From assembly GCA_046290225.1 (NCBI GenBank), contig JBKAGE010000082.1, positions 160,001 through 224,000 of the forward strand: 64,000 nt of DNA, in the 5' to 3' direction. Origin of the DNA: Bradymonadia bacterium (GTDB taxonomy: Bacteria > Myxococcota_A > Bradymonadia > UBA7976 > UBA1532). Under the pieces are notes generated by a model. The model searched no databases, was not told where the DNA came from, and was given only the letters and a program-made list of their open reading frames with translations. Below are positions 1-64,000 of the stretch, piece after piece. Within the stretch, counting starts at the first letter, position 1. Each line of letters opens with the position of its first letter. A program made the position numbers and the translations under genes.

Positions 1-11
1 CTACGCCGGAC

Positions 12-110
12 ATGGCCGTGGGCGGCGCTGGTGGCGCTGCAGGCATGGGCGGCGCCGGTGGCATGGGTGGAGTCGCCGGGATGGGCGGCGCCGGTGGTGA
101 AGGGGGCATG
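12..110 (+). repeat. Coding Gly/Ala/Met tandem repeat (MGGAGG)n linker
   Basis: Recurring ggcatgggcggcgccggt-like units encoding GMGGAG. Confidence 0.75.
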
Positions 111-2627
111 GAGATGCCCTGCGAGCCCGAAGGCGACGAGATCATCAACATCGCCGGCATGAGCGCGCCGGCGAAGGTGCGCTTCGACGAGCAGGGTGTG
201 CTCCACGCCACCTGCCAGAACAACGACGACTGCTTCCGGGTGGAGGGCTACTATCACGCCGCCCACCGCTTCTACCAAATGGACGTCCGCCGCCGTGTGG
301 TGCGCGGTCAGATCATGGGCATCGCCGGCTCGGTGGCCACCGGCGAGATCCGCGACGTGCTCGTGGGCATCGAGACCAACAACCGCCGGTTTTACTCCGA
401 TCCACGCACCGGCGACGAGCTCGCCGATGCCTTCATCGCCAGCGCCGACGAGGAGACCCTCGCCGCCCTCGATGCCTACGCCGACGGGGTGAACGCCTGG
501 CTGGCTGAGTATCGCGCTGGCGAGGCTACCCTCAATGACGAGTACTCTCTCTTCGCCTTCGAGCCCGAGGCCGTTCGGGATTGGACCCGCGAAGACTCGG
601 CGGCCTGTATCCTGGCCCTGCTCAACCAGCTCACCAACCAGACCAGCCTCGAGATCTCCACGGCGCTGCTCTACGCCACCCTCGATCCGGCGCTCTCTGC
701 TGATCTCTACAGCCTGCGTACGGGATCGGCCTCGGCGATTCAGCCTGCGACTCAGGTGCCCTTCGATCAGATCCGCCTCGGCCTGACTCCGGAGCGGTTC
801 CAGACGATCAAGGATCGCCTCGCCCCGGCGATCCCCAGCCTGCAGCGCCTGAGCGAGGCGATGCCCTATGTGGATCCTCACCTCGAGGGTCTCGGCTCGA
901 ACAACTGGGTGGTGGGCCCCGATCGCACCACCAATGGTCACGCCCTGCTGGCGAACGATCCCCACCTGGGGCTGTCGAACCCCGCAGTCTGGTACGTGGT
1001 GCACCTCGACGCCAAGACTCAGGGTGACGGCGATCTGCACGTGGCGGGGGTCTCCTTCGCGGGGCTGCCCAACATCATCCTCGGCCAGAACGAGGACATC
1101 GCCTGGGGGGCCACGACGACCTACTTCGACATGGCCGACGTCTACATCGAGACCCTCACCGACGACGGCACGGGGGTGATCTACGACGGCATGGAGGTGC
1201 CCTTCGTCGAGCGGGAGATCACGCTGGAGGTCGCCGGTGGTGATCCAGTGACCCAGACCGTTCGGTTCGTGCCCCACCATGGTCCGGTCATCGACATCGA
1301 CGAAGAGGCAGGGACCGCCACCACCATCCGCTGGGTGGGCCACGAGGGTGGCACCGATCTCAACATCCTCACCCGTCTCTACAAGGCCACCTCGGTGGAA
1401 GAAGCCCGAGAGGCGCTCAAGGTACTCACCACCGTGGGTCAGAACTGGGTGGTGGCCGACAAGGGCGGCAACATCGGCTGGTTCCCCTACAACACGGTGC
1501 CCCGCCGCCCCTGGGCTTCGCTGGAGATGGCCCCCTGGCTGCCGCTCCCCGGCGACGGCACCGCGGAGTGGGACGGCTTCCTGCCCTTTGAAGATCTGCC
1601 CCAGGCCTTCAACCCGCCGGCGGCTTACATCGCCACGGCGAACAACGACATGACCGGCAACAACCTCGATGGTGATCCCACAAACGACGGCGCGCCCATG
1701 CTGCAGCACTATGTGGCCTTCGGCGCCCGCCACGGCCGCATCGTCGAGGCCATCGAGGAGATCGGCGATCAGCACTCCCGGGACACGATGGAGACGATCC
1801 TCGGCGACGTGCACTCCTACCTCGGCGAGCGGGCGCTGCCCCACCTGCTGAGCGCCGCCGACGAAAAGAGCGGTGATCTCACCGACGCTGGCAAGAAGGT
1901 GGTCGAGGCCCTCGAAGGCTGGGATTACACGTGCCCCACGGGCATCGACGGCATCCGCCCCGACGACGAGAAGTCCACCGAGGGTGACACGGCCTCCATC
2001 GGCTGCACCGCCTTCCACGTCACTTGGCCCCGGATCCGCCGCCTGGCTTTCCAGGACGATATTCCCGAGGGCACCCGCCTGCCCTCCGACGCCGCCACCT
2101 TCATCGCCCTCGATCGCCCAGAGACGCTGAGCACCTCGTACTGGAACATCAACGGCACTGAGGAAGAAGAGACCCAGGCCGACGTGCTTGTTTTGGCGCT
2201 GAACGACGCCGGCGCATGGCTCGAGGAGAACCTCGGCGAGGAGATCGACGACTGGCGCTGGGGCCGCCTGCACACCGTCACCCTGGCGGTGGACCTGATC
2301 AGCGATCTCGGGGTGCCGTCCTTCGACAACGGGCCCTACACCAACGATGGTGGTCTCTACACCGTCGACGTGGCCAACCCCTCGGGCATGCTCGGTGACA
2401 ACTACGCCCACCGCAGCGGAGCTTCGATGCGCTTCGCCTGTGACGTCGATCCCGAAGCTGGCCCTCAGTGCACCCTGCAGATCCCAGGCGGCAACCGTCA
2501 CTACCGCGACAGCCCCTTCTACGACGATCTGATGCAGGAGTGGCTCGTCAACAAGGCATTCCCCCTGCGCCTCGCCGAAGACGAGGTCGAAGCCTCGACG
2601 ACGGAGCGCGTGGGCATCTGCCCCTGA
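12..2627 (+). CDS. Penicillin acylase / AHL-acylase family Ntn-hydrolase, probably a lipoprotein whose true start lies upstream of the window
   Basis: GSNNWVV catalytic Ser motif, LLANDPHL, AWGATT, HHGPV, ATANN, WRWGRLH; N-terminal MGGAGG repeats; the frame is open to the window edge (T-P-D precedes the Met). Confidence 0.9.
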   Translation: MAVGGAGGAAGMGGAGGMGGVAGMGGAGGEGGMEMPCEPEGDEIINIAGMSAPAKVRFDEQGVLHATCQNNDDCFRVEGYYHAAHRFYQMDVRRRVVRGQIMGIAGSVATGEIRDVLVGIETNNRRFYSDPRTGDELADAFIASADEETLAALDAYADGVNAWLAEYRAGEATLNDEYSLFAFEPEAVRDWTREDSAACILALLNQLTNQTSLEISTALLYATLDPALSADLYSLRTGSASAIQPATQVPFDQIRLGLTPERFQTIKDRLAPAIPSLQRLSEAMPYVDPHLEGLGSNNWVVGPDRTTNGHALLANDPHLGLSNPAVWYVVHLDAKTQGDGDLHVAGVSFAGLPNIILGQNEDIAWGATTTYFDMADVYIETLTDDGTGVIYDGMEVPFVEREITLEVAGGDPVTQTVRFVPHHGPVIDIDEEAGTATTIRWVGHEGGTDLNILTRLYKATSVEEAREALKVLTTVGQNWVVADKGGNIGWFPYNTVPRRPWASLEMAPWLPLPGDGTAEWDGFLPFEDLPQAFNPPAAYIATANNDMTGNNLDGDPTNDGAPMLQHYVAFGARHGRIVEAIEEIGDQHSRDTMETILGDVHSYLGERALPHLLSAADEKSGDLTDAGKKVVEALEGWDYTCPTGIDGIRPDDEKSTEGDTASIGCTAFHVTWPRIRRLAFQDDIPEGTRLPSDAATFIALDRPETLSTSYWNINGTEEEETQADVLVLALNDAGAWLEENLGEEIDDWRWGRLHTVTLAVDLISDLGVPSFDNGPYTNDGGLYTVDVANPSGMLGDNYAHRSGASMRFACDVDPEAGPQCTLQIPGGNRHYRDSPFYDDLMQEWLVNKAFPLRLAEDEVEASTTERVGICP

Positions 2628-2639
2628 TCGAGCCGCCCT

Positions 2640-3152
2640 TCAACGGGCGCGACGCCCTGCCCCCCGCCCACTCTCGAGCACCATGCGCGTGGGCTCGCCG
2701 AGGGGCTCGTCCAACAACTCCCCATAATCTCTCACTGATGCGTAGTGCCGGGGCAGATGCTCCGGACACTCGATCTCTGCCCGAGGGGGCGCCTCGAGGT
2801 GATTCGACATGAAGTCGAAGACCGCAAAGAGCGACAATACAGGCTGATTGCGCTGAATTTCGGGCTGCTGGGCCAGGAACTGAGGGAAGCGCACCCCGTA
2901 GTGATCGAGGCTGACCCCTGTGGGCGGGTCGGTCTGGGCATATCGCCACGCAAAGAGATTGAAGTTCCGCTCTCCGAGCAGGGTACGGGTCACGGGGTAG
3001 AAGTCTTCGAGCACCTGCCGTGTGGTGACGATGTAATGCAGCATGTAGATCTTGAGGTTGCCCCGGGTTTCTTCGGTGAAGAGCTCTTCGGAGATGAGAG
3101 AGTTGTGCCTCAGGATCGTGTCGCTGAACCGTTCAATCACATCTTTGAGCAC
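2640..3152 (-). CDS. DUF2063 / BufC(HvfC)-like MNIO partner protein, short
   Basis: LKIY...VLEDFYPVTRTLLGERNFNLFAWRYAQTDPP...LDHYGVRFPQFL matches the DUF2063 N-terminal signature; GTG start at 3152 after GGAGG; follows DUF692. Confidence 0.75.
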   Translation of the reverse strand: MLKDVIERFSDTILRHNSLISEELFTEETRGNLKIYMLHYIVTTRQVLEDFYPVTRTLLGERNFNLFAWRYAQTDPPTGVSLDHYGVRFPQFLAQQPEIQRNQPVLSLFAVFDFMSNHLEAPPRAEIECPEHLPRHYASVRDYGELLDEPLGEPTRMVLESGRGAGRRAR

Positions 3153-3955
3153 CTGGCCTCCTTTCGACCGCGCTTCAACACACGTACGACCGCCAGGCTC
3201 TCGATGAGGGGCGGAATGGCGTTGTCTCGCTCGTAACATGCGGGCAAATGGCTCAGATGGTTCACCCAGTGCTGCTGCCAGTTGGAGGGCGCAGAGCCAT
3301 GGGTGTCGAGCCAGAAGTCATCGACCACTTCCGGGCCAGCGACGTGCAGTGCCACCACGTGCTCGAGGAACTCTGCTGTCATATAGCGATGGACTGGCAC
3401 GCCGAGGTTGTGGGCGTTGATCTCGATGTTGTTGAGATCGAGCAACAACCGACACCCCGTGCTCTCAGCGATCTGTTGCAGGCTCTCAGCCTCTGTCATC
3501 GAGCTCTGCCGGTAGACCACGTACTGGCTCAGGTTTTCCAAGGCGATGCTGCGCCCGAGGCGTTGCTGTACGAAGTTGATCCGAGCGGCAACGTGGGCAC
3601 AGGTGCTCGGAGACAAGGGCAGCGGCAGCAAATCGTGATGAGATACACCACCAAAACGCTGCCAGCAGAAATGATCCGAGATCAGCCATGGATCGAGCAC
3701 GCGCTCCAGCTCGGCGATCTCGTCGAGATAGGTGGTGCTGATCGGATCGACACCACCGAGGTTCATGCCCACGCAATGCAGGGCGATGGGCGTGTGGGCC
3801 CGGATGGTCTTCACCTGCTCGAGGGCCTGAGGATTGCCGATCAGATTTTCGGCGATGACTTCCCAGTAATCCACCTCACCAGGGGGTGTGTCACACACCT
3901 GATCGAGGTAGGACAATCGCAGGTTGAGCCCGATCCCGGCCACACGCTCCCCCAT
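3137..3955 (-). CDS. DUF692 multinuclear non-heme iron oxidative enzyme (MNIO, BufB/HvfB-like)
   Basis: GLNLR, EVIAEN, HCVGMNLG, SDH, HDLLPLP, LEN, LLLDLNN, HVAG, DTH, ERD motifs; ATG at 3955 just after the precursor stop. Confidence 0.92.
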   Translation of the reverse strand: MGERVAGIGLNLRLSYLDQVCDTPPGEVDYWEVIAENLIGNPQALEQVKTIRAHTPIALHCVGMNLGGVDPISTTYLDEIAELERVLDPWLISDHFCWQRFGGVSHHDLLPLPLSPSTCAHVAARINFVQQRLGRSIALENLSQYVVYRQSSMTEAESLQQIAESTGCRLLLDLNNIEINAHNLGVPVHRYMTAEFLEHVVALHVAGPEVVDDFWLDTHGSAPSNWQQHWVNHLSHLPACYERDNAIPPLIESLAVVRVLKRGRKEARCSKM

Positions 3956-3957
3956 GA

Positions 3958-4284
3958 TCAGCGGGCCAGGAACTTGGCGACGGGCTTCTGCTTGGAGACC
4001 ACCTTGCCCGCCTTCACCATCTTCTTGCCGCCCCACTTCTCGCACAGGGGCCCTTCGGGCACGTACACCCACTCGGTGGGATCGAGATCTTTGGCGGCCT
4101 TGCCCGAGCAGTCATGACGGCCGTCAGTGGAGCCACAGTCGTTGTGGCCCGCCTTGGCCACGCCGAGACACTTGATCACTGTGATGGTCTCTTCAGCGGC
4201 CGCCTGGGGCTTGTCCGCGCAGGCCACACCCAGGCCCACCATGCTCACCAGACCCCCCACCATCAACGTCATCTCTTTCGTCAT
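3958..4284 (-). CDS. DUF2282 / BufA1-type bufferin RiPP precursor with lipoprotein signal
   Basis: KCLGVAKAGHNDC...HDCSG...EWVYVPEGPLCEKWGG four-Cys signature; hydrophobic N-terminus ending LGVA-C. Confidence 0.88.
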   Translation of the reverse strand: MTKEMTLMVGGLVSMVGLGVACADKPQAAAEETITVIKCLGVAKAGHNDCGSTDGRHDCSGKAAKDLDPTEWVYVPEGPLCEKWGGKKMVKAGKVVSKQKPVAKFLAR

Positions 4285-4350
4285 CACTGCGCTCGCTTTC
4301 ATCGAGTGGTTATGGGGCGACACCCACGCGGTGCGCCCTCTGGCCCCGAT

Positions 4351-4378
4351 GACGTCTCGGGCTTCAACGGTGATTGCA
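4351..4378 (-). promoter_or_regulatory. Possible ECF-type promoter for the bufferin operon
   Basis: Minus strand TGCAATC-N17-CGTC about 65 bp upstream of the precursor start, divergent from an ECF sigma gene; judged by eye. Confidence 0.25.
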
Positions 4379-4547
4379 CCCACGTGTCGTTTTCCGTCCA
4401 AAAACCCTCTATTTTTTCTAAAAACGCCCATATCGCCTCAAAACGGGTCACCCGTTCACTTTTGTCATCAAAGTGCGCAATCAAAAGAAAGGCCCCAAAC
4501 GTCGATGAGAGTGAGTGGGCACATCGAGCCCTCTCGCTGGAGACCCA

Positions 4548-5048
4548 ATGACCTTCGATCGGCCCACACTGTCCCGGCTCTTCCGGTACTGCTACAGCCT
4601 GACCGGCGACGATGACGCGGCGTACGACTTGCTGCATCAGAGCATCGAGCGCTACCTCAAGGCAGCAAAGCGCCAACACATCGACGCGCCCGTGGCCTAT
4701 CTGCGCCGAATCATTCGCAATCGGTTCATCGACGATCTGCGCCGCGCACGGCGTCTGCCTGAAGTCAGTCTGGAAGAGCTGCAAGAGAGCGTGGTGGATC
4801 TGAGCACCACAGGCTTGGAGCGTCAGATGGTCGCAGCAGGTGACATGGCCATCATCTGGCGTCAGCTCAGTCCAGTAGAGCGGGAAGCCTTGTACCTCTG
4901 GGCCGTCGAGGGTCGGACAGCGAGCGAGATCGCTGAAGACTGTGGGGTCTCACGCAACACCATTTTGTCCCGGCTGCACCGCCTGCGTCAGAAGTTCAAG
5001 GGGTGGTACAGCGACGAAGACCGCGGAGACGAGGAGGTCTCCTCATGA
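4548..5048 (+). CDS. ECF RNA polymerase sigma factor
   Basis: LFRYCYSLTGDDDAAYDLLH (region 2), AYLRRIIRNRFIDDLRR, EIAEDCGVSRNTILSRLHR (region 4). Confidence 0.9.
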   Translation: MTFDRPTLSRLFRYCYSLTGDDDAAYDLLHQSIERYLKAAKRQHIDAPVAYLRRIIRNRFIDDLRRARRLPEVSLEELQESVVDLSTTGLERQMVAAGDMAIIWRQLSPVEREALYLWAVEGRTASEIAEDCGVSRNTILSRLHRLRQKFKGWYSDEDRGDEEVSS

Positions 5049-5626
5049 CCCGGACACCACTCAAAGAGGCCGTGCAGCAGCACATCGAGGCCCATGATCT
5101 CACCGAGGCACAATTCGCGGCCCTCGAACGGCTGCAGCAACCCGAGCAGCAACGCCCCCAGCGCTGGCTCTGGCTCGTGGCAGTGGCCGCTCTCGTTGCA
5201 TTGACAGTGTGGGGGGTGTGGGGTCGCACAGAGCAGAGCGTGGCCATCGCCAGCGAGGTGGCGAAGAACCACCTCAAGCTCAAGCCCCTGGAGATCACCA
5301 CTTCCGACATGGGCGCAGTGCAGGGCTTCTTCGACACCCTGGATTTCGTACCCATCGAGAGCCGCCAGCTCGCCGCCTCGGGCTGGCGGCTGAGCGGCGC
5401 GCGACACTGCTCGGTACAAGGACAGGAGGCCGCTCAACTCAGAGGGCACCTCGGCCAGGACGAGGCGCCGATCTCTGTCTACATGACGGCTTATGATGCA
5501 GAGCGCTTCGGACCAGTGCCCTCGCTGGATCGTGGAGAGGTGCCCTTACGCCTGCACGATCGAGGGCTGGCGATCACTTTGTGGGTCGAGCACGGCGTGC
5601 TGATGGTTCAAGCAGGTGGACCCTGA
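5045..5626 (+). CDS. Putative membrane anti-sigma factor
   Basis: ATGA overlap with the ECF sigma; single TM (WLWLVAVAALVALTVWGVW) followed by an extracytoplasmic domain. Confidence 0.7.
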   Translation: MTRTPLKEAVQQHIEAHDLTEAQFAALERLQQPEQQRPQRWLWLVAVAALVALTVWGVWGRTEQSVAIASEVAKNHLKLKPLEITTSDMGAVQGFFDTLDFVPIESRQLAASGWRLSGARHCSVQGQEAAQLRGHLGQDEAPISVYMTAYDAERFGPVPSLDRGEVPLRLHDRGLAITLWVEHGVLMVQAGGP

Positions 5627-5632
5627 GCCGGC

Positions 5633-7372
5633 TCAGGGTGCCCATCCACTCTCGTAGGCGGCGCCCTCAGCGCCAACAGTGAGGGTGTGGTTGGCCCCTG
5701 GAGACCACTCCACGGTGCCATTGCCCACCTTGATGAACTTGAACTCCACCACCTGCCCGGGGGCCAGCTCCCCCTCGGAGATGTCCACCGTACCGGACCA
5801 TGTGGGGTAGTCAGTCACTGACAATGCAAAAGCCTTGGTTGGATCCCAGCTCCCCAGAGCAGGGGTGTTGCCCACCACGGCCACGGACTGCCCCCACTGC
5901 GTCACGCCGCCGTGCACGGTGAAGGAGAGGCTCATCTGCGCCCCGGGCTGAGGGGCTTCGGGCGTCTCCGGCTCGGGCGTTTCAGGCGCTGGCATCTCTG
6001 GCTCGGGCATCCCGGGCTGGGGCAGCTCGGGCACATCTTCGTCGGCGCAGCGCAGGTCGAGCGACGGCCCAGGCGCACATGGATGCACCCAAATCTCGGT
6101 ACACACCGGTACATCATGATGCACGGCGTACCAGTGATAGATGCCGCGGTTGTCCGGGCTCGTGGCGGTGACGAAGGCCTCTCCAGGCCAGAGCAGGCGA
6201 TAGGCCGACACATCGCCGAGGCCATAGGCAGCACCACCAGACAGCGGGCTCTGAGGCGTGTTCATCCCCCAGCCGGTGAGGATGGGCGCCGACTCCAGAC
6301 TGTTCACCAGGCTCTCGGCGGGATCGCCGATCTTGTGCCACCCGGCGCCGCTGGGCACTCCGGCGAGGGCCTCCAACCCGGGCTGACGGGGCTCGAAGCA
6401 GATGTAGATGTGCTTGAGCGGCGCCACAGGCGGTTGTGCCAGCCAGGTCCAGCCACCCCCGACAGCGGTCTGACCGGGCTGGCGATGAGGATGACTGCCG
6501 TGGATGACCTCTGCGGGGTAGGGATCGGTGTTGTACCCTGTCCCAAAAGTGTGAGCCTTGAGCCGCTCAAAGGGGTTCAATGCCGCATCACCCGCAGCAA
6601 TGGCTTCGGGATCAGGGAGGGCGCGCCCGTCAGCAAAGGCGCTGCGTTGGGGCGCCGAAGCCGCGAGATCCTGAGCGTCGTGCACGGGCACCTTGAAGCT
6701 GAGGGGGAACGCGTCGCCCCAGCCCGTCGGGCGCACCCACGCTACGGTCTCCATGCGGCGATCGGCCCAGCCGAGGGCAGCAGGCGGGCTCCACCACACC
6801 TGCAAATCGCCCGCGTCGGTTTTGGTCGCCAGCAGCGGCCCGGAGTCGACAGGCTCACCTTCGAGCATGTACTCCACCGAGAGGCTGTCACCCACCGGCA
6901 GGGCGCGGTCGAGGGTGATCTGCACCGACTGGGTGCCGTCATCGAGTAGATAGAGCACTGCCAGGACCGGCGGCCGCGGGTGGCTCCAGCTGCCGAGCGT
7001 GGCCGCTGCGTTGGTCTGACCATCGCCGAATGGCGAGAACTCGCTGGGCCAAACCCCCACGGGGACCGACACCACAGCGTCGACGATCCCGGGTTGCTTC
7101 CAGGCGGTCACCAGGGCCTCCGACACCGCATTGGCAATGATGGCTTCAGGCGTCCACAGCCCAGGATCGTCACCACCCCATGGCGCCGCACCAGGCCGGG
7201 GCAGCTCGACGGCCCTGCTGGCTTCAGCGCCATCGGTCTTACCCGTGAACGGGCTCGAAGTGGGTTGTGGCTCGGCCCCGGCGGCCTGCTCGGCAGCTGG
7301 CTCGGAGGCACAACCGCCCATCAGCATCGCCCAGGTGAGGATCAAGAGGTGGCTCAGAGAGTTCCGCGACAT
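5633..7372 (-). CDS. Lipoprotein with uncharacterised central domain and C-terminal CBM20 starch-binding domain
   Basis: Lipobox LMGG-C, GKTD motif, Pro/Glu linker, C-terminal TQWGQSVAVVGNTPALGSWDP...YPTW...EFKFIK...EWSPGANH. Confidence 0.8.
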   Translation of the reverse strand: MSRNSLSHLLILTWAMLMGGCASEPAAEQAAGAEPQPTSSPFTGKTDGAEASRAVELPRPGAAPWGGDDPGLWTPEAIIANAVSEALVTAWKQPGIVDAVVSVPVGVWPSEFSPFGDGQTNAAATLGSWSHPRPPVLAVLYLLDDGTQSVQITLDRALPVGDSLSVEYMLEGEPVDSGPLLATKTDAGDLQVWWSPPAALGWADRRMETVAWVRPTGWGDAFPLSFKVPVHDAQDLAASAPQRSAFADGRALPDPEAIAAGDAALNPFERLKAHTFGTGYNTDPYPAEVIHGSHPHRQPGQTAVGGGWTWLAQPPVAPLKHIYICFEPRQPGLEALAGVPSGAGWHKIGDPAESLVNSLESAPILTGWGMNTPQSPLSGGAAYGLGDVSAYRLLWPGEAFVTATSPDNRGIYHWYAVHHDVPVCTEIWVHPCAPGPSLDLRCADEDVPELPQPGMPEPEMPAPETPEPETPEAPQPGAQMSLSFTVHGGVTQWGQSVAVVGNTPALGSWDPTKAFALSVTDYPTWSGTVDISEGELAPGQVVEFKFIKVGNGTVEWSPGANHTLTVGAEGAAYESGWAP

Positions 7373-7481
7373 CGATATGCTCGAATTCGTGATCAGCAGC
7401 GCTCATGAATGCAGCCCTCGTGCCATCAGCAACACCCTGAAATTACGAGAAGGATACTGGCTACTGGATCAGCCATTGGCC

Positions 7482-8030
7482 TCATCTCCTGACCGCTCTG
7501 CCCCACCTCAGCCAGCTGGCGATGGCTGCTGGCGGTCCCAACCACGTCAGCTCGGCCACGATGGCCCTCACCGCGCCGTGTCCTCCGCCCCATTCACCAG
7601 GGGGCAGCACCTGCCATTCGAAGGGGGCCGCGCTCGCCGTCATGGTCCAGGGCCACCACAGCGCCACGCCCCGACCAGGTACGCCGCCGCTGCCGTGACC
7701 GAACATGTCCACGAGGGTGTGGCTCATGAGCAGTGCCCCGATAAAGAGCCCCATGGCCAGGGGGGTCACACCTCGCCGACGGGCGAGCCAGGCCCCCAAC
7801 ACACCGCACAACACGGCGAATGTGATGGAGTGGGACCACGTGCGATGCCACACGGAACTCGGCTGCCCCAGCACCCAGACCGCGAAGAAGTCGAAGTCGG
7901 GCGCCTGAGGCAGCACGAGGGTGAGTCCCCAGGCCCACTTCGGGCCCAGAGGCTTCAGACGGGGGGCCATCGCCGCATATACACAGACGCCGGCGAGGCA
8001 ATGTCCGAGGGGCAGAGACATCATGGGCAC
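7482..8030 (-). CDS. YdjM/DUF457-family metal-dependent membrane hydrolase
   Basis: GH..., PDFD, HRTWSHS, SHTLVD, GVALWWP motifs and TM segments. Confidence 0.85.
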   Translation of the reverse strand: MPMMSLPLGHCLAGVCVYAAMAPRLKPLGPKWAWGLTLVLPQAPDFDFFAVWVLGQPSSVWHRTWSHSITFAVLCGVLGAWLARRRGVTPLAMGLFIGALLMSHTLVDMFGHGSGGVPGRGVALWWPWTMTASAAPFEWQVLPPGEWGGGHGAVRAIVAELTWLGPPAAIASWLRWGRAVRR

Positions 8031-8059
8031 TGTGGCCCAAGGTCTCGCAGAGGTCTACC

Positions 8060-8419
8060 TCAGCCCACAGAGACCGGGATCTGCCGGGCCTTCGCCCGAG
8101 CAGCCTTGGGCAGGGTGATCTCCAACACCCCAGCGTCCAGACGCGCCTGGACCTGGGATCCATCCACATCGGGTGGCACCCTCAGGGTGGCCGTATAGTC
8201 GAGATCGGCCCAGTGACCCTGAAGCAGCTTCACCCCTTCTGTGGGCGCCGCTCGATGGCCCACCAAGGTGAGCTCTCCATCCTCAAGGTTCAGCTCCACC
8301 TGGTTGGAAGCGACGCCTGGAAGATCGGCGACGATCAGGAAGTGATCTGCGTTCTCGAAGATGTCCAGGGCGGGACGCAGGCTCTGGCGGCGGTCGTTCT
8401 TCTGCATTGCGTGAGTCAT
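8060..8419 (-). CDS. Hsp20/alpha-crystallin small heat-shock protein
   Basis: PALDIFE, ADLPGV, ARLDAGVLEITLPK, C-terminal IPV motif. Confidence 0.93.
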   Translation of the reverse strand: MTHAMQKNDRRQSLRPALDIFENADHFLIVADLPGVASNQVELNLEDGELTLVGHRAAPTEGVKLLQGHWADLDYTATLRVPPDVDGSQVQARLDAGVLEITLPKAARAKARQIPVSVG

Positions 8420-8477
8420 GCGAACACCTCAGCTTTCAATCTGTTCAACTGTCTGAATGTGGTTCAATTACATGAGA

Positions 8478-8525
8478 GTGCACTGTTCGGCGTGCACTGT
8501 TCGGCGTGCACTGTTCGGCGTGCAC
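8478..8525. repeat. 14-bp tandem repeat (gtgcactgttcggc)x3 plus a partial unit, between the two hsp20 genes
   Basis: Directly visible: three identical adjacent units then gtgcac. Confidence 0.9.
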
Positions 8526-8535
8526 GGTGTGATGC

Positions 8536-8997
8536 TCATCCTGCAGAGATCACCTTGATCTGCTTGGGCTTCGACTCTGGGGCCTTGCCCACGGTGACGG
8601 TGAGCACCCCATTGTCGAACTGTGCCTTCGTCAGCTCCGGATCGACCTTCGCTGGCAGCGTGAAAGCCCGGCCGAGCTTGACGGCACGGCGCTCCTGGCG
8701 ATGGGTGGTGTACCCCTCGCGATGTGGCAACGCCCGCTCGGCCTTGATGGTGAGCACACCATCTTCGAGGCTGAGATCGATGCTCTCCGTTTGAATCCCC
8801 GGCAGATCGGCCTTCAGCTCGAAGGCCTCACCGGTGTCGTACAGTACAGCATGGAAAGGCATGGGCCGGCGCTGCTGCGATTTCGTCGACAGCTCCTCGT
8901 CGAGCACACGATCCATTCGGCGGCGCAGCTCTTCGAAGAAGTTGAAGGTCGGCTCGAGATCGGCCCAGTGCTCCAGGGTGTTCCAGCGATTGCGCAT
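8536..8997 (-). CDS. Hsp20/alpha-crystallin small heat-shock protein
   Basis: ADLPGI, GVLTIKAER, RAFTLP, AQFDNGVLTVTVGK, IKV motif. Confidence 0.93.
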   Translation of the reverse strand: MRNRWNTLEHWADLEPTFNFFEELRRRMDRVLDEELSTKSQQRRPMPFHAVLYDTGEAFELKADLPGIQTESIDLSLEDGVLTIKAERALPHREGYTTHRQERRAVKLGRAFTLPAKVDPELTKAQFDNGVLTVTVGKAPESKPKQIKVISAG

Positions 8998-9153
8998 AAG
9001 AGTCTCCTATGGCTCTACACATGGCATCCCGCCCGTATAGAGGTGTTGATACATCTAAATGAGTTTGGGCACACAATGCCCTGCACATCAGCGGGTTACA
9101 CCGGTGAAGAGTTGGGGCCTGTGTATTGTTCGAGTATTTCCGTCGCGAGAATA

Positions 9154-9181
9154 CAAGTAATCACTGCACAGAGCGCGTCAA
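9154..9181 (-). promoter_or_regulatory. Possible sigma70-like promoter upstream of the hsp20 pair
   Basis: Minus strand TTGACG-N16-TACTTG in an AT-richer intergenic region. Confidence 0.25.
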
Positions 9182-9230
9182 CACCTTGTGGTGATTTTTT
9201 TCATCGGAGAGGCATCATCGTGTTGTGCGC

Positions 9231-10250
9231 TCAACGCATCCAGCCGCTGATCAACCGACTCACCTCGGTCAGCTTCACCGGCTGCCCACCAGTGGGGTGA
9301 TGCCAGATCTCGAAGCGGGCCTTGTAGCTGTGGCCCCAGTCACCCTCGTACACCGTGAGCCCCACGGCGTACTTGAAGCGTAGATCCGGATCAGGCCCAT
9401 AACCCAGATGCCGTGTGGTGAGGGGTGTCATGCGCTGCTCGGAGAGCGCCTTGCCCACATCATCAGCACCGAGCTCCGGCGGGTTCTTGGCCACATCGGG
9501 CCCAGGGCCTTCGTAGATCACCTTGGTCCACACCGGGCCCGGAGATTTCAAGGGCACCCAGGCCTCGACCTCGTACATCCCCCCTTGCATCCCATCAGCG
9601 ACCTGAACCGAGATCTCCTGCGTGCGCGTCGAGCCCTCAGGGGTGAAGCCTGGTACGTAGCCGAGCTTCTTGAGCTTGTCTGCATGGCGCAGGGCCTCAG
9701 TCATCTCCTCGCACACCGACTTCACGGCATGCTCGGTGAAGGGTCGACCTTCGCCCTTGGATTGCTCAAACACATCCAACTTCACCCCTGCAGCGCCTTC
9801 GAGCACGGTGTAGCTGTTGCGGCCTGGCTGGTCGAGGTAGGTGGCGGCCTTGATCACGATGGGATCTTTGGGGTGCAGCCGAGCCCGTGTCACCTGCACC
9901 CCTCGCACATAATTCATCGGATGTCCCAGGCCGAGGCGCACTCTGGTCTGCACTACCTGAGAAGCATCGAAGTTGGTGTGGTGGCCAGATCTGATGCCGT
10001 ACGCATACCCAGGCCCCGGAGGCTTGGCCCACGTGGCGTACATCCCCTCTGTGTCTTCGCGTACTGACCAGTGGGCGCTGCTGCGCAGGTGGCGCTCCAA
10101 GGTGGCGCGTTGAGGCTCGGTGAGCAACTCGAGGGCTGCACACGAGAGTATGAGCGTGGTCTCGGTGGGTGGTGGTGCTTTTTTCTGAGGCCTCGGTGGG
10201 GTGCGATCAGAACGCTGGCACCCGCTGCTCATCAACGTGAGCAGACCCAA
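9231..10250 (-). CDS. Hypothetical protein, probable lipoprotein
   Basis: Long ORF co-oriented with the rpoE operon; LMSSG-C lipobox-like N-terminus followed by a Pro-rich linker; start uncertain. Confidence 0.6.
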   Translation of the reverse strand: MGLLTLMSSGCQRSDRTPPRPQKKAPPPTETTLILSCAALELLTEPQRATLERHLRSSAHWSVREDTEGMYATWAKPPGPGYAYGIRSGHHTNFDASQVVQTRVRLGLGHPMNYVRGVQVTRARLHPKDPIVIKAATYLDQPGRNSYTVLEGAAGVKLDVFEQSKGEGRPFTEHAVKSVCEEMTEALRHADKLKKLGYVPGFTPEGSTRTQEISVQVADGMQGGMYEVEAWVPLKSPGPVWTKVIYEGPGPDVAKNPPELGADDVGKALSEQRMTPLTTRHLGYGPDPDLRFKYAVGLTVYEGDWGHSYKARFEIWHHPTGGQPVKLTEVSRLISGWMR

Positions 10251-10276
10251 CAGCGCTACAAATCGGGACAGCCTGT

Positions 10277-10735
10277 TCAGGCGCCGGGCTTGAGGTAGAT
10301 CGCCAGGATCAAGATGCCGCCATCATGCTTCAGGCCTGCTTGATAGAAGACCTTGCGCATGGGGAGCCTCAAATCCACCTTCACCTTCTTCTGGGGCACC
10401 GAGAAGGTCACGTGGTGCAGCTTGGGATCTTTGGGATCAGGGCCGTTGTAGGCGAAGTTTGCAGCCCCCTTCTGCGAGGGCAACAACACCCGGGCCACCC
10501 CTGTGGGGTTGAGGGCGTATTCCGAGCGGCCCACCCGCTTGAAGCTCTTGTACTGGCTGAACGCCTTGGTGAGATCGTCCTTGATCGGCTTCAAGACCGG
10601 ATCGACCCCGCCATCACCGTTGGTGGCGTGAATCACCGAAATGGTCATCTCCACCGCCTCGGCGGCAGAAGCCTGGGTGACGAAGAGCATGGGCCACAGC
10701 GTCGCCAGGGCCAGCAGGAACGCCTTGCGGGTCAT
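10277..10735 (-). CDS. Secreted hypothetical protein in the rpoE/anti-sigma operon
   Basis: Signal peptide (ASA-A); overlaps the anti-sigma stop codon. Confidence 0.7.
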   Translation of the reverse strand: MTRKAFLLALATLWPMLFVTQASAAEAVEMTISVIHATNGDGGVDPVLKPIKDDLTKAFSQYKSFKRVGRSEYALNPTGVARVLLPSQKGAANFAYNGPDPKDPKLHHVTFSVPQKKVKVDLRLPMRKVFYQAGLKHDGGILILAIYLKPGA

Positions 10736-11424
10736 CAGATCGGATCCTCTACTAGGGTGGCATCGTTCGTCGGTGCCTCGCTGCCGCCATCGAGCAGCCA
10801 GATCACCGTGGGGGCGTTGCCCTCGGACTGGTTGATGATCACGCGGTTCTCCCCATCGCTCTGTACCTCATCGACGACCACCTTGCCGACGGTCTTGAGC
10901 TCAGGTGCGGTGCGTGAGGGGGGCAACGCAGGGTTCGGCGCCGGCCGAAGCTTGGGCGCCTCGTTCTTCTGAACGTCGCTCTTGCCCGAGTTGTCGACAA
11001 TGGGCGCAGGCTGCGGACCCTGAGTGCCTTGCTGGCTCGCCCGGCCGATGAAGAACGCCACCGCGGCGGCAGCGCCGGCGGTGAGCAACACCGCAGGCAC
11101 GAGCCTCTGCCACCAGGGCTGCGCCGGCGCTTGAACGGGCACCTGCACAGGTACCTGCTCTACCGCTGCGGGCGCCACAGGCGCAGCCTCGGGGGCGCCC
11201 TCGGGCAGCTGGGCTTCGACCTTGGACCAGAGATCGCTGAAGTCGACCCCCTCGGTCATGGCCTCGAAGTGAGCCTTCACCGCCGTGCGGGTGGCCAGGA
11301 GATCGCGATGGGCCGCCTGCCACACCTCGTCGGAGGCCAGGGCCTGTTCGACCTCAGTGACCTCGTCGGCGGAGATCTCGCCGTCGAGGTATCGCTCGAG
11401 AAGTTGTAGATCCAGCTCGTTCAT
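10735..11424 (-). CDS. Anti-sigma factor (RseA-like N-terminus, single TM)
   Basis: LLERYLDGEIS...EVEQAL N-terminus, TM AVLLTAGAAAAVAFFI, C-terminal PTVIWL; ATGA overlap with the sigma gene. Confidence 0.8.
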   Translation of the reverse strand: MNELDLQLLERYLDGEISADEVTEVEQALASDEVWQAAHRDLLATRTAVKAHFEAMTEGVDFSDLWSKVEAQLPEGAPEAAPVAPAAVEQVPVQVPVQAPAQPWWQRLVPAVLLTAGAAAAVAFFIGRASQQGTQGPQPAPIVDNSGKSDVQKNEAPKLRPAPNPALPPSRTAPELKTVGKVVVDEVQSDGENRVIINQSEGNAPTVIWLLDGGSEAPTNDATLVEDPI

Positions 11425-12095
11425 GACCGCTTCCTCACCCCGGCTCCAGCCTGCTCTGCGAGCGTGCTGCCGGATGCCTCCAGGTAAGGTTTCAGGGCTT
11501 TCTGAAGATTCTTCCGCGCGTGGTGGAGACGGCTCATCACCGTGCCCAGATGGCAATCCATCACCTCGGCGATCTCTTCATAGCTCAGCCCATCGACCTC
11601 CCGGAGGAGAATGATGGTGCGATGGTTCTCGCTCAGCGTGTTGAGCGCCTCATCGAGTGCCTGTGCCAGCTCCTGCTGGGCAAAAGCGTGTCCCGGGTGC
11701 ATTTGACGGGTGTTCCCCGAAAGCTGCACACCGTTGACGCTATCTTCTTCACGGCCGATGCGGTCGTCGTATTCAACACCTTTGAACCGACCATGCTTGC
11801 GGCGATGGTCGATGCAGAGATTGACGACGATGCGGTAAAGCCAGGTGTAAAAAGAAGAATCGCCTTTGAACTGGCCAATCTTCCGGTACACCTTGACGAA
11901 CGCTTCCTGCGTGGCGTCCATCGCGTCTTCAGGGTGCTTGAGCACCCCCATTGCGATGGCGAAAACCCGCCGTTGGTAACGCTCGACAAGTTGCTTGTAC
12001 GCCTGGCGATCACCCTCCTTGCATCGCTGTACGAGTTCCTGATCGCTGGTTTCCAAAAAAACCTCCGGCCCGGACGCCGCGGTGAGGTCCATCAT
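11421..12095 (-). CDS. rpoE: ECF sigma factor, RpoE-like
   Basis: DQELVQR, DATQEAFVK, FKGDSSFYTWLYRI, LSYEEIAEVM, GTVMSRLHHAR. Confidence 0.9.
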   Translation of the reverse strand: MMDLTAASGPEVFLETSDQELVQRCKEGDRQAYKQLVERYQRRVFAIAMGVLKHPEDAMDATQEAFVKVYRKIGQFKGDSSFYTWLYRIVVNLCIDHRRKHGRFKGVEYDDRIGREEDSVNGVQLSGNTRQMHPGHAFAQQELAQALDEALNTLSENHRTIILLREVDGLSYEEIAEVMDCHLGTVMSRLHHARKNLQKALKPYLEASGSTLAEQAGAGVRKRS

Positions 12096-12241
12096 TCACG
12101 GGCGGTGCATATTAATTCGAAGAGCGGTGAAAAACTCTGACTTCCACCAGAACCGCCTGGATGAGGCTCTAACATCCATCAGCGTCATCGACAAGTCGGG
12201 AGACCTCGACACATCACTGAGCATCGCTGTTGAGAATTGGT

Positions 12242-12266
12242 GGAACTTTTCCGAAGGTCGTTCGTG
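12242..12266 (+). promoter_or_regulatory. Possible ECF promoter upstream of the DUF4175 operon
   Basis: GGAAC-N16-CGTG about 60 bp before the 12328 start. Confidence 0.3.
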
Positions 12267-12327
12267 TTGACTCTCTCGCGCCTCGTGCGCATCTGCAGCT
12301 TCGAGATCTTGCCCTAGAGGTCCCTTC

Positions 12328-15300
12328 ATGCCGCCCAGACCCTCTTCTTTCGAGCAGATCGCCGATCTCATCCGGCAGACCCGCGGCCGTTTGAGGGCGC
12401 GCGCCTGCCTCATCGCCGCGGCGTGGGCCCTCGTGGCCCTCGTGGCCGTGAGCGCTGCCGTGGTCATCACGGGCGCCTTCATCGCTCAGGGTGGCGGGCT
12501 GCGGGCAGGGGCCATCGTCGCCCTGTCGGTGGCGCTGCTCGTCGTGAGCGTGCGTTTTCTCTGGCGACCCTGGCGACAGTGGAGGGGTGACGACGCCGTC
12601 GCCGAGCACCTCGAGCAGGGGGTGCCCACCCTCAGAGACGGCCTCCGAGCGTCGATCCAGTTCGGCGCCCAGTGGGGCCAGAGCGATGATGATCCCCAGA
12701 TGGTGGCGGCCCTCGCCGACTCCGTCGTCGCCGAGCTTGGGCAGCGCGATCTCCGCCCGGTGACCCCCATGGCCCCGGCGAAGCGCCCGTGGATGATCGC
12801 CAGCGGCGCATTGGTGGCCGCACTGACTCTGGCCCTCGTGTTCCCCGGGGTGGTGCGCAAGGGCTTCGCCGCCCTCGCCCCAAGCCCGGAGATCGACGGC
12901 GCCAAGGTCACCGGACCGCTGGTGGGTGATCTCACCATCAAGCTCATCTACCCCGACTACACCGGCCGCCCTGATCGCCTGATCCCCAACACCTCAGGTG
13001 ACTTCGAGGCGCCCAAGGGCACCCGCGTTCAGGTCTCGGCCACGACGCTGGCCCCTGCCCAAGCGGTCTTCATCCGCTTTGGTGAGCTCCCTCAGGAAGG
13101 TGAAGACGCCACTGATGATGCTGCCGAGACGCCTGAAACCTCCGAGGCCGATGAAGGCGCGACAGACGACTCGCAAAAGTCAGCCGTAGGAGCCGAGATC
13201 CCCCTCACCCTCTCGGAAGGTCGCGACGCCACGGGCGAGTTCGTAGTCACCGAGGCGGGCCGGTGGCGGTTCACCGTCGTCGACGCCAAGGGCGACAGCC
13301 TCGTCGAGGGCGTGAAGCGCCGCATCAAGCTTGAGGCCGACCGGGAGCCCCACGTGGAGCTGAAGCTGCCCGAGGCCGACATGGAGATCGACGATCTGCA
13401 GTCGTTCCCCGTGGTGTGGTCTGCCAACGACGACTTCGGCATGACCAAGGCCAACGTGGTGCTCTCCCTCGCCGCTGATCCGGAGCACCCGGAGAAGATC
13501 CCTCAGCCCAGAGTGGCCGGGACCCGAGTCCGGGGCGAAGACGAGGTCGATCTCAGTGTCATCCAGGCCCAACCGGGGGATCGCATCGCCCTCACCGTCG
13601 AAGTCTTCGACAACAACACCGTCGATGGCCCTCAGCGGGGCGTCTCGGTGACCCGCTACATCACCATCAACTCACCAGAGGCCAAGCATTTCGAGATCTC
13701 CGACAAGCTGCGGGCCCTCGTGGACCAGTTCGTCGACGTGCTCGCCGATCGCCTTGAGGTCGACCTGCAGGCCCCAGGCGAGGTACCAGTGCCCGGGCGC
13801 GTCGACGCCCTCATCGGGGTCACCACCGCTGCAGCGAACGCCCTGGGTGATCTGCTCTCGGAGATGGTGGACGATCCGCTGACCCCCAAAGAGGTGCGCC
13901 TCGCTCTGCTGGGCCGCCTCGGTGAGCTGGAGAAGGCGGTCGACCTTGAGCAACAGGTGCTCGCCCAGCAGCGAGACGCGTTGGAGCAGCAAGCGGCCCC
14001 CGCAGTGCGCCGGCAGGCGAAGAAGAACGAGCAGGTCATCGACAAGGTCGAGCAGACCATCTTGCTGCTCGAGGCCATGGTGGCCCGCCTGGCCATCGAA
14101 GATCTCATGGCCATCAAAGACCGGATCCAGGCCGACAAAGAGAACCTTCGGCAGCTCATCGAGGAGTACAAGAAGAACCCCGACGACCAGCTCAAAGCCC
14201 GCATCATGCGGGAGATCCAACGCCTCAAGCAGCGCATCGACGAGATGCGGGCCCGCATGGCCCAGATGCGCCAGAAGCTGCCCGAGGAGTTCCTGAACCT
14301 CGACGGTCTCAAGAACGACGAGATGACCGACGGCCTCAAGGACTCGAAGGACGCTCTGTCAGAGATGGAGAAGATGCTCGAGGAGGGCAACATCGAGGAT
14401 GCCCTCAAGGCCCTCGAGGAGATGACCCAGGCCCTCGATGACATCACCAAGGCCCTCGACCAGGACTTCCAGGAGTTGCACTCGGAGACCAACCCCGAGA
14501 TGCAGCGGGCCATCAACGAGCTGATGGATCAGACCCGCGATCTGATGAAGCAGCAGGAGAAGATCCAGCAGGAGACCGACGAGGCGGCGAAGGCCCAGGC
14601 AGAGGCCCAGCGCAAGCTGCTCGAAGAGCAGATGAAGGCGCAGATGGACCGCATCAAGCAGCGGGCGAAGCGCCTCGAAGAGCTGGCGAAGGACATCGAC
14701 GGTCGCCGTATGCCGAGCTACCAGCAAGAAGATCTCAACGCCCTGCGCCAGCGGGCAGACGATCTCAAGGGCGCCCTGGACCGCGAGGCCCTCATGGAGG
14801 CCCTCGAGATGGCGGAGCGCAGCGCCGATCACCTCGACACCCTGGAGCGCCTGGAGCGCAACCGGGGGCCCATGAACACCGAGGGCAACAAGAGCAAGAT
14901 CATGCAGGGCAAGGGGGTGAACGAGCTGATCATCCAGGATCTGTCCGAGATTCTGGAGCAGGCTCAGCGCATGGCCCAGCAGTCTCAAGACCAGGAGCAG
15001 ATGCAGCAGATGTCCCAGCGCCAGCAGCGCCTGGGCCAGCAGGCGCAGCGGCTGCAACAGCGCATCCAGCGTCGCCGCCAGCAGGCCCCGAGCATGCCCG
15101 GCGACGCCGAGGAGCGCGCTCAGCGTGCTGGTGATGCCATGCGCCGTGCAGGCCAGCGCCTGGGCCAGGGCAAGCCCCGACAGGCTCAATCGGAGCAGCA
15201 GCAGGCCATGAACGAGCTCAAGGGGCTGATGAAAGACATGCAGCAGTCGCTCAAGCCCCAGCGGGCGGAGCGCCCCGGCCAGCAGCAACAGCAGGGCCGG

Positions 15301-15456
15301 CGGGGCACCCGGAACGACAAGGTGCGCATCCCCGGGGCCGACGAGTACCAGGCCCCGGCGGAGTTCCGTCAGGAGCTGCTCGAGGCCATGAAGGATCGCG
15401 CCCCGGAGGCGTACGAGGAGCAGGTCCGTCGCTACTACGAATCTCTGGTGCAGTGA
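12328..15456 (+). CDS. DUF4175-family membrane protein with long Gln-rich coiled coil
   Basis: N-terminal TMs, YPDYT, ANDDFG, VFDNN motifs, long helical C-terminus ending PEAYEEQVRRYYESL. Confidence 0.8.
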   Translation: MPPRPSSFEQIADLIRQTRGRLRARACLIAAAWALVALVAVSAAVVITGAFIAQGGGLRAGAIVALSVALLVVSVRFLWRPWRQWRGDDAVAEHLEQGVPTLRDGLRASIQFGAQWGQSDDDPQMVAALADSVVAELGQRDLRPVTPMAPAKRPWMIASGALVAALTLALVFPGVVRKGFAALAPSPEIDGAKVTGPLVGDLTIKLIYPDYTGRPDRLIPNTSGDFEAPKGTRVQVSATTLAPAQAVFIRFGELPQEGEDATDDAAETPETSEADEGATDDSQKSAVGAEIPLTLSEGRDATGEFVVTEAGRWRFTVVDAKGDSLVEGVKRRIKLEADREPHVELKLPEADMEIDDLQSFPVVWSANDDFGMTKANVVLSLAADPEHPEKIPQPRVAGTRVRGEDEVDLSVIQAQPGDRIALTVEVFDNNTVDGPQRGVSVTRYITINSPEAKHFEISDKLRALVDQFVDVLADRLEVDLQAPGEVPVPGRVDALIGVTTAAANALGDLLSEMVDDPLTPKEVRLALLGRLGELEKAVDLEQQVLAQQRDALEQQAAPAVRRQAKKNEQVIDKVEQTILLLEAMVARLAIEDLMAIKDRIQADKENLRQLIEEYKKNPDDQLKARIMREIQRLKQRIDEMRARMAQMRQKLPEEFLNLDGLKNDEMTDGLKDSKDALSEMEKMLEEGNIEDALKALEEMTQALDDITKALDQDFQELHSETNPEMQRAINELMDQTRDLMKQQEKIQQETDEAAKAQAEAQRKLLEEQMKAQMDRIKQRAKRLEELAKDIDGRRMPSYQQEDLNALRQRADDLKGALDREALMEALEMAERSADHLDTLERLERNRGPMNTEGNKSKIMQGKGVNELIIQDLSEILEQAQRMAQQSQDQEQMQQMSQRQQRLGQQAQRLQQRIQRRRQQAPSMPGDAEERAQRAGDAMRRAGQRLGQGKPRQAQSEQQQAMNELKGLMKDMQQSLKPQRAERPGQQQQQGRRGTRNDKVRIPGADEYQAPAEFRQELLEAMKDRAPEAYEEQVRRYYESLVQ

Positions 15457-15457
15457 G

Positions 15458-17100
15458 GTGGGCTCGATGAACGCGAATCGATCGACGGGCGCCTTGGGCA
15501 AAGCCCTACCAGCAGTGCTGACGGCCATGCTCATGGTGTTGAGCCTGAACACCTCGGCCCACGCCGTGAGCATGGACACGCTCAAAGAGCTGCACAACCT
15601 GGTCACCGACTGGCAGGTGGCTGAGGCCCGCAGGCGCCTCGAGCCCCTGAAGGCCGAGAGCCCCGAGGACTGGGATCTGGGCTTCGTCGAGGCCCGGCTG
15701 CTCTTCTTCGAGGGCAGATACGGTGAGTCGAAGGTGCTGCTCGAGAGCCTCGGGGATAGCCTGTCGGGCTCCACCGATCCCGAGGCCATCGGCCGCGTGG
15801 CCAGCATGATGGACTTTCGCAAGCTGGTCACCGAGACCCACGAGGCCCTCAAGGACTTCGACGAGTTCACCACCGAAGATGGTCGCTTCACGGTGCGCTA
15901 CAAGGGCCGCGACGAGATCATGGTGCCCTGGCTCGTCGACGTGCTGCGCAAGGCCGACGCCGCCTTCACCGCGGACTTCGACTTCAAGCCCGAGGGCCGG
16001 GTGCTCGTAGAGCTGTACCCGCAGATCAACTACCTCGCCAAGGTGAGCCCCCTCACCGAAGAAGACATCGAGACCAGCGGCACCATCGCCCTGTGCAAGT
16101 ACAACCGGCTCATGTTCACCAGCCCCCGGGCCCTGGTCCGCGGGTACGGATGGCGCGACACCGTCTCCCACGAGTTCGTGCACTACTACATCACCCACGT
16201 GAGCCGGAACTCGGTGCCCATCTGGCTGCACGAAGGCATCGCCAAGTTCGAAGAGGCCCGGTGGCGCGCCGATCCGGGCCTGCCCCTCGATCCGCCACAA
16301 GAAGACCTGCTGGCCCGCTCGCTCAAGGCCGACAAGCTGGTCACGTTCCAGCAGATGCACCCCTCCATGGCCAAACTGCCGAGCCAGGAGGCCGCCTCGC
16401 TGGCCTACGCCGAGGTGCACACCGTCATCAACTACCTGTACGGCAAGTCGGGCTATGGCGGCCTGAACACGCTGCTGGCGGCCCTCAAGTCAGGGCAGGA
16501 CATGAACGGCGCGCTGACCACGGCCTACGGCGTCGATCTCGACGGCCTGTGGAAGGTCTGGAAGAAGTACATGAAGCGCCAGGGGCTCAAGACCTACCCG
16601 GGCCTCGTGCAGACCTCGCTCAAGTTCAAGCGCCCCGGTGAAGAGGCGAAGCCCGGCGAGGAGCCGGAGATCGACTTCAGCACCATCAGCGAGAAGAAGA
16701 TCAAGGACTTCACCCACCTCGGGGAGCTGCTCCGGGCCCGTGGTCGCCACACGGGGGCCATCAAGGAATACGAGAAAGCCATCGCCCTGGGCGGAGACGG
16801 CAACCCCGTGATCCAGAACAGCGTGGCCAAGTCGCTCATCGCCGTGGGGCGCCACAACGAGGTGCCCGCGGCCCTGGAGCGGGTGAGATCGTACTACCCG
16901 ACGTTCTTGACCACCTTCATGAACCTGGGCGAAGCCCATCTACACCAGGATCAGGTGAGCGAGGCCCTCGAGGCCTTCGAGAACGCCCTGGGCATCAACC
17001 CCTTCCACCCCCGGGTTCACGAGGCCCTGACGGGGCTCTACGAAAAAGCAGGGCGCGCCGAAGAAGCCGCTCGATCCCGAAAAGCACTGGAGACTCTCAA

Positions 17101-17104
<4 letters not shown>
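15458..17104 (+). CDS. Secreted peptidase-MA-like zinc metalloprotease with TPR repeats
   Basis: Signal peptide; HEFVH followed by PIWLHEGIA; C-terminal TPRs (NLGEAHL...ALGINP). Confidence 0.8.
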
Positions 17105-18119
<1,015 letters not shown>

Positions 18120-18123
<4 letters not shown>

Positions 18124-19043
18124 GCGACAAAGCCCGCAAAGCCGAGCGCCAGGTGGTGGACTCGGCGCTGCTGGCTCGGGTGGCCGGCCTCGGCCTCACC
18201 GCCGCTCAGCTCGCCGAGGGCACGATGACGGGCCTGCACAAGAGCCCCCGTCACGGCGCCAGCGTGGAGTTCGCCCAGCACCGGGAGTACGTGCCTGGGG
18301 ACGAGCTGAAGCACCTGGACTGGAAGGCGGTGGCCAAGAGCGACAAGTATTACGTCAAGCAATACGAAGACGAGACCAACCTGCGCACCTTCTTGCTCGT
18401 GGACACGTCGGCGAGCATGAACTACGCCCGCAAGGGCCTGCCCACCAAGCTCGAGTATGCGTCGCAGATGGCCACCGCGCTGGCCTACACCCTGCTCCGG
18501 CAAGGCGACGCCGTGGGGCTGCTCACCTTCGCCAACGGCCTGGGCCATTACGTGCCCCCACGAGCCCGACCTGATCACTTCTGGCAGCTCGCCCGCACCC
18601 TGGAGCGGGCCGAGATCGAGAAGGGCACTGATCTGGTGCGCCCGCTGGAGCACATCGCCGAGGTCGGTGGCCGACGTGGTCTGGTGTTGATCTTCTCCGA
18701 CGCCATGGATTTTCGGGATCAAGTCGCAGCCTTGTCCCGACAGCTTCGGCGCCGGCATCAGGTGGCGTTCTTTCACGTGCTCGATCCCGACGAGCTCGAG
18801 TTCCCCTTCGACGAGCTTACCCTCTTCGAAGGCCTCGAAGAGGACGAGAGGCTGCTGGCCGATCCGAGGGCGATGAAGGAGCAGTACCTGATCGAGATGC
18901 GCGACTTCTGCGCCAACCTGAAGCGCGATCTCGCCGAGGGTGACGTACGCTACACGCGTGTGCGCACCGACGAGCCCCCGGAGCGCACCCTGCTCAGCTT
19001 CCTCGCCGGCCCCGGTCGTCGATCTGGAGCCTCACACCCATGA
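18120..19043 (+). CDS. DUF58 domain (VWA-like) protein
   Basis: GLHKS..HGASVEFAQHREYVPGD..LDWK, YVKQYEDE, DTSASM. Confidence 0.93.
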
Positions 19044-21163
19044 ACTTTCTCTCGCCCCTGCTGCTCATCGGCCTCGCCGCAGCGTTGATCCCGCCGATCA
19101 TTCACCTGATCCACAAGCGCAAGCCCAAGCAGGTCTATTTTCCGGCCTTGGAGTTCATCCGGCAGTCTCAGAAGAAGACTTCACGGCGGTTCCGCATCAA
19201 GCAGCTGCTCTTGATGCTGGTGCGCAGCCTCTTGTTGGCGTTGCTGGCCTTCGCCCTGGCGCGGCCCTACTTCAGCCGGGACAACGACGCCCTCTCGGCC
19301 ACGGGCCAGGGGGGCGGCAGCACGGTGATTGTCGTCGACGCCTCCTACCCCATGGGCTACCTGCTCGAGGGGGAGAGCCTGCTGGACAAGGCCCGCTTCA
19401 AGAGCGGCCAGGTCCTCGACGCCCTCGGCAGCACCGGGCAGGCGAGCGTCATCATCGCCGGCGACTCGGTGGAGTCCCCCGTGGGCGAGGTCACCCACGA
19501 TCTGCAGGCGATCCGCAGGGCCCTTGACGACATAGAGCCGGGCCACGTGGCCAGCACGCTGAGCGAAGGGGTGAGCCGGGCCTATGATCTGCTCGAAGAG
19601 GCCCCCGCCACAGGTGGTCGTCGCGTGGTGGTCCTCACCACGGCCGCAGGGGCCGCCTCGGCGTTGCCGAAGCCTCCCCCCGCAGCCGGGGGATCTCCAG
19701 GCATCGAGCTGTTCCCCCTCGACGTGGCTGAAGGGGCCTCGACGCCGAACCGGGCCATCCTCGACGTGCAGGTCAGGCCTGCGCCAGAGCTCGGCGTGGG
19801 GCAATGGCGCGTCGACGCCCGGGTGGCCAACTTCAGCGATCAGGCGGTGGAGCGCTTGCCGATCCGCCTCGATCTGAATGGTCAGCCGGCGGTGCGGGGC
19901 TTTGTCTCATTGCCTCCAGGTGGGCAGAAGACCAAGACCTTCCACACCCGGGCCCTGCCCGACGCCGCGGCGAAGGCCGAGGTGGTCCTCGAAGCCGACA
20001 ACCTCGCCCTGGACGATCGGCGCCCCTTCTGGTTACAGACCGCGCCCCAGATCAGAGTGCTGGCGGTGAACGGTGATCCCCGGCCCACGCCCCATCGGGA
20101 CGAGCTGTTCTATCTCGAGAACGCCCTGAGCCCTGCGATGTCAGGGGGCACGCACATCCGGGTGACCACCGCCGCAGCTGACACCCTCGAGCGCTTCGAC
20201 TTCAACGAGTTCGACGTCGTGATTCTGGCGAACTTCGCCACCCCGACGCCGGAGCAGGCCCGAGATCTCGAGGCCTTCGTCCGCGGTGGCGGTGGGCTGC
20301 TGATCTCCATGGGTCAGAAGATCGAGCCCGAAGAGGCAAACGTCACCCTGGCCCGCTTGCTGCCCCGCAGCCTGCGCCGGGTACGTGTGGCCGGTGACGC
20401 CGCGGCGAGCGCTCAAGGAGGTGATCGCCGCCCAGCCAGGCTCACCACCTTCAACCGCGCCCACCCGGTGATGGCCAACCTGTCGGATCCGGCCACGTCG
20501 AGTCTGGGCCGGGCGAAGATCAGGCGCTACATGCTGCTCGACCCGTCACCAGACGCCGGGGGCGAGGTGGTCATGGCCCTCGACGACGGGGCGCCGTTCC
20601 TGCTGACCAAGGTGCTCGAACGCGGCCGTGTGGCGCTGCTCACCGGGAGCATCGATCGCGACTGGGGCGACTTGCCCATTCGCCCCGACTTCCTGCCCCT
20701 CGTACAACAGCTCGTGCGGCATCTGACCCGCATCTCCGAGGTAGACGTGTCCCCCATGCTCGTGGGGCAGGCTGCGGTGATGCCTGCAGAAGACGGCCGT
20801 ATTCGCCGGGTGAAGATCGTGACGCCGAAGGGCGCCGTGCACACGCTGGATCGCCCACGGGACGAGGCTGAGCCCTGGGCCTTCGAACACACCGAGGTGC
20901 CGGGTCACTATCAGGTGCAGCCCGATCCTCCGTTGCCAGAGCTGTCCACGCTGCCGGGCTTCTCGGTGGCTGTCGACGCTGCAGCCGCAGATCTGCGGGG
21001 CCCCAAGACGAGCAAATCACTTGAGGTCCAGCGCAGTGAGGCAGAGAAGGTGACCTCTTCGGCCCGCACCGAGCTGTGGCACGCCGCCCTTGGCTTCTTG
21101 TTCCTGATGCTCGCCGCAGAGACGGGGCTTCTCTTCAGAAAGCGCCGCCACATCGAGGTCTGA
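19040..21163 (+). CDS. BatA-domain / VWA / CARDB-like membrane protein
   Basis: N-terminal BatA motif (PPIIHLI...FPALEFI...ALARP), VWA VVDASYPM, GGGLLI, C-terminal TM. Confidence 0.88.
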   Translation: MNFLSPLLLIGLAAALIPPIIHLIHKRKPKQVYFPALEFIRQSQKKTSRRFRIKQLLLMLVRSLLLALLAFALARPYFSRDNDALSATGQGGGSTVIVVDASYPMGYLLEGESLLDKARFKSGQVLDALGSTGQASVIIAGDSVESPVGEVTHDLQAIRRALDDIEPGHVASTLSEGVSRAYDLLEEAPATGGRRVVVLTTAAGAASALPKPPPAAGGSPGIELFPLDVAEGASTPNRAILDVQVRPAPELGVGQWRVDARVANFSDQAVERLPIRLDLNGQPAVRGFVSLPPGGQKTKTFHTRALPDAAAKAEVVLEADNLALDDRRPFWLQTAPQIRVLAVNGDPRPTPHRDELFYLENALSPAMSGGTHIRVTTAAADTLERFDFNEFDVVILANFATPTPEQARDLEAFVRGGGGLLISMGQKIEPEEANVTLARLLPRSLRRVRVAGDAAASAQGGDRRPARLTTFNRAHPVMANLSDPATSSLGRAKIRRYMLLDPSPDAGGEVVMALDDGAPFLLTKVLERGRVALLTGSIDRDWGDLPIRPDFLPLVQQLVRHLTRISEVDVSPMLVGQAAVMPAEDGRIRRVKIVTPKGAVHTLDRPRDEAEPWAFEHTEVPGHYQVQPDPPLPELSTLPGFSVAVDAAAADLRGPKTSKSLEVQRSEAEKVTSSARTELWHAALGFLFLMLAAETGLLFRKRRHIEV

Positions 21164-21187
21164 TCGCGTTGCCCCGCTGGGGCAGAC

Positions 21188-21676
21188 TCAGCGTCGACCC
21201 CACAGAGCCATCCACCACCCACGCACAACCTGCCAGAGCGTACGCTGAGGGCGCTTCAGCTCGATGATCTGCTCTGTGGGCAGGTGGTTGCTGCTGTTGC
21301 GGTTCTTGCGCACGAGGACCTCTGCAGGGACCGGCGTGCTCGATCGGATGACGGGCAGCGGGGGCAAGGTGATGCCCGATGGCAGGCCCTCGATGAGGGT
21401 GGAGGCTTCCGCCTCGGCGAAGAGCGGATCGTCTTCTTCGAGATCGGTCAGCTCCTGGGGGCCGAAGAGATCGATGGTCTGCCCGGTCGGCGCATCGAGG
21501 GCCCAGTCGTGGGCAACCGAGACGGCTTCGTGGGCCGGGCCCAGCGTGTTGGACTCGAGCAGCACCGCCGGCGGCCACCAGCTCCCGGTCTGATCGGGAT
21601 CTTGCGGGACCACCCGTGGGGGGATGGCTTCTGCCTCGAAGAGTCGAGGTGTTTCGGGCAGTTCCAGGGCAGCCAT
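21188..21676 (-). CDS. Hypothetical acidic/Pro-rich protein with amphipathic C-terminal helix
   Basis: Fills the gap between convergent genes; C-terminus TLWQVVRGWWMALWGRR. Confidence 0.5.
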   Translation of the reverse strand: MAALELPETPRLFEAEAIPPRVVPQDPDQTGSWWPPAVLLESNTLGPAHEAVSVAHDWALDAPTGQTIDLFGPQELTDLEEDDPLFAEAEASTLIEGLPSGITLPPLPVIRSSTPVPAEVLVRKNRNSSNHLPTEQIIELKRPQRTLWQVVRGWWMALWGRR

Positions 21677-21907
21677 GTCACCTCACGCGATGGGATCATG
21701 ATGGGCCATCAGGATGTGCCCAGATGGGCTTTTAAGCAAAAAAACGAGAAAAAACAGGGCCTGCGAGCCATTTACCTCACCTGCTACACCAGATGTGACC
21801 GCCATGCCATGAGGTGAATCTGGTGCCTGTTCACATATGCATGTGCTCGAGTCCGTACCCGTGTCTCACCTGATGCCCTCGACACACCGAAAAAAGAAGG
21901 TGGAGGT

Positions 21908-23173
21908 TTGCCACGACAGATGGGCATTGGCGTACACCATTCTAGGGCCCCCGAGGGCCTCGACGACCCGCTTCAGCCAGGGTGTGTCCTGGGCGGTCGA
22001 TACCGACTCGGCTCACCCCTCGGCCGAGGCGCCATGGGCGCCGTGTACCTTGGGGAACAAGAGCCTACGGGGCGCCCGGTGGCGGTGAAGGTGTTGCAGC
22101 CCGAACCCGAAATTCAGCGCCGATTCTCGCCCAAGCGCTTGCAGAAATTCTTCTTCCACGAGGCCCATCAGCTCGCCCGCTTCAGCCACCCCTCGGTGGT
22201 GACGCTGCTCGACTATGACGTCGACGCGAACGGCACAGCCTTCATCGTGATGGAGCATTTACAGGGAGAGACCCTCAAAGACCGGCTGAAGTCACTGAGC
22301 CCTCGGGATCTCGCCCATGTCTGTGTTCAGCTGCTCGACGGGCTGCATGCCGCACATCAGGCAGGTCTGGTGCACCGGGACGTCAAGCCAGGCAACATCA
22401 TCGTCCTCGACGCCCACGACGTCGACGGCCGCCCCCGAGCCAAACTGCTCGACTTCGGCATCGCCAGCAGCATCGGCGTCCGCACGAGTGTGGAAGACAT
22501 GATGGGCACACCCCGCTACATGGCGCCGGAGATGGGCCTCACTGACCAGCCGATCTCGCCCCTCGCCGATCTCTACAGCATCGGGGTGATCTTGTACGAA
22601 GGCCTCTGCGGCCGCGTGCCCTTCAACCACCCCAACATGCAGATGATGATCGACATGGTCTGCAACCAGACCCCACCGCCTCTGCCCTATCGCGGTGATC
22701 TCCCCACGGAAATGTACGAAGTGGTGGGTCGGGCCCTGGCCAAATCGCCCGAGGATCGGTTCGCTGACGCCCACGAGATGGCGCAGGCCCTCAGAGAGAT
22801 GATCTGGCCCGACTTCGGCCAGGCTGCACTCAAAGAGGTGTTTCAGGCCACCTTGGAGATCAGTGACGATGATGCCCTCGACGAGACCCTCGCCAATGTG
22901 CCTCTCAAAGCGCCACCATTTGCCGAGCCGGAGGGCAGATCAGGAGTGGGCGCGTTGATGCAGCGTTTGAGCGTACAGCTCACGCCACTCACGCCCTCTG
23001 CCCCAAGAGGTGCAGAGTTGCTGACTGAGGTCAGAGGACGAGGGGTTCGAGAAGGCACGGCAGAGTCGACGCTCTATCAACTGGCCCCCTGGCTCATCAC
23101 CCTCGCAGGGTTTGCGATCCTCGCAGGGTGCTGGCGGTGGATCTCGCCAGTGGTGGAGGCGCTGGGGCTGTGA
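21908..23173 (+). CDS. Hanks-type Ser/Thr protein kinase with C-terminal TM
   Basis: LGRGAMGAVY, VAVK, HRDVKPGN, DFG, GTPRYMAPE, DLYSIG; start may be the ATG at 21920. Confidence 0.95.
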   Translation: MPRQMGIGVHHSRAPEGLDDPLQPGCVLGGRYRLGSPLGRGAMGAVYLGEQEPTGRPVAVKVLQPEPEIQRRFSPKRLQKFFFHEAHQLARFSHPSVVTLLDYDVDANGTAFIVMEHLQGETLKDRLKSLSPRDLAHVCVQLLDGLHAAHQAGLVHRDVKPGNIIVLDAHDVDGRPRAKLLDFGIASSIGVRTSVEDMMGTPRYMAPEMGLTDQPISPLADLYSIGVILYEGLCGRVPFNHPNMQMMIDMVCNQTPPPLPYRGDLPTEMYEVVGRALAKSPEDRFADAHEMAQALREMIWPDFGQAALKEVFQATLEISDDDALDETLANVPLKAPPFAEPEGRSGVGALMQRLSVQLTPLTPSAPRGAELLTEVRGRGVREGTAESTLYQLAPWLITLAGFAILAGCWRWISPVVEALGL

Positions 23174-23195
23174 CTCGACTCGCACTGAGCGCCCA

Positions 23196-24710
23196 TCAAT
23201 CGGGGAAGGCGAAGCCCACGGTGAAGGTCCACGCATCAGAGGTGTTCACCGAGACGAGCTCACCTCTGTATTCCACCGTGAGGGCGAGCCAGTCGATGTA
23301 GGTCGAGTTACGGACGTAATAACCACCCAAGGCAAAGAACACACCGCCATCAGGGTGGCTCTCTGCGAAGTAGACTGAGCCGCCGCCGTGCAGGCCGAGT
23401 GCGGGGTTGAGCAGCGAGAGCGACTCTCCGTCGTACTCAGGCCAGCTGAAGAGAGACCAGCCCACGTCGATTTGCATGTCGAAGGGCGACACCGGGCTCC
23501 AACCGTCCATACCCAGGGCATAGATGAACGAGTGGCCCAGGGTGAAGTGCCCCCAGTGCCAGAAAGCGCGGATGCCGTGGGTGGCCAGCGTGCGCCCGTT
23601 CAAGTTGTCGTCGGTGACCAGCTTGTACTGGCTGCGAGAGAGGCCGATCTCCCACGAGGGGCGGCCGCTCGGGGGGGTGTAGCGCGTGCCGTAGCCCACC
23701 CGCTTCCCGGAGAACGTCGTGCGGCCGAACCCTTCGCACTCGTTGTTCAGCGCTTCGAGGTTCTTGCAGTCCACATTGTACTGGTTGATGGCCTTCTCCC
23801 ACGGGCCATAAGACTCTTTGAACTCCGCCCTGAGCTCTGCCTTCTTCGCCTGGGACAACGTCGAGTTGCCCAGCTTCATCAGCCGGGCGAGCTTCTGCTT
23901 GTCGGCGTTGTAGCGCGAGGTCACCGACTGTATCTGAGCACACCGACGGGCGATGGACTTCGCCACCCCCTTCCAGTGTTTGGCTCGGCGCTCGGCCTCA
24001 GCCTCGATCTCGTCGCTCACCCCAGAATGCTCGACGAGGTCCTGCCACGCAGCCGCCTTCTCGCACACCGACTTTTTCTTGGAACGCTCTACCTGGGTTG
24101 CCGCCTCGTACTTCTCCAGCATGCCGACGTCGAGGTCGGCCAGGCTGCCGAGCTGCGGAGCCGACCCCGTCACCAGAGGGCCATCTTCGATTTGCTCCAG
24201 TACCGGCAGGTCAGCGCCGAAGGTCCGCGCAGCTCTCCGCCTGCCAGGGTGCCCGATGGGCTTCATCAAACGCCCTGCGGCAGCTTGCACCACGCCTTCT
24301 AGAGCTTTTACGTTCCCTGCGGTGCCCTTCTCCGAAGCCATCAGGCCGCCGGAGTTGGTGTCGTACAGGCGCATCGAGATTTTGATGTCTCCGCCCAGCT
24401 CCAGAAATTCCCCGATGATGAGGTAGTCGGCGCCGATGTTGCGGCCCGTCTCGACCTCGCAGTCGCCCTCGCAGCTGGCGAGGTCGACGCCCGGGGGCAG
24501 CATCTCGAGGATGTTCTCCTTGGTCATGATGAGGAACTTGCTCTGGGGCAGCTTCACCGCCTCGCCCCGGACCACGTCCACCATGTAGGACACCTCTTTG
24601 GGCTTCAGGCCCGCGCCGTTGGAAAACTCCAGTACCGCCAGCTTCTTCTTTGCTTCTGCAGCACTCGTGAGGCCCAACACGAGGGCCACAACCCACAACA
24701 ATGCTCTCAT
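23196..24710 (-). CDS. Secreted protein with CsgG/TolB-N/FlgO-like N-terminal domain
   Basis: Signal MRALLWVVALVLGLTSAAEA; KLAVLEF...CEGDCEVETGRNIGADYLIIG...ISMRLYD; beta-rich aromatic C-terminus. Confidence 0.65.
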   Translation of the reverse strand: MRALLWVVALVLGLTSAAEAKKKLAVLEFSNGAGLKPKEVSYMVDVVRGEAVKLPQSKFLIMTKENILEMLPPGVDLASCEGDCEVETGRNIGADYLIIGEFLELGGDIKISMRLYDTNSGGLMASEKGTAGNVKALEGVVQAAAGRLMKPIGHPGRRRAARTFGADLPVLEQIEDGPLVTGSAPQLGSLADLDVGMLEKYEAATQVERSKKKSVCEKAAAWQDLVEHSGVSDEIEAEAERRAKHWKGVAKSIARRCAQIQSVTSRYNADKQKLARLMKLGNSTLSQAKKAELRAEFKESYGPWEKAINQYNVDCKNLEALNNECEGFGRTTFSGKRVGYGTRYTPPSGRPSWEIGLSRSQYKLVTDDNLNGRTLATHGIRAFWHWGHFTLGHSFIYALGMDGWSPVSPFDMQIDVGWSLFSWPEYDGESLSLLNPALGLHGGGSVYFAESHPDGGVFFALGGYYVRNSTYIDWLALTVEYRGELVSVNTSDAWTFTVGFAFPD

Positions 24711-24813
24711 CTGCACGTCCTGTCGGGCGGTTCTCCGCCACATCACATCTGGCCCGGCGATACGCGCCGGGCCAGTGGCCGAACTTCTGGGGCTATGGTA
24801 ACAGCCACGGGAT

Positions 24814-27645
24814 ATGGCACACGATCCCTCTCCACATCTACTCACTTTGTGGATCAACGGTGAGCGTAGACACCTCGCCGTCCCGCCACACCGTACGCTC
24901 CTCGAAGCGCTGCGCATCGATCTGCAGCTCACAGGCACGAAGCAGGGGTGCGACAAAGGCGACTGTGGCGCATGCACGGTGCTCGTGGAGGGTGAACCGA
25001 TCATCGCGTGCTGCACCCTGGCCGCTCAAATGCGCCCGGAAGCGCACATCACCACCATCGAAGGTCTCAGCGGTGCAGGTGGCGCCCTTGATCCGGTGCA
25101 AGAAGCCTTTGATCGGACCGGGGCGCTGCAGTGCGGGTTCTGCCAGCCGGCGATGATGCTGAGCGCTCGAGCGCTCCTCGCTCGGAACCCACGCCCAACC
25201 CGGGGCCAAATCACCGAGGCTCTGTCGGGCAACCTCTGCAGGTGCACGGGATACGTACACATTTTCGACGCCGTGGAGCTCGCCGCCGCCATCGCCCGCG
25301 GTGAGGATCCGGGGCATCATCCTGAGGGCACACACGGCGACGCAGTCCTCGGCGGCCGTCATCGCAAACAGGACGGCCACCTCAAAGCCACGGGGGCGAC
25401 GCAGTACACAGACGACCTGGTGCGCCCTCGCATGTTGCACGGCGCGATGCTGCGCAGCCCGCACGCCCATGCCCGCATCGTGTCCATCGATACCACCCGT
25501 GCGCTGGCGCTGCCCGGTGTGCACGCCGTGGTCACTGGCGTCGATCTGCCCACTCGATATGGGGTGATCCCCTGGACTCAGGACGAGACCGCCCTGGCGG
25601 TAGAACGCGTCCGTTTCGTCGGCGAGGAGGTGGCCGCAGTCGCCGCCACAGACGAGGCCACGGCGAGAGCGGCTCTCGATCTCATCAAGGTGGAGTACGA
25701 AGTCCTCCCGGCGGTCTTCGAGCCAGAAGACGCCCTCGCCCCTGATGCGCCCTTGCTGTTCCCCGAGCGCCCCAAGGGCAACGTGAGCAAGCGCGTGGCG
25801 TTGTCTTTCGGCGACGTCGACGGCGCCCTCGACGATGCCCATGTGCGCCTCGAAGGCACCTACGCGTTCCATGGCACCGCCCACGTGCCCATCGAGCCTC
25901 ACTGCGTGCTCGCCGAGGTGGACGCCAGGGGGTTGCTGACGGTGCACGCCAGCACACAGATCCCCCACTATCTGCACCGCACGCTGGCCCGGGTGCTCGA
26001 TCGCTCTGCAGATCGCATCCGAGTGATCCAGCCTGCGCTCGGTGGCGCCTTCGGGGGCAAATCAGATCCCTTCGGCCACGAGATCGCCGCGGCCTGGCTC
26101 GCTCTGAAGACCGGGCGGCCCGTGAAGATCCTGCTCACTCGGGAAGAGACCTTCTACACACACCGTGGGCGGCACCCGATGCACATGCAGATGGCCCTCG
26201 CCGCCGACGATGCCGGACGACTGACCGCCCTCGACAGCCAGATTCTGCTCAACGGTGGTGCCTACTCAAGCTTCGGGCTGGTGACGGCCTACTACGCCGG
26301 CCAGCTGCTCACGGCCCCCACGGGCTTCGAGCGCTATCGATTCGAGGCCACCCGAGCCTTCACCAACATGCCTCCGTGCGGCCCCAAACGGGGCCACGGC
26401 TCGGTGCAGCCACGCTTTGCCTTCGAGATCCTGCTCGATCAGATGGCCGAGGCCCTCGATCTCGATCCCATCGAGCTGCGCCGCCGCAACGACGTGGGCC
26501 CCGAATGCACGACGGTGAACGGCCAACGCATCACCAGCAACGGGTTCCTCGAATGCCTCGATGTGGTGGAGCGGGAGAGTGGCTGGGCACAGCGCCGGGG
26601 CAAGCTCCCTCACGGCAGGGGCCTCGGGGTGGCGGGGAGCATGTACATCAGCGGCACGGCCTACCCGGTGTACCCCAACGACATGCCCCAGTCCGGCGTA
26701 CAGATCAGGCTCGACCGCAGCGGCAGGGCCCACGTGATGTGCGGCGCCAGCGACATCGGCCAGGGCAGCGACACCATGCTGGCCCTCGTGGCCGCCGAAG
26801 AGCTCGGCCTTGAGCCCGAGTCTATCCAGGTGACCACCGGCGACACCGATCTGGCCCCGGTGGATCTCGGCGCCTACTCGAGCCGGGTGACCTTCATGGC
26901 GGGCCTCGCGTGTCAGCGGGCCGCACGCCAGCTGGGCACCTGGGTGCGAGAGGCCGTCGCGGCGAAGCTCCAGCTGCCCTCGAGCGCCGTGGTCGGTGCC
27001 GGCGGCCGATGGTTCTGGACAGAAGATCCTCAAGTGGGCATGTCCTGCGCCGAGGCCTTTATCCTCGCTGAGGGCGCATACGGCACGCTTGGCGCCACCG
27101 GTGGATACGACACCGATCACACCCTCGGCGGGCCATACCGGGGCGGTGCCATCGGGGCGAGCCCTGCCTACAGCTTCACCGCCCACGTCGCCGAGGTGGA
27201 GGTCGACTCCGAGACGGGGCAGATCCACGTGCACAAGATTTGGGCGGCACACGATTGCGGCCGAGCCCTCAACCCCACCCTCGTCGAGGGGCAAATCATC
27301 GGCAGCGTCTACATGGGATGGGCCGAGGCGGTCATGGAGCACCAGCAGGTGTACCCAACGCTAGGCCCACAGCAGGGTCTGCACCGAGGCCCCAACCTGC
27401 TCGACTATCCGCTGCCCACGACGATGGAGATCCCGGAGATCGAGGCCTTCATCGTAGAAAGCATCGATCCAAACGGGCCCTATGGCGCCAAGGAAGCAGG
27501 CGAAGGCCCGCTGCACCCCGTACTCCCTGCCATCGCCAACGCGATCTACGATGCCATCGGGGTACGGCTCACCGAGTTGCCCTTCACCCCCGACCGGGTG
27601 CTGGCGGCCATCGAGGCGCAACGGCAACCGAAGGAGAGCAGCTGA
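24814..27645 (+). CDS. hcrA: Xanthine-dehydrogenase-family molybdoenzyme: [2Fe-2S] subunit fused to Mo subunit (4-hydroxybenzoyl-CoA reductase HcrC-HcrA-like)
   Basis: GTKQGCDKGDCGAC, QCGFC, NLCRCTGY then LRSPHAHA, GGAFGGK, PCGPKRGHG, GQG, YSSR, KEAGEG. Confidence 0.75.
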   Translation: MAHDPSPHLLTLWINGERRHLAVPPHRTLLEALRIDLQLTGTKQGCDKGDCGACTVLVEGEPIIACCTLAAQMRPEAHITTIEGLSGAGGALDPVQEAFDRTGALQCGFCQPAMMLSARALLARNPRPTRGQITEALSGNLCRCTGYVHIFDAVELAAAIARGEDPGHHPEGTHGDAVLGGRHRKQDGHLKATGATQYTDDLVRPRMLHGAMLRSPHAHARIVSIDTTRALALPGVHAVVTGVDLPTRYGVIPWTQDETALAVERVRFVGEEVAAVAATDEATARAALDLIKVEYEVLPAVFEPEDALAPDAPLLFPERPKGNVSKRVALSFGDVDGALDDAHVRLEGTYAFHGTAHVPIEPHCVLAEVDARGLLTVHASTQIPHYLHRTLARVLDRSADRIRVIQPALGGAFGGKSDPFGHEIAAAWLALKTGRPVKILLTREETFYTHRGRHPMHMQMALAADDAGRLTALDSQILLNGGAYSSFGLVTAYYAGQLLTAPTGFERYRFEATRAFTNMPPCGPKRGHGSVQPRFAFEILLDQMAEALDLDPIELRRRNDVGPECTTVNGQRITSNGFLECLDVVERESGWAQRRGKLPHGRGLGVAGSMYISGTAYPVYPNDMPQSGVQIRLDRSGRAHVMCGASDIGQGSDTMLALVAAEELGLEPESIQVTTGDTDLAPVDLGAYSSRVTFMAGLACQRAARQLGTWVREAVAAKLQLPSSAVVGAGGRWFWTEDPQVGMSCAEAFILAEGAYGTLGATGGYDTDHTLGGPYRGGAIGASPAYSFTAHVAEVEVDSETGQIHVHKIWAAHDCGRALNPTLVEGQIIGSVYMGWAEAVMEHQQVYPTLGPQQGLHRGPNLLDYPLPTTMEIPEIEAFIVESIDPNGPYGAKEAGEGPLHPVLPAIANAIYDAIGVRLTELPFTPDRVLAAIEAQRQPKESS

Positions 27646-28640
27646 TGTTGCCGCTGCCTCCATTCGAGCTGCATCACCCCACGACTGTGGAAGAGGCAGT
27701 GGCCCTGCTTGCCCGTTATGGCGGCGCCGCTCGGGTGATCGCCGGAGGCACTGATCTGCTGCCCAACCTCAAGCACGGGCTCTATGACGTCGAAGCCCTC
27801 GTCAGCTTGAGCGCCATCGAAGGCCTCGACAGGATCACCTTCGACGCCGACGTTATCACCCTCGGGCCACAGCGCACGCTGCACGCCATCGCGACGGATC
27901 ACGCCCTCGAAGCGATCTTGCCGGCCTTGACCACCGCCGCATCTCAAATCGCCGGTCCTCAGCTGCGCCGCATGGGCACCCTCGGCGGCAACCTGTGCCT
28001 CGACACCCGCTGCGTCTACATCAACCAGAGCCACGCCTGGCGCAGCGCGCTGGGGTTCTGCATCAAGAAAGACGGCGATCACTGCCACGTCACCGGCACC
28101 GGCACGAAATGCGTCGCCGCGGCGAGCAATGACACCGCCCCGGTGTTGTGGACTCTCGGCGCCACGGTTCAACTCACCGGCCCCAGCGGCGTGCGCTCGA
28201 TGCCCCTCGCCGACTTCTACGTCGCCGATGGGGTCAAGAACACAGTGCTCGCCCCCGACGAGCTGCTCACGGGCATCACCGTGCCGCGGCCCGGGCCCCA
28301 CCGTCGACAAGCCTTCGAGAAATTGCGTACACGGCAAGCCATCGACTTCCCCCTGCTCGACCTGGCCCTGACATTCGATCTCGTCGAGGATCAACTTTCG
28401 GCCCCGCAGATGGTGGTGAGCGCCGTCGCCGCGCGGCCCAGAGCGATCAAGGGGCTGCCCGAAGGCCCCCTCGATGACGCGCTCGTCGAGGCCTTCGCTC
28501 AGCGCGCCTTCGACTCAGTCCGGCCCCTCACCAGCCTCAATGGTGATCCAGAGTGGCGTCGACAGATGGTCAAGATCCTCGTGAGACGCGCTTCTGAGCA
28601 GGCAACGCGGCGGCCTCGATCTGTGCCTGAGTCCGCTTGA
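27645..28640 (+). CDS. hcrB: FAD-binding subunit with [4Fe-4S] insertion (HcrB-like)
   Basis: AGGTDL, GTLGGNLC; Cys insert TRCVYINQ..WR...FCIKKDGDHCHV....KC as in 4-HBCR beta subunits. Confidence 0.75.
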   Translation: MLPLPPFELHHPTTVEEAVALLARYGGAARVIAGGTDLLPNLKHGLYDVEALVSLSAIEGLDRITFDADVITLGPQRTLHAIATDHALEAILPALTTAASQIAGPQLRRMGTLGGNLCLDTRCVYINQSHAWRSALGFCIKKDGDHCHVTGTGTKCVAAASNDTAPVLWTLGATVQLTGPSGVRSMPLADFYVADGVKNTVLAPDELLTGITVPRPGPHRRQAFEKLRTRQAIDFPLLDLALTFDLVEDQLSAPQMVVSAVAARPRAIKGLPEGPLDDALVEAFAQRAFDSVRPLTSLNGDPEWRRQMVKILVRRASEQATRRPRSVPESA

Positions 28641-29292
28641 ACGCGAGGGTGATGCCGTCGCCCACAGGCACCAGGCTCAGGCTCACCCGCTCGTCGCCGT
28701 GCACGTGGGCGTTGAACGATCTGATGGCCTCTGTCGACGGGTTGTTGTTCTCCGGATCGATCACCGAGCCCCCCCACAACACATTGTCGACGGCGATGAC
28801 GCCCCCCGGGCGCAGCAAGGTGAGGCAACGCTCGTAGTAAGCGGTGTAGTTCACCTTGTCGGCGTCAATGAAGGCGAGATCGAAGGCCTCGGACTCACCT
28901 TCGGCGATGAGGCGGTCGAGGGTCTCCAGCGCTGGGGCGATCTCCAGCTGCACCCGCTCCCCCACCCCCGCGGCGTCCCAGTATTTACGGCCGATGGCCG
29001 TGGTGTCGGCGTCGACGTCGCAGGCGATGAGACGACCATCTGCGGGCATCGCCCAGGCCATGGCGAGGGCGCTGTAGCCCGTAAAGGTGCCCACCTCGAT
29101 GATCTGGCGAGCCCCGAGCACCTGCACGAGCAGCCCCAGGAAGGCTCCAGCCTCGGGCGAGACCTGCATACCCGAGAAGCGCATGGGCTCGGTCTCTGCC
29201 CTCAGTTTGGCGAAGATCTCGGGCTCTCTCACAGAGACATCGACGAGGTAATCGCGCAGAGCATCGGACATGGTGTGGGTGCGGTTGGACAC
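28570..29292 (-). CDS. Class I SAM O-methyltransferase (caffeoyl-CoA OMT family)
   Basis: EVGTFTGYSAL, FDLAFIDADK, DNVLWGG, GDG. Confidence 0.93.
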   Translation of the reverse strand: MSNRTHTMSDALRDYLVDVSVREPEIFAKLRAETEPMRFSGMQVSPEAGAFLGLLVQVLGARQIIEVGTFTGYSALAMAWAMPADGRLIACDVDADTTAIGRKYWDAAGVGERVQLEIAPALETLDRLIAEGESEAFDLAFIDADKVNYTAYYERCLTLLRPGGVIAVDNVLWGGSVIDPENNNPSTEAIRSFNAHVHGDERVSLSLVPVGDGITLAFKRTQAQIEAAALPAQKRVSRGS

Positions 29293-29431
29293 GGCTATCG
29301 CCCTTGATTGTGATGTATCTAGACCCCTGAAGGGGTTGGGCCGTTATGGTACCCTGCTTCACCCCAGGGAATGAATCACCTGCTGATGCGTCCCCTGGAT
29401 CTGGTTCACGATCGCATCGACGGAGAGACCC

Positions 29432-30700
29432 GTGCACACCGGCCCTCGCACTCTGTTGTCCACTTCGCTCCGCTGCCTGCCTGCGCTGGTGGTGTTCATG
29501 TGCGCCACCACGGCCTCCGCTCAAGAGGTCTGGGATCGACAAAAGGGCGACTGCGAACGCGTGATCCGCAACGCCCCCACGCAGTCCCTCGACAACATCC
29601 GCCGGTGCACCCTCACCTGGGAGATGTACCGCGACGTGACACAGGTCGACGCGGACTGGCGCCAGCTCGCGCGGCGGGCCTTCGAGAAACTCTACCTGCG
29701 CGGCAACGATCGCGACGCGGTGACGGCGCTCTCGGCCCTCAAGCGCCTCGGCCTGCGGCCTTCGAAGCTGCGGCCCAGCACCCGCCTGGTGGAGCGCACC
29801 AACAACCAACCAGCGATGCCCGTGGCCCGCACTGAGGCCACAACCCCGCTGGCGAACCCCGACAACGACATCACCCCCGAGGCCCTCGACGCCCTGTTGC
29901 CTGATCGCGACAAATCGACCCGACACACTCAGCGGGGTTTCTCAGCCCTCAAGTCCAAGAACCCCCGAGGAGCCCTGAGCGAGTTCCTCATCGCATCAGA
30001 CGCTGATCCCACCGATGCCCGGCCGCTCTATGGTGCAGCCCAGGCCTACGCCATGAGCCGCAAGCCCCGCAAAGCGATCAACGCCCTGCGTCAGATGAAG
30101 GACATCGAGAGCGACGAGTCACGCCGCCTGGTGCTCCGCGCAGCGAAAGATCCGAGCTTCCGCGGCCTGCGGGCCATCGAGGGCTTTAAAGATCTCACCG
30201 GCACGGCGGTGATCCAGATCCTCAACGGGGCCGAAGAGGCGGGGGTGCCGCGCATCAAAGAATTCCGAGACAAGCTCGAGGCCGCAGGGCTCCCCGTGGC
30301 CCGCGTGGCCACGGATCGCACCCCCCGCAACGCCACCATCATGTTCTCGAAGCCGGGCTTCTCCCGCCAGGTGGAGCAGATCCGCCGCACGCTCCGCCTG
30401 GGCATGGTGCACAAGAAGCCCATCACCTGGCAGAGCAAGTACGACATCATCCTGGTCTACGGCGCGCCGAAGAAGTCGAAGTGGGTGGACGACGAGGCCG
30501 AGAAGTCTGGCAAGGACGAGGCCGAGAAGAAGAAGCAGGCCGAGGCTCAGGCGAAGCAGGCTGCTCAACAGGCCGAGGCCGCCCGCAAGGCGGCGATGAA
30601 GGAGCAGATGGAGCAGTTCAAGATGTACCAGGAGATGATGAAGCAGCAGCCTCAGGTCCCCGAGCCCACCACTGATCAAGCCATCGACGCGATCCCCTGA
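29432..30700 (+). CDS. Secreted protein with TPR-like region and LytR C-terminal-like domain
   Basis: Signal ending ASA-Q; TPR-like LYGAAQAYA; IQILNG...LEAAG...TIMFS...DIILVYG. Confidence 0.6.
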   Translation: MHTGPRTLLSTSLRCLPALVVFMCATTASAQEVWDRQKGDCERVIRNAPTQSLDNIRRCTLTWEMYRDVTQVDADWRQLARRAFEKLYLRGNDRDAVTALSALKRLGLRPSKLRPSTRLVERTNNQPAMPVARTEATTPLANPDNDITPEALDALLPDRDKSTRHTQRGFSALKSKNPRGALSEFLIASDADPTDARPLYGAAQAYAMSRKPRKAINALRQMKDIESDESRRLVLRAAKDPSFRGLRAIEGFKDLTGTAVIQILNGAEEAGVPRIKEFRDKLEAAGLPVARVATDRTPRNATIMFSKPGFSRQVEQIRRTLRLGMVHKKPITWQSKYDIILVYGAPKKSKWVDDEAEKSGKDEAEKKKQAEAQAKQAAQQAEAARKAAMKEQMEQFKMYQEMMKQQPQVPEPTTDQAIDAIP

Positions 30701-30748
30701 ATCGCTTTTCGGCACCAGCCGGCAAGCAACTCAGCTTCTCCTCACAAG

Positions 30749-31693
30749 ATGACGACACCCACTCCGCCCATCCCTGGTTGGCGCCTCGAGGTCGATCCCG
30801 GCAGCGACGGCATGCGCTTGGACATGTTCCTGGTGCAGCGTATCCCGCGTTTGAGCCGCGCTCGGGCGTCGCGCCTGACAGTGACGGTGGTCAACCGCCC
30901 AGAGCTTGGAGCCTTGAAGAAGGCGTATCGGGTGCGTGAGGGCTGGATTCTATGGGCCGAGCGGCCATTGCCCGACGCGGATGTCGTGCCGCCTGTACCT
31001 GAGGTGATCTTCAGCGACGACCACCTGCTGATCTTGGGCAAGCCCCCAGGGCTCGCCACCCACCCCACGGCTTCGCGCTTCAAAGCCACGGTGACGTGGT
31101 GGCTGGCCCAGCACTGGCCCGAGGCCGATCCGACGCATCGGCTCGATGTAGAGACCTCGGGTGTGTTGGTGGTGGCCCGGACCGACATCGCCAACCGAGC
31201 GCTGCAAAACGCCTTCGCCAGCGGCGGCGTGCGCAAACGCTATCTCGCGGTGGTGGAAGGTGTACCCGACCAGGATCACTTCGTGATCGATCGCCCGTTG
31301 GGCTTCGTGCAGGACCATCCCACTCTACACAGTGAGATCCGACTCAAGATGGGTCCTGGTGACAAGCCCGCCCGCACTGAATGCAGGGTGTTGCAGCGCG
31401 GCGCACGCCGCGCCCTCGTGGAAGCTCGACCCATACACGGCCGCCAACATCAAATCAGAGTGCATTTGAGCCTGGAGGGGTACCCCATCGTCGGCGACAA
31501 GCTCTATGGCCCCGACGAGCAGCTGTTCCTCGCCCACCTCAACCGCCCGCTCACAGAAGATGAGTACGCCCGGCTGGGCCACTCGCGTCATGCGCTGCAC
31601 GCGGCGAGCGCGGCCTTCGACTGGCCGAGGGGGCGGCCGAGACAGTTCGAGAGCCCGCTCCCGGGAGATCTCGAAGCGCTGCTCAGAACCTGA
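30749..31693 (+). CDS. RluA/RluD-family pseudouridine synthase
   Basis: RLD N-terminus, KPPGL, HRLDVETSG, GRQHQIRVH, IVGDKLYG, HALHA. Confidence 0.93.
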   Translation: MTTPTPPIPGWRLEVDPGSDGMRLDMFLVQRIPRLSRARASRLTVTVVNRPELGALKKAYRVREGWILWAERPLPDADVVPPVPEVIFSDDHLLILGKPPGLATHPTASRFKATVTWWLAQHWPEADPTHRLDVETSGVLVVARTDIANRALQNAFASGGVRKRYLAVVEGVPDQDHFVIDRPLGFVQDHPTLHSEIRLKMGPGDKPARTECRVLQRGARRALVEARPIHGRQHQIRVHLSLEGYPIVGDKLYGPDEQLFLAHLNRPLTEDEYARLGHSRHALHAASAAFDWPRGRPRQFESPLPGDLEALLRT

Positions 31694-32528
31694 CCTTGAT
31701 GCTGCCGGTGAGCAGCTTCGAGTAGTGCACGTTGGTCTTGCCCTTGGCGATCTTCCCGTTCACCGAGGTGATCACCACGCGCTGGGGCAGCGCGCTGCCG
31801 TTCTTCGAGAGGCGGCCCTGCATGCCTTTGCGGATCGCGCCGGCCTTGGAGAGCTTCATCGTCAACACTGCGCCGCCGTCGCCGGAGTCGATCACCTTGA
31901 ACACTCGGGCGGTGATCGCATCGACCGTGGGGGGTGGCGGCGGGGGCGGCGGCGGGGGCGGCTTCACCGTGCGCCGCCGGACCGTACGCTTGCGTCGCTT
32001 GGGCTGCGGAGGTGGTGGCGGAGGCGGCTCCACCCGGGTCACCACCGTGGGCGGAGGCGGCGGAGGCGGCTCGGGGGGCAAACGGAGCTGAGAGCCCACG
32101 GTATAGGCCGAGGTGCCGCCGAGGGCGAAGACCTTGATGTAGTACTTGCTCGGCTTCTTGTTCACCGGGATCTTGAAGTAGTAATCCGGGCGCTTCGCCG
32201 TGATCGTCTGGCGGTCGAGGCGGGCACCGAAGTCGTCGTGTAGGGTGATCTCACCCCCCTCTACGCCTTCGGGCGCATCCATCCGCACCGAGATCGTCAG
32301 ATCGCCCTTGTCGAAGACATCGAGGTACTTCCAGTCGGTGTTGTCGCCGTTGGCGCCGTCGATGCGATCGGTGACGCTCTGATTGACCTGACCGGCGAGC
32401 CTGGCCCGATCTCGGACCTCGTCGCCTTCGCTGCGGCTGTCGATGCCGCCGCCGATGGCCCCGCAGGCCGTGAGACCCAGCGCCATCAGCGCCACCAGCG
32501 CCTTGATCCTGCTCATGTGCCCGTTCAT
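31683..32528 (-). CDS. Lipoprotein: PPC-like beta-sandwich, Pro/Arg-rich linker, small C-terminal beta domain (paralog 2)
   Basis: Lipobox LTA-C; GDNTDWK motif; poly-Pro linker; ATGA overlap with the upstream paralog. Confidence 0.7.
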   Translation of the reverse strand: MNGHMSRIKALVALMALGLTACGAIGGGIDSRSEGDEVRDRARLAGQVNQSVTDRIDGANGDNTDWKYLDVFDKGDLTISVRMDAPEGVEGGEITLHDDFGARLDRQTITAKRPDYYFKIPVNKKPSKYYIKVFALGGTSAYTVGSQLRLPPEPPPPPPPTVVTRVEPPPPPPPQPKRRKRTVRRRTVKPPPPPPPPPPPTVDAITARVFKVIDSGDGGAVLTMKLSKAGAIRKGMQGRLSKNGSALPQRVVITSVNGKIAKGKTNVHYSKLLTGSIKVRF

Positions 32529-33436
32529 GGGATCACCCTCACCTTTTTGCTGCCAGCGAGGCGCTCCACCGTCGCCGAGCACTGGGCCACCGAGGCCTTC
32601 GCCGTCACCTTCACGATGCGGATGCTCACACCCTGCACCATGCCACCAGAGCGATCGAGAAGCACCGCCCTCTGCCCCTGCTTGACCCCGTCGTTCGCCC
32701 CAATGTTCAAGGTGATGAACGACTTCCACTTCTGGCTGGCCTTCGGGCTGTTCACCATCTTCAAGATGGTGCCGTTCACCCCTGAGGGGGGCGGCCCGCC
32801 CTGGGGCACGGACCCACCTCGGCGGCGACGGCCACGACCCCGGCGACGGCCACGGGGCTGGGGTGCTGGATCGAGGCCACCGACCTCCACCGGAGGCACG
32901 TCGACATAGTCCTCTACAGCGACGGGCACCTGCTCGAGGCTGCGATCGTCGTGCACGAACGAGGTGAACTCGGCGTTGATGGTGTAGACACTCTTGCCGC
33001 CTTCGGTGAAGAGGCGCACGAAGTGCGTGCCGGGCTTCACCCGGAGCTCGATCTTGTCTTTTTCGAGCTCCGAGGAGTGCTTGCGAGAGTCGAGCAGCGC
33101 GCCGAAACGATCGCGCACGTCGATGATGGCGTCGACGTCACGGTTGTCCCAGTACACCGTCAGCTGCAGGATCCCCTGCTGCTCGACCTTCACGTACTTC
33201 CAGTCGGTGTTGTCGCCTTCTTTGGCGCTGAGGTAGTCGTCGGTGAGCGTCTCCATTCGAAGGCGCTTGGCCCCCGGGCGCTCTTTGTCCTCACCAGAGG
33301 CCGAGTCGGGCTTCACCTCGACCTCGCCACACCCCGAAAGAGGCAGACACAGGCAAGCCGTGATCAGGCAGAAATACTTCAGAGTTGGCCACTTGCCGCT
33401 CATGTCGCGCCCACAGTGCGTCGGTTCCGTTGGCAT
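32525..33436 (-). CDS. Lipoprotein: PPC-like beta-sandwich, Arg-rich linker, FlgT-C-like domain (paralog 1)
   Basis: Lipobox LSG-C; GDNTDWK motif; ITLNIGANDGVKQG. Confidence 0.7.
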   Translation of the reverse strand: MPTEPTHCGRDMSGKWPTLKYFCLITACLCLPLSGCGEVEVKPDSASGEDKERPGAKRLRMETLTDDYLSAKEGDNTDWKYVKVEQQGILQLTVYWDNRDVDAIIDVRDRFGALLDSRKHSSELEKDKIELRVKPGTHFVRLFTEGGKSVYTINAEFTSFVHDDRSLEQVPVAVEDYVDVPPVEVGGLDPAPQPRGRRRGRGRRRRGGSVPQGGPPPSGVNGTILKMVNSPKASQKWKSFITLNIGANDGVKQGQRAVLLDRSGGMVQGVSIRIVKVTAKASVAQCSATVERLAGSKKVRVIP

Positions 33437-33661
33437 TTGAAGTACATTTCCGAGACCTCCGGTGTCAATCCGCGTGGAAATGATTGAGAAAAACCTGCGC
33501 CGTCGCCTGAAGATTCCCCGACGACCCCGTCGATGAAGTCACGCATGAGCACAGCCTTCGATCTTTTCGCCGCGGCGCTCTACCCGTGAGCGCTTTTTCC
33601 TTGCCAGCCAGCCTCAGAGGCTGACATAGCTGTGACCCCATGCTGCGTCTGTGGAGACGGA

Positions 33662-34249
33662 GTGGCACAGCACCGCATTGTCAGACAAATCTCTGAAGTC
33701 TTTGCCACCACCCTCGAAGATGGGGTCAAAGACATCCTGGGCCGCACCATTCAGGTGGTCACTGGCCCACCCTTGCGCGAAAAATTCACGCGTCTGCCCG
33801 CGTTGGGTGTCTACCTGTATCGGGTGGTCGTTCTGCCACAGCGCCGCGAGTTCTCGCCCACCCTGGTCACCACCATCGACCAGGAAGGCAACATCGAAGA
33901 GTACTTCCAGGATCCGTCTGTCTACTTGGGCCTCGATTACCTGATCAGCGCCTGGGCCGACGACGATCCCGAGCTACAAGAGCTGCTTGGTGCCGCCACC
34001 AGGGCCATGCTCATGCACCCGGTCTTCGAGGGCAGCACCCTCGAGGGCGACGCCTTCGACCCGGAAGATCGGGTGGTCATGCGCCCTGTGGAAGACCTGT
34101 CTGCAGAGTTTCTCATGTCACTCTGGCGTGGTTTTGGAGAACATCTGCGGCCCTCGGTGGCATATCGGGCCAAAGCATGGTTAGACTCGCCCCGCCGAGT
34201 CGCAGGATTCAAACGCGTGGGCTCCCGACAACTCGTCGTCGATCGGTGA
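33662..34249 (+). CDS. DUF4255 / Pvc16(Afp16)-like CIS cap/terminator protein
   Basis: LGVYLYRV, LDYLISAW, ELLG, HP, LW...LRPSVAY; probable GTG start after GGAG; immediately precedes the sheath gene. Confidence 0.82.
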   Translation: MAQHRIVRQISEVFATTLEDGVKDILGRTIQVVTGPPLREKFTRLPALGVYLYRVVVLPQRREFSPTLVTTIDQEGNIEEYFQDPSVYLGLDYLISAWADDDPELQELLGAATRAMLMHPVFEGSTLEGDAFDPEDRVVMRPVEDLSAEFLMSLWRGFGEHLRPSVAYRAKAWLDSPRRVAGFKRVGSRQLVVDR

Positions 34250-34276
34250 GGGGAGCAACCCATGTGTGAGCGCATC

Positions 34277-34318
34277 GCTGATAACGAACAGTTGATAACG
34301 AACTGCTGAGAACAAACC
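34277..34318 (+). repeat. Three imperfect 14-bp direct repeats upstream of the major sheath gene
   Basis: gctgataacgaaca / gttgataacgaact / gctgagaacaaacc. Confidence 0.7.
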
Positions 34319-34337
34319 GCCGAGAGAGGAAGAGGCA

Positions 34338-35498
34338 ATGAAGGAGTATTTGTCCCCAGGTGTCTACGTCGAAGAGGTGCCCAGTGCCAGCAAGCCCATC
34401 GAGGCGGTGGGCACCAGCACTGTGGGCTTCATCGGTGTAAGTTCCCGGGGCCCGGTCAACGTGCCGGTCCTGTGCCCCAACTGGAGCACCTTCACCAAGA
34501 ACTTCGGTGACTTCAAAGACGGCGGCCACTTCGCTCATGCTGTCTACGGCTTCTTCAACAACGGCGGCTCCCGCTGCTTCGTGCTCAACGTCGGCGACGA
34601 CGAGGCCAACAAAGACAAGAACCACGCCAGCCTCGCCGCTCGCTTCCTCGGCGAAGACAAGGGCCCCGGCGCCCGTAGCGGTCTGTTCTGCTTCGAGGAG
34701 ATCGAGGAGATCTCCATCGTCGTGGCCCCCGGCCAGACCGATCCTGCCATTCAGGATGCCGTGCTGAGCCACTGCGAGAAGATGCGCTACCGCATGGCCA
34801 TCCTCGACTGCCCCGAGGTCATCGAGGAAGGCGGCGTCGACAAGCTGCCCAAGCCCCGTGACTCCAAGTACGGCGCCTACTACTTCCCCTGGATCCAGGT
34901 GTACGATCCCCAGGAGGGCGAGATCTTCGTGCCCCCCTCGGGCCACATGGCCGGCATCTACGCCCGCTCCGACGGTGAGCGCGGCGTGCACAAGGCCCCC
35001 GCCAACGAGGTGGTCCGCGGCGCCCTCGACCTCAAGTACCAGGTCACCAAGGGCGAGCAGGACATCCTCAACCCCAAGGGCATCAACTGCATCCGTTACT
35101 TCGACGGCCGCGGCATCCGCGTCTGGGGCGCCCGCACCATCTCGAGCGATCCCGAGTGGCGCTACGTGAACGTCCGCCGTCTGTTCAACATGGTGGAGAA
35201 GTCCATCGAGGACGGCACCCAGTGGGTGGTCTTCGAGCCCAACGATCAGACCCTCTGGAAGCGCGTGACCCGCAACATCACCGCCTTCCTCTTGCGGGTG
35301 TGGCGTGAGGGCGGCCTCTTCGGTGAGACCCCCGAGCAGGCCTTCTACGTGAAGTGCGACGCCGAGACCAACCCCCCGGAGGTCATCGACGCCGGCCAGC
35401 TCATCGTCGAGATCGGCATGTGCCCCACCAAGCCTGCCGAGTTCGTGATCTTCCGCATTGGCCAGATGCCCACCGGTGGTGACTCCATCGAGGGCTGA
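34338..35498 (+). CDS. Contractile tail sheath protein (major)
   Basis: YLSPGVYVEE, FFNNGG, YFPW, VPPSGH, GVHKAPANE, LNPKGINCIR, VWGART, YVNVRR, FEPN, PAEF. Confidence 0.96.
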   Translation: MKEYLSPGVYVEEVPSASKPIEAVGTSTVGFIGVSSRGPVNVPVLCPNWSTFTKNFGDFKDGGHFAHAVYGFFNNGGSRCFVLNVGDDEANKDKNHASLAARFLGEDKGPGARSGLFCFEEIEEISIVVAPGQTDPAIQDAVLSHCEKMRYRMAILDCPEVIEEGGVDKLPKPRDSKYGAYYFPWIQVYDPQEGEIFVPPSGHMAGIYARSDGERGVHKAPANEVVRGALDLKYQVTKGEQDILNPKGINCIRYFDGRGIRVWGARTISSDPEWRYVNVRRLFNMVEKSIEDGTQWVVFEPNDQTLWKRVTRNITAFLLRVWREGGLFGETPEQAFYVKCDAETNPPEVIDAGQLIVEIGMCPTKPAEFVIFRIGQMPTGGDSIEG

Positions 35499-35776
35499 GG
35501 CAGCAGCACTGTCCTGGCATTGCTGTCATGGCGTTGTTGTCATGACGTTGCAGTGACAGCCAGTCTGTCATCAATGCCTTGTAAAGGCTGAGCGGCCTGG
35601 GGGGCGTAGACCCCACTTGCCGTAAAAGAAGAAAAAAACCAAGTCATCGAGAACGTTTATCGGCACGGTGACTTGAACAACACAGCCCCTCCCGCTTGAA
35701 TATGCGGCGTATCCTTCACAGCTGAGGGAGCGCCGCACCAGCCAACAACGAGGGGGTCTGGTCGCATTCATCATGT

Positions 35777-35795
35777 CCGACACACCATGTGTCGG
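35777..35795. other. Perfect 8-bp-stem hairpin in the sheath-tube intergenic region
   Basis: ccgacaca-cca-tgtgtcgg. Confidence 0.5.
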
Positions 35796-35857
35796 GTGTA
35801 AAGACTTGAACCGCGGACTGGTCTTCCAGGCCGCCTTGTAGAGCGGAGTGGTAATCA

Positions 35858-36313
35858 ATGGGGTTGTTCAGCGACAATCGCCGTAAGCACGATCACATCG
35901 GTAACTTCAACTTCAAGGTCGAGATCGACGGCGTCACCGTCGGCGCTTTCCGTAACGTCGAAGGCCTCGACGCGGAGACCGAGGTGGTGGAGTACCAGGA
36001 CGGCGACGACCTGCGCCTGCGCAAGCGCCCTGGTCGTACCAAGTACTCCGACATCACCCTCAAGCGTGGCTACATCTCCACCATGGAGCTCTGGGACTGG
36101 CGTAAGCGGGTGATGGACGGCGTGGTGCAGCGCAAGTCCGGCTCCATCGTCCTGTGTAACGACAAGGGCGACGAGGTCATGCGCTACAACTTCTATGATG
36201 GATGGCCCTCCAAGTGGAAGGGCTTCACCCTCGACGGTAAGGGTACTGACGCTGTGGTCGAGGAGATCTCCATCAGCCACGAGTACCTCGAGCGCGTCCA
36301 GGGCAGCAACTGA
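35858..36313 (+). CDS. T4 gp19-like tail tube protein (major, Afp1-like)
   Basis: FNFKVEIDG, F..VEGL, EYQDG, PGR.KYSDITLKRG, WPSKW, VVEEI. Confidence 0.95.
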   Translation: MGLFSDNRRKHDHIGNFNFKVEIDGVTVGAFRNVEGLDAETEVVEYQDGDDLRLRKRPGRTKYSDITLKRGYISTMELWDWRKRVMDGVVQRKSGSIVLCNDKGDEVMRYNFYDGWPSKWKGFTLDGKGTDAVVEEISISHEYLERVQGSN

Positions 36314-36541
36314 TCACATTGATGATGAGTGTGCTCACGCACACTCACCAGCATTTGATCAGTCACCTCATGCGCGCAGTTGAGCGTGTGTGAGGGCACA
36401 TCTCGCGCCCGCCAGGACTTCACGGCCCTGGCGGGTGTTTTTACATCAGGGCCCGACCAGGGAGACGTGATTGTCCGAGGACACCACACCCCGGTCGCGT
36501 ACACTTTAATCCCCCTACCGGCGACACATCCGAGGGCTTAC

Positions 36542-36913
36542 ATGGCGTTCCAGACGGAGTTCCCGTTCACCCTGCCCAAGGGCTACGTGGATCAGGACGG
36601 CAACCTGCATCGCGAAGGCGTGATGCGACTGGCCACCGCAAAAGACGAAATCGCACCTTTGCAGGACTACCGAGTTCAGCAGAACCGTGCGTACCTGGTC
36701 ATCATCTTGCTGTCTCGAGTCATCATCAAGCTCGGCAGCTTGAAATCAGTGAGTCCCAACACCATCGAGGGCCTGTTCTCTTCAGATCTGGCCTACCTGC
36801 AGGAGTTCTACCGGCGGGTCAACGAAGATGGTGGCGCGAAGCTCGAGACCACCTGTCCCGCCTGTGGGCATAAGTACGAGCTGGATCTGGGCACTGACAT
36901 GGGGGAATCCTGA
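36542..36913 (+). CDS. Tail assembly chaperone-like protein
   Basis: TEFPFTLPKGYVD..G.LHREGVMRLATAKDEI, LLSRVI, DLAYLQEFYRRVN, C-terminal CPAC. Confidence 0.85.
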   Translation: MAFQTEFPFTLPKGYVDQDGNLHREGVMRLATAKDEIAPLQDYRVQQNRAYLVIILLSRVIIKLGSLKSVSPNTIEGLFSSDLAYLQEFYRRVNEDGGAKLETTCPACGHKYELDLGTDMGES

Positions 36914-37071
36914 GCTACCCCCTGGATCGTATTTTCCAGGAGGTAGCGTACATCGCCTATCACTTCCACTGGACCGCCGATGACATCCTCGCCATGGAGC
37001 ACCGCGAGCGTCAGATGTGGATCCGGGAGATTTCGGCCATCAACCGGGAGATCAATGACTCCCGCTCATAG
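36910..37071 (+). CDS. DUF6760-like small protein (absent from the ORF track); in the -1 frame of the chaperone, probably reached by frameshifting
   Basis: Manual translation LSYPLDRIFQEVAYIAYHFHWTADDILAMEHRERQMWIREISAINREINDSRS*; no ATG/GTG start at its 5' end; GGGGGAA at 36901-36907. Confidence 0.8.
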   Translation: MSYPLDRIFQEVAYIAYHFHWTADDILAMEHRERQMWIREISAINREINDSRS

Positions 37072-37087
37072 AGACTGACTGTTATTC

Positions 37088-38851
37088 ATGACCACAGTCC
37101 GCGCCCCCGGTGTTTACTACGAGCCCAGCGAGCAGCGTATTCCCCAGCTGAGCCTCGGGCGTACAGGTATGCCGGTGTTTCTCGGCGTCACCCGGCGGGG
37201 CCCGCTCGATCGGCCGGTCCGCATCACCAGCCTCAACCACTTTGAAGAGATCTTCGGAGAGCCCATCACCGATGGCTATCTGATCCCGTCGCTGACGGGC
37301 TTCTTCGACAATGGTGGTGACGAGTGCTACGTGCTCCGCATCGCCCGGGAGAAGGGCCGCCCGGGGGAAGATGTCGCCCTCACCTCGGAGATGGTGGCCC
37401 TCGATGGTGCGGGTTCAGAGGTCCTGCACATCGAGGCTCAGGATCCAGGCAGCTGGGGCAACCACCTGCGCATCACCCTGGCGCCCACACCTGATCCGCT
37501 GCGCACGTTTCTCACCCGAGACGGGGCGGCGGGTGATGCCACCCTGCAGGTGAAGACAACCCATGCCATGCAGGTGGGCACGCTCGTCGAGATCACTGAT
37601 GGTGAGTCGGCCCATTGGGCCCAGGTGAAAGACATCTCCGGCAAGATGCTCACGCTGAGCGAGGCCTTGCCCAAGGCATACAAGTCAGCGGCGCCGACCT
37701 ATGTGATCCCTCACACCTTCGATCTGCACGTGGCCGGCGCCTACGGTGAAGGGGCCGAGAGCTATACTCAGCTCTCGCTCCATGGCGCTTCGCTCCGCTT
37801 CGCCGAGCGGCTCATCAACAAGCAGAGTCGCCTCATCAAAATCCAGGTGATTCGCAACGGCTCGCCCTTGAGCCACAGCTTGCCCGTACCGGTGGCCCAT
37901 CAGCCCCTCGAAGGCGGCCAGGACGGTGTGGCCGATCTGGGCCCCGACGACTTCATCGGCTACGACCGGGGGCCACAGGCCCGCCGCGGCCTGTGGACTC
38001 TGGTGGAGCACCCGCAGATCGATCTGGTGGCGATCCCCGATCTCATGAGCGCCTACGAGCGCAGCGATCGCTTCAAGACCTTGCGCGACGTCGACGCCGT
38101 GCAAGAGGCGGCGATCACCCTCTGTGAAAATTCGCTCAACCGCTTCGCCATCCTCGATCTGCCCCCTGGGGGTGACTACGAAGAGGCGCTGCGCTGGCGA
38201 CGACAGTTCGACAGCCCGCACGCCGCCTTCTACTACCCCTGGGTGGTGGTCCTCGAAGGCGGTCGGCGACGGGCGGTGCCGCCTTCGGGTCACGTCGCCG
38301 GCATCTTCTCTCGGTGTGATCGCAACATCGGCATCCACAAGGCCCCGGCGAACGAGATCATCGAAGGTGTGGTCGATCTCGATGTTTTGCTGCAAGACGC
38401 CCACCTCGCTCTCTTGAACGAGGCAGGGGTGAACTGCCTCCGGGCCTTCGCCTCACGTGGCCTGCGGGTCTGGGGTGCGCGGACGGCGAGCAGCGAGGCG
38501 GAGTGGCGATACATCAGCGTCAGGCGCACGATGAGCGCCATCCACGCAGCCATCGATCAGGGGTGTCAGTGGGCGGTGTTCGAGCCTAACGGGCCGAGCC
38601 TGTGGAAACGACTTACCCGGCTGATCACGGGATTTCTCATGGACCTTCGAAGCCGGGGAATCCTTGCAGGGGAGCAGCCCGAAGAGGCTTTCTACGTGCG
38701 CTGTGACAACGAGACGAATCCCCCTGACGCCATCGACAACGGTATGTTGATCACCGAAATTGGTCTGGCCATCACTCGACCGGTGGAGTTCATCATTTTC
38801 CGACTCGCTCAGAGATTGGAAGATGAAGCACAGCAGTTGGAGGAGAGCTGA
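37088..38851 (+). CDS. Contractile tail sheath protein 2, with inserted domains
   Basis: APGVYYE, FFDNGG, PGSWGN, YYPW, VPPSGH, HKAPANE, VWGART, FEPN. Confidence 0.93.
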   Translation: MTTVRAPGVYYEPSEQRIPQLSLGRTGMPVFLGVTRRGPLDRPVRITSLNHFEEIFGEPITDGYLIPSLTGFFDNGGDECYVLRIAREKGRPGEDVALTSEMVALDGAGSEVLHIEAQDPGSWGNHLRITLAPTPDPLRTFLTRDGAAGDATLQVKTTHAMQVGTLVEITDGESAHWAQVKDISGKMLTLSEALPKAYKSAAPTYVIPHTFDLHVAGAYGEGAESYTQLSLHGASLRFAERLINKQSRLIKIQVIRNGSPLSHSLPVPVAHQPLEGGQDGVADLGPDDFIGYDRGPQARRGLWTLVEHPQIDLVAIPDLMSAYERSDRFKTLRDVDAVQEAAITLCENSLNRFAILDLPPGGDYEEALRWRRQFDSPHAAFYYPWVVVLEGGRRRAVPPSGHVAGIFSRCDRNIGIHKAPANEIIEGVVDLDVLLQDAHLALLNEAGVNCLRAFASRGLRVWGARTASSEAEWRYISVRRTMSAIHAAIDQGCQWAVFEPNGPSLWKRLTRLITGFLMDLRSRGILAGEQPEEAFYVRCDNETNPPDAIDNGMLITEIGLAITRPVEFIIFRLAQRLEDEAQQLEES

Positions 38852-38853
38852 GT

Positions 38854-39363
38854 ATGCGCAGAAGCAGGAGAAGTCGCGGCGGCAGCGGTGCTTCCGCTGG
38901 GAACAGCAGCGCGCCCACTCGAAACCCCGCCCTGGTCAGCGTTCAAAGCCGGCCCATGGGCAAGTTCCGCTTCAAGTTCGAGGTCGACGGCATCACCATG
39001 GCCCACTTTCAAAGCGTGACGGGGCTCGGCCACGAGATCGAGGTCCTCGAACAGCAAGAGGGCGGGGTCAACGAATACATGCACAAGCTCCCCGGCCAGG
39101 GGCGCTACTCCAACTTGGTGCTCAAGGTGGGCTGGGTCAGCACCCAGCTCGTCGAAGACTGGCACATGGGCTTCGCCCGCAACCCCAAAGGGGTTCAGCG
39201 CAAGACCGGCGCCCTCGTGCTCCTCGATGACGCGGGGCAAGAGGCAAAGCGCTGGGACTTCAAGGGCGCCTGGCCCGTGAAGTGGGAAGGCCCTGCCCCT
39301 GACACCAGCCAGAGCGCCATCGCGGTCGAGTCCATCGAGATCGCCTATGAGCAGCTGACCTGA
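38854..39363 (+). CDS. T4 gp19-like tail tube protein 2 (Afp5-like)
   Basis: FRFKFEVDG, FQSVTGL, EGG.N, KLPG, WPVKWEGP, AVESIEI; alternative start at MGKF. Confidence 0.92.
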   Translation: MRRSRRSRGGSGASAGNSSAPTRNPALVSVQSRPMGKFRFKFEVDGITMAHFQSVTGLGHEIEVLEQQEGGVNEYMHKLPGQGRYSNLVLKVGWVSTQLVEDWHMGFARNPKGVQRKTGALVLLDDAGQEAKRWDFKGAWPVKWEGPAPDTSQSAIAVESIEIAYEQLT

Positions 39364-39406
39364 GAGCACCCGAGAGGGTCACGAGACACGCCAACACAGG
39401 TGGGAC

Positions 39407-42400
39407 ATGAGCGATTCTGGCATTGGGACGAGTGAAGGCACGTTGCGGGTCGGCGAGATTCTGCGCAGCCCCACGCCTGATCATGCCGACACCGGCCTGA
39501 TCTCGGCCATGACCGCCTTCTCGGGCGGCATCTCCACCCGACTCGAATCGTTCGGCATGGCCGCCGACACCGAGTCTGCGGGTGGCCTCGTGAATGATCT
39601 CGCCTCGCGCTGGGCTCTGCCCTCGGGCGCAGCCGCCTTCGAGGTCGTCGACGCTGACAGCTTCGACGACCTGCTGGTGGACTGGTCGGTCTCTGTAGAT
39701 GGCTACACCGATCTCATCTACGATCTGCCCCACTCCATCTATGTTGTCCCTGTCGATCCCGTAGAAGAGCCCACTGGCTTCCCGGCCCGCTCGGTGATGC
39801 CCCGCCGCACCGCAGCCCCGCGGCCTCAGCCGCCCCGTGGCGCCCTGGAGGCGGTAAAGGTGGCAGGCCGACGGCCCACCCCCTCGGCCCCTCGAGTGGT
39901 GAAGGAGCGCTGGAGAGCTACGGATGAAGCGGCCCCTGAGGGCCTGCTGAGCCCCTACCCTGCAGCCATGGGTCAGGCAGGTGCCATCGACAGCGCGCTG
40001 CTCCGCTTCCCCGATGCCCGGGCCGAGGTGCGTCAGGGCCAGCGACGGGCGGTGATCGTCGACAATGGGCCCAGCCCCCTCGCAGGTGCCGGGTGGTCTC
40101 CTCGAGCCTCCGGGACAGCACCAGCAGTGCGGGCAGCAGAGATGATCGCCGAGCGCAGCGCTCAGTTCGACCAGCTACAAACCCTCACGCCCCCCGCGGC
40201 GGCGGTGGGCTTCTGGCTGGTGGAGCCTGATGGCCCCACCACCCCAGGCGGCATCGAGCGGATGGCCACTGATCTGGCGGCAGAGCCCACAACCCGCGTG
40301 AGCGAGCTGGCCTATGACGCCCCGGTGATGACGGCTGTGCGCCCTCGAGCACCGATGGCGCAACAACACACCACGCGCCACCCTGGGCAATGGCAACGGA
40401 TCGGTGAGCGCGCAGTGACGCCGCTCCTCACCCGCCGCCCGCCCATCTCTGTACAGCCTGCTTCAGTGCAGCTTGCTTCAGGGCAATCCGCTTCAGGGCT
40501 GCCCGCCTCAGGGCTGCCCGCCTCAGTGCAGCAGGGCCCCTCTGCCACTGCGCCCGCTCAGGCCGGGCTTGCCGCTCAGCGCCCAACACTGAGCCCTGTG
40601 CTGCCACCGAGCCCCACGGCGCGTATGGGGCTGCCCGCCGATACACACAACGTCTCGGCTTCAGTACCCAGCACAGCAGTGAGTGCTGTGCCCCGGCTCA
40701 ACCCTGTGGCGCCGGCAGCGCTCTCTGCACCGCACCGGACATCTCCCATAGGCGCCAGGCGCGGTACCGCGATCAGTGATCGCATCGCCCCGCTCACCCG
40801 TCGGCCGTCCATGCCCGTCCGCCCGACGATGTCTTCCGCTGTGGCTCTGAGCGAGTCCGCCCTCGCAGCCCCTCAGGCATCGACCCCCTGGTGGTCCGAA
40901 GGCTGGCACGAGGCGCTCTCTGAAGAGCTGGTCAGCCCTCGGGCTGTCTCAGCGCCACAGGCTGCAGTCACACCAACTACAGTCACACCGGCCACAGCCT
41001 CTGCCATGGCCCCCCAGGCTCCACCGAGCGCCTCCACGAGCCCCTTGCAGCCGGTTCTTCAGCCAGCCCCCATGGCCGCCTCGGCGCTCAGTTCGATGAC
41101 GCGGAGCGCCTTTGTGCCCCGAGGGCTCAGCGGCGCGACGACCACGCGGCCTTCGATGCTGCCCATGGCCTCGGCAGAGCGCACCGCAGCATTCGCGCAG
41201 CCAGCAGCACGACGAGCAGTTGGCCAACCAGCTCACCTGAGCGCTGCGCCTCTCTCCCGCCTCACTTCACGGGGCGATACAGGCGTCTCTGAACTGTGGA
41301 CCGAGGCCCCGACGCCTGAGTTCTACCGTGCCCCCGCGTCGGCATCCCCGGCCTCTGCGGTGCAACACACCAACTCGACGTCGACCCCTGTGGCCCGACG
41401 TGCCTCAATGGCTCAAGCCACCGCTTCGCAACCTGGCACCTCGCAGCACAGCGCAGTCCGCCAGCAGGCCTTGACCGTAGCGAGCCAGCGCCCCATCTCG
41501 CGTAGCGCCGACAGAGGGCGTAAGGTTGCCGTATCGAGTTCGACGCCGGCAGTGACACCGAGCCTGACCTCGATCCGCGCCGTTGCCTCTGCAGCACATC
41601 GCGGTGAGTTCGTGCCTCAGCAGGCCCTTCAAGCCCAACAGCTTGCCGCCCTCGTAGAAGGGCAGGCCCTCGGCGGTCAGGTGGGCAGGCCCGCTTCGAG
41701 CCCCTGGCAGCGCCCAGGGTACGCACGGGCTGAGGGCACTCTGATCCGGGCAACGTCTGTGACCGGGCCTCAAGAGGCACACGCCATCACCCAGGCGCAT
41801 GCAGGCAACACCGGTCGTACGGTGATGCCCAGCCAGACTGTGGGCACACGCAACCCGACCATCAGCTCAGCGGCCGACGCTGTGGCCGTCCGTACTGCAG
41901 CCCCCTTCATGCCCGCCTCACTGGCAGCGACGACACCGGCAGGGGGCAGCACCTCTGAGGCGACTCTGCCGGGGCGAGCTCGACAATCTATGGGGATGAT
42001 CTCCATCGACCCGTCGACCACCAGCGCTCCGATGGGGACCGCAGTCCAGATGCCCGAGATCTTCCGCGGCCTGGGCAGCGTGCACCAGCAACGCTTGGAG
42101 ACGTTCCTCGCCCAAGTGGGGCTCGCACCCATGCGCGAGGAGGCCAACCTCTCATTGGGTCAGGTGGCTGAGATCACTGAGGGCCTGCATCTGAGCGACG
42201 ACATGCTCGGTGGAGGCACTGGCGAGCTGGTTCAGCCCATCGCCGAAGCCACCACCGACCCCTCGGAGCCAGGGGCGGCCCAACCTCAGCAGCGCAGAGC
42301 GCGTCAACGCACAGAAGCCGCCACCCAAACAGCGGTCACCCGAGCCACTGAGCGCCTCAGCGCCACCATCGCGGCCCACACCGCTCAGCTTGCCGCCAGC

Positions 42401-44056
42401 GCTCAAGGCACCGCATGGGACCGTGCCGCAGTGGCGAGCCAGCCTTCTACGGCCCTCGCGCGGCTCGAGGCCAGCCTGCGTCAGAGCACAGGTGCATCTC
42501 AAGGGGCGTGGTTGTCGCGCATCGTCACCCTCACCCGGCGTCTGTCGGTGATGGGCCTGAGCCCGAAACAAGCGGCCCCGATGGTGAGCAGCCAGCTGGC
42601 CCTGAGCCCGGCCCTGAACGCCGGGCTGCCCACGGCGATCACCGAGCTGGTGCAGCACGTGGCCCAAGCAAACGCAGCTGGCATGTCTGCACCTCGAGAT
42701 CGCGCCCTCGACGCGCTGCCTGCCGCCCTGCAGCGGCTCGTGCGCGAGGTCGAGACCCCCAGCTCTGGTCTGGCCTTCGACGCCCCCTCCACCGAGCTGG
42801 TGCAGGGTGAGCGCGACACATCAACGCCTCTCGGGGTGACCTCTGCGAGCGCCGAAGCCGGGCCAGCGGCGTCCAAGGCCGCCACCCGTACGCTCCAAGC
42901 GCTCAGCGCCATCGAGCGGACCATGGCCCGCCAAGCTCGACGGACAATCAGCCCCCCTGTCGCCCGGGCCATCGCCGGGGGCGAGGGCAGAGGGGCCGAC
43001 AGCACGGTGGGTCGAGTGGCTGCGCTGCTCGGTGAGGCCTTTGGCACCACAGGCGACGTCGCCGGCGAGGTGGTCGCTCAACGTGCGCCTCGCGACCCCC
43101 TGACGACGCGCACAAGCACCACCAGCGCAGGCGCTGCCTCCACTCGAGCGACTGTCCGCGCCAGCAAGGGCAGCAGTGACCCCCTCGTGCTCGACCTGTC
43201 CCAGCTCGGCGGAGCAGGCGCCATCGGCAGCCGCTCGGCGAGCTTCGCCCCGAGCCACAGCGATGCACTCAGTGATGTCGCCCCTGGCAAGCTCGGGGAT
43301 CGCGTCGACAGCTTCAGTGGCTTCTCACCCGCCTTTGCCGCCAGCCCTGGCGCCCTGCTCCGTGGCAGCACCCCCGGTGAGTCCACCTTCCTGCACGCGC
43401 AGAGCCTCGTGGAGCAGAAGAGCAGAAGCATCGCCGGTGAGACCATGGTGGGTGAGGCCAACCTCGAGCGCGCCCTCGTGGTGTACGAGCAGGCCCAAGC
43501 CGCACAAGGCAACGTCACCACCCCCGTGCCCCACGCGCCGAGCCCCACTCGCGGCGCCCCTGGCGCCCTGGCTCAAATCTTCGGCGGTGACGCCGGCAGC
43601 AGCAGCGGCTTCGCCGGCCAGCTGCCCGCAGCCCTCTCGGGCAACAGCGTCAGCTTCAGCGGGAGCGGTTCGAGCAAGGACGCCCCCGCCTTCACCGAGC
43701 TGCCCGGGGGCCTCAACATGCCCCCAGTTTTGCTCGGCGGCCTCTTTGGTGATCGAGGCCCCAGCATCGGCAGCGGTGATCCCGCCATGCCCCCGGCGCC
43801 CCCGTCGCGGATCATGGTGGACACCGGACACGCATCTCAACCTTCACCGGAGTCTGTCCTTCGGTCCACCCCCGGCGAGCGGCCCAACAGCAAGGCCGAG
43901 ACCAGCGAAGAGTCCCGGCACCGGCTCGCCCGGAACCAAGTGGATGATCAGCTCAGCGACGAAGAGGTCGACAAGATCGCCGAGCAGGTCATCTACACGC
44001 TCAAGCGCGAGGTGGAGATGGACAACACGCGTTATGGAGACGACGAATGGGACTGA
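39407..44056 (+). CDS. 1549-aa low-complexity Ala/Ser/Pro/Thr-rich CIS protein in the tape-measure-like slot
   Basis: Uninterrupted ORF between tube 2 and the LysM gene; C-terminal EVDKIAEQVIYTLKREVEMDNTRYG resembles the short helix ending CIS proteins at this position. Confidence 0.65.
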   Translation: MSDSGIGTSEGTLRVGEILRSPTPDHADTGLISAMTAFSGGISTRLESFGMAADTESAGGLVNDLASRWALPSGAAAFEVVDADSFDDLLVDWSVSVDGYTDLIYDLPHSIYVVPVDPVEEPTGFPARSVMPRRTAAPRPQPPRGALEAVKVAGRRPTPSAPRVVKERWRATDEAAPEGLLSPYPAAMGQAGAIDSALLRFPDARAEVRQGQRRAVIVDNGPSPLAGAGWSPRASGTAPAVRAAEMIAERSAQFDQLQTLTPPAAAVGFWLVEPDGPTTPGGIERMATDLAAEPTTRVSELAYDAPVMTAVRPRAPMAQQHTTRHPGQWQRIGERAVTPLLTRRPPISVQPASVQLASGQSASGLPASGLPASVQQGPSATAPAQAGLAAQRPTLSPVLPPSPTARMGLPADTHNVSASVPSTAVSAVPRLNPVAPAALSAPHRTSPIGARRGTAISDRIAPLTRRPSMPVRPTMSSAVALSESALAAPQASTPWWSEGWHEALSEELVSPRAVSAPQAAVTPTTVTPATASAMAPQAPPSASTSPLQPVLQPAPMAASALSSMTRSAFVPRGLSGATTTRPSMLPMASAERTAAFAQPAARRAVGQPAHLSAAPLSRLTSRGDTGVSELWTEAPTPEFYRAPASASPASAVQHTNSTSTPVARRASMAQATASQPGTSQHSAVRQQALTVASQRPISRSADRGRKVAVSSSTPAVTPSLTSIRAVASAAHRGEFVPQQALQAQQLAALVEGQALGGQVGRPASSPWQRPGYARAEGTLIRATSVTGPQEAHAITQAHAGNTGRTVMPSQTVGTRNPTISSAADAVAVRTAAPFMPASLAATTPAGGSTSEATLPGRARQSMGMISIDPSTTSAPMGTAVQMPEIFRGLGSVHQQRLETFLAQVGLAPMREEANLSLGQVAEITEGLHLSDDMLGGGTGELVQPIAEATTDPSEPGAAQPQQRRARQRTEAATQTAVTRATERLSATIAAHTAQLAASAQGTAWDRAAVASQPSTALARLEASLRQSTGASQGAWLSRIVTLTRRLSVMGLSPKQAAPMVSSQLALSPALNAGLPTAITELVQHVAQANAAGMSAPRDRALDALPAALQRLVREVETPSSGLAFDAPSTELVQGERDTSTPLGVTSASAEAGPAASKAATRTLQALSAIERTMARQARRTISPPVARAIAGGEGRGADSTVGRVAALLGEAFGTTGDVAGEVVAQRAPRDPLTTRTSTTSAGAASTRATVRASKGSSDPLVLDLSQLGGAGAIGSRSASFAPSHSDALSDVAPGKLGDRVDSFSGFSPAFAASPGALLRGSTPGESTFLHAQSLVEQKSRSIAGETMVGEANLERALVVYEQAQAAQGNVTTPVPHAPSPTRGAPGALAQIFGGDAGSSSGFAGQLPAALSGNSVSFSGSGSSKDAPAFTELPGGLNMPPVLLGGLFGDRGPSIGSGDPAMPPAPPSRIMVDTGHASQPSPESVLRSTPGERPNSKAETSEESRHRLARNQVDDQLSDEEVDKIAEQVIYTLKREVEMDNTRYGDDEWD
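40454..40531 (+). repeat. Imperfect 15-bp coding tandem repeat (QPASV/QLASG/QSASG/LPASG/LPASV)
   Basis: gcttcag/gcctcag recurring at a 15-nt period. Confidence 0.65.
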
Positions 44057-44715
44057 TCAAGCAGGCGATCCAGAGCATGGTCCCCGGGACCAACAAGCTC
44101 AGCATCACCCCCCTCGACGGGCGGCGGGCGCTCCAGCCTGTGGAGGCCCTGTTCAACCCCAAAGAGTACAGCATCCAGAAGAGCGTGCCCTGGAACCCCC
44201 AGGCCGCCGCGGGTCTCGACGCCCCCGACATGCAGTTCACCACCGGTCAGGGCGAGACTTTGAGCCTCGAGCTGTTCTTCGACACCTATGAGAAGGGGTC
44301 GAACGTCAAGGCCCACACCGACGCGCTGCACAACCTCGCCCTCATCGACCCCACCTTGCACCGGCCGCCGCTGGTCATGGCCTCGTGGGGCAAGCTGAGG
44401 TTCCAGGGTGTCATCGAGTCGATCAGCCACCGGTTCACCATGTTCCTCGAAGACGGCACCCCCGTGCGGGCCACCTGCACCGTGAGCCTGCGGGAAGCCC
44501 GCACCGCCACCCAGCAGAACCAGGAGGCCCCTCGGGAGAGCCCTGATCACGCCAAGCTGCACGCCGTGCGTCGTGGCGAGACGCTGCAGGCCATCGCCGC
44601 CGAGGAATACGAAGATCCGTCCGAGTGGCGGCGCATCGCCGACGCCAACGGCATCGATGATCCGCTGCGCCTCGAGCCCGGCACCAAGCTGATCATCCCG
44701 CCGATCCTGAGCTGA
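44047..44715 (+). CDS. CIS tube-initiator with C-terminal LysM (Afp7-like)
   Basis: FNPKEYS, LSLELFFD, RPP....WG, G.PVRA, LysM GETLQAIA...WRRIADANGIDDP. Confidence 0.9.
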   Translation: MGLIKQAIQSMVPGTNKLSITPLDGRRALQPVEALFNPKEYSIQKSVPWNPQAAAGLDAPDMQFTTGQGETLSLELFFDTYEKGSNVKAHTDALHNLALIDPTLHRPPLVMASWGKLRFQGVIESISHRFTMFLEDGTPVRATCTVSLREARTATQQNQEAPRESPDHAKLHAVRRGETLQAIAAEEYEDPSEWRRIADANGIDDPLRLEPGTKLIIPPILS

Positions 44716-44776
44716 GCGATCACTCGCCCCAAGCGCCACCGAACTCAAACCTCACCGAACCAACGCCGAGCAGCCC

Positions 44777-45871
44777 ATGGAAACCTCGAACCGGGTCCCC
44801 GACTATAAAATCAAGGTCAACGGCTCCGAGCTGCCACAGGAAGATCGGGTCAACGTGCAGGAGATCTTCGTCGATCTCAGGCGACAGGCCCCGGCCAGCG
44901 TGGAGATTCAGCTCAACAACCACGAAGGCACCTACGACGAGCGGGAAGATCTCGCCCCCGGTGCCCAGATCAGCGTGGAGCTCGGCTATCAGGACGACAG
45001 CACCACTCAGGTCTTCGAGGGCGAGATCATCGGCACTCAGGTGAAGGCCAAGCAGAACGGCCCGCGGGTCTTCTTGATCCGGGCCTTCGACTACAGCCAC
45101 CGCCTGACCCGAGGGCGCAAGCAGCGCAACTTCAACAGCCAGAAGTTCAGCGATCTCGTCACCACCCTCGCCCAAGAGGTGGGCCTCACCCCCGACGTGG
45201 AAGACACCCAGTTCAACCGCGAGTACGTGGCCCAGCACAACCAGACCAACCTCGACTTTGTGCGGGGCATGGCCGGCTGGCTCGACTTCGACCTGTGCAT
45301 TCGGCACCTCGAAGATCCGAAGAAGCTGCGGTTCAAGCCACCAGAGCTCTCCGCCGCCGAGGCGGTGACGGTGGTCTACGAGAACCCCAACCTGCAGAAC
45401 AACGAGCTGCACCTGAAGAAGTTCGATGGTCGGCAGTCCCTCGCCCGCGTGGTGAGCCACGTCACCGTCCGAGGCTGGAACCCCGGGGGCAAGGCCGCCT
45501 ACATCGGCCGCGCGGGGCCCGACAAGCTCTACGACGAAATGTCGGGCGATTCTTCGGCGGTGCAGATGGTGCTCGACAAGTGGGGCGAGACCGAGCGGCA
45601 GATCGTCGACTGCAAGGTCTTCAGTCAGGAAGAGGCCGACAAGATCGCCGAGTGCAAGCTCAACGAGTACGCCCGCACCTTCATACGCGTCGACATGGAA
45701 GTGCAGGGCAGCACGCTCCCCTACCCCGGCTGCACCGTGAAGGCAGAGCGGGTGGGCCCGCGGTACGACGGCAAGTACTTCGTCGACTCGGTCCACCACA
45801 TCTTCACCTCGAAGGTGGGGGCCAGCCACGGCTACACCACCCGCTTCATCGCCAGCCGCTGCGCCTGGTGA
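44777..45871 (+). CDS. Phage late-control gene D / gp27-like baseplate hub, without gp5 spike domain
   Basis: VELGY, FEGEI, HRLTRGRK, QHNQTNLDF, VTVRGW, G.Y.GKYFV..V.H, YTTRF; ends at 364 aa. Confidence 0.88.
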   Translation: METSNRVPDYKIKVNGSELPQEDRVNVQEIFVDLRRQAPASVEIQLNNHEGTYDEREDLAPGAQISVELGYQDDSTTQVFEGEIIGTQVKAKQNGPRVFLIRAFDYSHRLTRGRKQRNFNSQKFSDLVTTLAQEVGLTPDVEDTQFNREYVAQHNQTNLDFVRGMAGWLDFDLCIRHLEDPKKLRFKPPELSAAEAVTVVYENPNLQNNELHLKKFDGRQSLARVVSHVTVRGWNPGGKAAYIGRAGPDKLYDEMSGDSSAVQMVLDKWGETERQIVDCKVFSQEEADKIAECKLNEYARTFIRVDMEVQGSTLPYPGCTVKAERVGPRYDGKYFVDSVHHIFTSKVGASHGYTTRFIASRCAW

Positions 45872-45909
45872 TCGGGCAACAGTGAGGCTCGAGCCGGGAG
45901 GGGCCCATC

Positions 45910-46566
45910 ATGGATGAGTCGAAGCTCGTCGACTGGTACGACATCATCGAGGCCATCGCCAATGGCCGCCTCGACGGTCACACCTGCCCGAATTGCGGCC
46001 ACCAGGGCCTTGAGATCAGCCACGAGAACTATCAGATGAGCGCCCGGTGCCCGAACTGCAACGAGGGGTTCTCTGGTCGTGGCGGTGGCCGGGACGACGC
46101 TTATGATCGGGAGGCCGCCGAGTTGATGGCGCGGCAGTCTCGGCGGCGGCAACCTTCGGTCACGGGACGCACCGTCGGCGTCACCGATCCCAACCTGTGC
46201 CCTCCGGTCCCTGGCGATGGCACCGTGAGCCCCGGGCTCGCGGCCATCCCCGCCCGCCCCTCGGCCCCGAGCCGACCCCCGCCGGTGAGGGCCAACGCCA
46301 CCCTCTACGAAGATCCGCCGGGCACCAAAAAACCCGAGCGCCGCGGAGAGCCCTGGGCGTGGCAGCTGCCCCACCAGGGGGGCGAACCCGACCCGGACGC
46401 GCTGGCCCTGTGGATGCCCCTCGTGGAGTCGATTCACAACGGCAGGCGCACGGGATTAACCTGCCCCTTCTGTAGCGAGCCGCTGCATGATATCCATCAT
46501 CAGCCACCCCACCTGCGCATCGTCTGTCGCCAGTGCGGCGAAGCCTTCGAGGGCAGGATCGGGTGA
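45910..46566 (+). CDS. Uncharacterised protein with two homologous CxxC...CxxC Zn-ribbon-like domains
   Basis: Internal duplication W....E.I.NGR..G.TCP.C...C..C.E.F.GR.G separated by a Pro-rich linker; GGAGG RBS. Confidence 0.75.
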   Translation: MDESKLVDWYDIIEAIANGRLDGHTCPNCGHQGLEISHENYQMSARCPNCNEGFSGRGGGRDDAYDREAAELMARQSRRRQPSVTGRTVGVTDPNLCPPVPGDGTVSPGLAAIPARPSAPSRPPPVRANATLYEDPPGTKKPERRGEPWAWQLPHQGGEPDPDALALWMPLVESIHNGRRTGLTCPFCSEPLHDIHHQPPHLRIVCRQCGEAFEGRIG

Positions 46567-46674
46567 GCCCGAGGGCTGCTCGCGCATGCAGCCCGAGAGG
46601 GCGCTGGCGTACTGGGTGCGAGCGCCCTGGGCGCCGTGCGGCAGTGAACATCACATCGTGAGGGTGATCATCCC

Positions 46675-47082
46675 GTGAGCACAGATCGGAGCTTCCTCGG
46701 CCGCGGCATCGCTTTTCCCATGAAGATCGATGGCGCCGGCGGACTCGCCCTCTCTTCCTACGAAGAGAACATCGAAGAGTGCATCCGCATCATCCTCGGC
46801 ACCGCCCCTGGCGAGCGGGTCTACCGCCTCGACTTCGGCTGCCGCATCCATGATCTGCTCTTCGCCCCGAACAACGCCAACACGCGCAACCTCGCCTCGT
46901 TCTATGTGAGAGAGGCCCTCATGAAGTGGGAGCCCCGCATCCGGGACATCGAGGTCGAGGCCGGGGCCGATCCGCTCAAGCCCAACACGCTGCGCATCGA
47001 GATCAGCTACGCCGTTCGGGCCACGAACTCCCACTACAACCTGGTTTACCCCTTCTACCTGCGTCGCGAGGATGACCTATGA
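46675..47082 (+). CDS. GPW/gp25 baseplate protein (Afp9-like)
   Basis: FLGRGIAFP, I.IILGTAPGERV...FGC, WEPRI, NLVYPFYL. Confidence 0.95.
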   Translation: MSTDRSFLGRGIAFPMKIDGAGGLALSSYEENIEECIRIILGTAPGERVYRLDFGCRIHDLLFAPNNANTRNLASFYVREALMKWEPRIRDIEVEAGADPLKPNTLRIEISYAVRATNSHYNLVYPFYLRREDDL

Positions 47083-50000
47083 TCCCGATCCCCAACCTTG
47101 ATGATCGCACCCACCGGGAGATCGTCGAGGAGGCGTTGAAGCTGATCCCGCAGTATTGCCCCGAGTGGACCAACTTCAACCCGTCTGATCCGGGCATCAC
47201 CCTCATCGAGCTGTTCGCCTGGATGACCGAGATGGCCATCTATCGGCTCAACAAGGTCACCGACAAGAACTTCATCGCCTTCCTCAACCTGATGGGGGTG
47301 AGGCTGCAGGCGCCGCAGCCGGCCCACGCGCTACTGCAGTTCCAGCTCGTGAAGGGCGGCCCGCCCACGTGGATCAGGCAGGGCTTCCAGATCAGCACTG
47401 TGCCCGACGGCAAGGACGATCCGGTCATCTTCGAGGTGGAGAGCGATCTGCTCGTCAGCGACAACACCCTCGAGAAGGTCTTCACCCAGGTGAGCGACCT
47501 CTACGAGGACCAGACCCCCTTCATCGACGGCCGCCGTCGCGAGGGCTTCGAGGTCTTCGGGGGTCACAACCACATCGAGCGCAGCCTCTACCTCGGTGAT
47601 CTGCGCTTCGAGCAGCTCAACGAAGACGCCACCCTCATCATCAAGATCGACAGCCCGGCGAACCACGCCCTCGTCGATCAGCTCGAGTGGGAGTATTGGA
47701 ACGGCCGCCGCTGGCGTGAGCTGAGCCGCTCCCTGAGCGAGACTGAGGAGGGCGCCATCGCCTTCGAGGACATCGATCAGATCGAAGCCACCGACGTGAA
47801 CGGCGTCGGCGTGCCCTGGATCCGAGGCCGCCTGATCGACACCCCTCAGAACACTGATCAGACCCTCATCGAGACCGTCGTCGCCCGCATCGAGCTCAGC
47901 GGCGAGGGCCTCAAGCCCGAGAAGGCCTATGTGGCCCACGTACACGACAACAGCACCGTGTACATCACCGTGGACGACAGCCGCACCTGGGCCCCCTTCG
48001 GCAAAGAGCCCAAGACCGAGCACACCCTCTACCTGATGCCTGGGGCCTTCCCCCAGGAGCCGGGCTCGGTGATCCGCCTCGAGGTGCAGCTCGCCGACCG
48101 CAAGACCCACGACGCCCCGGAGCCCAGCGATGATCTCAGCCTGCGCTGGGAGTACTGGAACGGCAAGAAGTGGGCCCCGCTGTGCCTGAAAGCCACCCCC
48201 GAGGGCGCCGAGAGCGCCGTCGACGTCGACTTTGTCGACGGCACCGAGGCCTTCACCCACTCCGGGGAGATCAAGTTCAAGCGCCCCGCCGATCTCGCCA
48301 GCACCGACGTGCAGGGCGAAGAGGGCACCTGGATCCGCGTACGCATCGAGGCCGGCGACTACGGCGAGGCCGGGCAGTACGAGCTCGACGGCGACCGCTG
48401 GCTCTGGCGCAACGAGCGCCCCCTGCGGCCCCCGTGGGTGAAGCAGATGGTGTTCCGGTACACCGAGCGCGATCGGTTCGTCGATCATGTGCTCACCTAC
48501 AACGACTTCGCCTACTTCGACCACTCGATGACCGCCCGGACCCCCCTCAAGGTGTTCCAAGCCTTCGAGCCCTCAGTAGAAGACAGCCCCACGCTCTATC
48601 TGGGCTTCAAGCAGGCCATGCCCAACGAGCCTGGGCAGATCTACTTCCAGATGACCGAGAACACTGCGGTACAGCGCGATCGCCGCCACGCGGAGTATCT
48701 CTCGCAGTACTACGCCGAGCGCGATCAGGTCCTCGACGCCGAGCAGCGGGTCATCTGGGAGTACTGGAACGGCCTGGAGTGGGTGAGCCTGAGCGCTGAA
48801 GACGGCACCCGGGCCTTCACCGAGAGCGGGTTCCTGCAGTTCGTGGGCCCCGAAGACTGGAAGCGCAGCAAGCGCTTCGGCGAAGCTCTGTGCTGGCTGA
48901 GGGCTCGCCTCGAGATGGGGGGTTATCACCAGATGCCCCGCATCAGCCACGTGCTGCTCAACACCGTGAGCGCCAAGAACCACCTGAGCTTGAAGAACGA
49001 GGTCCTCGGCGCCAGCGACGGCACCCCCAACCAGACCTTCAAGTTCGCCCAGGGTCCCGTGCTCGAAGGTCAGGAGATCCGGGTCCGCGAGAAAGAGCTG
49101 CCCGACGGCCCCGAGAAAGACGCCCTGATGAAGCAGGGCGAAGATGTGGTCGAGCCCGCAGGCAAGAGCGGCTTCTGGGTGAAGTGGACCGAGGTGGAGA
49201 GCTTCTACGACAGCACCGGTCGTAGCCGGCACTACATCATCAACCGCACCGACGGCACCGTGCAGTTCGGCGACGGCAACAAGGGCATGATCCCGCCCTC
49301 GGGGAACGCCAACGTCGTGGCCCGACGCTACCGCATCGGCGGCGGCGTGCGGGGCAATGTCACCGCCCAGACCGTCACCGCCATGCGCCAGAGCCTCCCG
49401 TACATCGAGGCGGTGGGTAACCCCTTCCCCGCCGCCGGAGGCAGCGACCAGGAGACCGTCGAAGAGGCCAAGGCCCGCGGGCCTCACCTCATCAAGAGCC
49501 GGAACCGCGCCGTCACCGCCGAAGACTTCGAGTGGCTCACCCTGCAGGCCTCGAACGGCGTCGCCCGGGCCAAGTGCCTCACCACCATCGGCCGTGAGGG
49601 CGAGATCACCATCGTGGTGGTGCCCAAGCAGGACGAGCGGGATCGCGATCTCAAGGTGAAGCTCAGCCCCAGCGCCGAGCTGTTGCGCCGGGTGAAGAAC
49701 TACATCGACGAGCGGCGCCTGCTCACCACCGTGGTCAAAATCTCGCCGCCGAAGTACGTCGAGGTGAGCGTCAAGATCGAGGTGATCCGCAAGGTGGCCA
49801 GCGGCGACAAGCAGCTCAAGAACGCCATCGAGCAGCGGCTGCGTACGTTCCTGCACCCCCTCGTGGGCAGCCGGAGTGGCGGTGGGTGGCCTTTTGGGCG
49901 CAACGTGCTCAAGCTCGACCTGTATCACGTCATCGAAGACATCCCCGGGGTCGATCTCGTCGATCGCATCCGGCTCTTCGACGAAGACCGCCGCGAAGAG

Positions 50001-50087
50001 GTGGAGCAGATCAAGGTGGCCGCCAACCAGCTCGTGCACCTCGTCGACGTCACCGTGGTCGAGAAGCCCCGTGAAGAGTTCCTGTGA
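47079..50087 (+). CDS. Baseplate J-like wedge protein (Afp11-like)
   Basis: PNLDDR, PEWT.FN.SDPGITLIELFAW, LGASDG.PNQ.F, FGDG..G.IPP, RAVTAEDFE, GWPFGR. Confidence 0.93.
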   Translation: MIPIPNLDDRTHREIVEEALKLIPQYCPEWTNFNPSDPGITLIELFAWMTEMAIYRLNKVTDKNFIAFLNLMGVRLQAPQPAHALLQFQLVKGGPPTWIRQGFQISTVPDGKDDPVIFEVESDLLVSDNTLEKVFTQVSDLYEDQTPFIDGRRREGFEVFGGHNHIERSLYLGDLRFEQLNEDATLIIKIDSPANHALVDQLEWEYWNGRRWRELSRSLSETEEGAIAFEDIDQIEATDVNGVGVPWIRGRLIDTPQNTDQTLIETVVARIELSGEGLKPEKAYVAHVHDNSTVYITVDDSRTWAPFGKEPKTEHTLYLMPGAFPQEPGSVIRLEVQLADRKTHDAPEPSDDLSLRWEYWNGKKWAPLCLKATPEGAESAVDVDFVDGTEAFTHSGEIKFKRPADLASTDVQGEEGTWIRVRIEAGDYGEAGQYELDGDRWLWRNERPLRPPWVKQMVFRYTERDRFVDHVLTYNDFAYFDHSMTARTPLKVFQAFEPSVEDSPTLYLGFKQAMPNEPGQIYFQMTENTAVQRDRRHAEYLSQYYAERDQVLDAEQRVIWEYWNGLEWVSLSAEDGTRAFTESGFLQFVGPEDWKRSKRFGEALCWLRARLEMGGYHQMPRISHVLLNTVSAKNHLSLKNEVLGASDGTPNQTFKFAQGPVLEGQEIRVREKELPDGPEKDALMKQGEDVVEPAGKSGFWVKWTEVESFYDSTGRSRHYIINRTDGTVQFGDGNKGMIPPSGNANVVARRYRIGGGVRGNVTAQTVTAMRQSLPYIEAVGNPFPAAGGSDQETVEEAKARGPHLIKSRNRAVTAEDFEWLTLQASNGVARAKCLTTIGREGEITIVVVPKQDERDRDLKVKLSPSAELLRRVKNYIDERRLLTTVVKISPPKYVEVSVKIEVIRKVASGDKQLKNAIEQRLRTFLHPLVGSRSGGGWPFGRNVLKLDLYHVIEDIPGVDLVDRIRLFDEDRREEVEQIKVAANQLVHLVDVTVVEKPREEFL

Positions 50088-50100
50088 AGAGTTCTTGTGA
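50071..50100 (+). repeat. 13-bp tandem duplication spanning the baseplate J stop codon
   Basis: gtgaagagttcct gtgaagagttctt gtga. Confidence 0.7.
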
Positions 50101-50155
50101 GCCCATGACCCGTCGTATAGACCCTTCTTCACGTACTTTCAGGGAGTAGCCTCGG

Positions 50156-51130
50156 GTGGCTGATCCGCGACCGAGAGAGCGACAGACAGTCCGTATGCCC
50201 GAGGTGGTGGGCATCATGCTGGAGAACGCCCAGCTGATGCTCACCAACGAGCACTTCGATCTGCGCCGGGTGAAGCTGCGGTACGAAGAGGCCTATCGCC
50301 CCGAAGACGAGGTGCTCAAGCAGCACCCGCAGCCCGGGGCCGTGGTGGCCACCGACGAGCCCGTAGAACTGGTCGTCAGCCGCCGCAGCCTGGTGAACCA
50401 CCTGCCTCAGGTCTATCAGAAGTCCGACAGCACCGGTCGGCACATGCTCAGAGATTTTCTGTGGGTCTTCGACCACATCTATGCCGATCTCGAGCGTACC
50501 CTCAACGGCCTGCACCGGTACTTCGACCCCCTCGAAGCCCCTGGAGAGTTTCTCCCCTGGCTGGCGAGCTGGGTGGCCCTCACCATCAACCAGGGCTGGG
50601 ACGACGCCAAGAAGCGCAAGCTGATCCGCGAGGCCATCGGCATCTACGGCTACCGGGGCACCGTGCGGGGCCTCAAGCTCTTCTTGTCGATCTTTACCGA
50701 CGTCGAGCCCGACATCCACGAGAACAAGTGGCCCTACAAGGGCTTCCGCGTCGGCAAGGTGAGGGTGGGCGTCGACTCGGTGGTGATCCCTCAGGTGAAC
50801 CTGTCCCACTGCTTCATGGTGGAGATCCCCGCCGAATATCGGCACGTCGACGACAACGAGATCATCAAGATCCACGACATCATTCGCATGGAGAAGCCCT
50901 CCCACACCGCCTACTGCCTGACCTTCAAGGCCGCCCCCAAGGAAGATCTGCTGCAGCCCTTCCGCATCGGCGTCGGCCGCCTGGGCCTTCGGGAGTCCGG
51001 GGTCATGGGCAGCCGCCCGAGCGAAGCGGTCATGGAGGCCTTCCAGGAGAGAGACACCCTCGGCGAGGGTGCTACCAGCGAGCCAGCGACCGGCGACTCC
51101 TCGGGAGATGCCGAAGACACAACGGAGTGA
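50156..51130 (+). CDS. P2 gpI-like tail/baseplate protein with N-terminal PASTA domain
   Basis: aa 12-75 VRMPEVVG..LENA...L...EVLKQHPQPGAVV....VELVVS (PASTA); then LPQVY, FDP..AP.EFLPWLASW, YRGTVRGL, EKPSHT. Confidence 0.82.
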   Translation: MADPRPRERQTVRMPEVVGIMLENAQLMLTNEHFDLRRVKLRYEEAYRPEDEVLKQHPQPGAVVATDEPVELVVSRRSLVNHLPQVYQKSDSTGRHMLRDFLWVFDHIYADLERTLNGLHRYFDPLEAPGEFLPWLASWVALTINQGWDDAKKRKLIREAIGIYGYRGTVRGLKLFLSIFTDVEPDIHENKWPYKGFRVGKVRVGVDSVVIPQVNLSHCFMVEIPAEYRHVDDNEIIKIHDIIRMEKPSHTAYCLTFKAAPKEDLLQPFRIGVGRLGLRESGVMGSRPSEAVMEAFQERDTLGEGATSEPATGDSSGDAEDTTE

Positions 51131-51133
51131 TCC

Positions 51134-52696
51134 ATGGGGTCCGGTGAGAGCTTTAAGCGCATCAACTTCTTCAAGGGCTTCCTGGCCACCGAAGAAGACT
51201 TCAACGATGCCGAGAAATACCACCTCGAGAAGCGGCACCTGCACAACCAGGCCTTTCACGCCCCTGGCGTCGTTGCGCACCACGGCGACGGCCTGAGGGT
51301 CACCAGCCGCGGTCGCGGTGATCTCTCCATCGAGATCGGTGCTGGCTATGCCATCGATGGCTTCGGTCGGGACATCTACGTGCCCGACAAGCAGATCAAG
51401 ACCATCAGCGCCGGTGACTTCAAGCTGCCCCAGACCATCTATGTGGTGGTGAAGTACCTCGAGGAGATGACCGACTTCATCCGGTACAAGGAAGTGCCCG
51501 ACTACCAGGGTCACCGCCGGATCCAGGAAGGCTTCAAGGTCGAGTTCACCAACGTCGAGCCCGACGTGAACCACGAGATCGAGCTCGCCCGCATCTACCT
51601 CGAAAAGGGCGCCAAGCGGATCATCGACGCCAAGGATCCGAACAAGCCCGAGGCCAACGAGATCGATCTGCGCTTCGTGCGCTACGCCGGCACCGTGGGC
51701 ATGTTCTTGAACAGCACGATCAGGGTCCGCCTGCGCGAGGCCATCGCGTTCCAGAAGCGGGTGTTCTCACACCTCTCCCGGGTGAAGAAGATCATCAGCG
51801 CCCAAGACGCCTTCCACGCGCTGATCACCCTGGACATGCTCACGCTCACGGCCCACATCGGCCACGACAACATCTGGGAGCTGCTCATCGAGCTCGCCAA
51901 GCTCGAGTGGGACGTGGTGAACGAGGCCGAGAGCCGGGTGCCCGATCTGAGCGCCCGCCGCGAGTTCACCAGTTTCAAGAAGAACATCGAGATCATGTAC
52001 AACTTCGCCGCGGAGAAGCGGCGGACCGACGAAGGCCTCGACAACGTCATCACCTACATGATGAAGACCTGCGAGAGCATCGAGATGCTGCTCGACCAGA
52101 TGCGCTCTTCGGAGATCGAGGTGAAGGCCATGGCCGACGCCCCGCAGGAGAGCAAGATCACCGAGTACATCGAGGGCGGCATCACCTTCGAGGAGCTCAA
52201 GGTCTACTCCAAAGAGTTCACCGAGAGCCTCATCGTCGACGGTCGCGAGTGGGTGCTTGTGGACATGATCGACATCCGCGACGAGCAGAACGAGAACGAT
52301 CACGAGTTCCGCATCAAAGAGGCCAAGGACACGTACCGCAGCCGCCAGAAGCTGCGGTACCCCGACGGCACCGTCGTCGAAGACCAGGGCATCGCCCACG
52401 AGGGCGGCTACTCAGAGTTCAAGGTCAAGAACGTCACTCCCCACCAGGATCTGGTCATGATCCGCCGCATGGATTACGTGCGGGCCGACTACCAGGCCGA
52501 GATTCAGGTGAACGGCGCCCGTATGGACCGGATCATGGACTGCGCCGGGGCCGACAAGAAGTTCCGGTGGCGCAACTGGCCCTACGTGATCCCCGCCCAG
52601 CACATCAGCTCCACGGTGATCAGCATCAAGCAGGTGATGCTCACCGCCGACCGGGACATCAACATGTTCCACTACTGGTTCTACCAGCCCAAGTGA
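51134..52696 (+). CDS. CIS baseplate-periphery / fibre-slot protein with uncharacterised C-terminal domains
   Basis: N-terminal RINFFKG.L....DF....YH......N......GVV..GL.V...GYAIDGFGRDI, typical of CIS fibre-attachment N-domains; remainder helical plus beta domain. Confidence 0.7.
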   Translation: MGSGESFKRINFFKGFLATEEDFNDAEKYHLEKRHLHNQAFHAPGVVAHHGDGLRVTSRGRGDLSIEIGAGYAIDGFGRDIYVPDKQIKTISAGDFKLPQTIYVVVKYLEEMTDFIRYKEVPDYQGHRRIQEGFKVEFTNVEPDVNHEIELARIYLEKGAKRIIDAKDPNKPEANEIDLRFVRYAGTVGMFLNSTIRVRLREAIAFQKRVFSHLSRVKKIISAQDAFHALITLDMLTLTAHIGHDNIWELLIELAKLEWDVVNEAESRVPDLSARREFTSFKKNIEIMYNFAAEKRRTDEGLDNVITYMMKTCESIEMLLDQMRSSEIEVKAMADAPQESKITEYIEGGITFEELKVYSKEFTESLIVDGREWVLVDMIDIRDEQNENDHEFRIKEAKDTYRSRQKLRYPDGTVVEDQGIAHEGGYSEFKVKNVTPHQDLVMIRRMDYVRADYQAEIQVNGARMDRIMDCAGADKKFRWRNWPYVIPAQHISSTVISIKQVMLTADRDINMFHYWFYQPK

Positions 52697-52706
52697 CGCC
52701 TCGCAG

Positions 52707-52736
52707 GCGGTGTGGTGCAGCGCTGCTCCACACTGT
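52707..52736 (+). terminator. Stem-loop right after the last CIS structural gene, without U-tract
   Basis: gcggtgtgg-t-gca gcgc tgc-t-ccacactgt. Confidence 0.3.
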
Positions 52737-52836
52737 TACCGCGCGCAGCGCCACAGCATGCGGATTGCTCGAAGGCCTTATAAGTGGCAGAATACCCGGT
52801 GGCACGTTGTTCAACCTCGGCCAGTGAGTATTTGCC

Positions 52837-53619
52837 ATGATGTTCCGTGATCCACGCAAAGTCGTCCAAGATCGGATCAACATGCGGATCCAGAACGCCC
52901 AGATGCGGGCCAAGTCCCAAGTGCGTGGCGCTGGAGTCCGTGTCATCAGCGCAGGTGAGCGCAAGGCAAAGCAGGCCACCGACAACGCCAAAGCGAAAGC
53001 CAAAGGCAAAGGCCAAAAAGCCGCCCCAAACCAGGCGCCTCAGCAGGCGACTGCAGAAAAGAAGAAGTTCAGTTTGTGGCCCTTCGGTAAGAACAAGCAA
53101 GACGCAGCTGGCCAGGCGCCCGCCTGCCACAGCTGTGGCCAGGCCATCGACCCTTCATGGGAGCTGTGCCCTTACTGCGGCACCAGCCTCGCCGAGGCCC
53201 CGGCCCCTCAAGCGCAAATGCAGGCAGCCCCCGTACCGGGTGCGCCGGTCCCTGCCATGCCCCAGATGACCGGGAACAAGACCCAGGCCATCAACCTCGA
53301 CGAGCTCGCCGGTCCCCAGAAGATGGTGGTGGGCTGGCTGGTCATCATGGAGGGCAACGAGAAGGGCCGTGACTTCAGGCTCTACGAGGGCCAGAACAGC
53401 ATCGGCGCCGCCGCTGACTGCAACATCGTGGTCAACGACGAGTACCTCTCGGCTCACCACGCCAGCATCCGATTCGACGATGGGCGCTACGAGTTGATCG
53501 ACAAAGACTCCACCAACGGGTGCTTCCTCAACGAGAAGCGCATCTCCCGCGAGGAGCTCGTCGACAACGACACCATCCGGCTGGGACGCACCCATCTCCG
53601 CTTCAAGGCGATCTATTGA
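52837..53619 (+). CDS. Zinc-ribbon + FHA domain protein
   Basis: CHSC...CPYCG; GWLV...G..GRDFRL, SAHHA, DSTNG, IRLG. Confidence 0.88.
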   Translation: MMFRDPRKVVQDRINMRIQNAQMRAKSQVRGAGVRVISAGERKAKQATDNAKAKAKGKGQKAAPNQAPQQATAEKKKFSLWPFGKNKQDAAGQAPACHSCGQAIDPSWELCPYCGTSLAEAPAPQAQMQAAPVPGAPVPAMPQMTGNKTQAINLDELAGPQKMVVGWLVIMEGNEKGRDFRLYEGQNSIGAAADCNIVVNDEYLSAHHASIRFDDGRYELIDKDSTNGCFLNEKRISREELVDNDTIRLGRTHLRFKAIY

Positions 53620-53683
53620 GCCTTGCACCTGACGAGGCATCCCGCCTCACGACCCCCTGACACACCGTGACGAGATCCCACTG

Positions 53684-55246
53684 ATGCGATCCATCATGTC
53701 TGGTCTGCGCGCAGGCCTTCTCTGCAGCGCCCCACTGCTCATCACCACGCTGATCGTCTCGGGCCTGATCATCACCGGCCTCGGCACCCCGGCCTACAGC
53801 CAGGGCAAGCAGCTCGCCAGCACCACCCAGCTGCGTCTCGACGCGGTGGACACCAGCAAGGGCAAAAAGGGCGAGCTGGTGCTCTTCGGCTCGTTCCTCA
53901 ACGAGTTTGGTCAGTCGGTGCCGGCGCTGAAGTCGGAGTACTGGACGATCCAGCTCGACGGCGAGCCCCTGGAGCTCGACCCCGAGTCCCTCACGGTGAA
54001 GTCGCTCAAGGACAGCGACGAGGGCGTCTACGTGGTGCTTGTGGCCATGGCCTGCTGCAACATGATGGCCGAGGAAGAGCAGTTCGCCGCCATCAAGAAG
54101 GGCATCGAGGAGATCCTCAACGGCCTGGGCAGCAAGGACCAGTCGGCGGTGGTGCTCTATCAAGAGGGCGTGCTCAAGACCAGCAGCCTCAACCCCTCTC
54201 ACGAAGAGGCGGTGGTCTGGCTCGGTCAGAAGGGCGAGGCCGACGGCACCGGGCCTCAGTTCTTCAGCGCCATCGAGCAGGCCCTGAAGTTCTTCCCGCC
54301 AGAGTTCGGCACCCTCAACTCGAACCGCCACATCATCGTCATCAGCGATGGCGACGATGTCGATCGCATCACCGATCGTTCAAAGACCCGCGAGAAGCTC
54401 AAGGCCCTCAAGACCAACGCCAACGCCAAGAAGGTGAAGGTGCACTCCATCGGCCTGGTCTTCGAGGGGCAGCAATCGGAGACCCTGGCCAATCTGCGCA
54501 CCCTCTCCGGTGGTACTGGCGGTGTCTATCGCGAGTCGAAGGACTTCACCCGCACCCGAGATCACCTCTCGGCCCTCAAGAGCCAGCTGCTCGAGCAGAA
54601 CGTGCTCTACGTGAAGACCAACGACTTCGAAGGCGAGAAGGACATCACCTACACCCTCTCGGTGAAGCACCCCAGCTCCGGCAAGGTGTTCAACGCCCTG
54701 GCCCCAGTCGTCGAGTACACCCCCGAGGTCGAGACGAACCTGTGGCGGAACATCCTGCTCATCAGCGGTGGCGTCGTGGGCCTCGGCCTCTTCGGCTGGC
54801 TGGGCATGATCCTTGTGCGCCGCATGGGCAACCGCGACACCGGCGAGGTCTTCGTCGACGCCGGCGAGGAAACCCGGGAGTGCGAGCAGTGCGGCAACAC
54901 CATCCCCGTAGACTGGATGGTCTGTAAATACTGCGAGGCCCTGCCCCACAAGGGCCGCCTCACGGTCATCAGCACGGGCGATCTCAACGGCCGGGTGTGG
55001 TTCATCAAAGAGTCTCTGGTGAACATCGGCCGCTCCGATGGGAACCACATCATGATCCCCGACACCACGGTGTCGAAGCGCCACGCGGGTATCAAGGTGG
55101 ACAATGGCCGCTTCGAGCTGGCGGACTTCGGCAGCACCTCGGGGGTGCTGGTGAACGGGCAACGCATCACCAAACGCTTCCTCAAAGACGGCGATGCGAT
55201 CCACGTGGGCGGCATCGAGCTCGAATTCAAGCTCAAGAAGAGCTGA
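53684..55246 (+). CDS. Membrane protein: exported VWA-like domain, TM, zinc ribbon, FHA
   Basis: N-terminal hydrophobic signal; IIVISDG, VHSIG, LS..TGG.Y; TM ILLISGGVVGLGLFGWLGMILV; CEQC..CKYC; IGR...VSKRHA...GSTSG. Confidence 0.85.
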   Translation: MRSIMSGLRAGLLCSAPLLITTLIVSGLIITGLGTPAYSQGKQLASTTQLRLDAVDTSKGKKGELVLFGSFLNEFGQSVPALKSEYWTIQLDGEPLELDPESLTVKSLKDSDEGVYVVLVAMACCNMMAEEEQFAAIKKGIEEILNGLGSKDQSAVVLYQEGVLKTSSLNPSHEEAVVWLGQKGEADGTGPQFFSAIEQALKFFPPEFGTLNSNRHIIVISDGDDVDRITDRSKTREKLKALKTNANAKKVKVHSIGLVFEGQQSETLANLRTLSGGTGGVYRESKDFTRTRDHLSALKSQLLEQNVLYVKTNDFEGEKDITYTLSVKHPSSGKVFNALAPVVEYTPEVETNLWRNILLISGGVVGLGLFGWLGMILVRRMGNRDTGEVFVDAGEETRECEQCGNTIPVDWMVCKYCEALPHKGRLTVISTGDLNGRVWFIKESLVNIGRSDGNHIMIPDTTVSKRHAGIKVDNGRFELADFGSTSGVLVNGQRITKRFLKDGDAIHVGGIELEFKLKKS

Positions 55247-55341
55247 CCCCTCCGCCGCTCAAGATTGCAGTCATATAAGCCCATCTTCTAGGATGAGCCT
55301 CGGATCGGGGGGGACCTCGAAGGGCTCAAGGAGGAGCGTAC

Positions 55342-56529
55342 GTGTCGCGTATCCCGCTCATTGGCTGGCTGCTGCTCGTCTTCATGGTGGGGGCGCCCTC
55401 ATCGGTGCTCGCTCAGGGTGCCCCGCAAGGTGCCGAAGAAGAGGTCGATCCTGCCTTCACACAGACCCTCAGTGAAGGGCAAGCTGCGTTCAAAGCCGGT
55501 CGGTTCAAAGAAGCCGCAGAGCTCTTTCGTCAGGCCTTCGAGATCGACCCTCGAGGCAACCTGCTCTTCAACGTGGCCATTTGCTACGAGAAGGCCGGGG
55601 ACACGATCGCTGCGGTGAAGTTCTACGAGCGCTTCATCGCTGCGGTGCCCAACGCCCGGAATCGGCCTCAGGTGCAACAGCAGATCGTGGCCCTCAAGGC
55701 TTCCCTCGCCGACAAATACGTCGAGGTGCAGGTCACCACTGCGCCCAAGGGGGCCTACGTCTTCATCGACTCGAAGTCTCAGGGCACCATCGGCGCCACC
55801 CCCACCACCCTCAAGCTGCTTCCCGGCAGCTACACCCTCATCGTCGAGAAGCCAGACTACGAGACCGTCAAGGTGCCCCTCGACGTCGCCGAGGGGCAGC
55901 CGCAGCAGCTCGAGTATGTGCTGGTGAACTCTCAGAAGGTGGGCTCGGTACGGCTGCGGATCCCCGAGAAAGGGGCCTCAGTCATGGTGGATGGCAAGAA
56001 CATCGGCGTGAGCCCCATCAAAGATCCGATCCGGCTGCCCCAAGGGCCCCACGAGATCAGCGTGCTCAAGCCCGGTCTCACCCCCTGGAAGAAGAACGTC
56101 AACGTCTTCGCGGGTCAGAACAGCGTCGTCACGGTGACTTTTCGCGAGGAAGACGCCTTCGACCCGCTCGGAGATGCGGGCAGTTCTGGCGGGGGTGACA
56201 AGCTCTGGGCCTACGTCACCATGGGCACCGGCGTGGCCATGATCGCCGGTGGCGTGTTCACGGGCTTGTCCGCCCAGTCTCTTCACGACGATCTCACCGC
56301 GAAGCGCGAGAACCAGGAGCTCATCGCTCAGAGCGACATTGATCTGGGCAACACCCTGGTTACCACCACCAACATCCTGCTCATCGGAGGCACTCTCGCC
56401 GCTGCCGGTGGCGCAGTGTGGTGGTACCTCAGCGATGACGAAGTCGACCCTGACGGCGAGATCCTCACCGGCGGGTTCTTCGCTTCGCCCGACGGCACCG
56501 CCGTCTTCCACCTCAAAGGGACTTTCTGA
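55342..56529 (+). CDS. TPR + PEGA domain secreted/membrane protein
   Basis: Signal; TPR (LFNVAICYEKAG); two PEGA repeats (T.PKGA.VFID, GASVMVDG...G.HEI...KPG); C-terminal hydrophobic segments. Confidence 0.88.
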   Translation: MSRIPLIGWLLLVFMVGAPSSVLAQGAPQGAEEEVDPAFTQTLSEGQAAFKAGRFKEAAELFRQAFEIDPRGNLLFNVAICYEKAGDTIAAVKFYERFIAAVPNARNRPQVQQQIVALKASLADKYVEVQVTTAPKGAYVFIDSKSQGTIGATPTTLKLLPGSYTLIVEKPDYETVKVPLDVAEGQPQQLEYVLVNSQKVGSVRLRIPEKGASVMVDGKNIGVSPIKDPIRLPQGPHEISVLKPGLTPWKKNVNVFAGQNSVVTVTFREEDAFDPLGDAGSSGGGDKLWAYVTMGTGVAMIAGGVFTGLSAQSLHDDLTAKRENQELIAQSDIDLGNTLVTTTNILLIGGTLAAAGGAVWWYLSDDEVDPDGEILTGGFFASPDGTAVFHLKGTF

Positions 56530-59500
56530 TGTCGCGCTCTCTCGCGGGGTGGCTGATCGCAAGCCTGGCCACCACCGCCGGCTGCTCTCTCGATTTCGAC
56601 GAGTTCACCGAAGACACCAACACCCCCGACGTGCAGTTCACCGAGCCCGACCTGGGCCCGACCCCCGATGTCGGGCCCATGCCCGACGAAGGGCCCATGC
56701 CCGACATGGTGGTGGATCAGCCCGATGTCGGGCCCATGCCCGACATGATGGTCCTCGACACGGACGGCGACGGCATCAACGACGTCGACGACAACTGCCC
56801 TGATGTGGAGAACCCGGATCAGCTCGACGGCGACGGCGACATGATCGGCGATCTCTGCGACGCAGATCTGGACGGTGACGGCCTCGAGAACGGCATCGAC
56901 AACTGTCCGAACGTGAGCAACCCCGCTCAGGCCGACCTCGATCGCGACGAGATCGGCGATGTCTGTGACGACGACGCCGACAACGATGGCCTCACAGGCG
57001 AGCAGGAGCTGCTTCAGGGCCTCGATCCGCTGCGTCCTGACACGGATGCCGACGGATACCTCGACGGCGCCGACAATTGCCCTCAGGCCCCGGACCGTGT
57101 GGGCGGCGATGCCGATGGTGACGGCTATGGCGACGCCTGTGACACCGACGCCGACGGCGACGCGGTGCCCAACTGGCGGGACAACTGCCCCTTCACCCCG
57201 AACCCCGATCAAGCGCTCGTCGAGGTCGAAGAAGGAGAGCCGCCCTCAAGGCGGGGTGCTGCCTGTGCGGACGACGCCGACAACGACGGGATCCTCGACG
57301 ACGCCGACAACTGCCCGTATGCGCCCAACCCCATCCAGGGCATCAGCCCTTGTGAGCCCCGGTTCGCGCCCCAGACCTATGGGCGCTCTGTCAACGCGCT
57401 CTATCGCAGCGGCGAGACGGTGTACGCCGGCACCTCTGGCGGTGAGCTGCGGGTGCAGGGCGACGACATCAGCCTCTACACCAACGCCGACGGCCTCGCC
57501 GGCAACAACGTCACTTCTGTGGTCCGCGACGCCGACGGTCGGCGCTGGCTGACCACCGACGACGGCCTCACGGTGATCCGGCCCGATGGGTTCCGCATGT
57601 CGATGCGGGCCTCTGATCCTGCAGGCAGCTTCACGGGCACCCTCAACGACGTAGCCGTCGACATCGAGAACGAGCGTGTGTGGGTGGGCACCGACGAGGG
57701 CCTCTTCCGCTTCGAATCGGGCGCCTGGGTCCCAACGGGGAACTTCATCAACGTGCGAGACCTCTGGCTCGAAACCACCGAAGAGGGCGATCGCGTGCTC
57801 TGGGTGGCCGACGAGGTGGCGGTGAACCGCATCACTGATCCCGCCAGCATCGTGGCGATCTTCGGACTCAACCCACTCATCCCGCCTTTCAAGGGTGTGG
57901 TGGGCGACGCAGACGACTACACCTGGATCCTTTCTGGCAACGGGGCGGGTCGCCTCGCCGAGAACGACACGCTCGTCGAAGATCGAACCTACATCGGCTT
58001 CGACGCCCGGGATCTGACCGACGCCCCTGATGGGGCACGCTACCTGGCCACCGAGGCCGGCGTCCGCCGGATCGACGCCGAGGGTCGCTTGTTCCCCGCT
58101 GGCACCCGAAACCTGCCCGACGCCGACATCCGCGCCCTCGCCACGGACGCTGACGGCAACCGCTGGGCAGCGACCGGTCGAGGCCTCGTGGTGCTCGACG
58201 GCTACTTCTCTCTCTTTGCCTCTGGAAACAACGGCCTCGCCAACCCCTGCGTCAACGCTTCGATCCGCGCCGAGGGCCTCATCTGGATGGGCACCGACGA
58301 CGGGCTCTTCACGCTGCCTGCCGACGGCACCCCTGTGGAGCAGGCCCGGGCTGACTTGCCGAGCACCAACATCTACACCCTTCAGCGGGTGGGCGACGAG
58401 GTCTGGGCCGGCACCACCGAGGGCATCGCTCGATATGATCTGGTGGGTGTCTACCTCGGCAGTGTCCGCGCTGAGGATGGGATCCCGGCAGGCACCATCG
58501 GCGACATCGAGCCCGGCAGCGAAGGTCAGGTCTGGGTGGGCAGCACCGAGTCGGGCCTCGCCCGCGGTGATCTGCAGGAAGACGGCACCTGGGCGTGGAC
58601 CCTCTACACCCGCGAAGCGCAGGATCGCCTGCCCAGCGACGTGATCGAAGGCCTCTCGTGGTATGGCGGTACAGGCCAGCTCTGGATCGCCACCGACAAT
58701 GGCCTCGGGCTCTACACCTCTGGTGAGGGCTTCCAGCCCCCCGTCCCCCAGCTCGTGGGGATCCCCCTCACCGACGTGGTCGTCGACGGTGACGGCAACC
58801 CCTACGCCGGCACGACAGCCTACCCAGCCGCAGCCCAGGGCCTGGGCGTCGCTGCACGCACCCCCATCGACGAAGAAGGTGGCGGCGGAGATTGGGTGTT
58901 CCTGCGCCGTGGTAACGCCGCATGGCCCACCTTCACCACCACCGACGAGGTGGAAGATCTCGCCCATGACGGGCGCTACCTGTGGGTGATGCTCGACGCC
59001 GGCCGCAGCACCCGCGGGGGCTGGCTCGCACGGATCCCCACCCCCATCGACGAGGGCCAGCTCCCAGAGGGTGTGGTCTTCGATACACTCAACGCCGATC
59101 TCCCCGCCACGGTGGGCAATTCCGCCCACTACAGCGAAGGCGAGTTGCACCTGGCTTACTGTGGTGATGACGCTCGCCCAGGTGGCGTCACTGTCATTGA
59201 CGGCGGCGGCCTCATCGAGCGTGATCTCTCCACCTATCAGGGGCTCGCCAACGATGGCGATGGCGTCTCCCTCACCCTCGATCACACTGGCGCGCCACTC
59301 TTCGTCGCTCGGACAGAAGAAGGCCTCGAGGCCTGGACCCTCAGCGCCGAGAGCCCCTACCGCGCCCCCTACGAGCTCGATCGGAACTCCGTGCGCAACG
59401 CCTTGCCTCAGGGTTGTGCCCTGCCTCCGGGCGGCACTCACCTGTGGTGTGTGCTCCAAGGCCGCGGCGTCGGTCGTCGAGATCCGGTCTCCGAGCAGTG

Positions 59501-60131
59501 GACCGTCTATCTGACCAACGAAGACATCAGGGCCGTAGCCCCTGACAGCGACACCACCGCCTGGGTGGCCACCGGCGCAGGGGTGCGACGCATCAGCGGA
59601 GAGGGCACGCCTCAGCTCTTCAACCAGGCGAGCACCAATGGTGGGTTGCCCAGCGACGATGTTCAGGCCATCGCCATCCTCGATGACCAGGTCTACGCCG
59701 GCACCACCAATGGGCTGGGTGTGTACGATCCTGGTGCCGAGACCGAGTGGACTGCAGTGGGCCCTGAGCAGGGCCTCGATCAGCCCAATGTCACCCATTT
59801 GGCAATTCAGCTCGAGGGTCGGGTGTGGATCGGCACCGGTGACGGGCTCTACCTGCTCATCTCCGGCCTGCCCATCGAAGACTTCACCCTCGAAGACGGC
59901 CTGCCCAGCACCGAGATCACCAGCCTCACCACAGGGCCTGACAACAGCATCCTCGTCGGCACGCGCTCAGGGCTCACCCTCGGCGCATCTGTAGGCGGGC
60001 TCTGGGATTTCGAGACCAGCTACGGCTTCGTCGATGGTCAGCCCGGCCACGCGGTGTACGACATCGTGGTTGGCCGCGATGGTGATATCTGGGTCCGCTC
60101 GAACGACGGCGTCGCCCGTCTCGTGCGCTGA
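56529..60131 (+). CDS. Lipoprotein with thrombospondin type-3 repeats and two-component-regulator-type beta-propeller repeats
   Basis: TAG-C lipobox-like; DxDGDG...DNCP...NPDQ repeats; many W.GT..GL and GLPS..I repeats. Confidence 0.85.
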   Translation: MSRSLAGWLIASLATTAGCSLDFDEFTEDTNTPDVQFTEPDLGPTPDVGPMPDEGPMPDMVVDQPDVGPMPDMMVLDTDGDGINDVDDNCPDVENPDQLDGDGDMIGDLCDADLDGDGLENGIDNCPNVSNPAQADLDRDEIGDVCDDDADNDGLTGEQELLQGLDPLRPDTDADGYLDGADNCPQAPDRVGGDADGDGYGDACDTDADGDAVPNWRDNCPFTPNPDQALVEVEEGEPPSRRGAACADDADNDGILDDADNCPYAPNPIQGISPCEPRFAPQTYGRSVNALYRSGETVYAGTSGGELRVQGDDISLYTNADGLAGNNVTSVVRDADGRRWLTTDDGLTVIRPDGFRMSMRASDPAGSFTGTLNDVAVDIENERVWVGTDEGLFRFESGAWVPTGNFINVRDLWLETTEEGDRVLWVADEVAVNRITDPASIVAIFGLNPLIPPFKGVVGDADDYTWILSGNGAGRLAENDTLVEDRTYIGFDARDLTDAPDGARYLATEAGVRRIDAEGRLFPAGTRNLPDADIRALATDADGNRWAATGRGLVVLDGYFSLFASGNNGLANPCVNASIRAEGLIWMGTDDGLFTLPADGTPVEQARADLPSTNIYTLQRVGDEVWAGTTEGIARYDLVGVYLGSVRAEDGIPAGTIGDIEPGSEGQVWVGSTESGLARGDLQEDGTWAWTLYTREAQDRLPSDVIEGLSWYGGTGQLWIATDNGLGLYTSGEGFQPPVPQLVGIPLTDVVVDGDGNPYAGTTAYPAAAQGLGVAARTPIDEEGGGGDWVFLRRGNAAWPTFTTTDEVEDLAHDGRYLWVMLDAGRSTRGGWLARIPTPIDEGQLPEGVVFDTLNADLPATVGNSAHYSEGELHLAYCGDDARPGGVTVIDGGGLIERDLSTYQGLANDGDGVSLTLDHTGAPLFVARTEEGLEAWTLSAESPYRAPYELDRNSVRNALPQGCALPPGGTHLWCVLQGRGVGRRDPVSEQWTVYLTNEDIRAVAPDSDTTAWVATGAGVRRISGEGTPQLFNQASTNGGLPSDDVQAIAILDDQVYAGTTNGLGVYDPGAETEWTAVGPEQGLDQPNVTHLAIQLEGRVWIGTGDGLYLLISGLPIEDFTLEDGLPSTEITSLTTGPDNSILVGTRSGLTLGASVGGLWDFETSYGFVDGQPGHAVYDIVVGRDGDIWVRSNDGVARLVR

Positions 60132-60169
60132 GCGCTCTCAGCACAGTATTTTCTCGGTACAGTGCATTC

Positions 60170-61657
60170 TCAGAGCCAGGTCTCCACAGCCCCAGTCTCT
60201 GCCTCTTGGGGGCGCTGATATTGCCCCATCAGATCTGACAACCACTCTGGTGCCAGTGAATCGAAGACAAAGCCGCTCTCGTCTTCCTTGACCCACACCA
60301 CAGACCCTTCCAGTCCGTGGGGGGTGCCCTCGAGTGAGAGGGTGATGCTCTGGCCCACCTTGAGCAACTCGGGCGCATCTTCGGGCTGATGCACTCGGCA
60401 GCCTGACCGTGACAGCTCTTGCAGCAACACCCGATGCGTCTCGCCCTCGGCCGACAATGTACCCCACAGCCCTTGCACATGTACTCGCGGATACTTGCGC
60501 CGATTGCCCACATGGGACTTGCGCAGGGCAGTGAGGAAGGTCACCACCTCTCCACTGAGCTGGTTCGACGTGGTCTTGAGCACCGATGAAGCGCACAAGC
60601 TCTGACTGGCATGACCTGTCGCGTCGTCGAGCATCTCGTCGACCTTGCTCACAGCGCTGGCGATGCCCTCGGCGTCTTCCACAGTCTTCTGAATATGGCC
60701 GGAGATCTCTCGAGTCGTCGCCTCTTGCTGCACCACCGCACCAGAGATGCTGCCCACGCTCTGATTGATCTCGTCGATGGTGTGGCCGATCACTTTGATC
60801 GTCTCCACCACCTGTAGGGTCACGCGCTGAACCTCTTCAATCTCGGCCCCGATCTGCTCGGTTGCATCTGACGTCTGACGGGCCAGGCTCTTGACCTCGT
60901 CAGCAACGACGGCGAAGCCCTTACCTGCCTCCCCCGCCCGGGCAGCCTCGATGGTGGCGTTCAACGCCAGCAGGTTCGTCTTCTTCGCGATGGCCTCGAT
61001 GAGGCCCGAGACATGACCGATGCTCTGCACTGCATCCGACAAGCCATTGACCACCTCCGCGGTGTGCTGCATTTCCGACACCGCCTCTTGAGCCGTCTCC
61101 GATGACTCTGTGGTCAAGCGGGCGATCTCCGAGATTGTGGCGGTCATTTCTTCTGTCGAGCCTGCGAGGGCCTGCATGTGATCTGAGGCGTTGCGGGCCA
61201 TGTCGGTGATCTCGCTGTTGCGCGCCTGCGAGTTCATGGCCACCTCGCTGGTCTCAATCGACGCGTTCTCCACCATCTCTGCCGAGAAGTCGACCTGTTG
61301 CAACAGGCTGAAGACATTGCTCTCCAGCAATCGACCCATCTCCACCAACTGTTCGCTGAGGGTACTCACTTCGATGTCGTGCTCTGAAGGCTGGCTGCCC
61401 TCCTGAGCCTCTTCCACGGCATCACAGGCGGTCGCCGCCGTGATCTCGGACAGAGCCTCGTACCCAGACACTGGCTCAGATGCTTCACGGCTTCGGTGAG
61501 CCATGACCAGGCACCCGAGGCTGATCGCAACCGCAACGAAGCCGACCACCATGGGCGCCCAGGCGATGGCCACGAGCAACCCGATGTGGCAACCCACTTC
61601 GCCCCACAACCACACTGTTGATGTTCGTTTTGACGTTTGCGTGGAGGGGGTGTGCAC
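60170..61657 (-). CDS. Methyl-accepting chemotaxis protein with C-terminal PilZ domain
   Basis: N-terminal TM; KTNLLALNATIEAARAGEAGKGFAVVADEVKSLA; RRKYPR...ELSRSGC. Confidence 0.9.
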   Translation of the reverse strand: MHTPSTQTSKRTSTVWLWGEVGCHIGLLVAIAWAPMVVGFVAVAISLGCLVMAHRSREASEPVSGYEALSEITAATACDAVEEAQEGSQPSEHDIEVSTLSEQLVEMGRLLESNVFSLLQQVDFSAEMVENASIETSEVAMNSQARNSEITDMARNASDHMQALAGSTEEMTATISEIARLTTESSETAQEAVSEMQHTAEVVNGLSDAVQSIGHVSGLIEAIAKKTNLLALNATIEAARAGEAGKGFAVVADEVKSLARQTSDATEQIGAEIEEVQRVTLQVVETIKVIGHTIDEINQSVGSISGAVVQQEATTREISGHIQKTVEDAEGIASAVSKVDEMLDDATGHASQSLCASSVLKTTSNQLSGEVVTFLTALRKSHVGNRRKYPRVHVQGLWGTLSAEGETHRVLLQELSRSGCRVHQPEDAPELLKVGQSITLSLEGTPHGLEGSVVWVKEDESGFVFDSLAPEWLSDLMGQYQRPQEAETGAVETWL

Positions 61658-62030
61658 AGTGGATCGCCTTTCATTTCAGACACGCTCTCACCTCTATTCG
61701 GAATCCTCAGTCCCGAATTCAAGGCAGGAGTCATCCTCAGACGACAAAAAACCAACCCATTTTGAGCCAAACATATCCTCAAAACGGAATACAAAAACGA
61801 TTCACAAGGTATGAACACCATTCAAAAAAGGTAAAACAAAGCCTGTCCACACTCATTGGGAGGGTGCACGACCATCTCAACTGGCCACTCATCACACCAT
61901 GCATCACATCAATCAGTTGAACAGTGTTCATTCCTCAGCGACGAAATACATATGTGTTCACCCATCGTCATGGGACTGGCGCCTGCGCTCGAGGATGAGC
62001 GGCATCATGGACCCAGGCTGGGCCTGGGGA

Positions 62031-62912
62031 TCAGCTGTCGTAGGTGTAGAAGCCCTGTCCGGTCTTGCGCCCCAGCTTGCCGGCCCGAACCATGCGCTTG
62101 AGGATTTGCGGTGGGCGGAAAGTGTCGGTGCCGAGCTCTCGGTGCAGGTGCTCGGTGATGGCGAGGCGCACGTCGAGGCCCACGAGATCGGTGAGGGCCA
62201 GTGGGCCGATGGGGTGCCGGTAACCCAAGGTCATGGCCTTGTCGATGTCTTCTGGAGAAGCGACCCCCTCTTCCACCATGCGCATGGCCTCGTTGCCCAG
62301 GGCGATGCCCAGTCGACTGGTGGCGAAGCCCGGGGCGTCTCGTACCACAATGCAGGTCTTGCCGAGGTCTTCGCCAAAGGCCTGGGCCGCCGCCACAGTG
62401 GCCTCGCTGGTGTACTCACCGCGCACGATCTCGAGCAACGGCATGATGACCACAGGGTTGAAGAAGTGCATGCCCAGCACACGGTCCGGGCAGCGGGTGG
62501 CGGAGGCGATCTCGGTGATGCTCAAACTCGAAGTATTGCTCGCGAGCACAGCATGACTCGGCGCCTCGGCCTCGAGCACCTGGAAGATCTCTCGCTTGAG
62601 GGGCATGCGCTCCGGTGCCGCCTCGACGACCAGATCGGCCTCGGTCACCGCCTGAGCCAGATCAGTGCAACCAGAGACGCGCCCCAGGGCAGCTTCCGCC
62701 TCTGCCTCGGTCATCTTCTGCCGGGAGACCGCCTTGTCATAGCTCGCCCGAATCCGATCGAGACCCTGGTCGAGTGCGCTCTCTGCGAGATCATAGAGCA
62801 TGACCTCATAACCGCAGCGGGCCGCTTGAGCGGCGATGCCGTGGCCCATGGTGCCAGCACCGAGCACGGTGACATTGCGGATCTTCAGGTTGGGCGTTTC
62901 GATGGTGTCCAC
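62031..62912 (-). CDS. 3-hydroxyacyl-CoA dehydrogenase
   Basis: VLGAGTMGHGIA, ASNTSS, GMHFFNP, GPL.L.D.VGLD, LGRKTGQGFY. Confidence 0.95.
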   Translation of the reverse strand: MDTIETPNLKIRNVTVLGAGTMGHGIAAQAARCGYEVMLYDLAESALDQGLDRIRASYDKAVSRQKMTEAEAEAALGRVSGCTDLAQAVTEADLVVEAAPERMPLKREIFQVLEAEAPSHAVLASNTSSLSITEIASATRCPDRVLGMHFFNPVVIMPLLEIVRGEYTSEATVAAAQAFGEDLGKTCIVVRDAPGFATSRLGIALGNEAMRMVEEGVASPEDIDKAMTLGYRHPIGPLALTDLVGLDVRLAITEHLHRELGTDTFRPPQILKRMVRAGKLGRKTGQGFYTYDS

Positions 62913-63004
62913 GACGGATCTCCAGAAGGTGGGTTGCAGTTCGAAAGCGGGGGGAGCATATCAGCGATTGCAGTTCCCTGATCGCAGTTCTACGAGGAGT
63001 TCTG

Positions 63005-63880
63005 ATGTCGACTCACATTCGCGCCGACCAGTTCGGTGATCCCGACAAGGTCCGAGTTCACCTTGAGCGCCGCGGCCCCGTGGCCTTGATCACCCTCGAG
63101 GACGAGGGGCTCAACGGCTACTCGTTCCGCATGTTCAAGCAGCTCGATGACGTGATCCTCGCCTGTCGCTTTGATCCATCGGTACAGGTGATGGTCATCA
63201 CCGGGGCCGGTGAGCATTTCTGCGCCGGGGCGAACATCAAGATGCTCGAGGCCGCTGACACCGAGAGCAAGTACTACTTCTGTTTGCACGCCAACGAGAC
63301 TCTGCTGCGCCTGGAGCACACCCCGAAGGTGGTGATCGCCGCCATGAACGGACACTGCGTAGGCGGAGGTCTGGAGATCGCCCTGGCCTGTGATCTACGC
63401 GTGGGACGCCGCGGTGGTGGCCGGGTGGGGCTCCCGGAGATCAACCTCGGCGTGCTCCCCGGCACGGGGGGTACTCAGCGCCTGAGCCGCTTGCTCGGCC
63501 CATCGAAGGCCATGGCCCTGATGTTGTCTGGCGAGACGATGGGTATGGAGAAAGCCGAGACGCTGGGGCTGGTCACGGAGTTGTTGGGCGACACTGAAGA
63601 GCGTGAGATCAAAGGCAAGATGCGTACGGTGCCTGCCCTCGGTCGCGACGCCTTCGTCGACGAGGTGGTGGCCTACGCCGAGCGCCTGTGCACACCGGGT
63701 CGGGCAGCGATGGCGGCTGGTCACATCAAGCGGGCGGTGCAGTCTGGCGCCGGCCTGCCTCTGGAGCAGGGCCTGGCCCTGGAGCGAGAGCTGCAAGCGA
63801 AGCTCTTCGCCAGCGATGACGCCCGAGAGGGGCTGGCGGCCTTTGTCGAGAAGCGCCAGGCAAAGTTCGAAAACCGCTGA
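63005..63880 (+). CDS. Enoyl-CoA hydratase/isomerase family protein
   Basis: FCAGANI, GGGLEIALACD, GLPEINLGVLPG.GGTQRL, EGL.AF.EKR. Confidence 0.93.
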   Translation: MSTHIRADQFGDPDKVRVHLERRGPVALITLEDEGLNGYSFRMFKQLDDVILACRFDPSVQVMVITGAGEHFCAGANIKMLEAADTESKYYFCLHANETLLRLEHTPKVVIAAMNGHCVGGGLEIALACDLRVGRRGGGRVGLPEINLGVLPGTGGTQRLSRLLGPSKAMALMLSGETMGMEKAETLGLVTELLGDTEEREIKGKMRTVPALGRDAFVDEVVAYAERLCTPGRAAMAAGHIKRAVQSGAGLPLEQGLALERELQAKLFASDDAREGLAAFVEKRQAKFENR

Positions 63881-64000
63881 GCAGCACACTCGCTGGCGAA
63901 ATCAGGCCTGTCCTACCCGACTCAAGTGGCTAATTTTCAGCCACTCCTTATGGAGTGTACCCTTCGCTGACGTCATATGATGCAATGGTGCGTAGCACTG

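Follow-up and report, generated by a model that had tools for sequence, protein, structure and literature searches.

How does a contractile machine of the CIS type obtain its spike when its own gene cluster encodes none, and what is the small protein that stands where the spike would usually be? Both questions are raised by a CIS cluster at positions 33632-56529 of the window, the 64,000-nucleotide stretch of Bradymonadia DNA analyzed here, which lies on contig C82 of an 8.58-Mb genome that is 99.38% complete. Sheath, tube, hub, gp25, gp6/gp7 baseplate, and terminator genes are all present, so that the cluster carries an eCIS-type gene set (Table 1). The answers offered below are genomic and computational throughout, the system being known here from its genes.

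Table 1. Features of the CIS cluster (window positions) and of the remote spike module (positions on contig C64 of the same genome).
Feature	Position	Strand	Evidence or description
Pvc16-like terminator	33632..34249	+	PF14065
Sheath 1	34338..35498	+	PF04984/PF17482
Tube 1 (gp19)	35858..36313	+	PF06841
Conserved small protein, one C-terminal CxxC	36380..36913	+	71-88% identity in relatives
Sheath 2	37088..38851	+	PF04984/PF17482
Tube 2 (gp19)	38854..39363	+	PF06841
1549-aa low-complexity protein	39407..44056	+	conservation restricted to its two ends
Tube initiator with LysM	44047..44715	+	PF19266 + PF01476
Hub, gp27-like, stand-alone, without OB-fold/beta-helix	44777..45871	+	Phage_GPD
Zinc-ribbon protein, whole gene, 218 aa, two units	45910..46566	+	sequence repeats, AlphaFold2
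Zinc-ribbon unit 1 (acidic helix + C4 ribbon)	45910..46089	+	
Zinc-ribbon unit 2	46384..46566	+	
gp25	46675..47082	+	PF04965
Baseplate J / gp6-like	47079..50087	+	PF04865, TIGR02243 (above cut-off)
gp7/P2-I-like wedge protein, N-terminal PASTA domain	50156..51130	+	
CIS13-like fibre/baseplate protein	51134..52696	+	NF053767, below cut-off
Two zinc-ribbon/FHA proteins (one with VWA) and a TPR-PEGA protein	52837..56529	+	synteny in relatives
Spike A	C64 34624-35655		343 aa
Spike B	C64 35666-36754		362 aa
DUF2169 gene	C64 36761-37987		
Spike C	C64 37984-43497		1837 aa; spike, DUF6531, YD repeats, Rhs core
Gene after C	C64		292 aa; no family

Several other parts of the cluster can be assigned with varying firmness. 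The conserved small protein between the first tube and the second sheath probably starts near position 36542; it matched no Pfam family and is, judged from its position, likely a tail-assembly chaperone. For the low-complexity protein upstream of the tube initiator, Pfam and NCBIfam gave no match, and a tape-measure-like role is a guess. Candidates for the CIS ATPase are two Walker-A/WHD AAA ATPase genes (724-745 aa) outside the cluster, on contigs C78 and C4.

An earlier note on this DNA had described a hub that ends at 364 aa without the gp5 OB-fold or beta-helix, followed, across gaps that leave no room for a spike, by a protein of two homologous units with a Pro-rich linker and then by gp25; it proposed that a non-canonical tip, plug, or adaptor replaces the spike or, alternatively, that spikes are supplied in trans. 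The description is accurate. Phage_GPD matches the hub at residues 61-345, the hub covers just positions 5-349 of the 547-position VgrG_rel model, and Phage_base_V gave no match to it. The gaps around the zinc-ribbon gene measure 38 bp on the hub side and 108 bp on the gp25 side, and the two sequence stretches quoted in the note both lie within the protein. When its first and last 60 residues are aligned, the score is 109, whereas none of 2000 shuffles exceeded 52, and residues 80-148 between the units are 23% Pro (16/69). Of the two proposals, supply in trans held up in the whole-genome search that the note suggested, and replacement of the spike or tip did not, for the protein coexists with spikes and PAAR proteins across its relatives, as discussed below.

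The gp5 OB-fold and beta-helix are absent from the cluster, and the spike genes of the genome, three with PF04717, are all found at C64:34624-43497. They match VgrG_rel at positions 367-538, 374-529, and 376-530, which is the half that the hub lacks. A and B bear no effector domain. Searches of the genome with PF05488, PF13665, and a profile built from the PAARs of sister families found no free PAAR. It is highly likely that this remote module serves the window's CIS: the whole genome holds a single hub and a single gp25, and PF05943 (TssC/VipB) found no T6SS sheath in it, with an E. coli control that was matched, so that no contractile machine other than the CIS of the window was found for the trio to serve. 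A T6SS as the owner of the module was rejected on the same grounds (no VipB, no second hub, no second gp25).

The trio recurs across the family. At least three PF04717 matches occur in all 15 genomes with a double zinc ribbon and in all 20 hub-positive genomes of the family. The order A-B-DUF2169-C is contiguous in eleven relatives, two of these runs extending to contig ends; in three others A, B, and DUF2169 stay together with C elsewhere, and in one each spike gene has its own contig. Two further genomes show A and B and no C, their third PF04717 match being an ordinary VgrG-sized frame. By sequence, A, B, and C are three conserved paralogue classes, about 50% identical within and about 35% between classes. 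A quick tree of 69 rows gave SH-aLRT values of 93 for the A clade and 96 for the C clade and split the B rows from the rest at 98; this tree has no bootstrap, does not draw B as one clade, and places a frameshifted row at the end of a long branch. The spike parts of the trio span 323-360 aa, compared with 238-263 aa in single-spike relatives, and their aligned lengths are unequal (A 323-327, B 328-354, C 351-360).

What distinguishes C begins right after its last beta-strand, with a region of 210-260 aa in which two His and one Cys, candidate zinc ligands, are invariant in 12/12 sequences. This fused domain is present in 15 of 18 sampled genomes of the family, and 14 of its 15 long homologues carry PF04717. 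A profile of the region retrieved three weak matches only from 383 genomes outside the family, among them the N-terminal domain of an Rhs protein and a free 129-aa PF05488 protein (E 1e-13) encoded directly behind VgrG in genome G362. With that free PAAR, both halves of the C region show colinear homology: its residues 3-70 pair with the N half (probability 94%, E 2e-7) and its residues 105-129 with the C half (62%, E 7e-5), while the middle of the C region, which contains a hydrophobic helix in most members, is left unaligned. Other searches gave less. The C region of this genome has no Pfam hit, and PF05488 is matched below cut-off by 2 of 12 relatives; against a sister-family PAAR profile, 6 of 12 exceed the best of 600 shuffles, with a weak hhalign probability of 30%. 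A PDB profile search with the region returned no match, the AlphaFold2 model was unusable (mean pLDDT 35), and proximity to PAAR_motif/prePAAR clusters in the Atlas, at 0.88, is a lead only. The free PAAR profile, in turn, was matched in 0 of 28 genomes of the family versus 64 of 66 outside the class. Taken together, the domain after the beta-helix of C very probably folds as a PAAR cone.

Beyond this predicted tip, C has the makings of an Rhs polymorphic toxin, with YD repeats, an Rhs-associated core, a variable C-terminus, and a downstream gene, and we predict with good confidence that its tail and the next gene are toxin and immunity. The likely immunity gene points to bacterial targets. 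In genome G002, A and B are single while C is present in four copies, which are identical over 637-948 aa and only 18-20% identical in the final 130 aa; the same spikes with unrelated tails make up a polymorphic-toxin pattern. The idea of a colicin-E3-like nuclease in the C tail found no support in Pfam, NCBIfam, or the PDB and was dropped. DUF1795 (Eag) is not among the six genes of the module; the neighbour of C is DUF2169.

Spikes of the gp5/VgrG kind are trimers with one PAAR cap, and gp27 receives gp5 non-covalently. On this background we think it reasonably likely, as an overall reading, that the spike genes encoded elsewhere yield one A:B:C heterotrimer that docks on the hub, with C contributing tip, RHS, and toxin, and that the zinc-ribbon protein is an accessory of the wedge. 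Since C carries the tip covalently and the searches turned up no free PAAR, a single-tip spike would need one C and two tip-less chains, positions that A and B, kept once per module and similar in length, could fill. A 1:1:1 stoichiometry seems probable on this argument, because a trimeric spike has room for one PAAR and a C homotrimer would bear three tips. The hub trimer would then take the spike non-covalently, as gp27 takes gp5. DUF2169 would shield the tip; PMC11883445 describes DUF2169 as a chaperone of PIPY tips that is rarely near PAAR genes, and by this analogy a chaperone role toward the tip of C is a fairly probable one. On firing, the hydrophobic insert may help the RHS-caged toxin across a membrane, as proposed for split-PAAR effectors in PMC7773334.

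The main competitor is that A, B, and C form alternative homotrimeric or randomly mixed spikes, in the manner of interchangeable VgrG paralogues, and that only particles containing C are armed. Such paralogues are established in T6SS, as in PMC8668125, which for Aeromonas also traces an apparent requirement for a VgrG heterotrimer to the effectors, not the trimer. The differing ends of the three chains, and the genome that disperses them over three contigs, would suit this explanation. It must then account for A or B homotrimers for which no free PAAR was found as a cap, for C homotrimers that would have tips and RHS cages in triplicate, and for a gene inventory in which effector-less A and B are kept once per module and only C is multiplied, as in G002. 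We consider it unlikely. The heterotrimer reading can be put in a stronger form, to which we give slightly better than even chances: an obligate three-gene spike, in a family of uncultured Myxococcota, that would solve genetically the 3:1 mismatch between spike and tip, with two blank chains and one chain bearing tip, membrane-crossing hairpin, RHS cage, and toxin, so that re-arming would call for a new C gene only. The CIS subtype around it would span the phylum, with its spike, tip, and ATPase genes dispersed and with a zinc-ribbon baseplate factor that had no name before.

There remains the protein in the spike's place. Each of its two units contains CxxC-x16/17-CxxC, and AlphaFold2, given a 14-sequence alignment, predicts two independent units of a helix and three strands (block pLDDT 85-94 in the ribbons) with a disordered linker (pTM 0.31). 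Fold searches with this model returned weak matches overall, with no PAAR or gp5.4 among the rows listed, an absence that taken alone would not speak against a tip: Foldseek listed nothing at E<=0.001, its top row being Elf1 at E 0.07, and the best Z in VIA was 3.6. Elf1 is also the top PDB match by sequence (E 0.001). As in Elf1-type C4 zinc ribbons, a CxxC...CxxC ribbon is packed on an acidic helix; unlike in those, and with weak matches, the order is swapped so that the helix precedes the ribbon, and in the genomes searched the CIS protein is confined to CIS-bearing Myxococcota. Among the matches listed for 58 units, Pfam and PHROGs gave generic ribbons only, and the Atlas neighbours are unnamed Myxococcota clusters.

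Its distribution follows the CIS. A sequence search collected 14 proteins (query included); 15 of the 19 loci returned are true ones, the other four being short generic ribbon matches without CIS genes. In a sample of 113 genomes from the class, 46 have the hub and 44 match the unit profile, every one of the latter hub-positive; the double unit is restricted to the window's family, and sister families have a single unit of about 62 aa. At the level of the phylum, 96 of 401 Myxococcota genomes carry the zinc ribbon, and all 96 fall within the 102 that hold the CIS13-like protein, used as the marker of the CIS subtype (0/299 among the rest); these counts include related genomes and are not independent samples. 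The earlier note had named a predominance of homologs outside CIS loci as a point that would count against its idea; in the profile search with the repeat unit, all 96 carriers proved to have the CIS.

Within these loci the tie is to gp25. In 61 of 63 genomes (68 loci) gp25 follows immediately on the same strand, at an estimated gap of <=30 bases in 55 of 66 loci; of the two exceptions, one locus stops at a contig end, and only G244 truly has the zinc ribbon away from gp25. Linkage to the hub is looser, with unrelated DNA downstream of the hub in 10 of 30 hub loci and contig ends reached in 2 further loci. The zinc-ribbon protein is thus a conserved companion of baseplate genes that marks a Myxococcota CIS subtype, and it is likely an accessory of gp25 or the baseplate wedge, or an assembly factor, and not a tip. 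Whether it binds gp25 or the wedge during assembly we would put at even chances, from the gene linkage.

Spikes, meanwhile, are commonly remote. Each of the 26 hub-positive genomes of the sister families has exactly one spike gene, which in 25 lies on a separate contig and in the remaining one at a distance of 213 kb, and 23 of the 26 match PF05488, those inspected being free proteins of about 105 aa. Among carriers outside the class, 65 of 66 have a spike gene (exactly one in 57) and 64 of 66 an ordinary PAAR; in G372, a single-contig genome, the zinc ribbon maps to 0.75 Mb, the PAAR to 5.77 Mb, and the spike to 7.11 Mb. Four genomes (G221, G325, G329, and G361) have the order hub-gpV-gpV-zinc ribbon-gp25, that is, spikes in cis.

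A docking adaptor or plug between the hub and a separately made spike is the first alternative for the zinc ribbon, and the duplication in this family would then match an asymmetric spike. In the window, as in many relatives, the gene does come after the hub, the hub is without a fused spike in every carrier examined in detail, and two units are exclusive to the family with the A/B/C trio. Where clusters are broken, however, the zinc ribbon stays with gp25 and not with the hub (the 10 of 30 hub loci above), and family f44 combines at least three spike genes with a single unit, a case in which a rule of one unit per spike type also fails. We therefore find the adaptor rather unlikely. Less likely still is a regulator, either a late activator like P2 Ogr/P4 Delta or an Elf1-like RNA-polymerase factor, encoded downstream of gpU- and gpD-like genes. 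The position is like that of P2 ogr and the tandem duplication like that of P4 Delta, and both Elf1 matches speak in the same direction, yet those matches are weak and generic, Ogr_Delta is absent among the best 25 of 60 Pfam families, and 0 of 58 units are basic, all being acidic or neutral with a median pI of 4.8, which argues against DNA binding. As for a non-canonical tip or spike substitute, the main idea of the earlier note, its place between hub and gp25 in a genome where no free PAAR was found weighs little against a predicted fold of helix plus zinc ribbon, the spikes beside it in four genomes, and its coexistence with spikes (65/66 outside the class, 26/26 in sister families) and PAARs (64/66 and 23/26), which leave it very improbable; nor is there support for a needle that has a zinc-ribbon tip and no spike.

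With the wedge accessory and the remote heterotrimer as the preferred reading, the system can be set beside known ones. It shares Pvc16, sheaths, gp19 tubes, tube initiator-LysM, gp25, the TIGR02243 baseplate protein, and a TIGR02242 domain (above cut-off) with eCIS of the VgrG_rel/TIGR02243/TIGR02242 type (Streptomyces-like CIS, CIS12/CIS13 models), and differs from them in splitting VgrG into distant hub and spike genes, in placing PAAR and WHD-AAA ATPase genes outside the cluster as well, and in an extra zinc-ribbon gene before gp25 and PASTA, FHA, and PEGA accessories. The T6SS orphan islands of vgrG, chaperone, PAAR, Rhs, and immunity genes with DUF2169, as presented in PMC11883445, likewise have a remote spike, DUF2169, a tip domain, an Rhs effector, and a small downstream gene; here, in contrast, the spikes are without the hub half, no T6SS sheath gene was found, and the tip, which forms part of one spike chain, resembles a PAAR in which His/His/Cys are conserved and has no detected DUF4150/PIPY. 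The system departs from T6SS (no VipB) and from the usual eCIS layout (spike in the cluster), and by analogy it may work as an eCIS whose weapons come from an orphan island in the style of T6SS.

Closer parallels exist for single components. In the prePAAR effectors of PMC7773334, a PAAR is broken by a hydrophobic helical segment and followed by Rhs and a variable tail; the break there comes after the first 16 residues, whereas the insertion in C comes after about 65, and C has a spike fused at its N-terminus and adjoins DUF2169, not Eag/DUF1795. The heterotrimeric VgrG spikes of Vibrio cholerae and Aeromonas, in what could be consulted of PMC8668125, need several spike paralogues together, some with C-terminal extensions; those are full VgrGs with a separate PAAR, unlike three fixed hub-less classes with a covalent tip. 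Among the papers listed by searches of the literature accessible to us, none describes this CIS subtype or a spike-PAAR-Rhs fusion in a CIS, and the parts available of PMC8651086 and PMC11582642 contain nothing on spike-PAAR fusion.

For the Myxococcota, these observations concern a CIS subtype carried by roughly one in four sampled genomes (96 to 102 of 401), with spike and tip genes far from the cluster. Such loci can be misread as defective, and surveys based on clusters would score them as incomplete. The zinc ribbon can serve as a compact marker for this subtype, and it is a candidate baseplate factor that falls in no named family. If the heterotrimer is true, the family would provide a clear example from nature of a gp5 spike that is asymmetric and has its tip-effector covalently attached, and the mounting of one effector on a trimeric spike would become directly testable.

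The orphan spike module of the source genome opens with a conserved 211-aa gene that belongs to no family, continues through spike A, spike B, a DUF2169 gene and the spike-PAAR-like-RHS fusion, and closes with a 292-aa candidate immunity gene; the contig terminates 286 bases past it. Genomes of family f44 carry three to five spike genes each, two in cis and at least one orphan, with a long low-complexity extension often present on one of the two cis copies, and these are possibly a second mixed spike, an independent one. Among the relatives, both spike A and the hub of genome G006 span more than one reading frame in the assembly, which may reflect assembly error or decay.

The zinc-ribbon unit (alignment A5) includes a helix similar to the C-terminal helix of fungal Elf1 (E 0.001); it precedes the ribbon here, whereas in Elf1 it is C-terminal, and circular permutation or convergence are both possible. 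The sole zinc-ribbon gene seen apart from gp25 is that of genome G244, which has the CIS marker, but on a different contig. Many sister genomes (families f4, f8 and f9) hold a second, unlinked copy of that marker, the CIS13-like gene.

Positions of the features discussed, with neighboring and unlinked genes
Feature	Position	Remark
Orphan spike module	G000:C64:33977-44379	= L008:978-11380
Family f44 spike genes	L218:3244-7772, L219:6546-11958, L220:6577-10667, L263; L256-L262	
G006 spike A and hub	L067:6965-7925, L014:8848-9920	
Zinc-ribbon unit	window 45910-46089	
G244 zinc-ribbon gene	L212:7295-7555	
Short ORF	window 36828-36983	
1549-aa ORF	window 39407-44056	between tube and tube initiator
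PASTA domain	window 50156-50380	in gp7-like protein
FHA, VWA, TPR-PEGA genes	window 52837-56529	syntenic
Thrombospondin-repeat propeller protein	window 56529-60131	1200 aa; immediately beyond CIS cluster
DUF4175/TPR-peptidase/MoxR/DUF58/BatA cluster	window 12328-21163	outside CIS cluster
WHD-AAA ATPase, Pvc15 type	G000:C78:353697-355934	away from CIS cluster
WHD-AAA ATPase, Pvc15 type	G000:C4:16981-19155	away from CIS cluster
Third WHD match	C74:47110-48003	297 aa

Within the window's CIS cluster, the short ORF overlaps the 3' end of the 177-aa gene in a different frame. Chaperone frameshift pairs of phage tails likewise overlap in another frame, and the arrangement may be analogous. The 1549-aa ORF, rich in Ala, Pro and Ser, is conserved at its two ends only, and a search for a family match to it found none. 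The PASTA domain, taken with the FHA, VWA and TPR-PEGA genes, offers a hint of contact with peptidoglycan and of control by phosphorylation.
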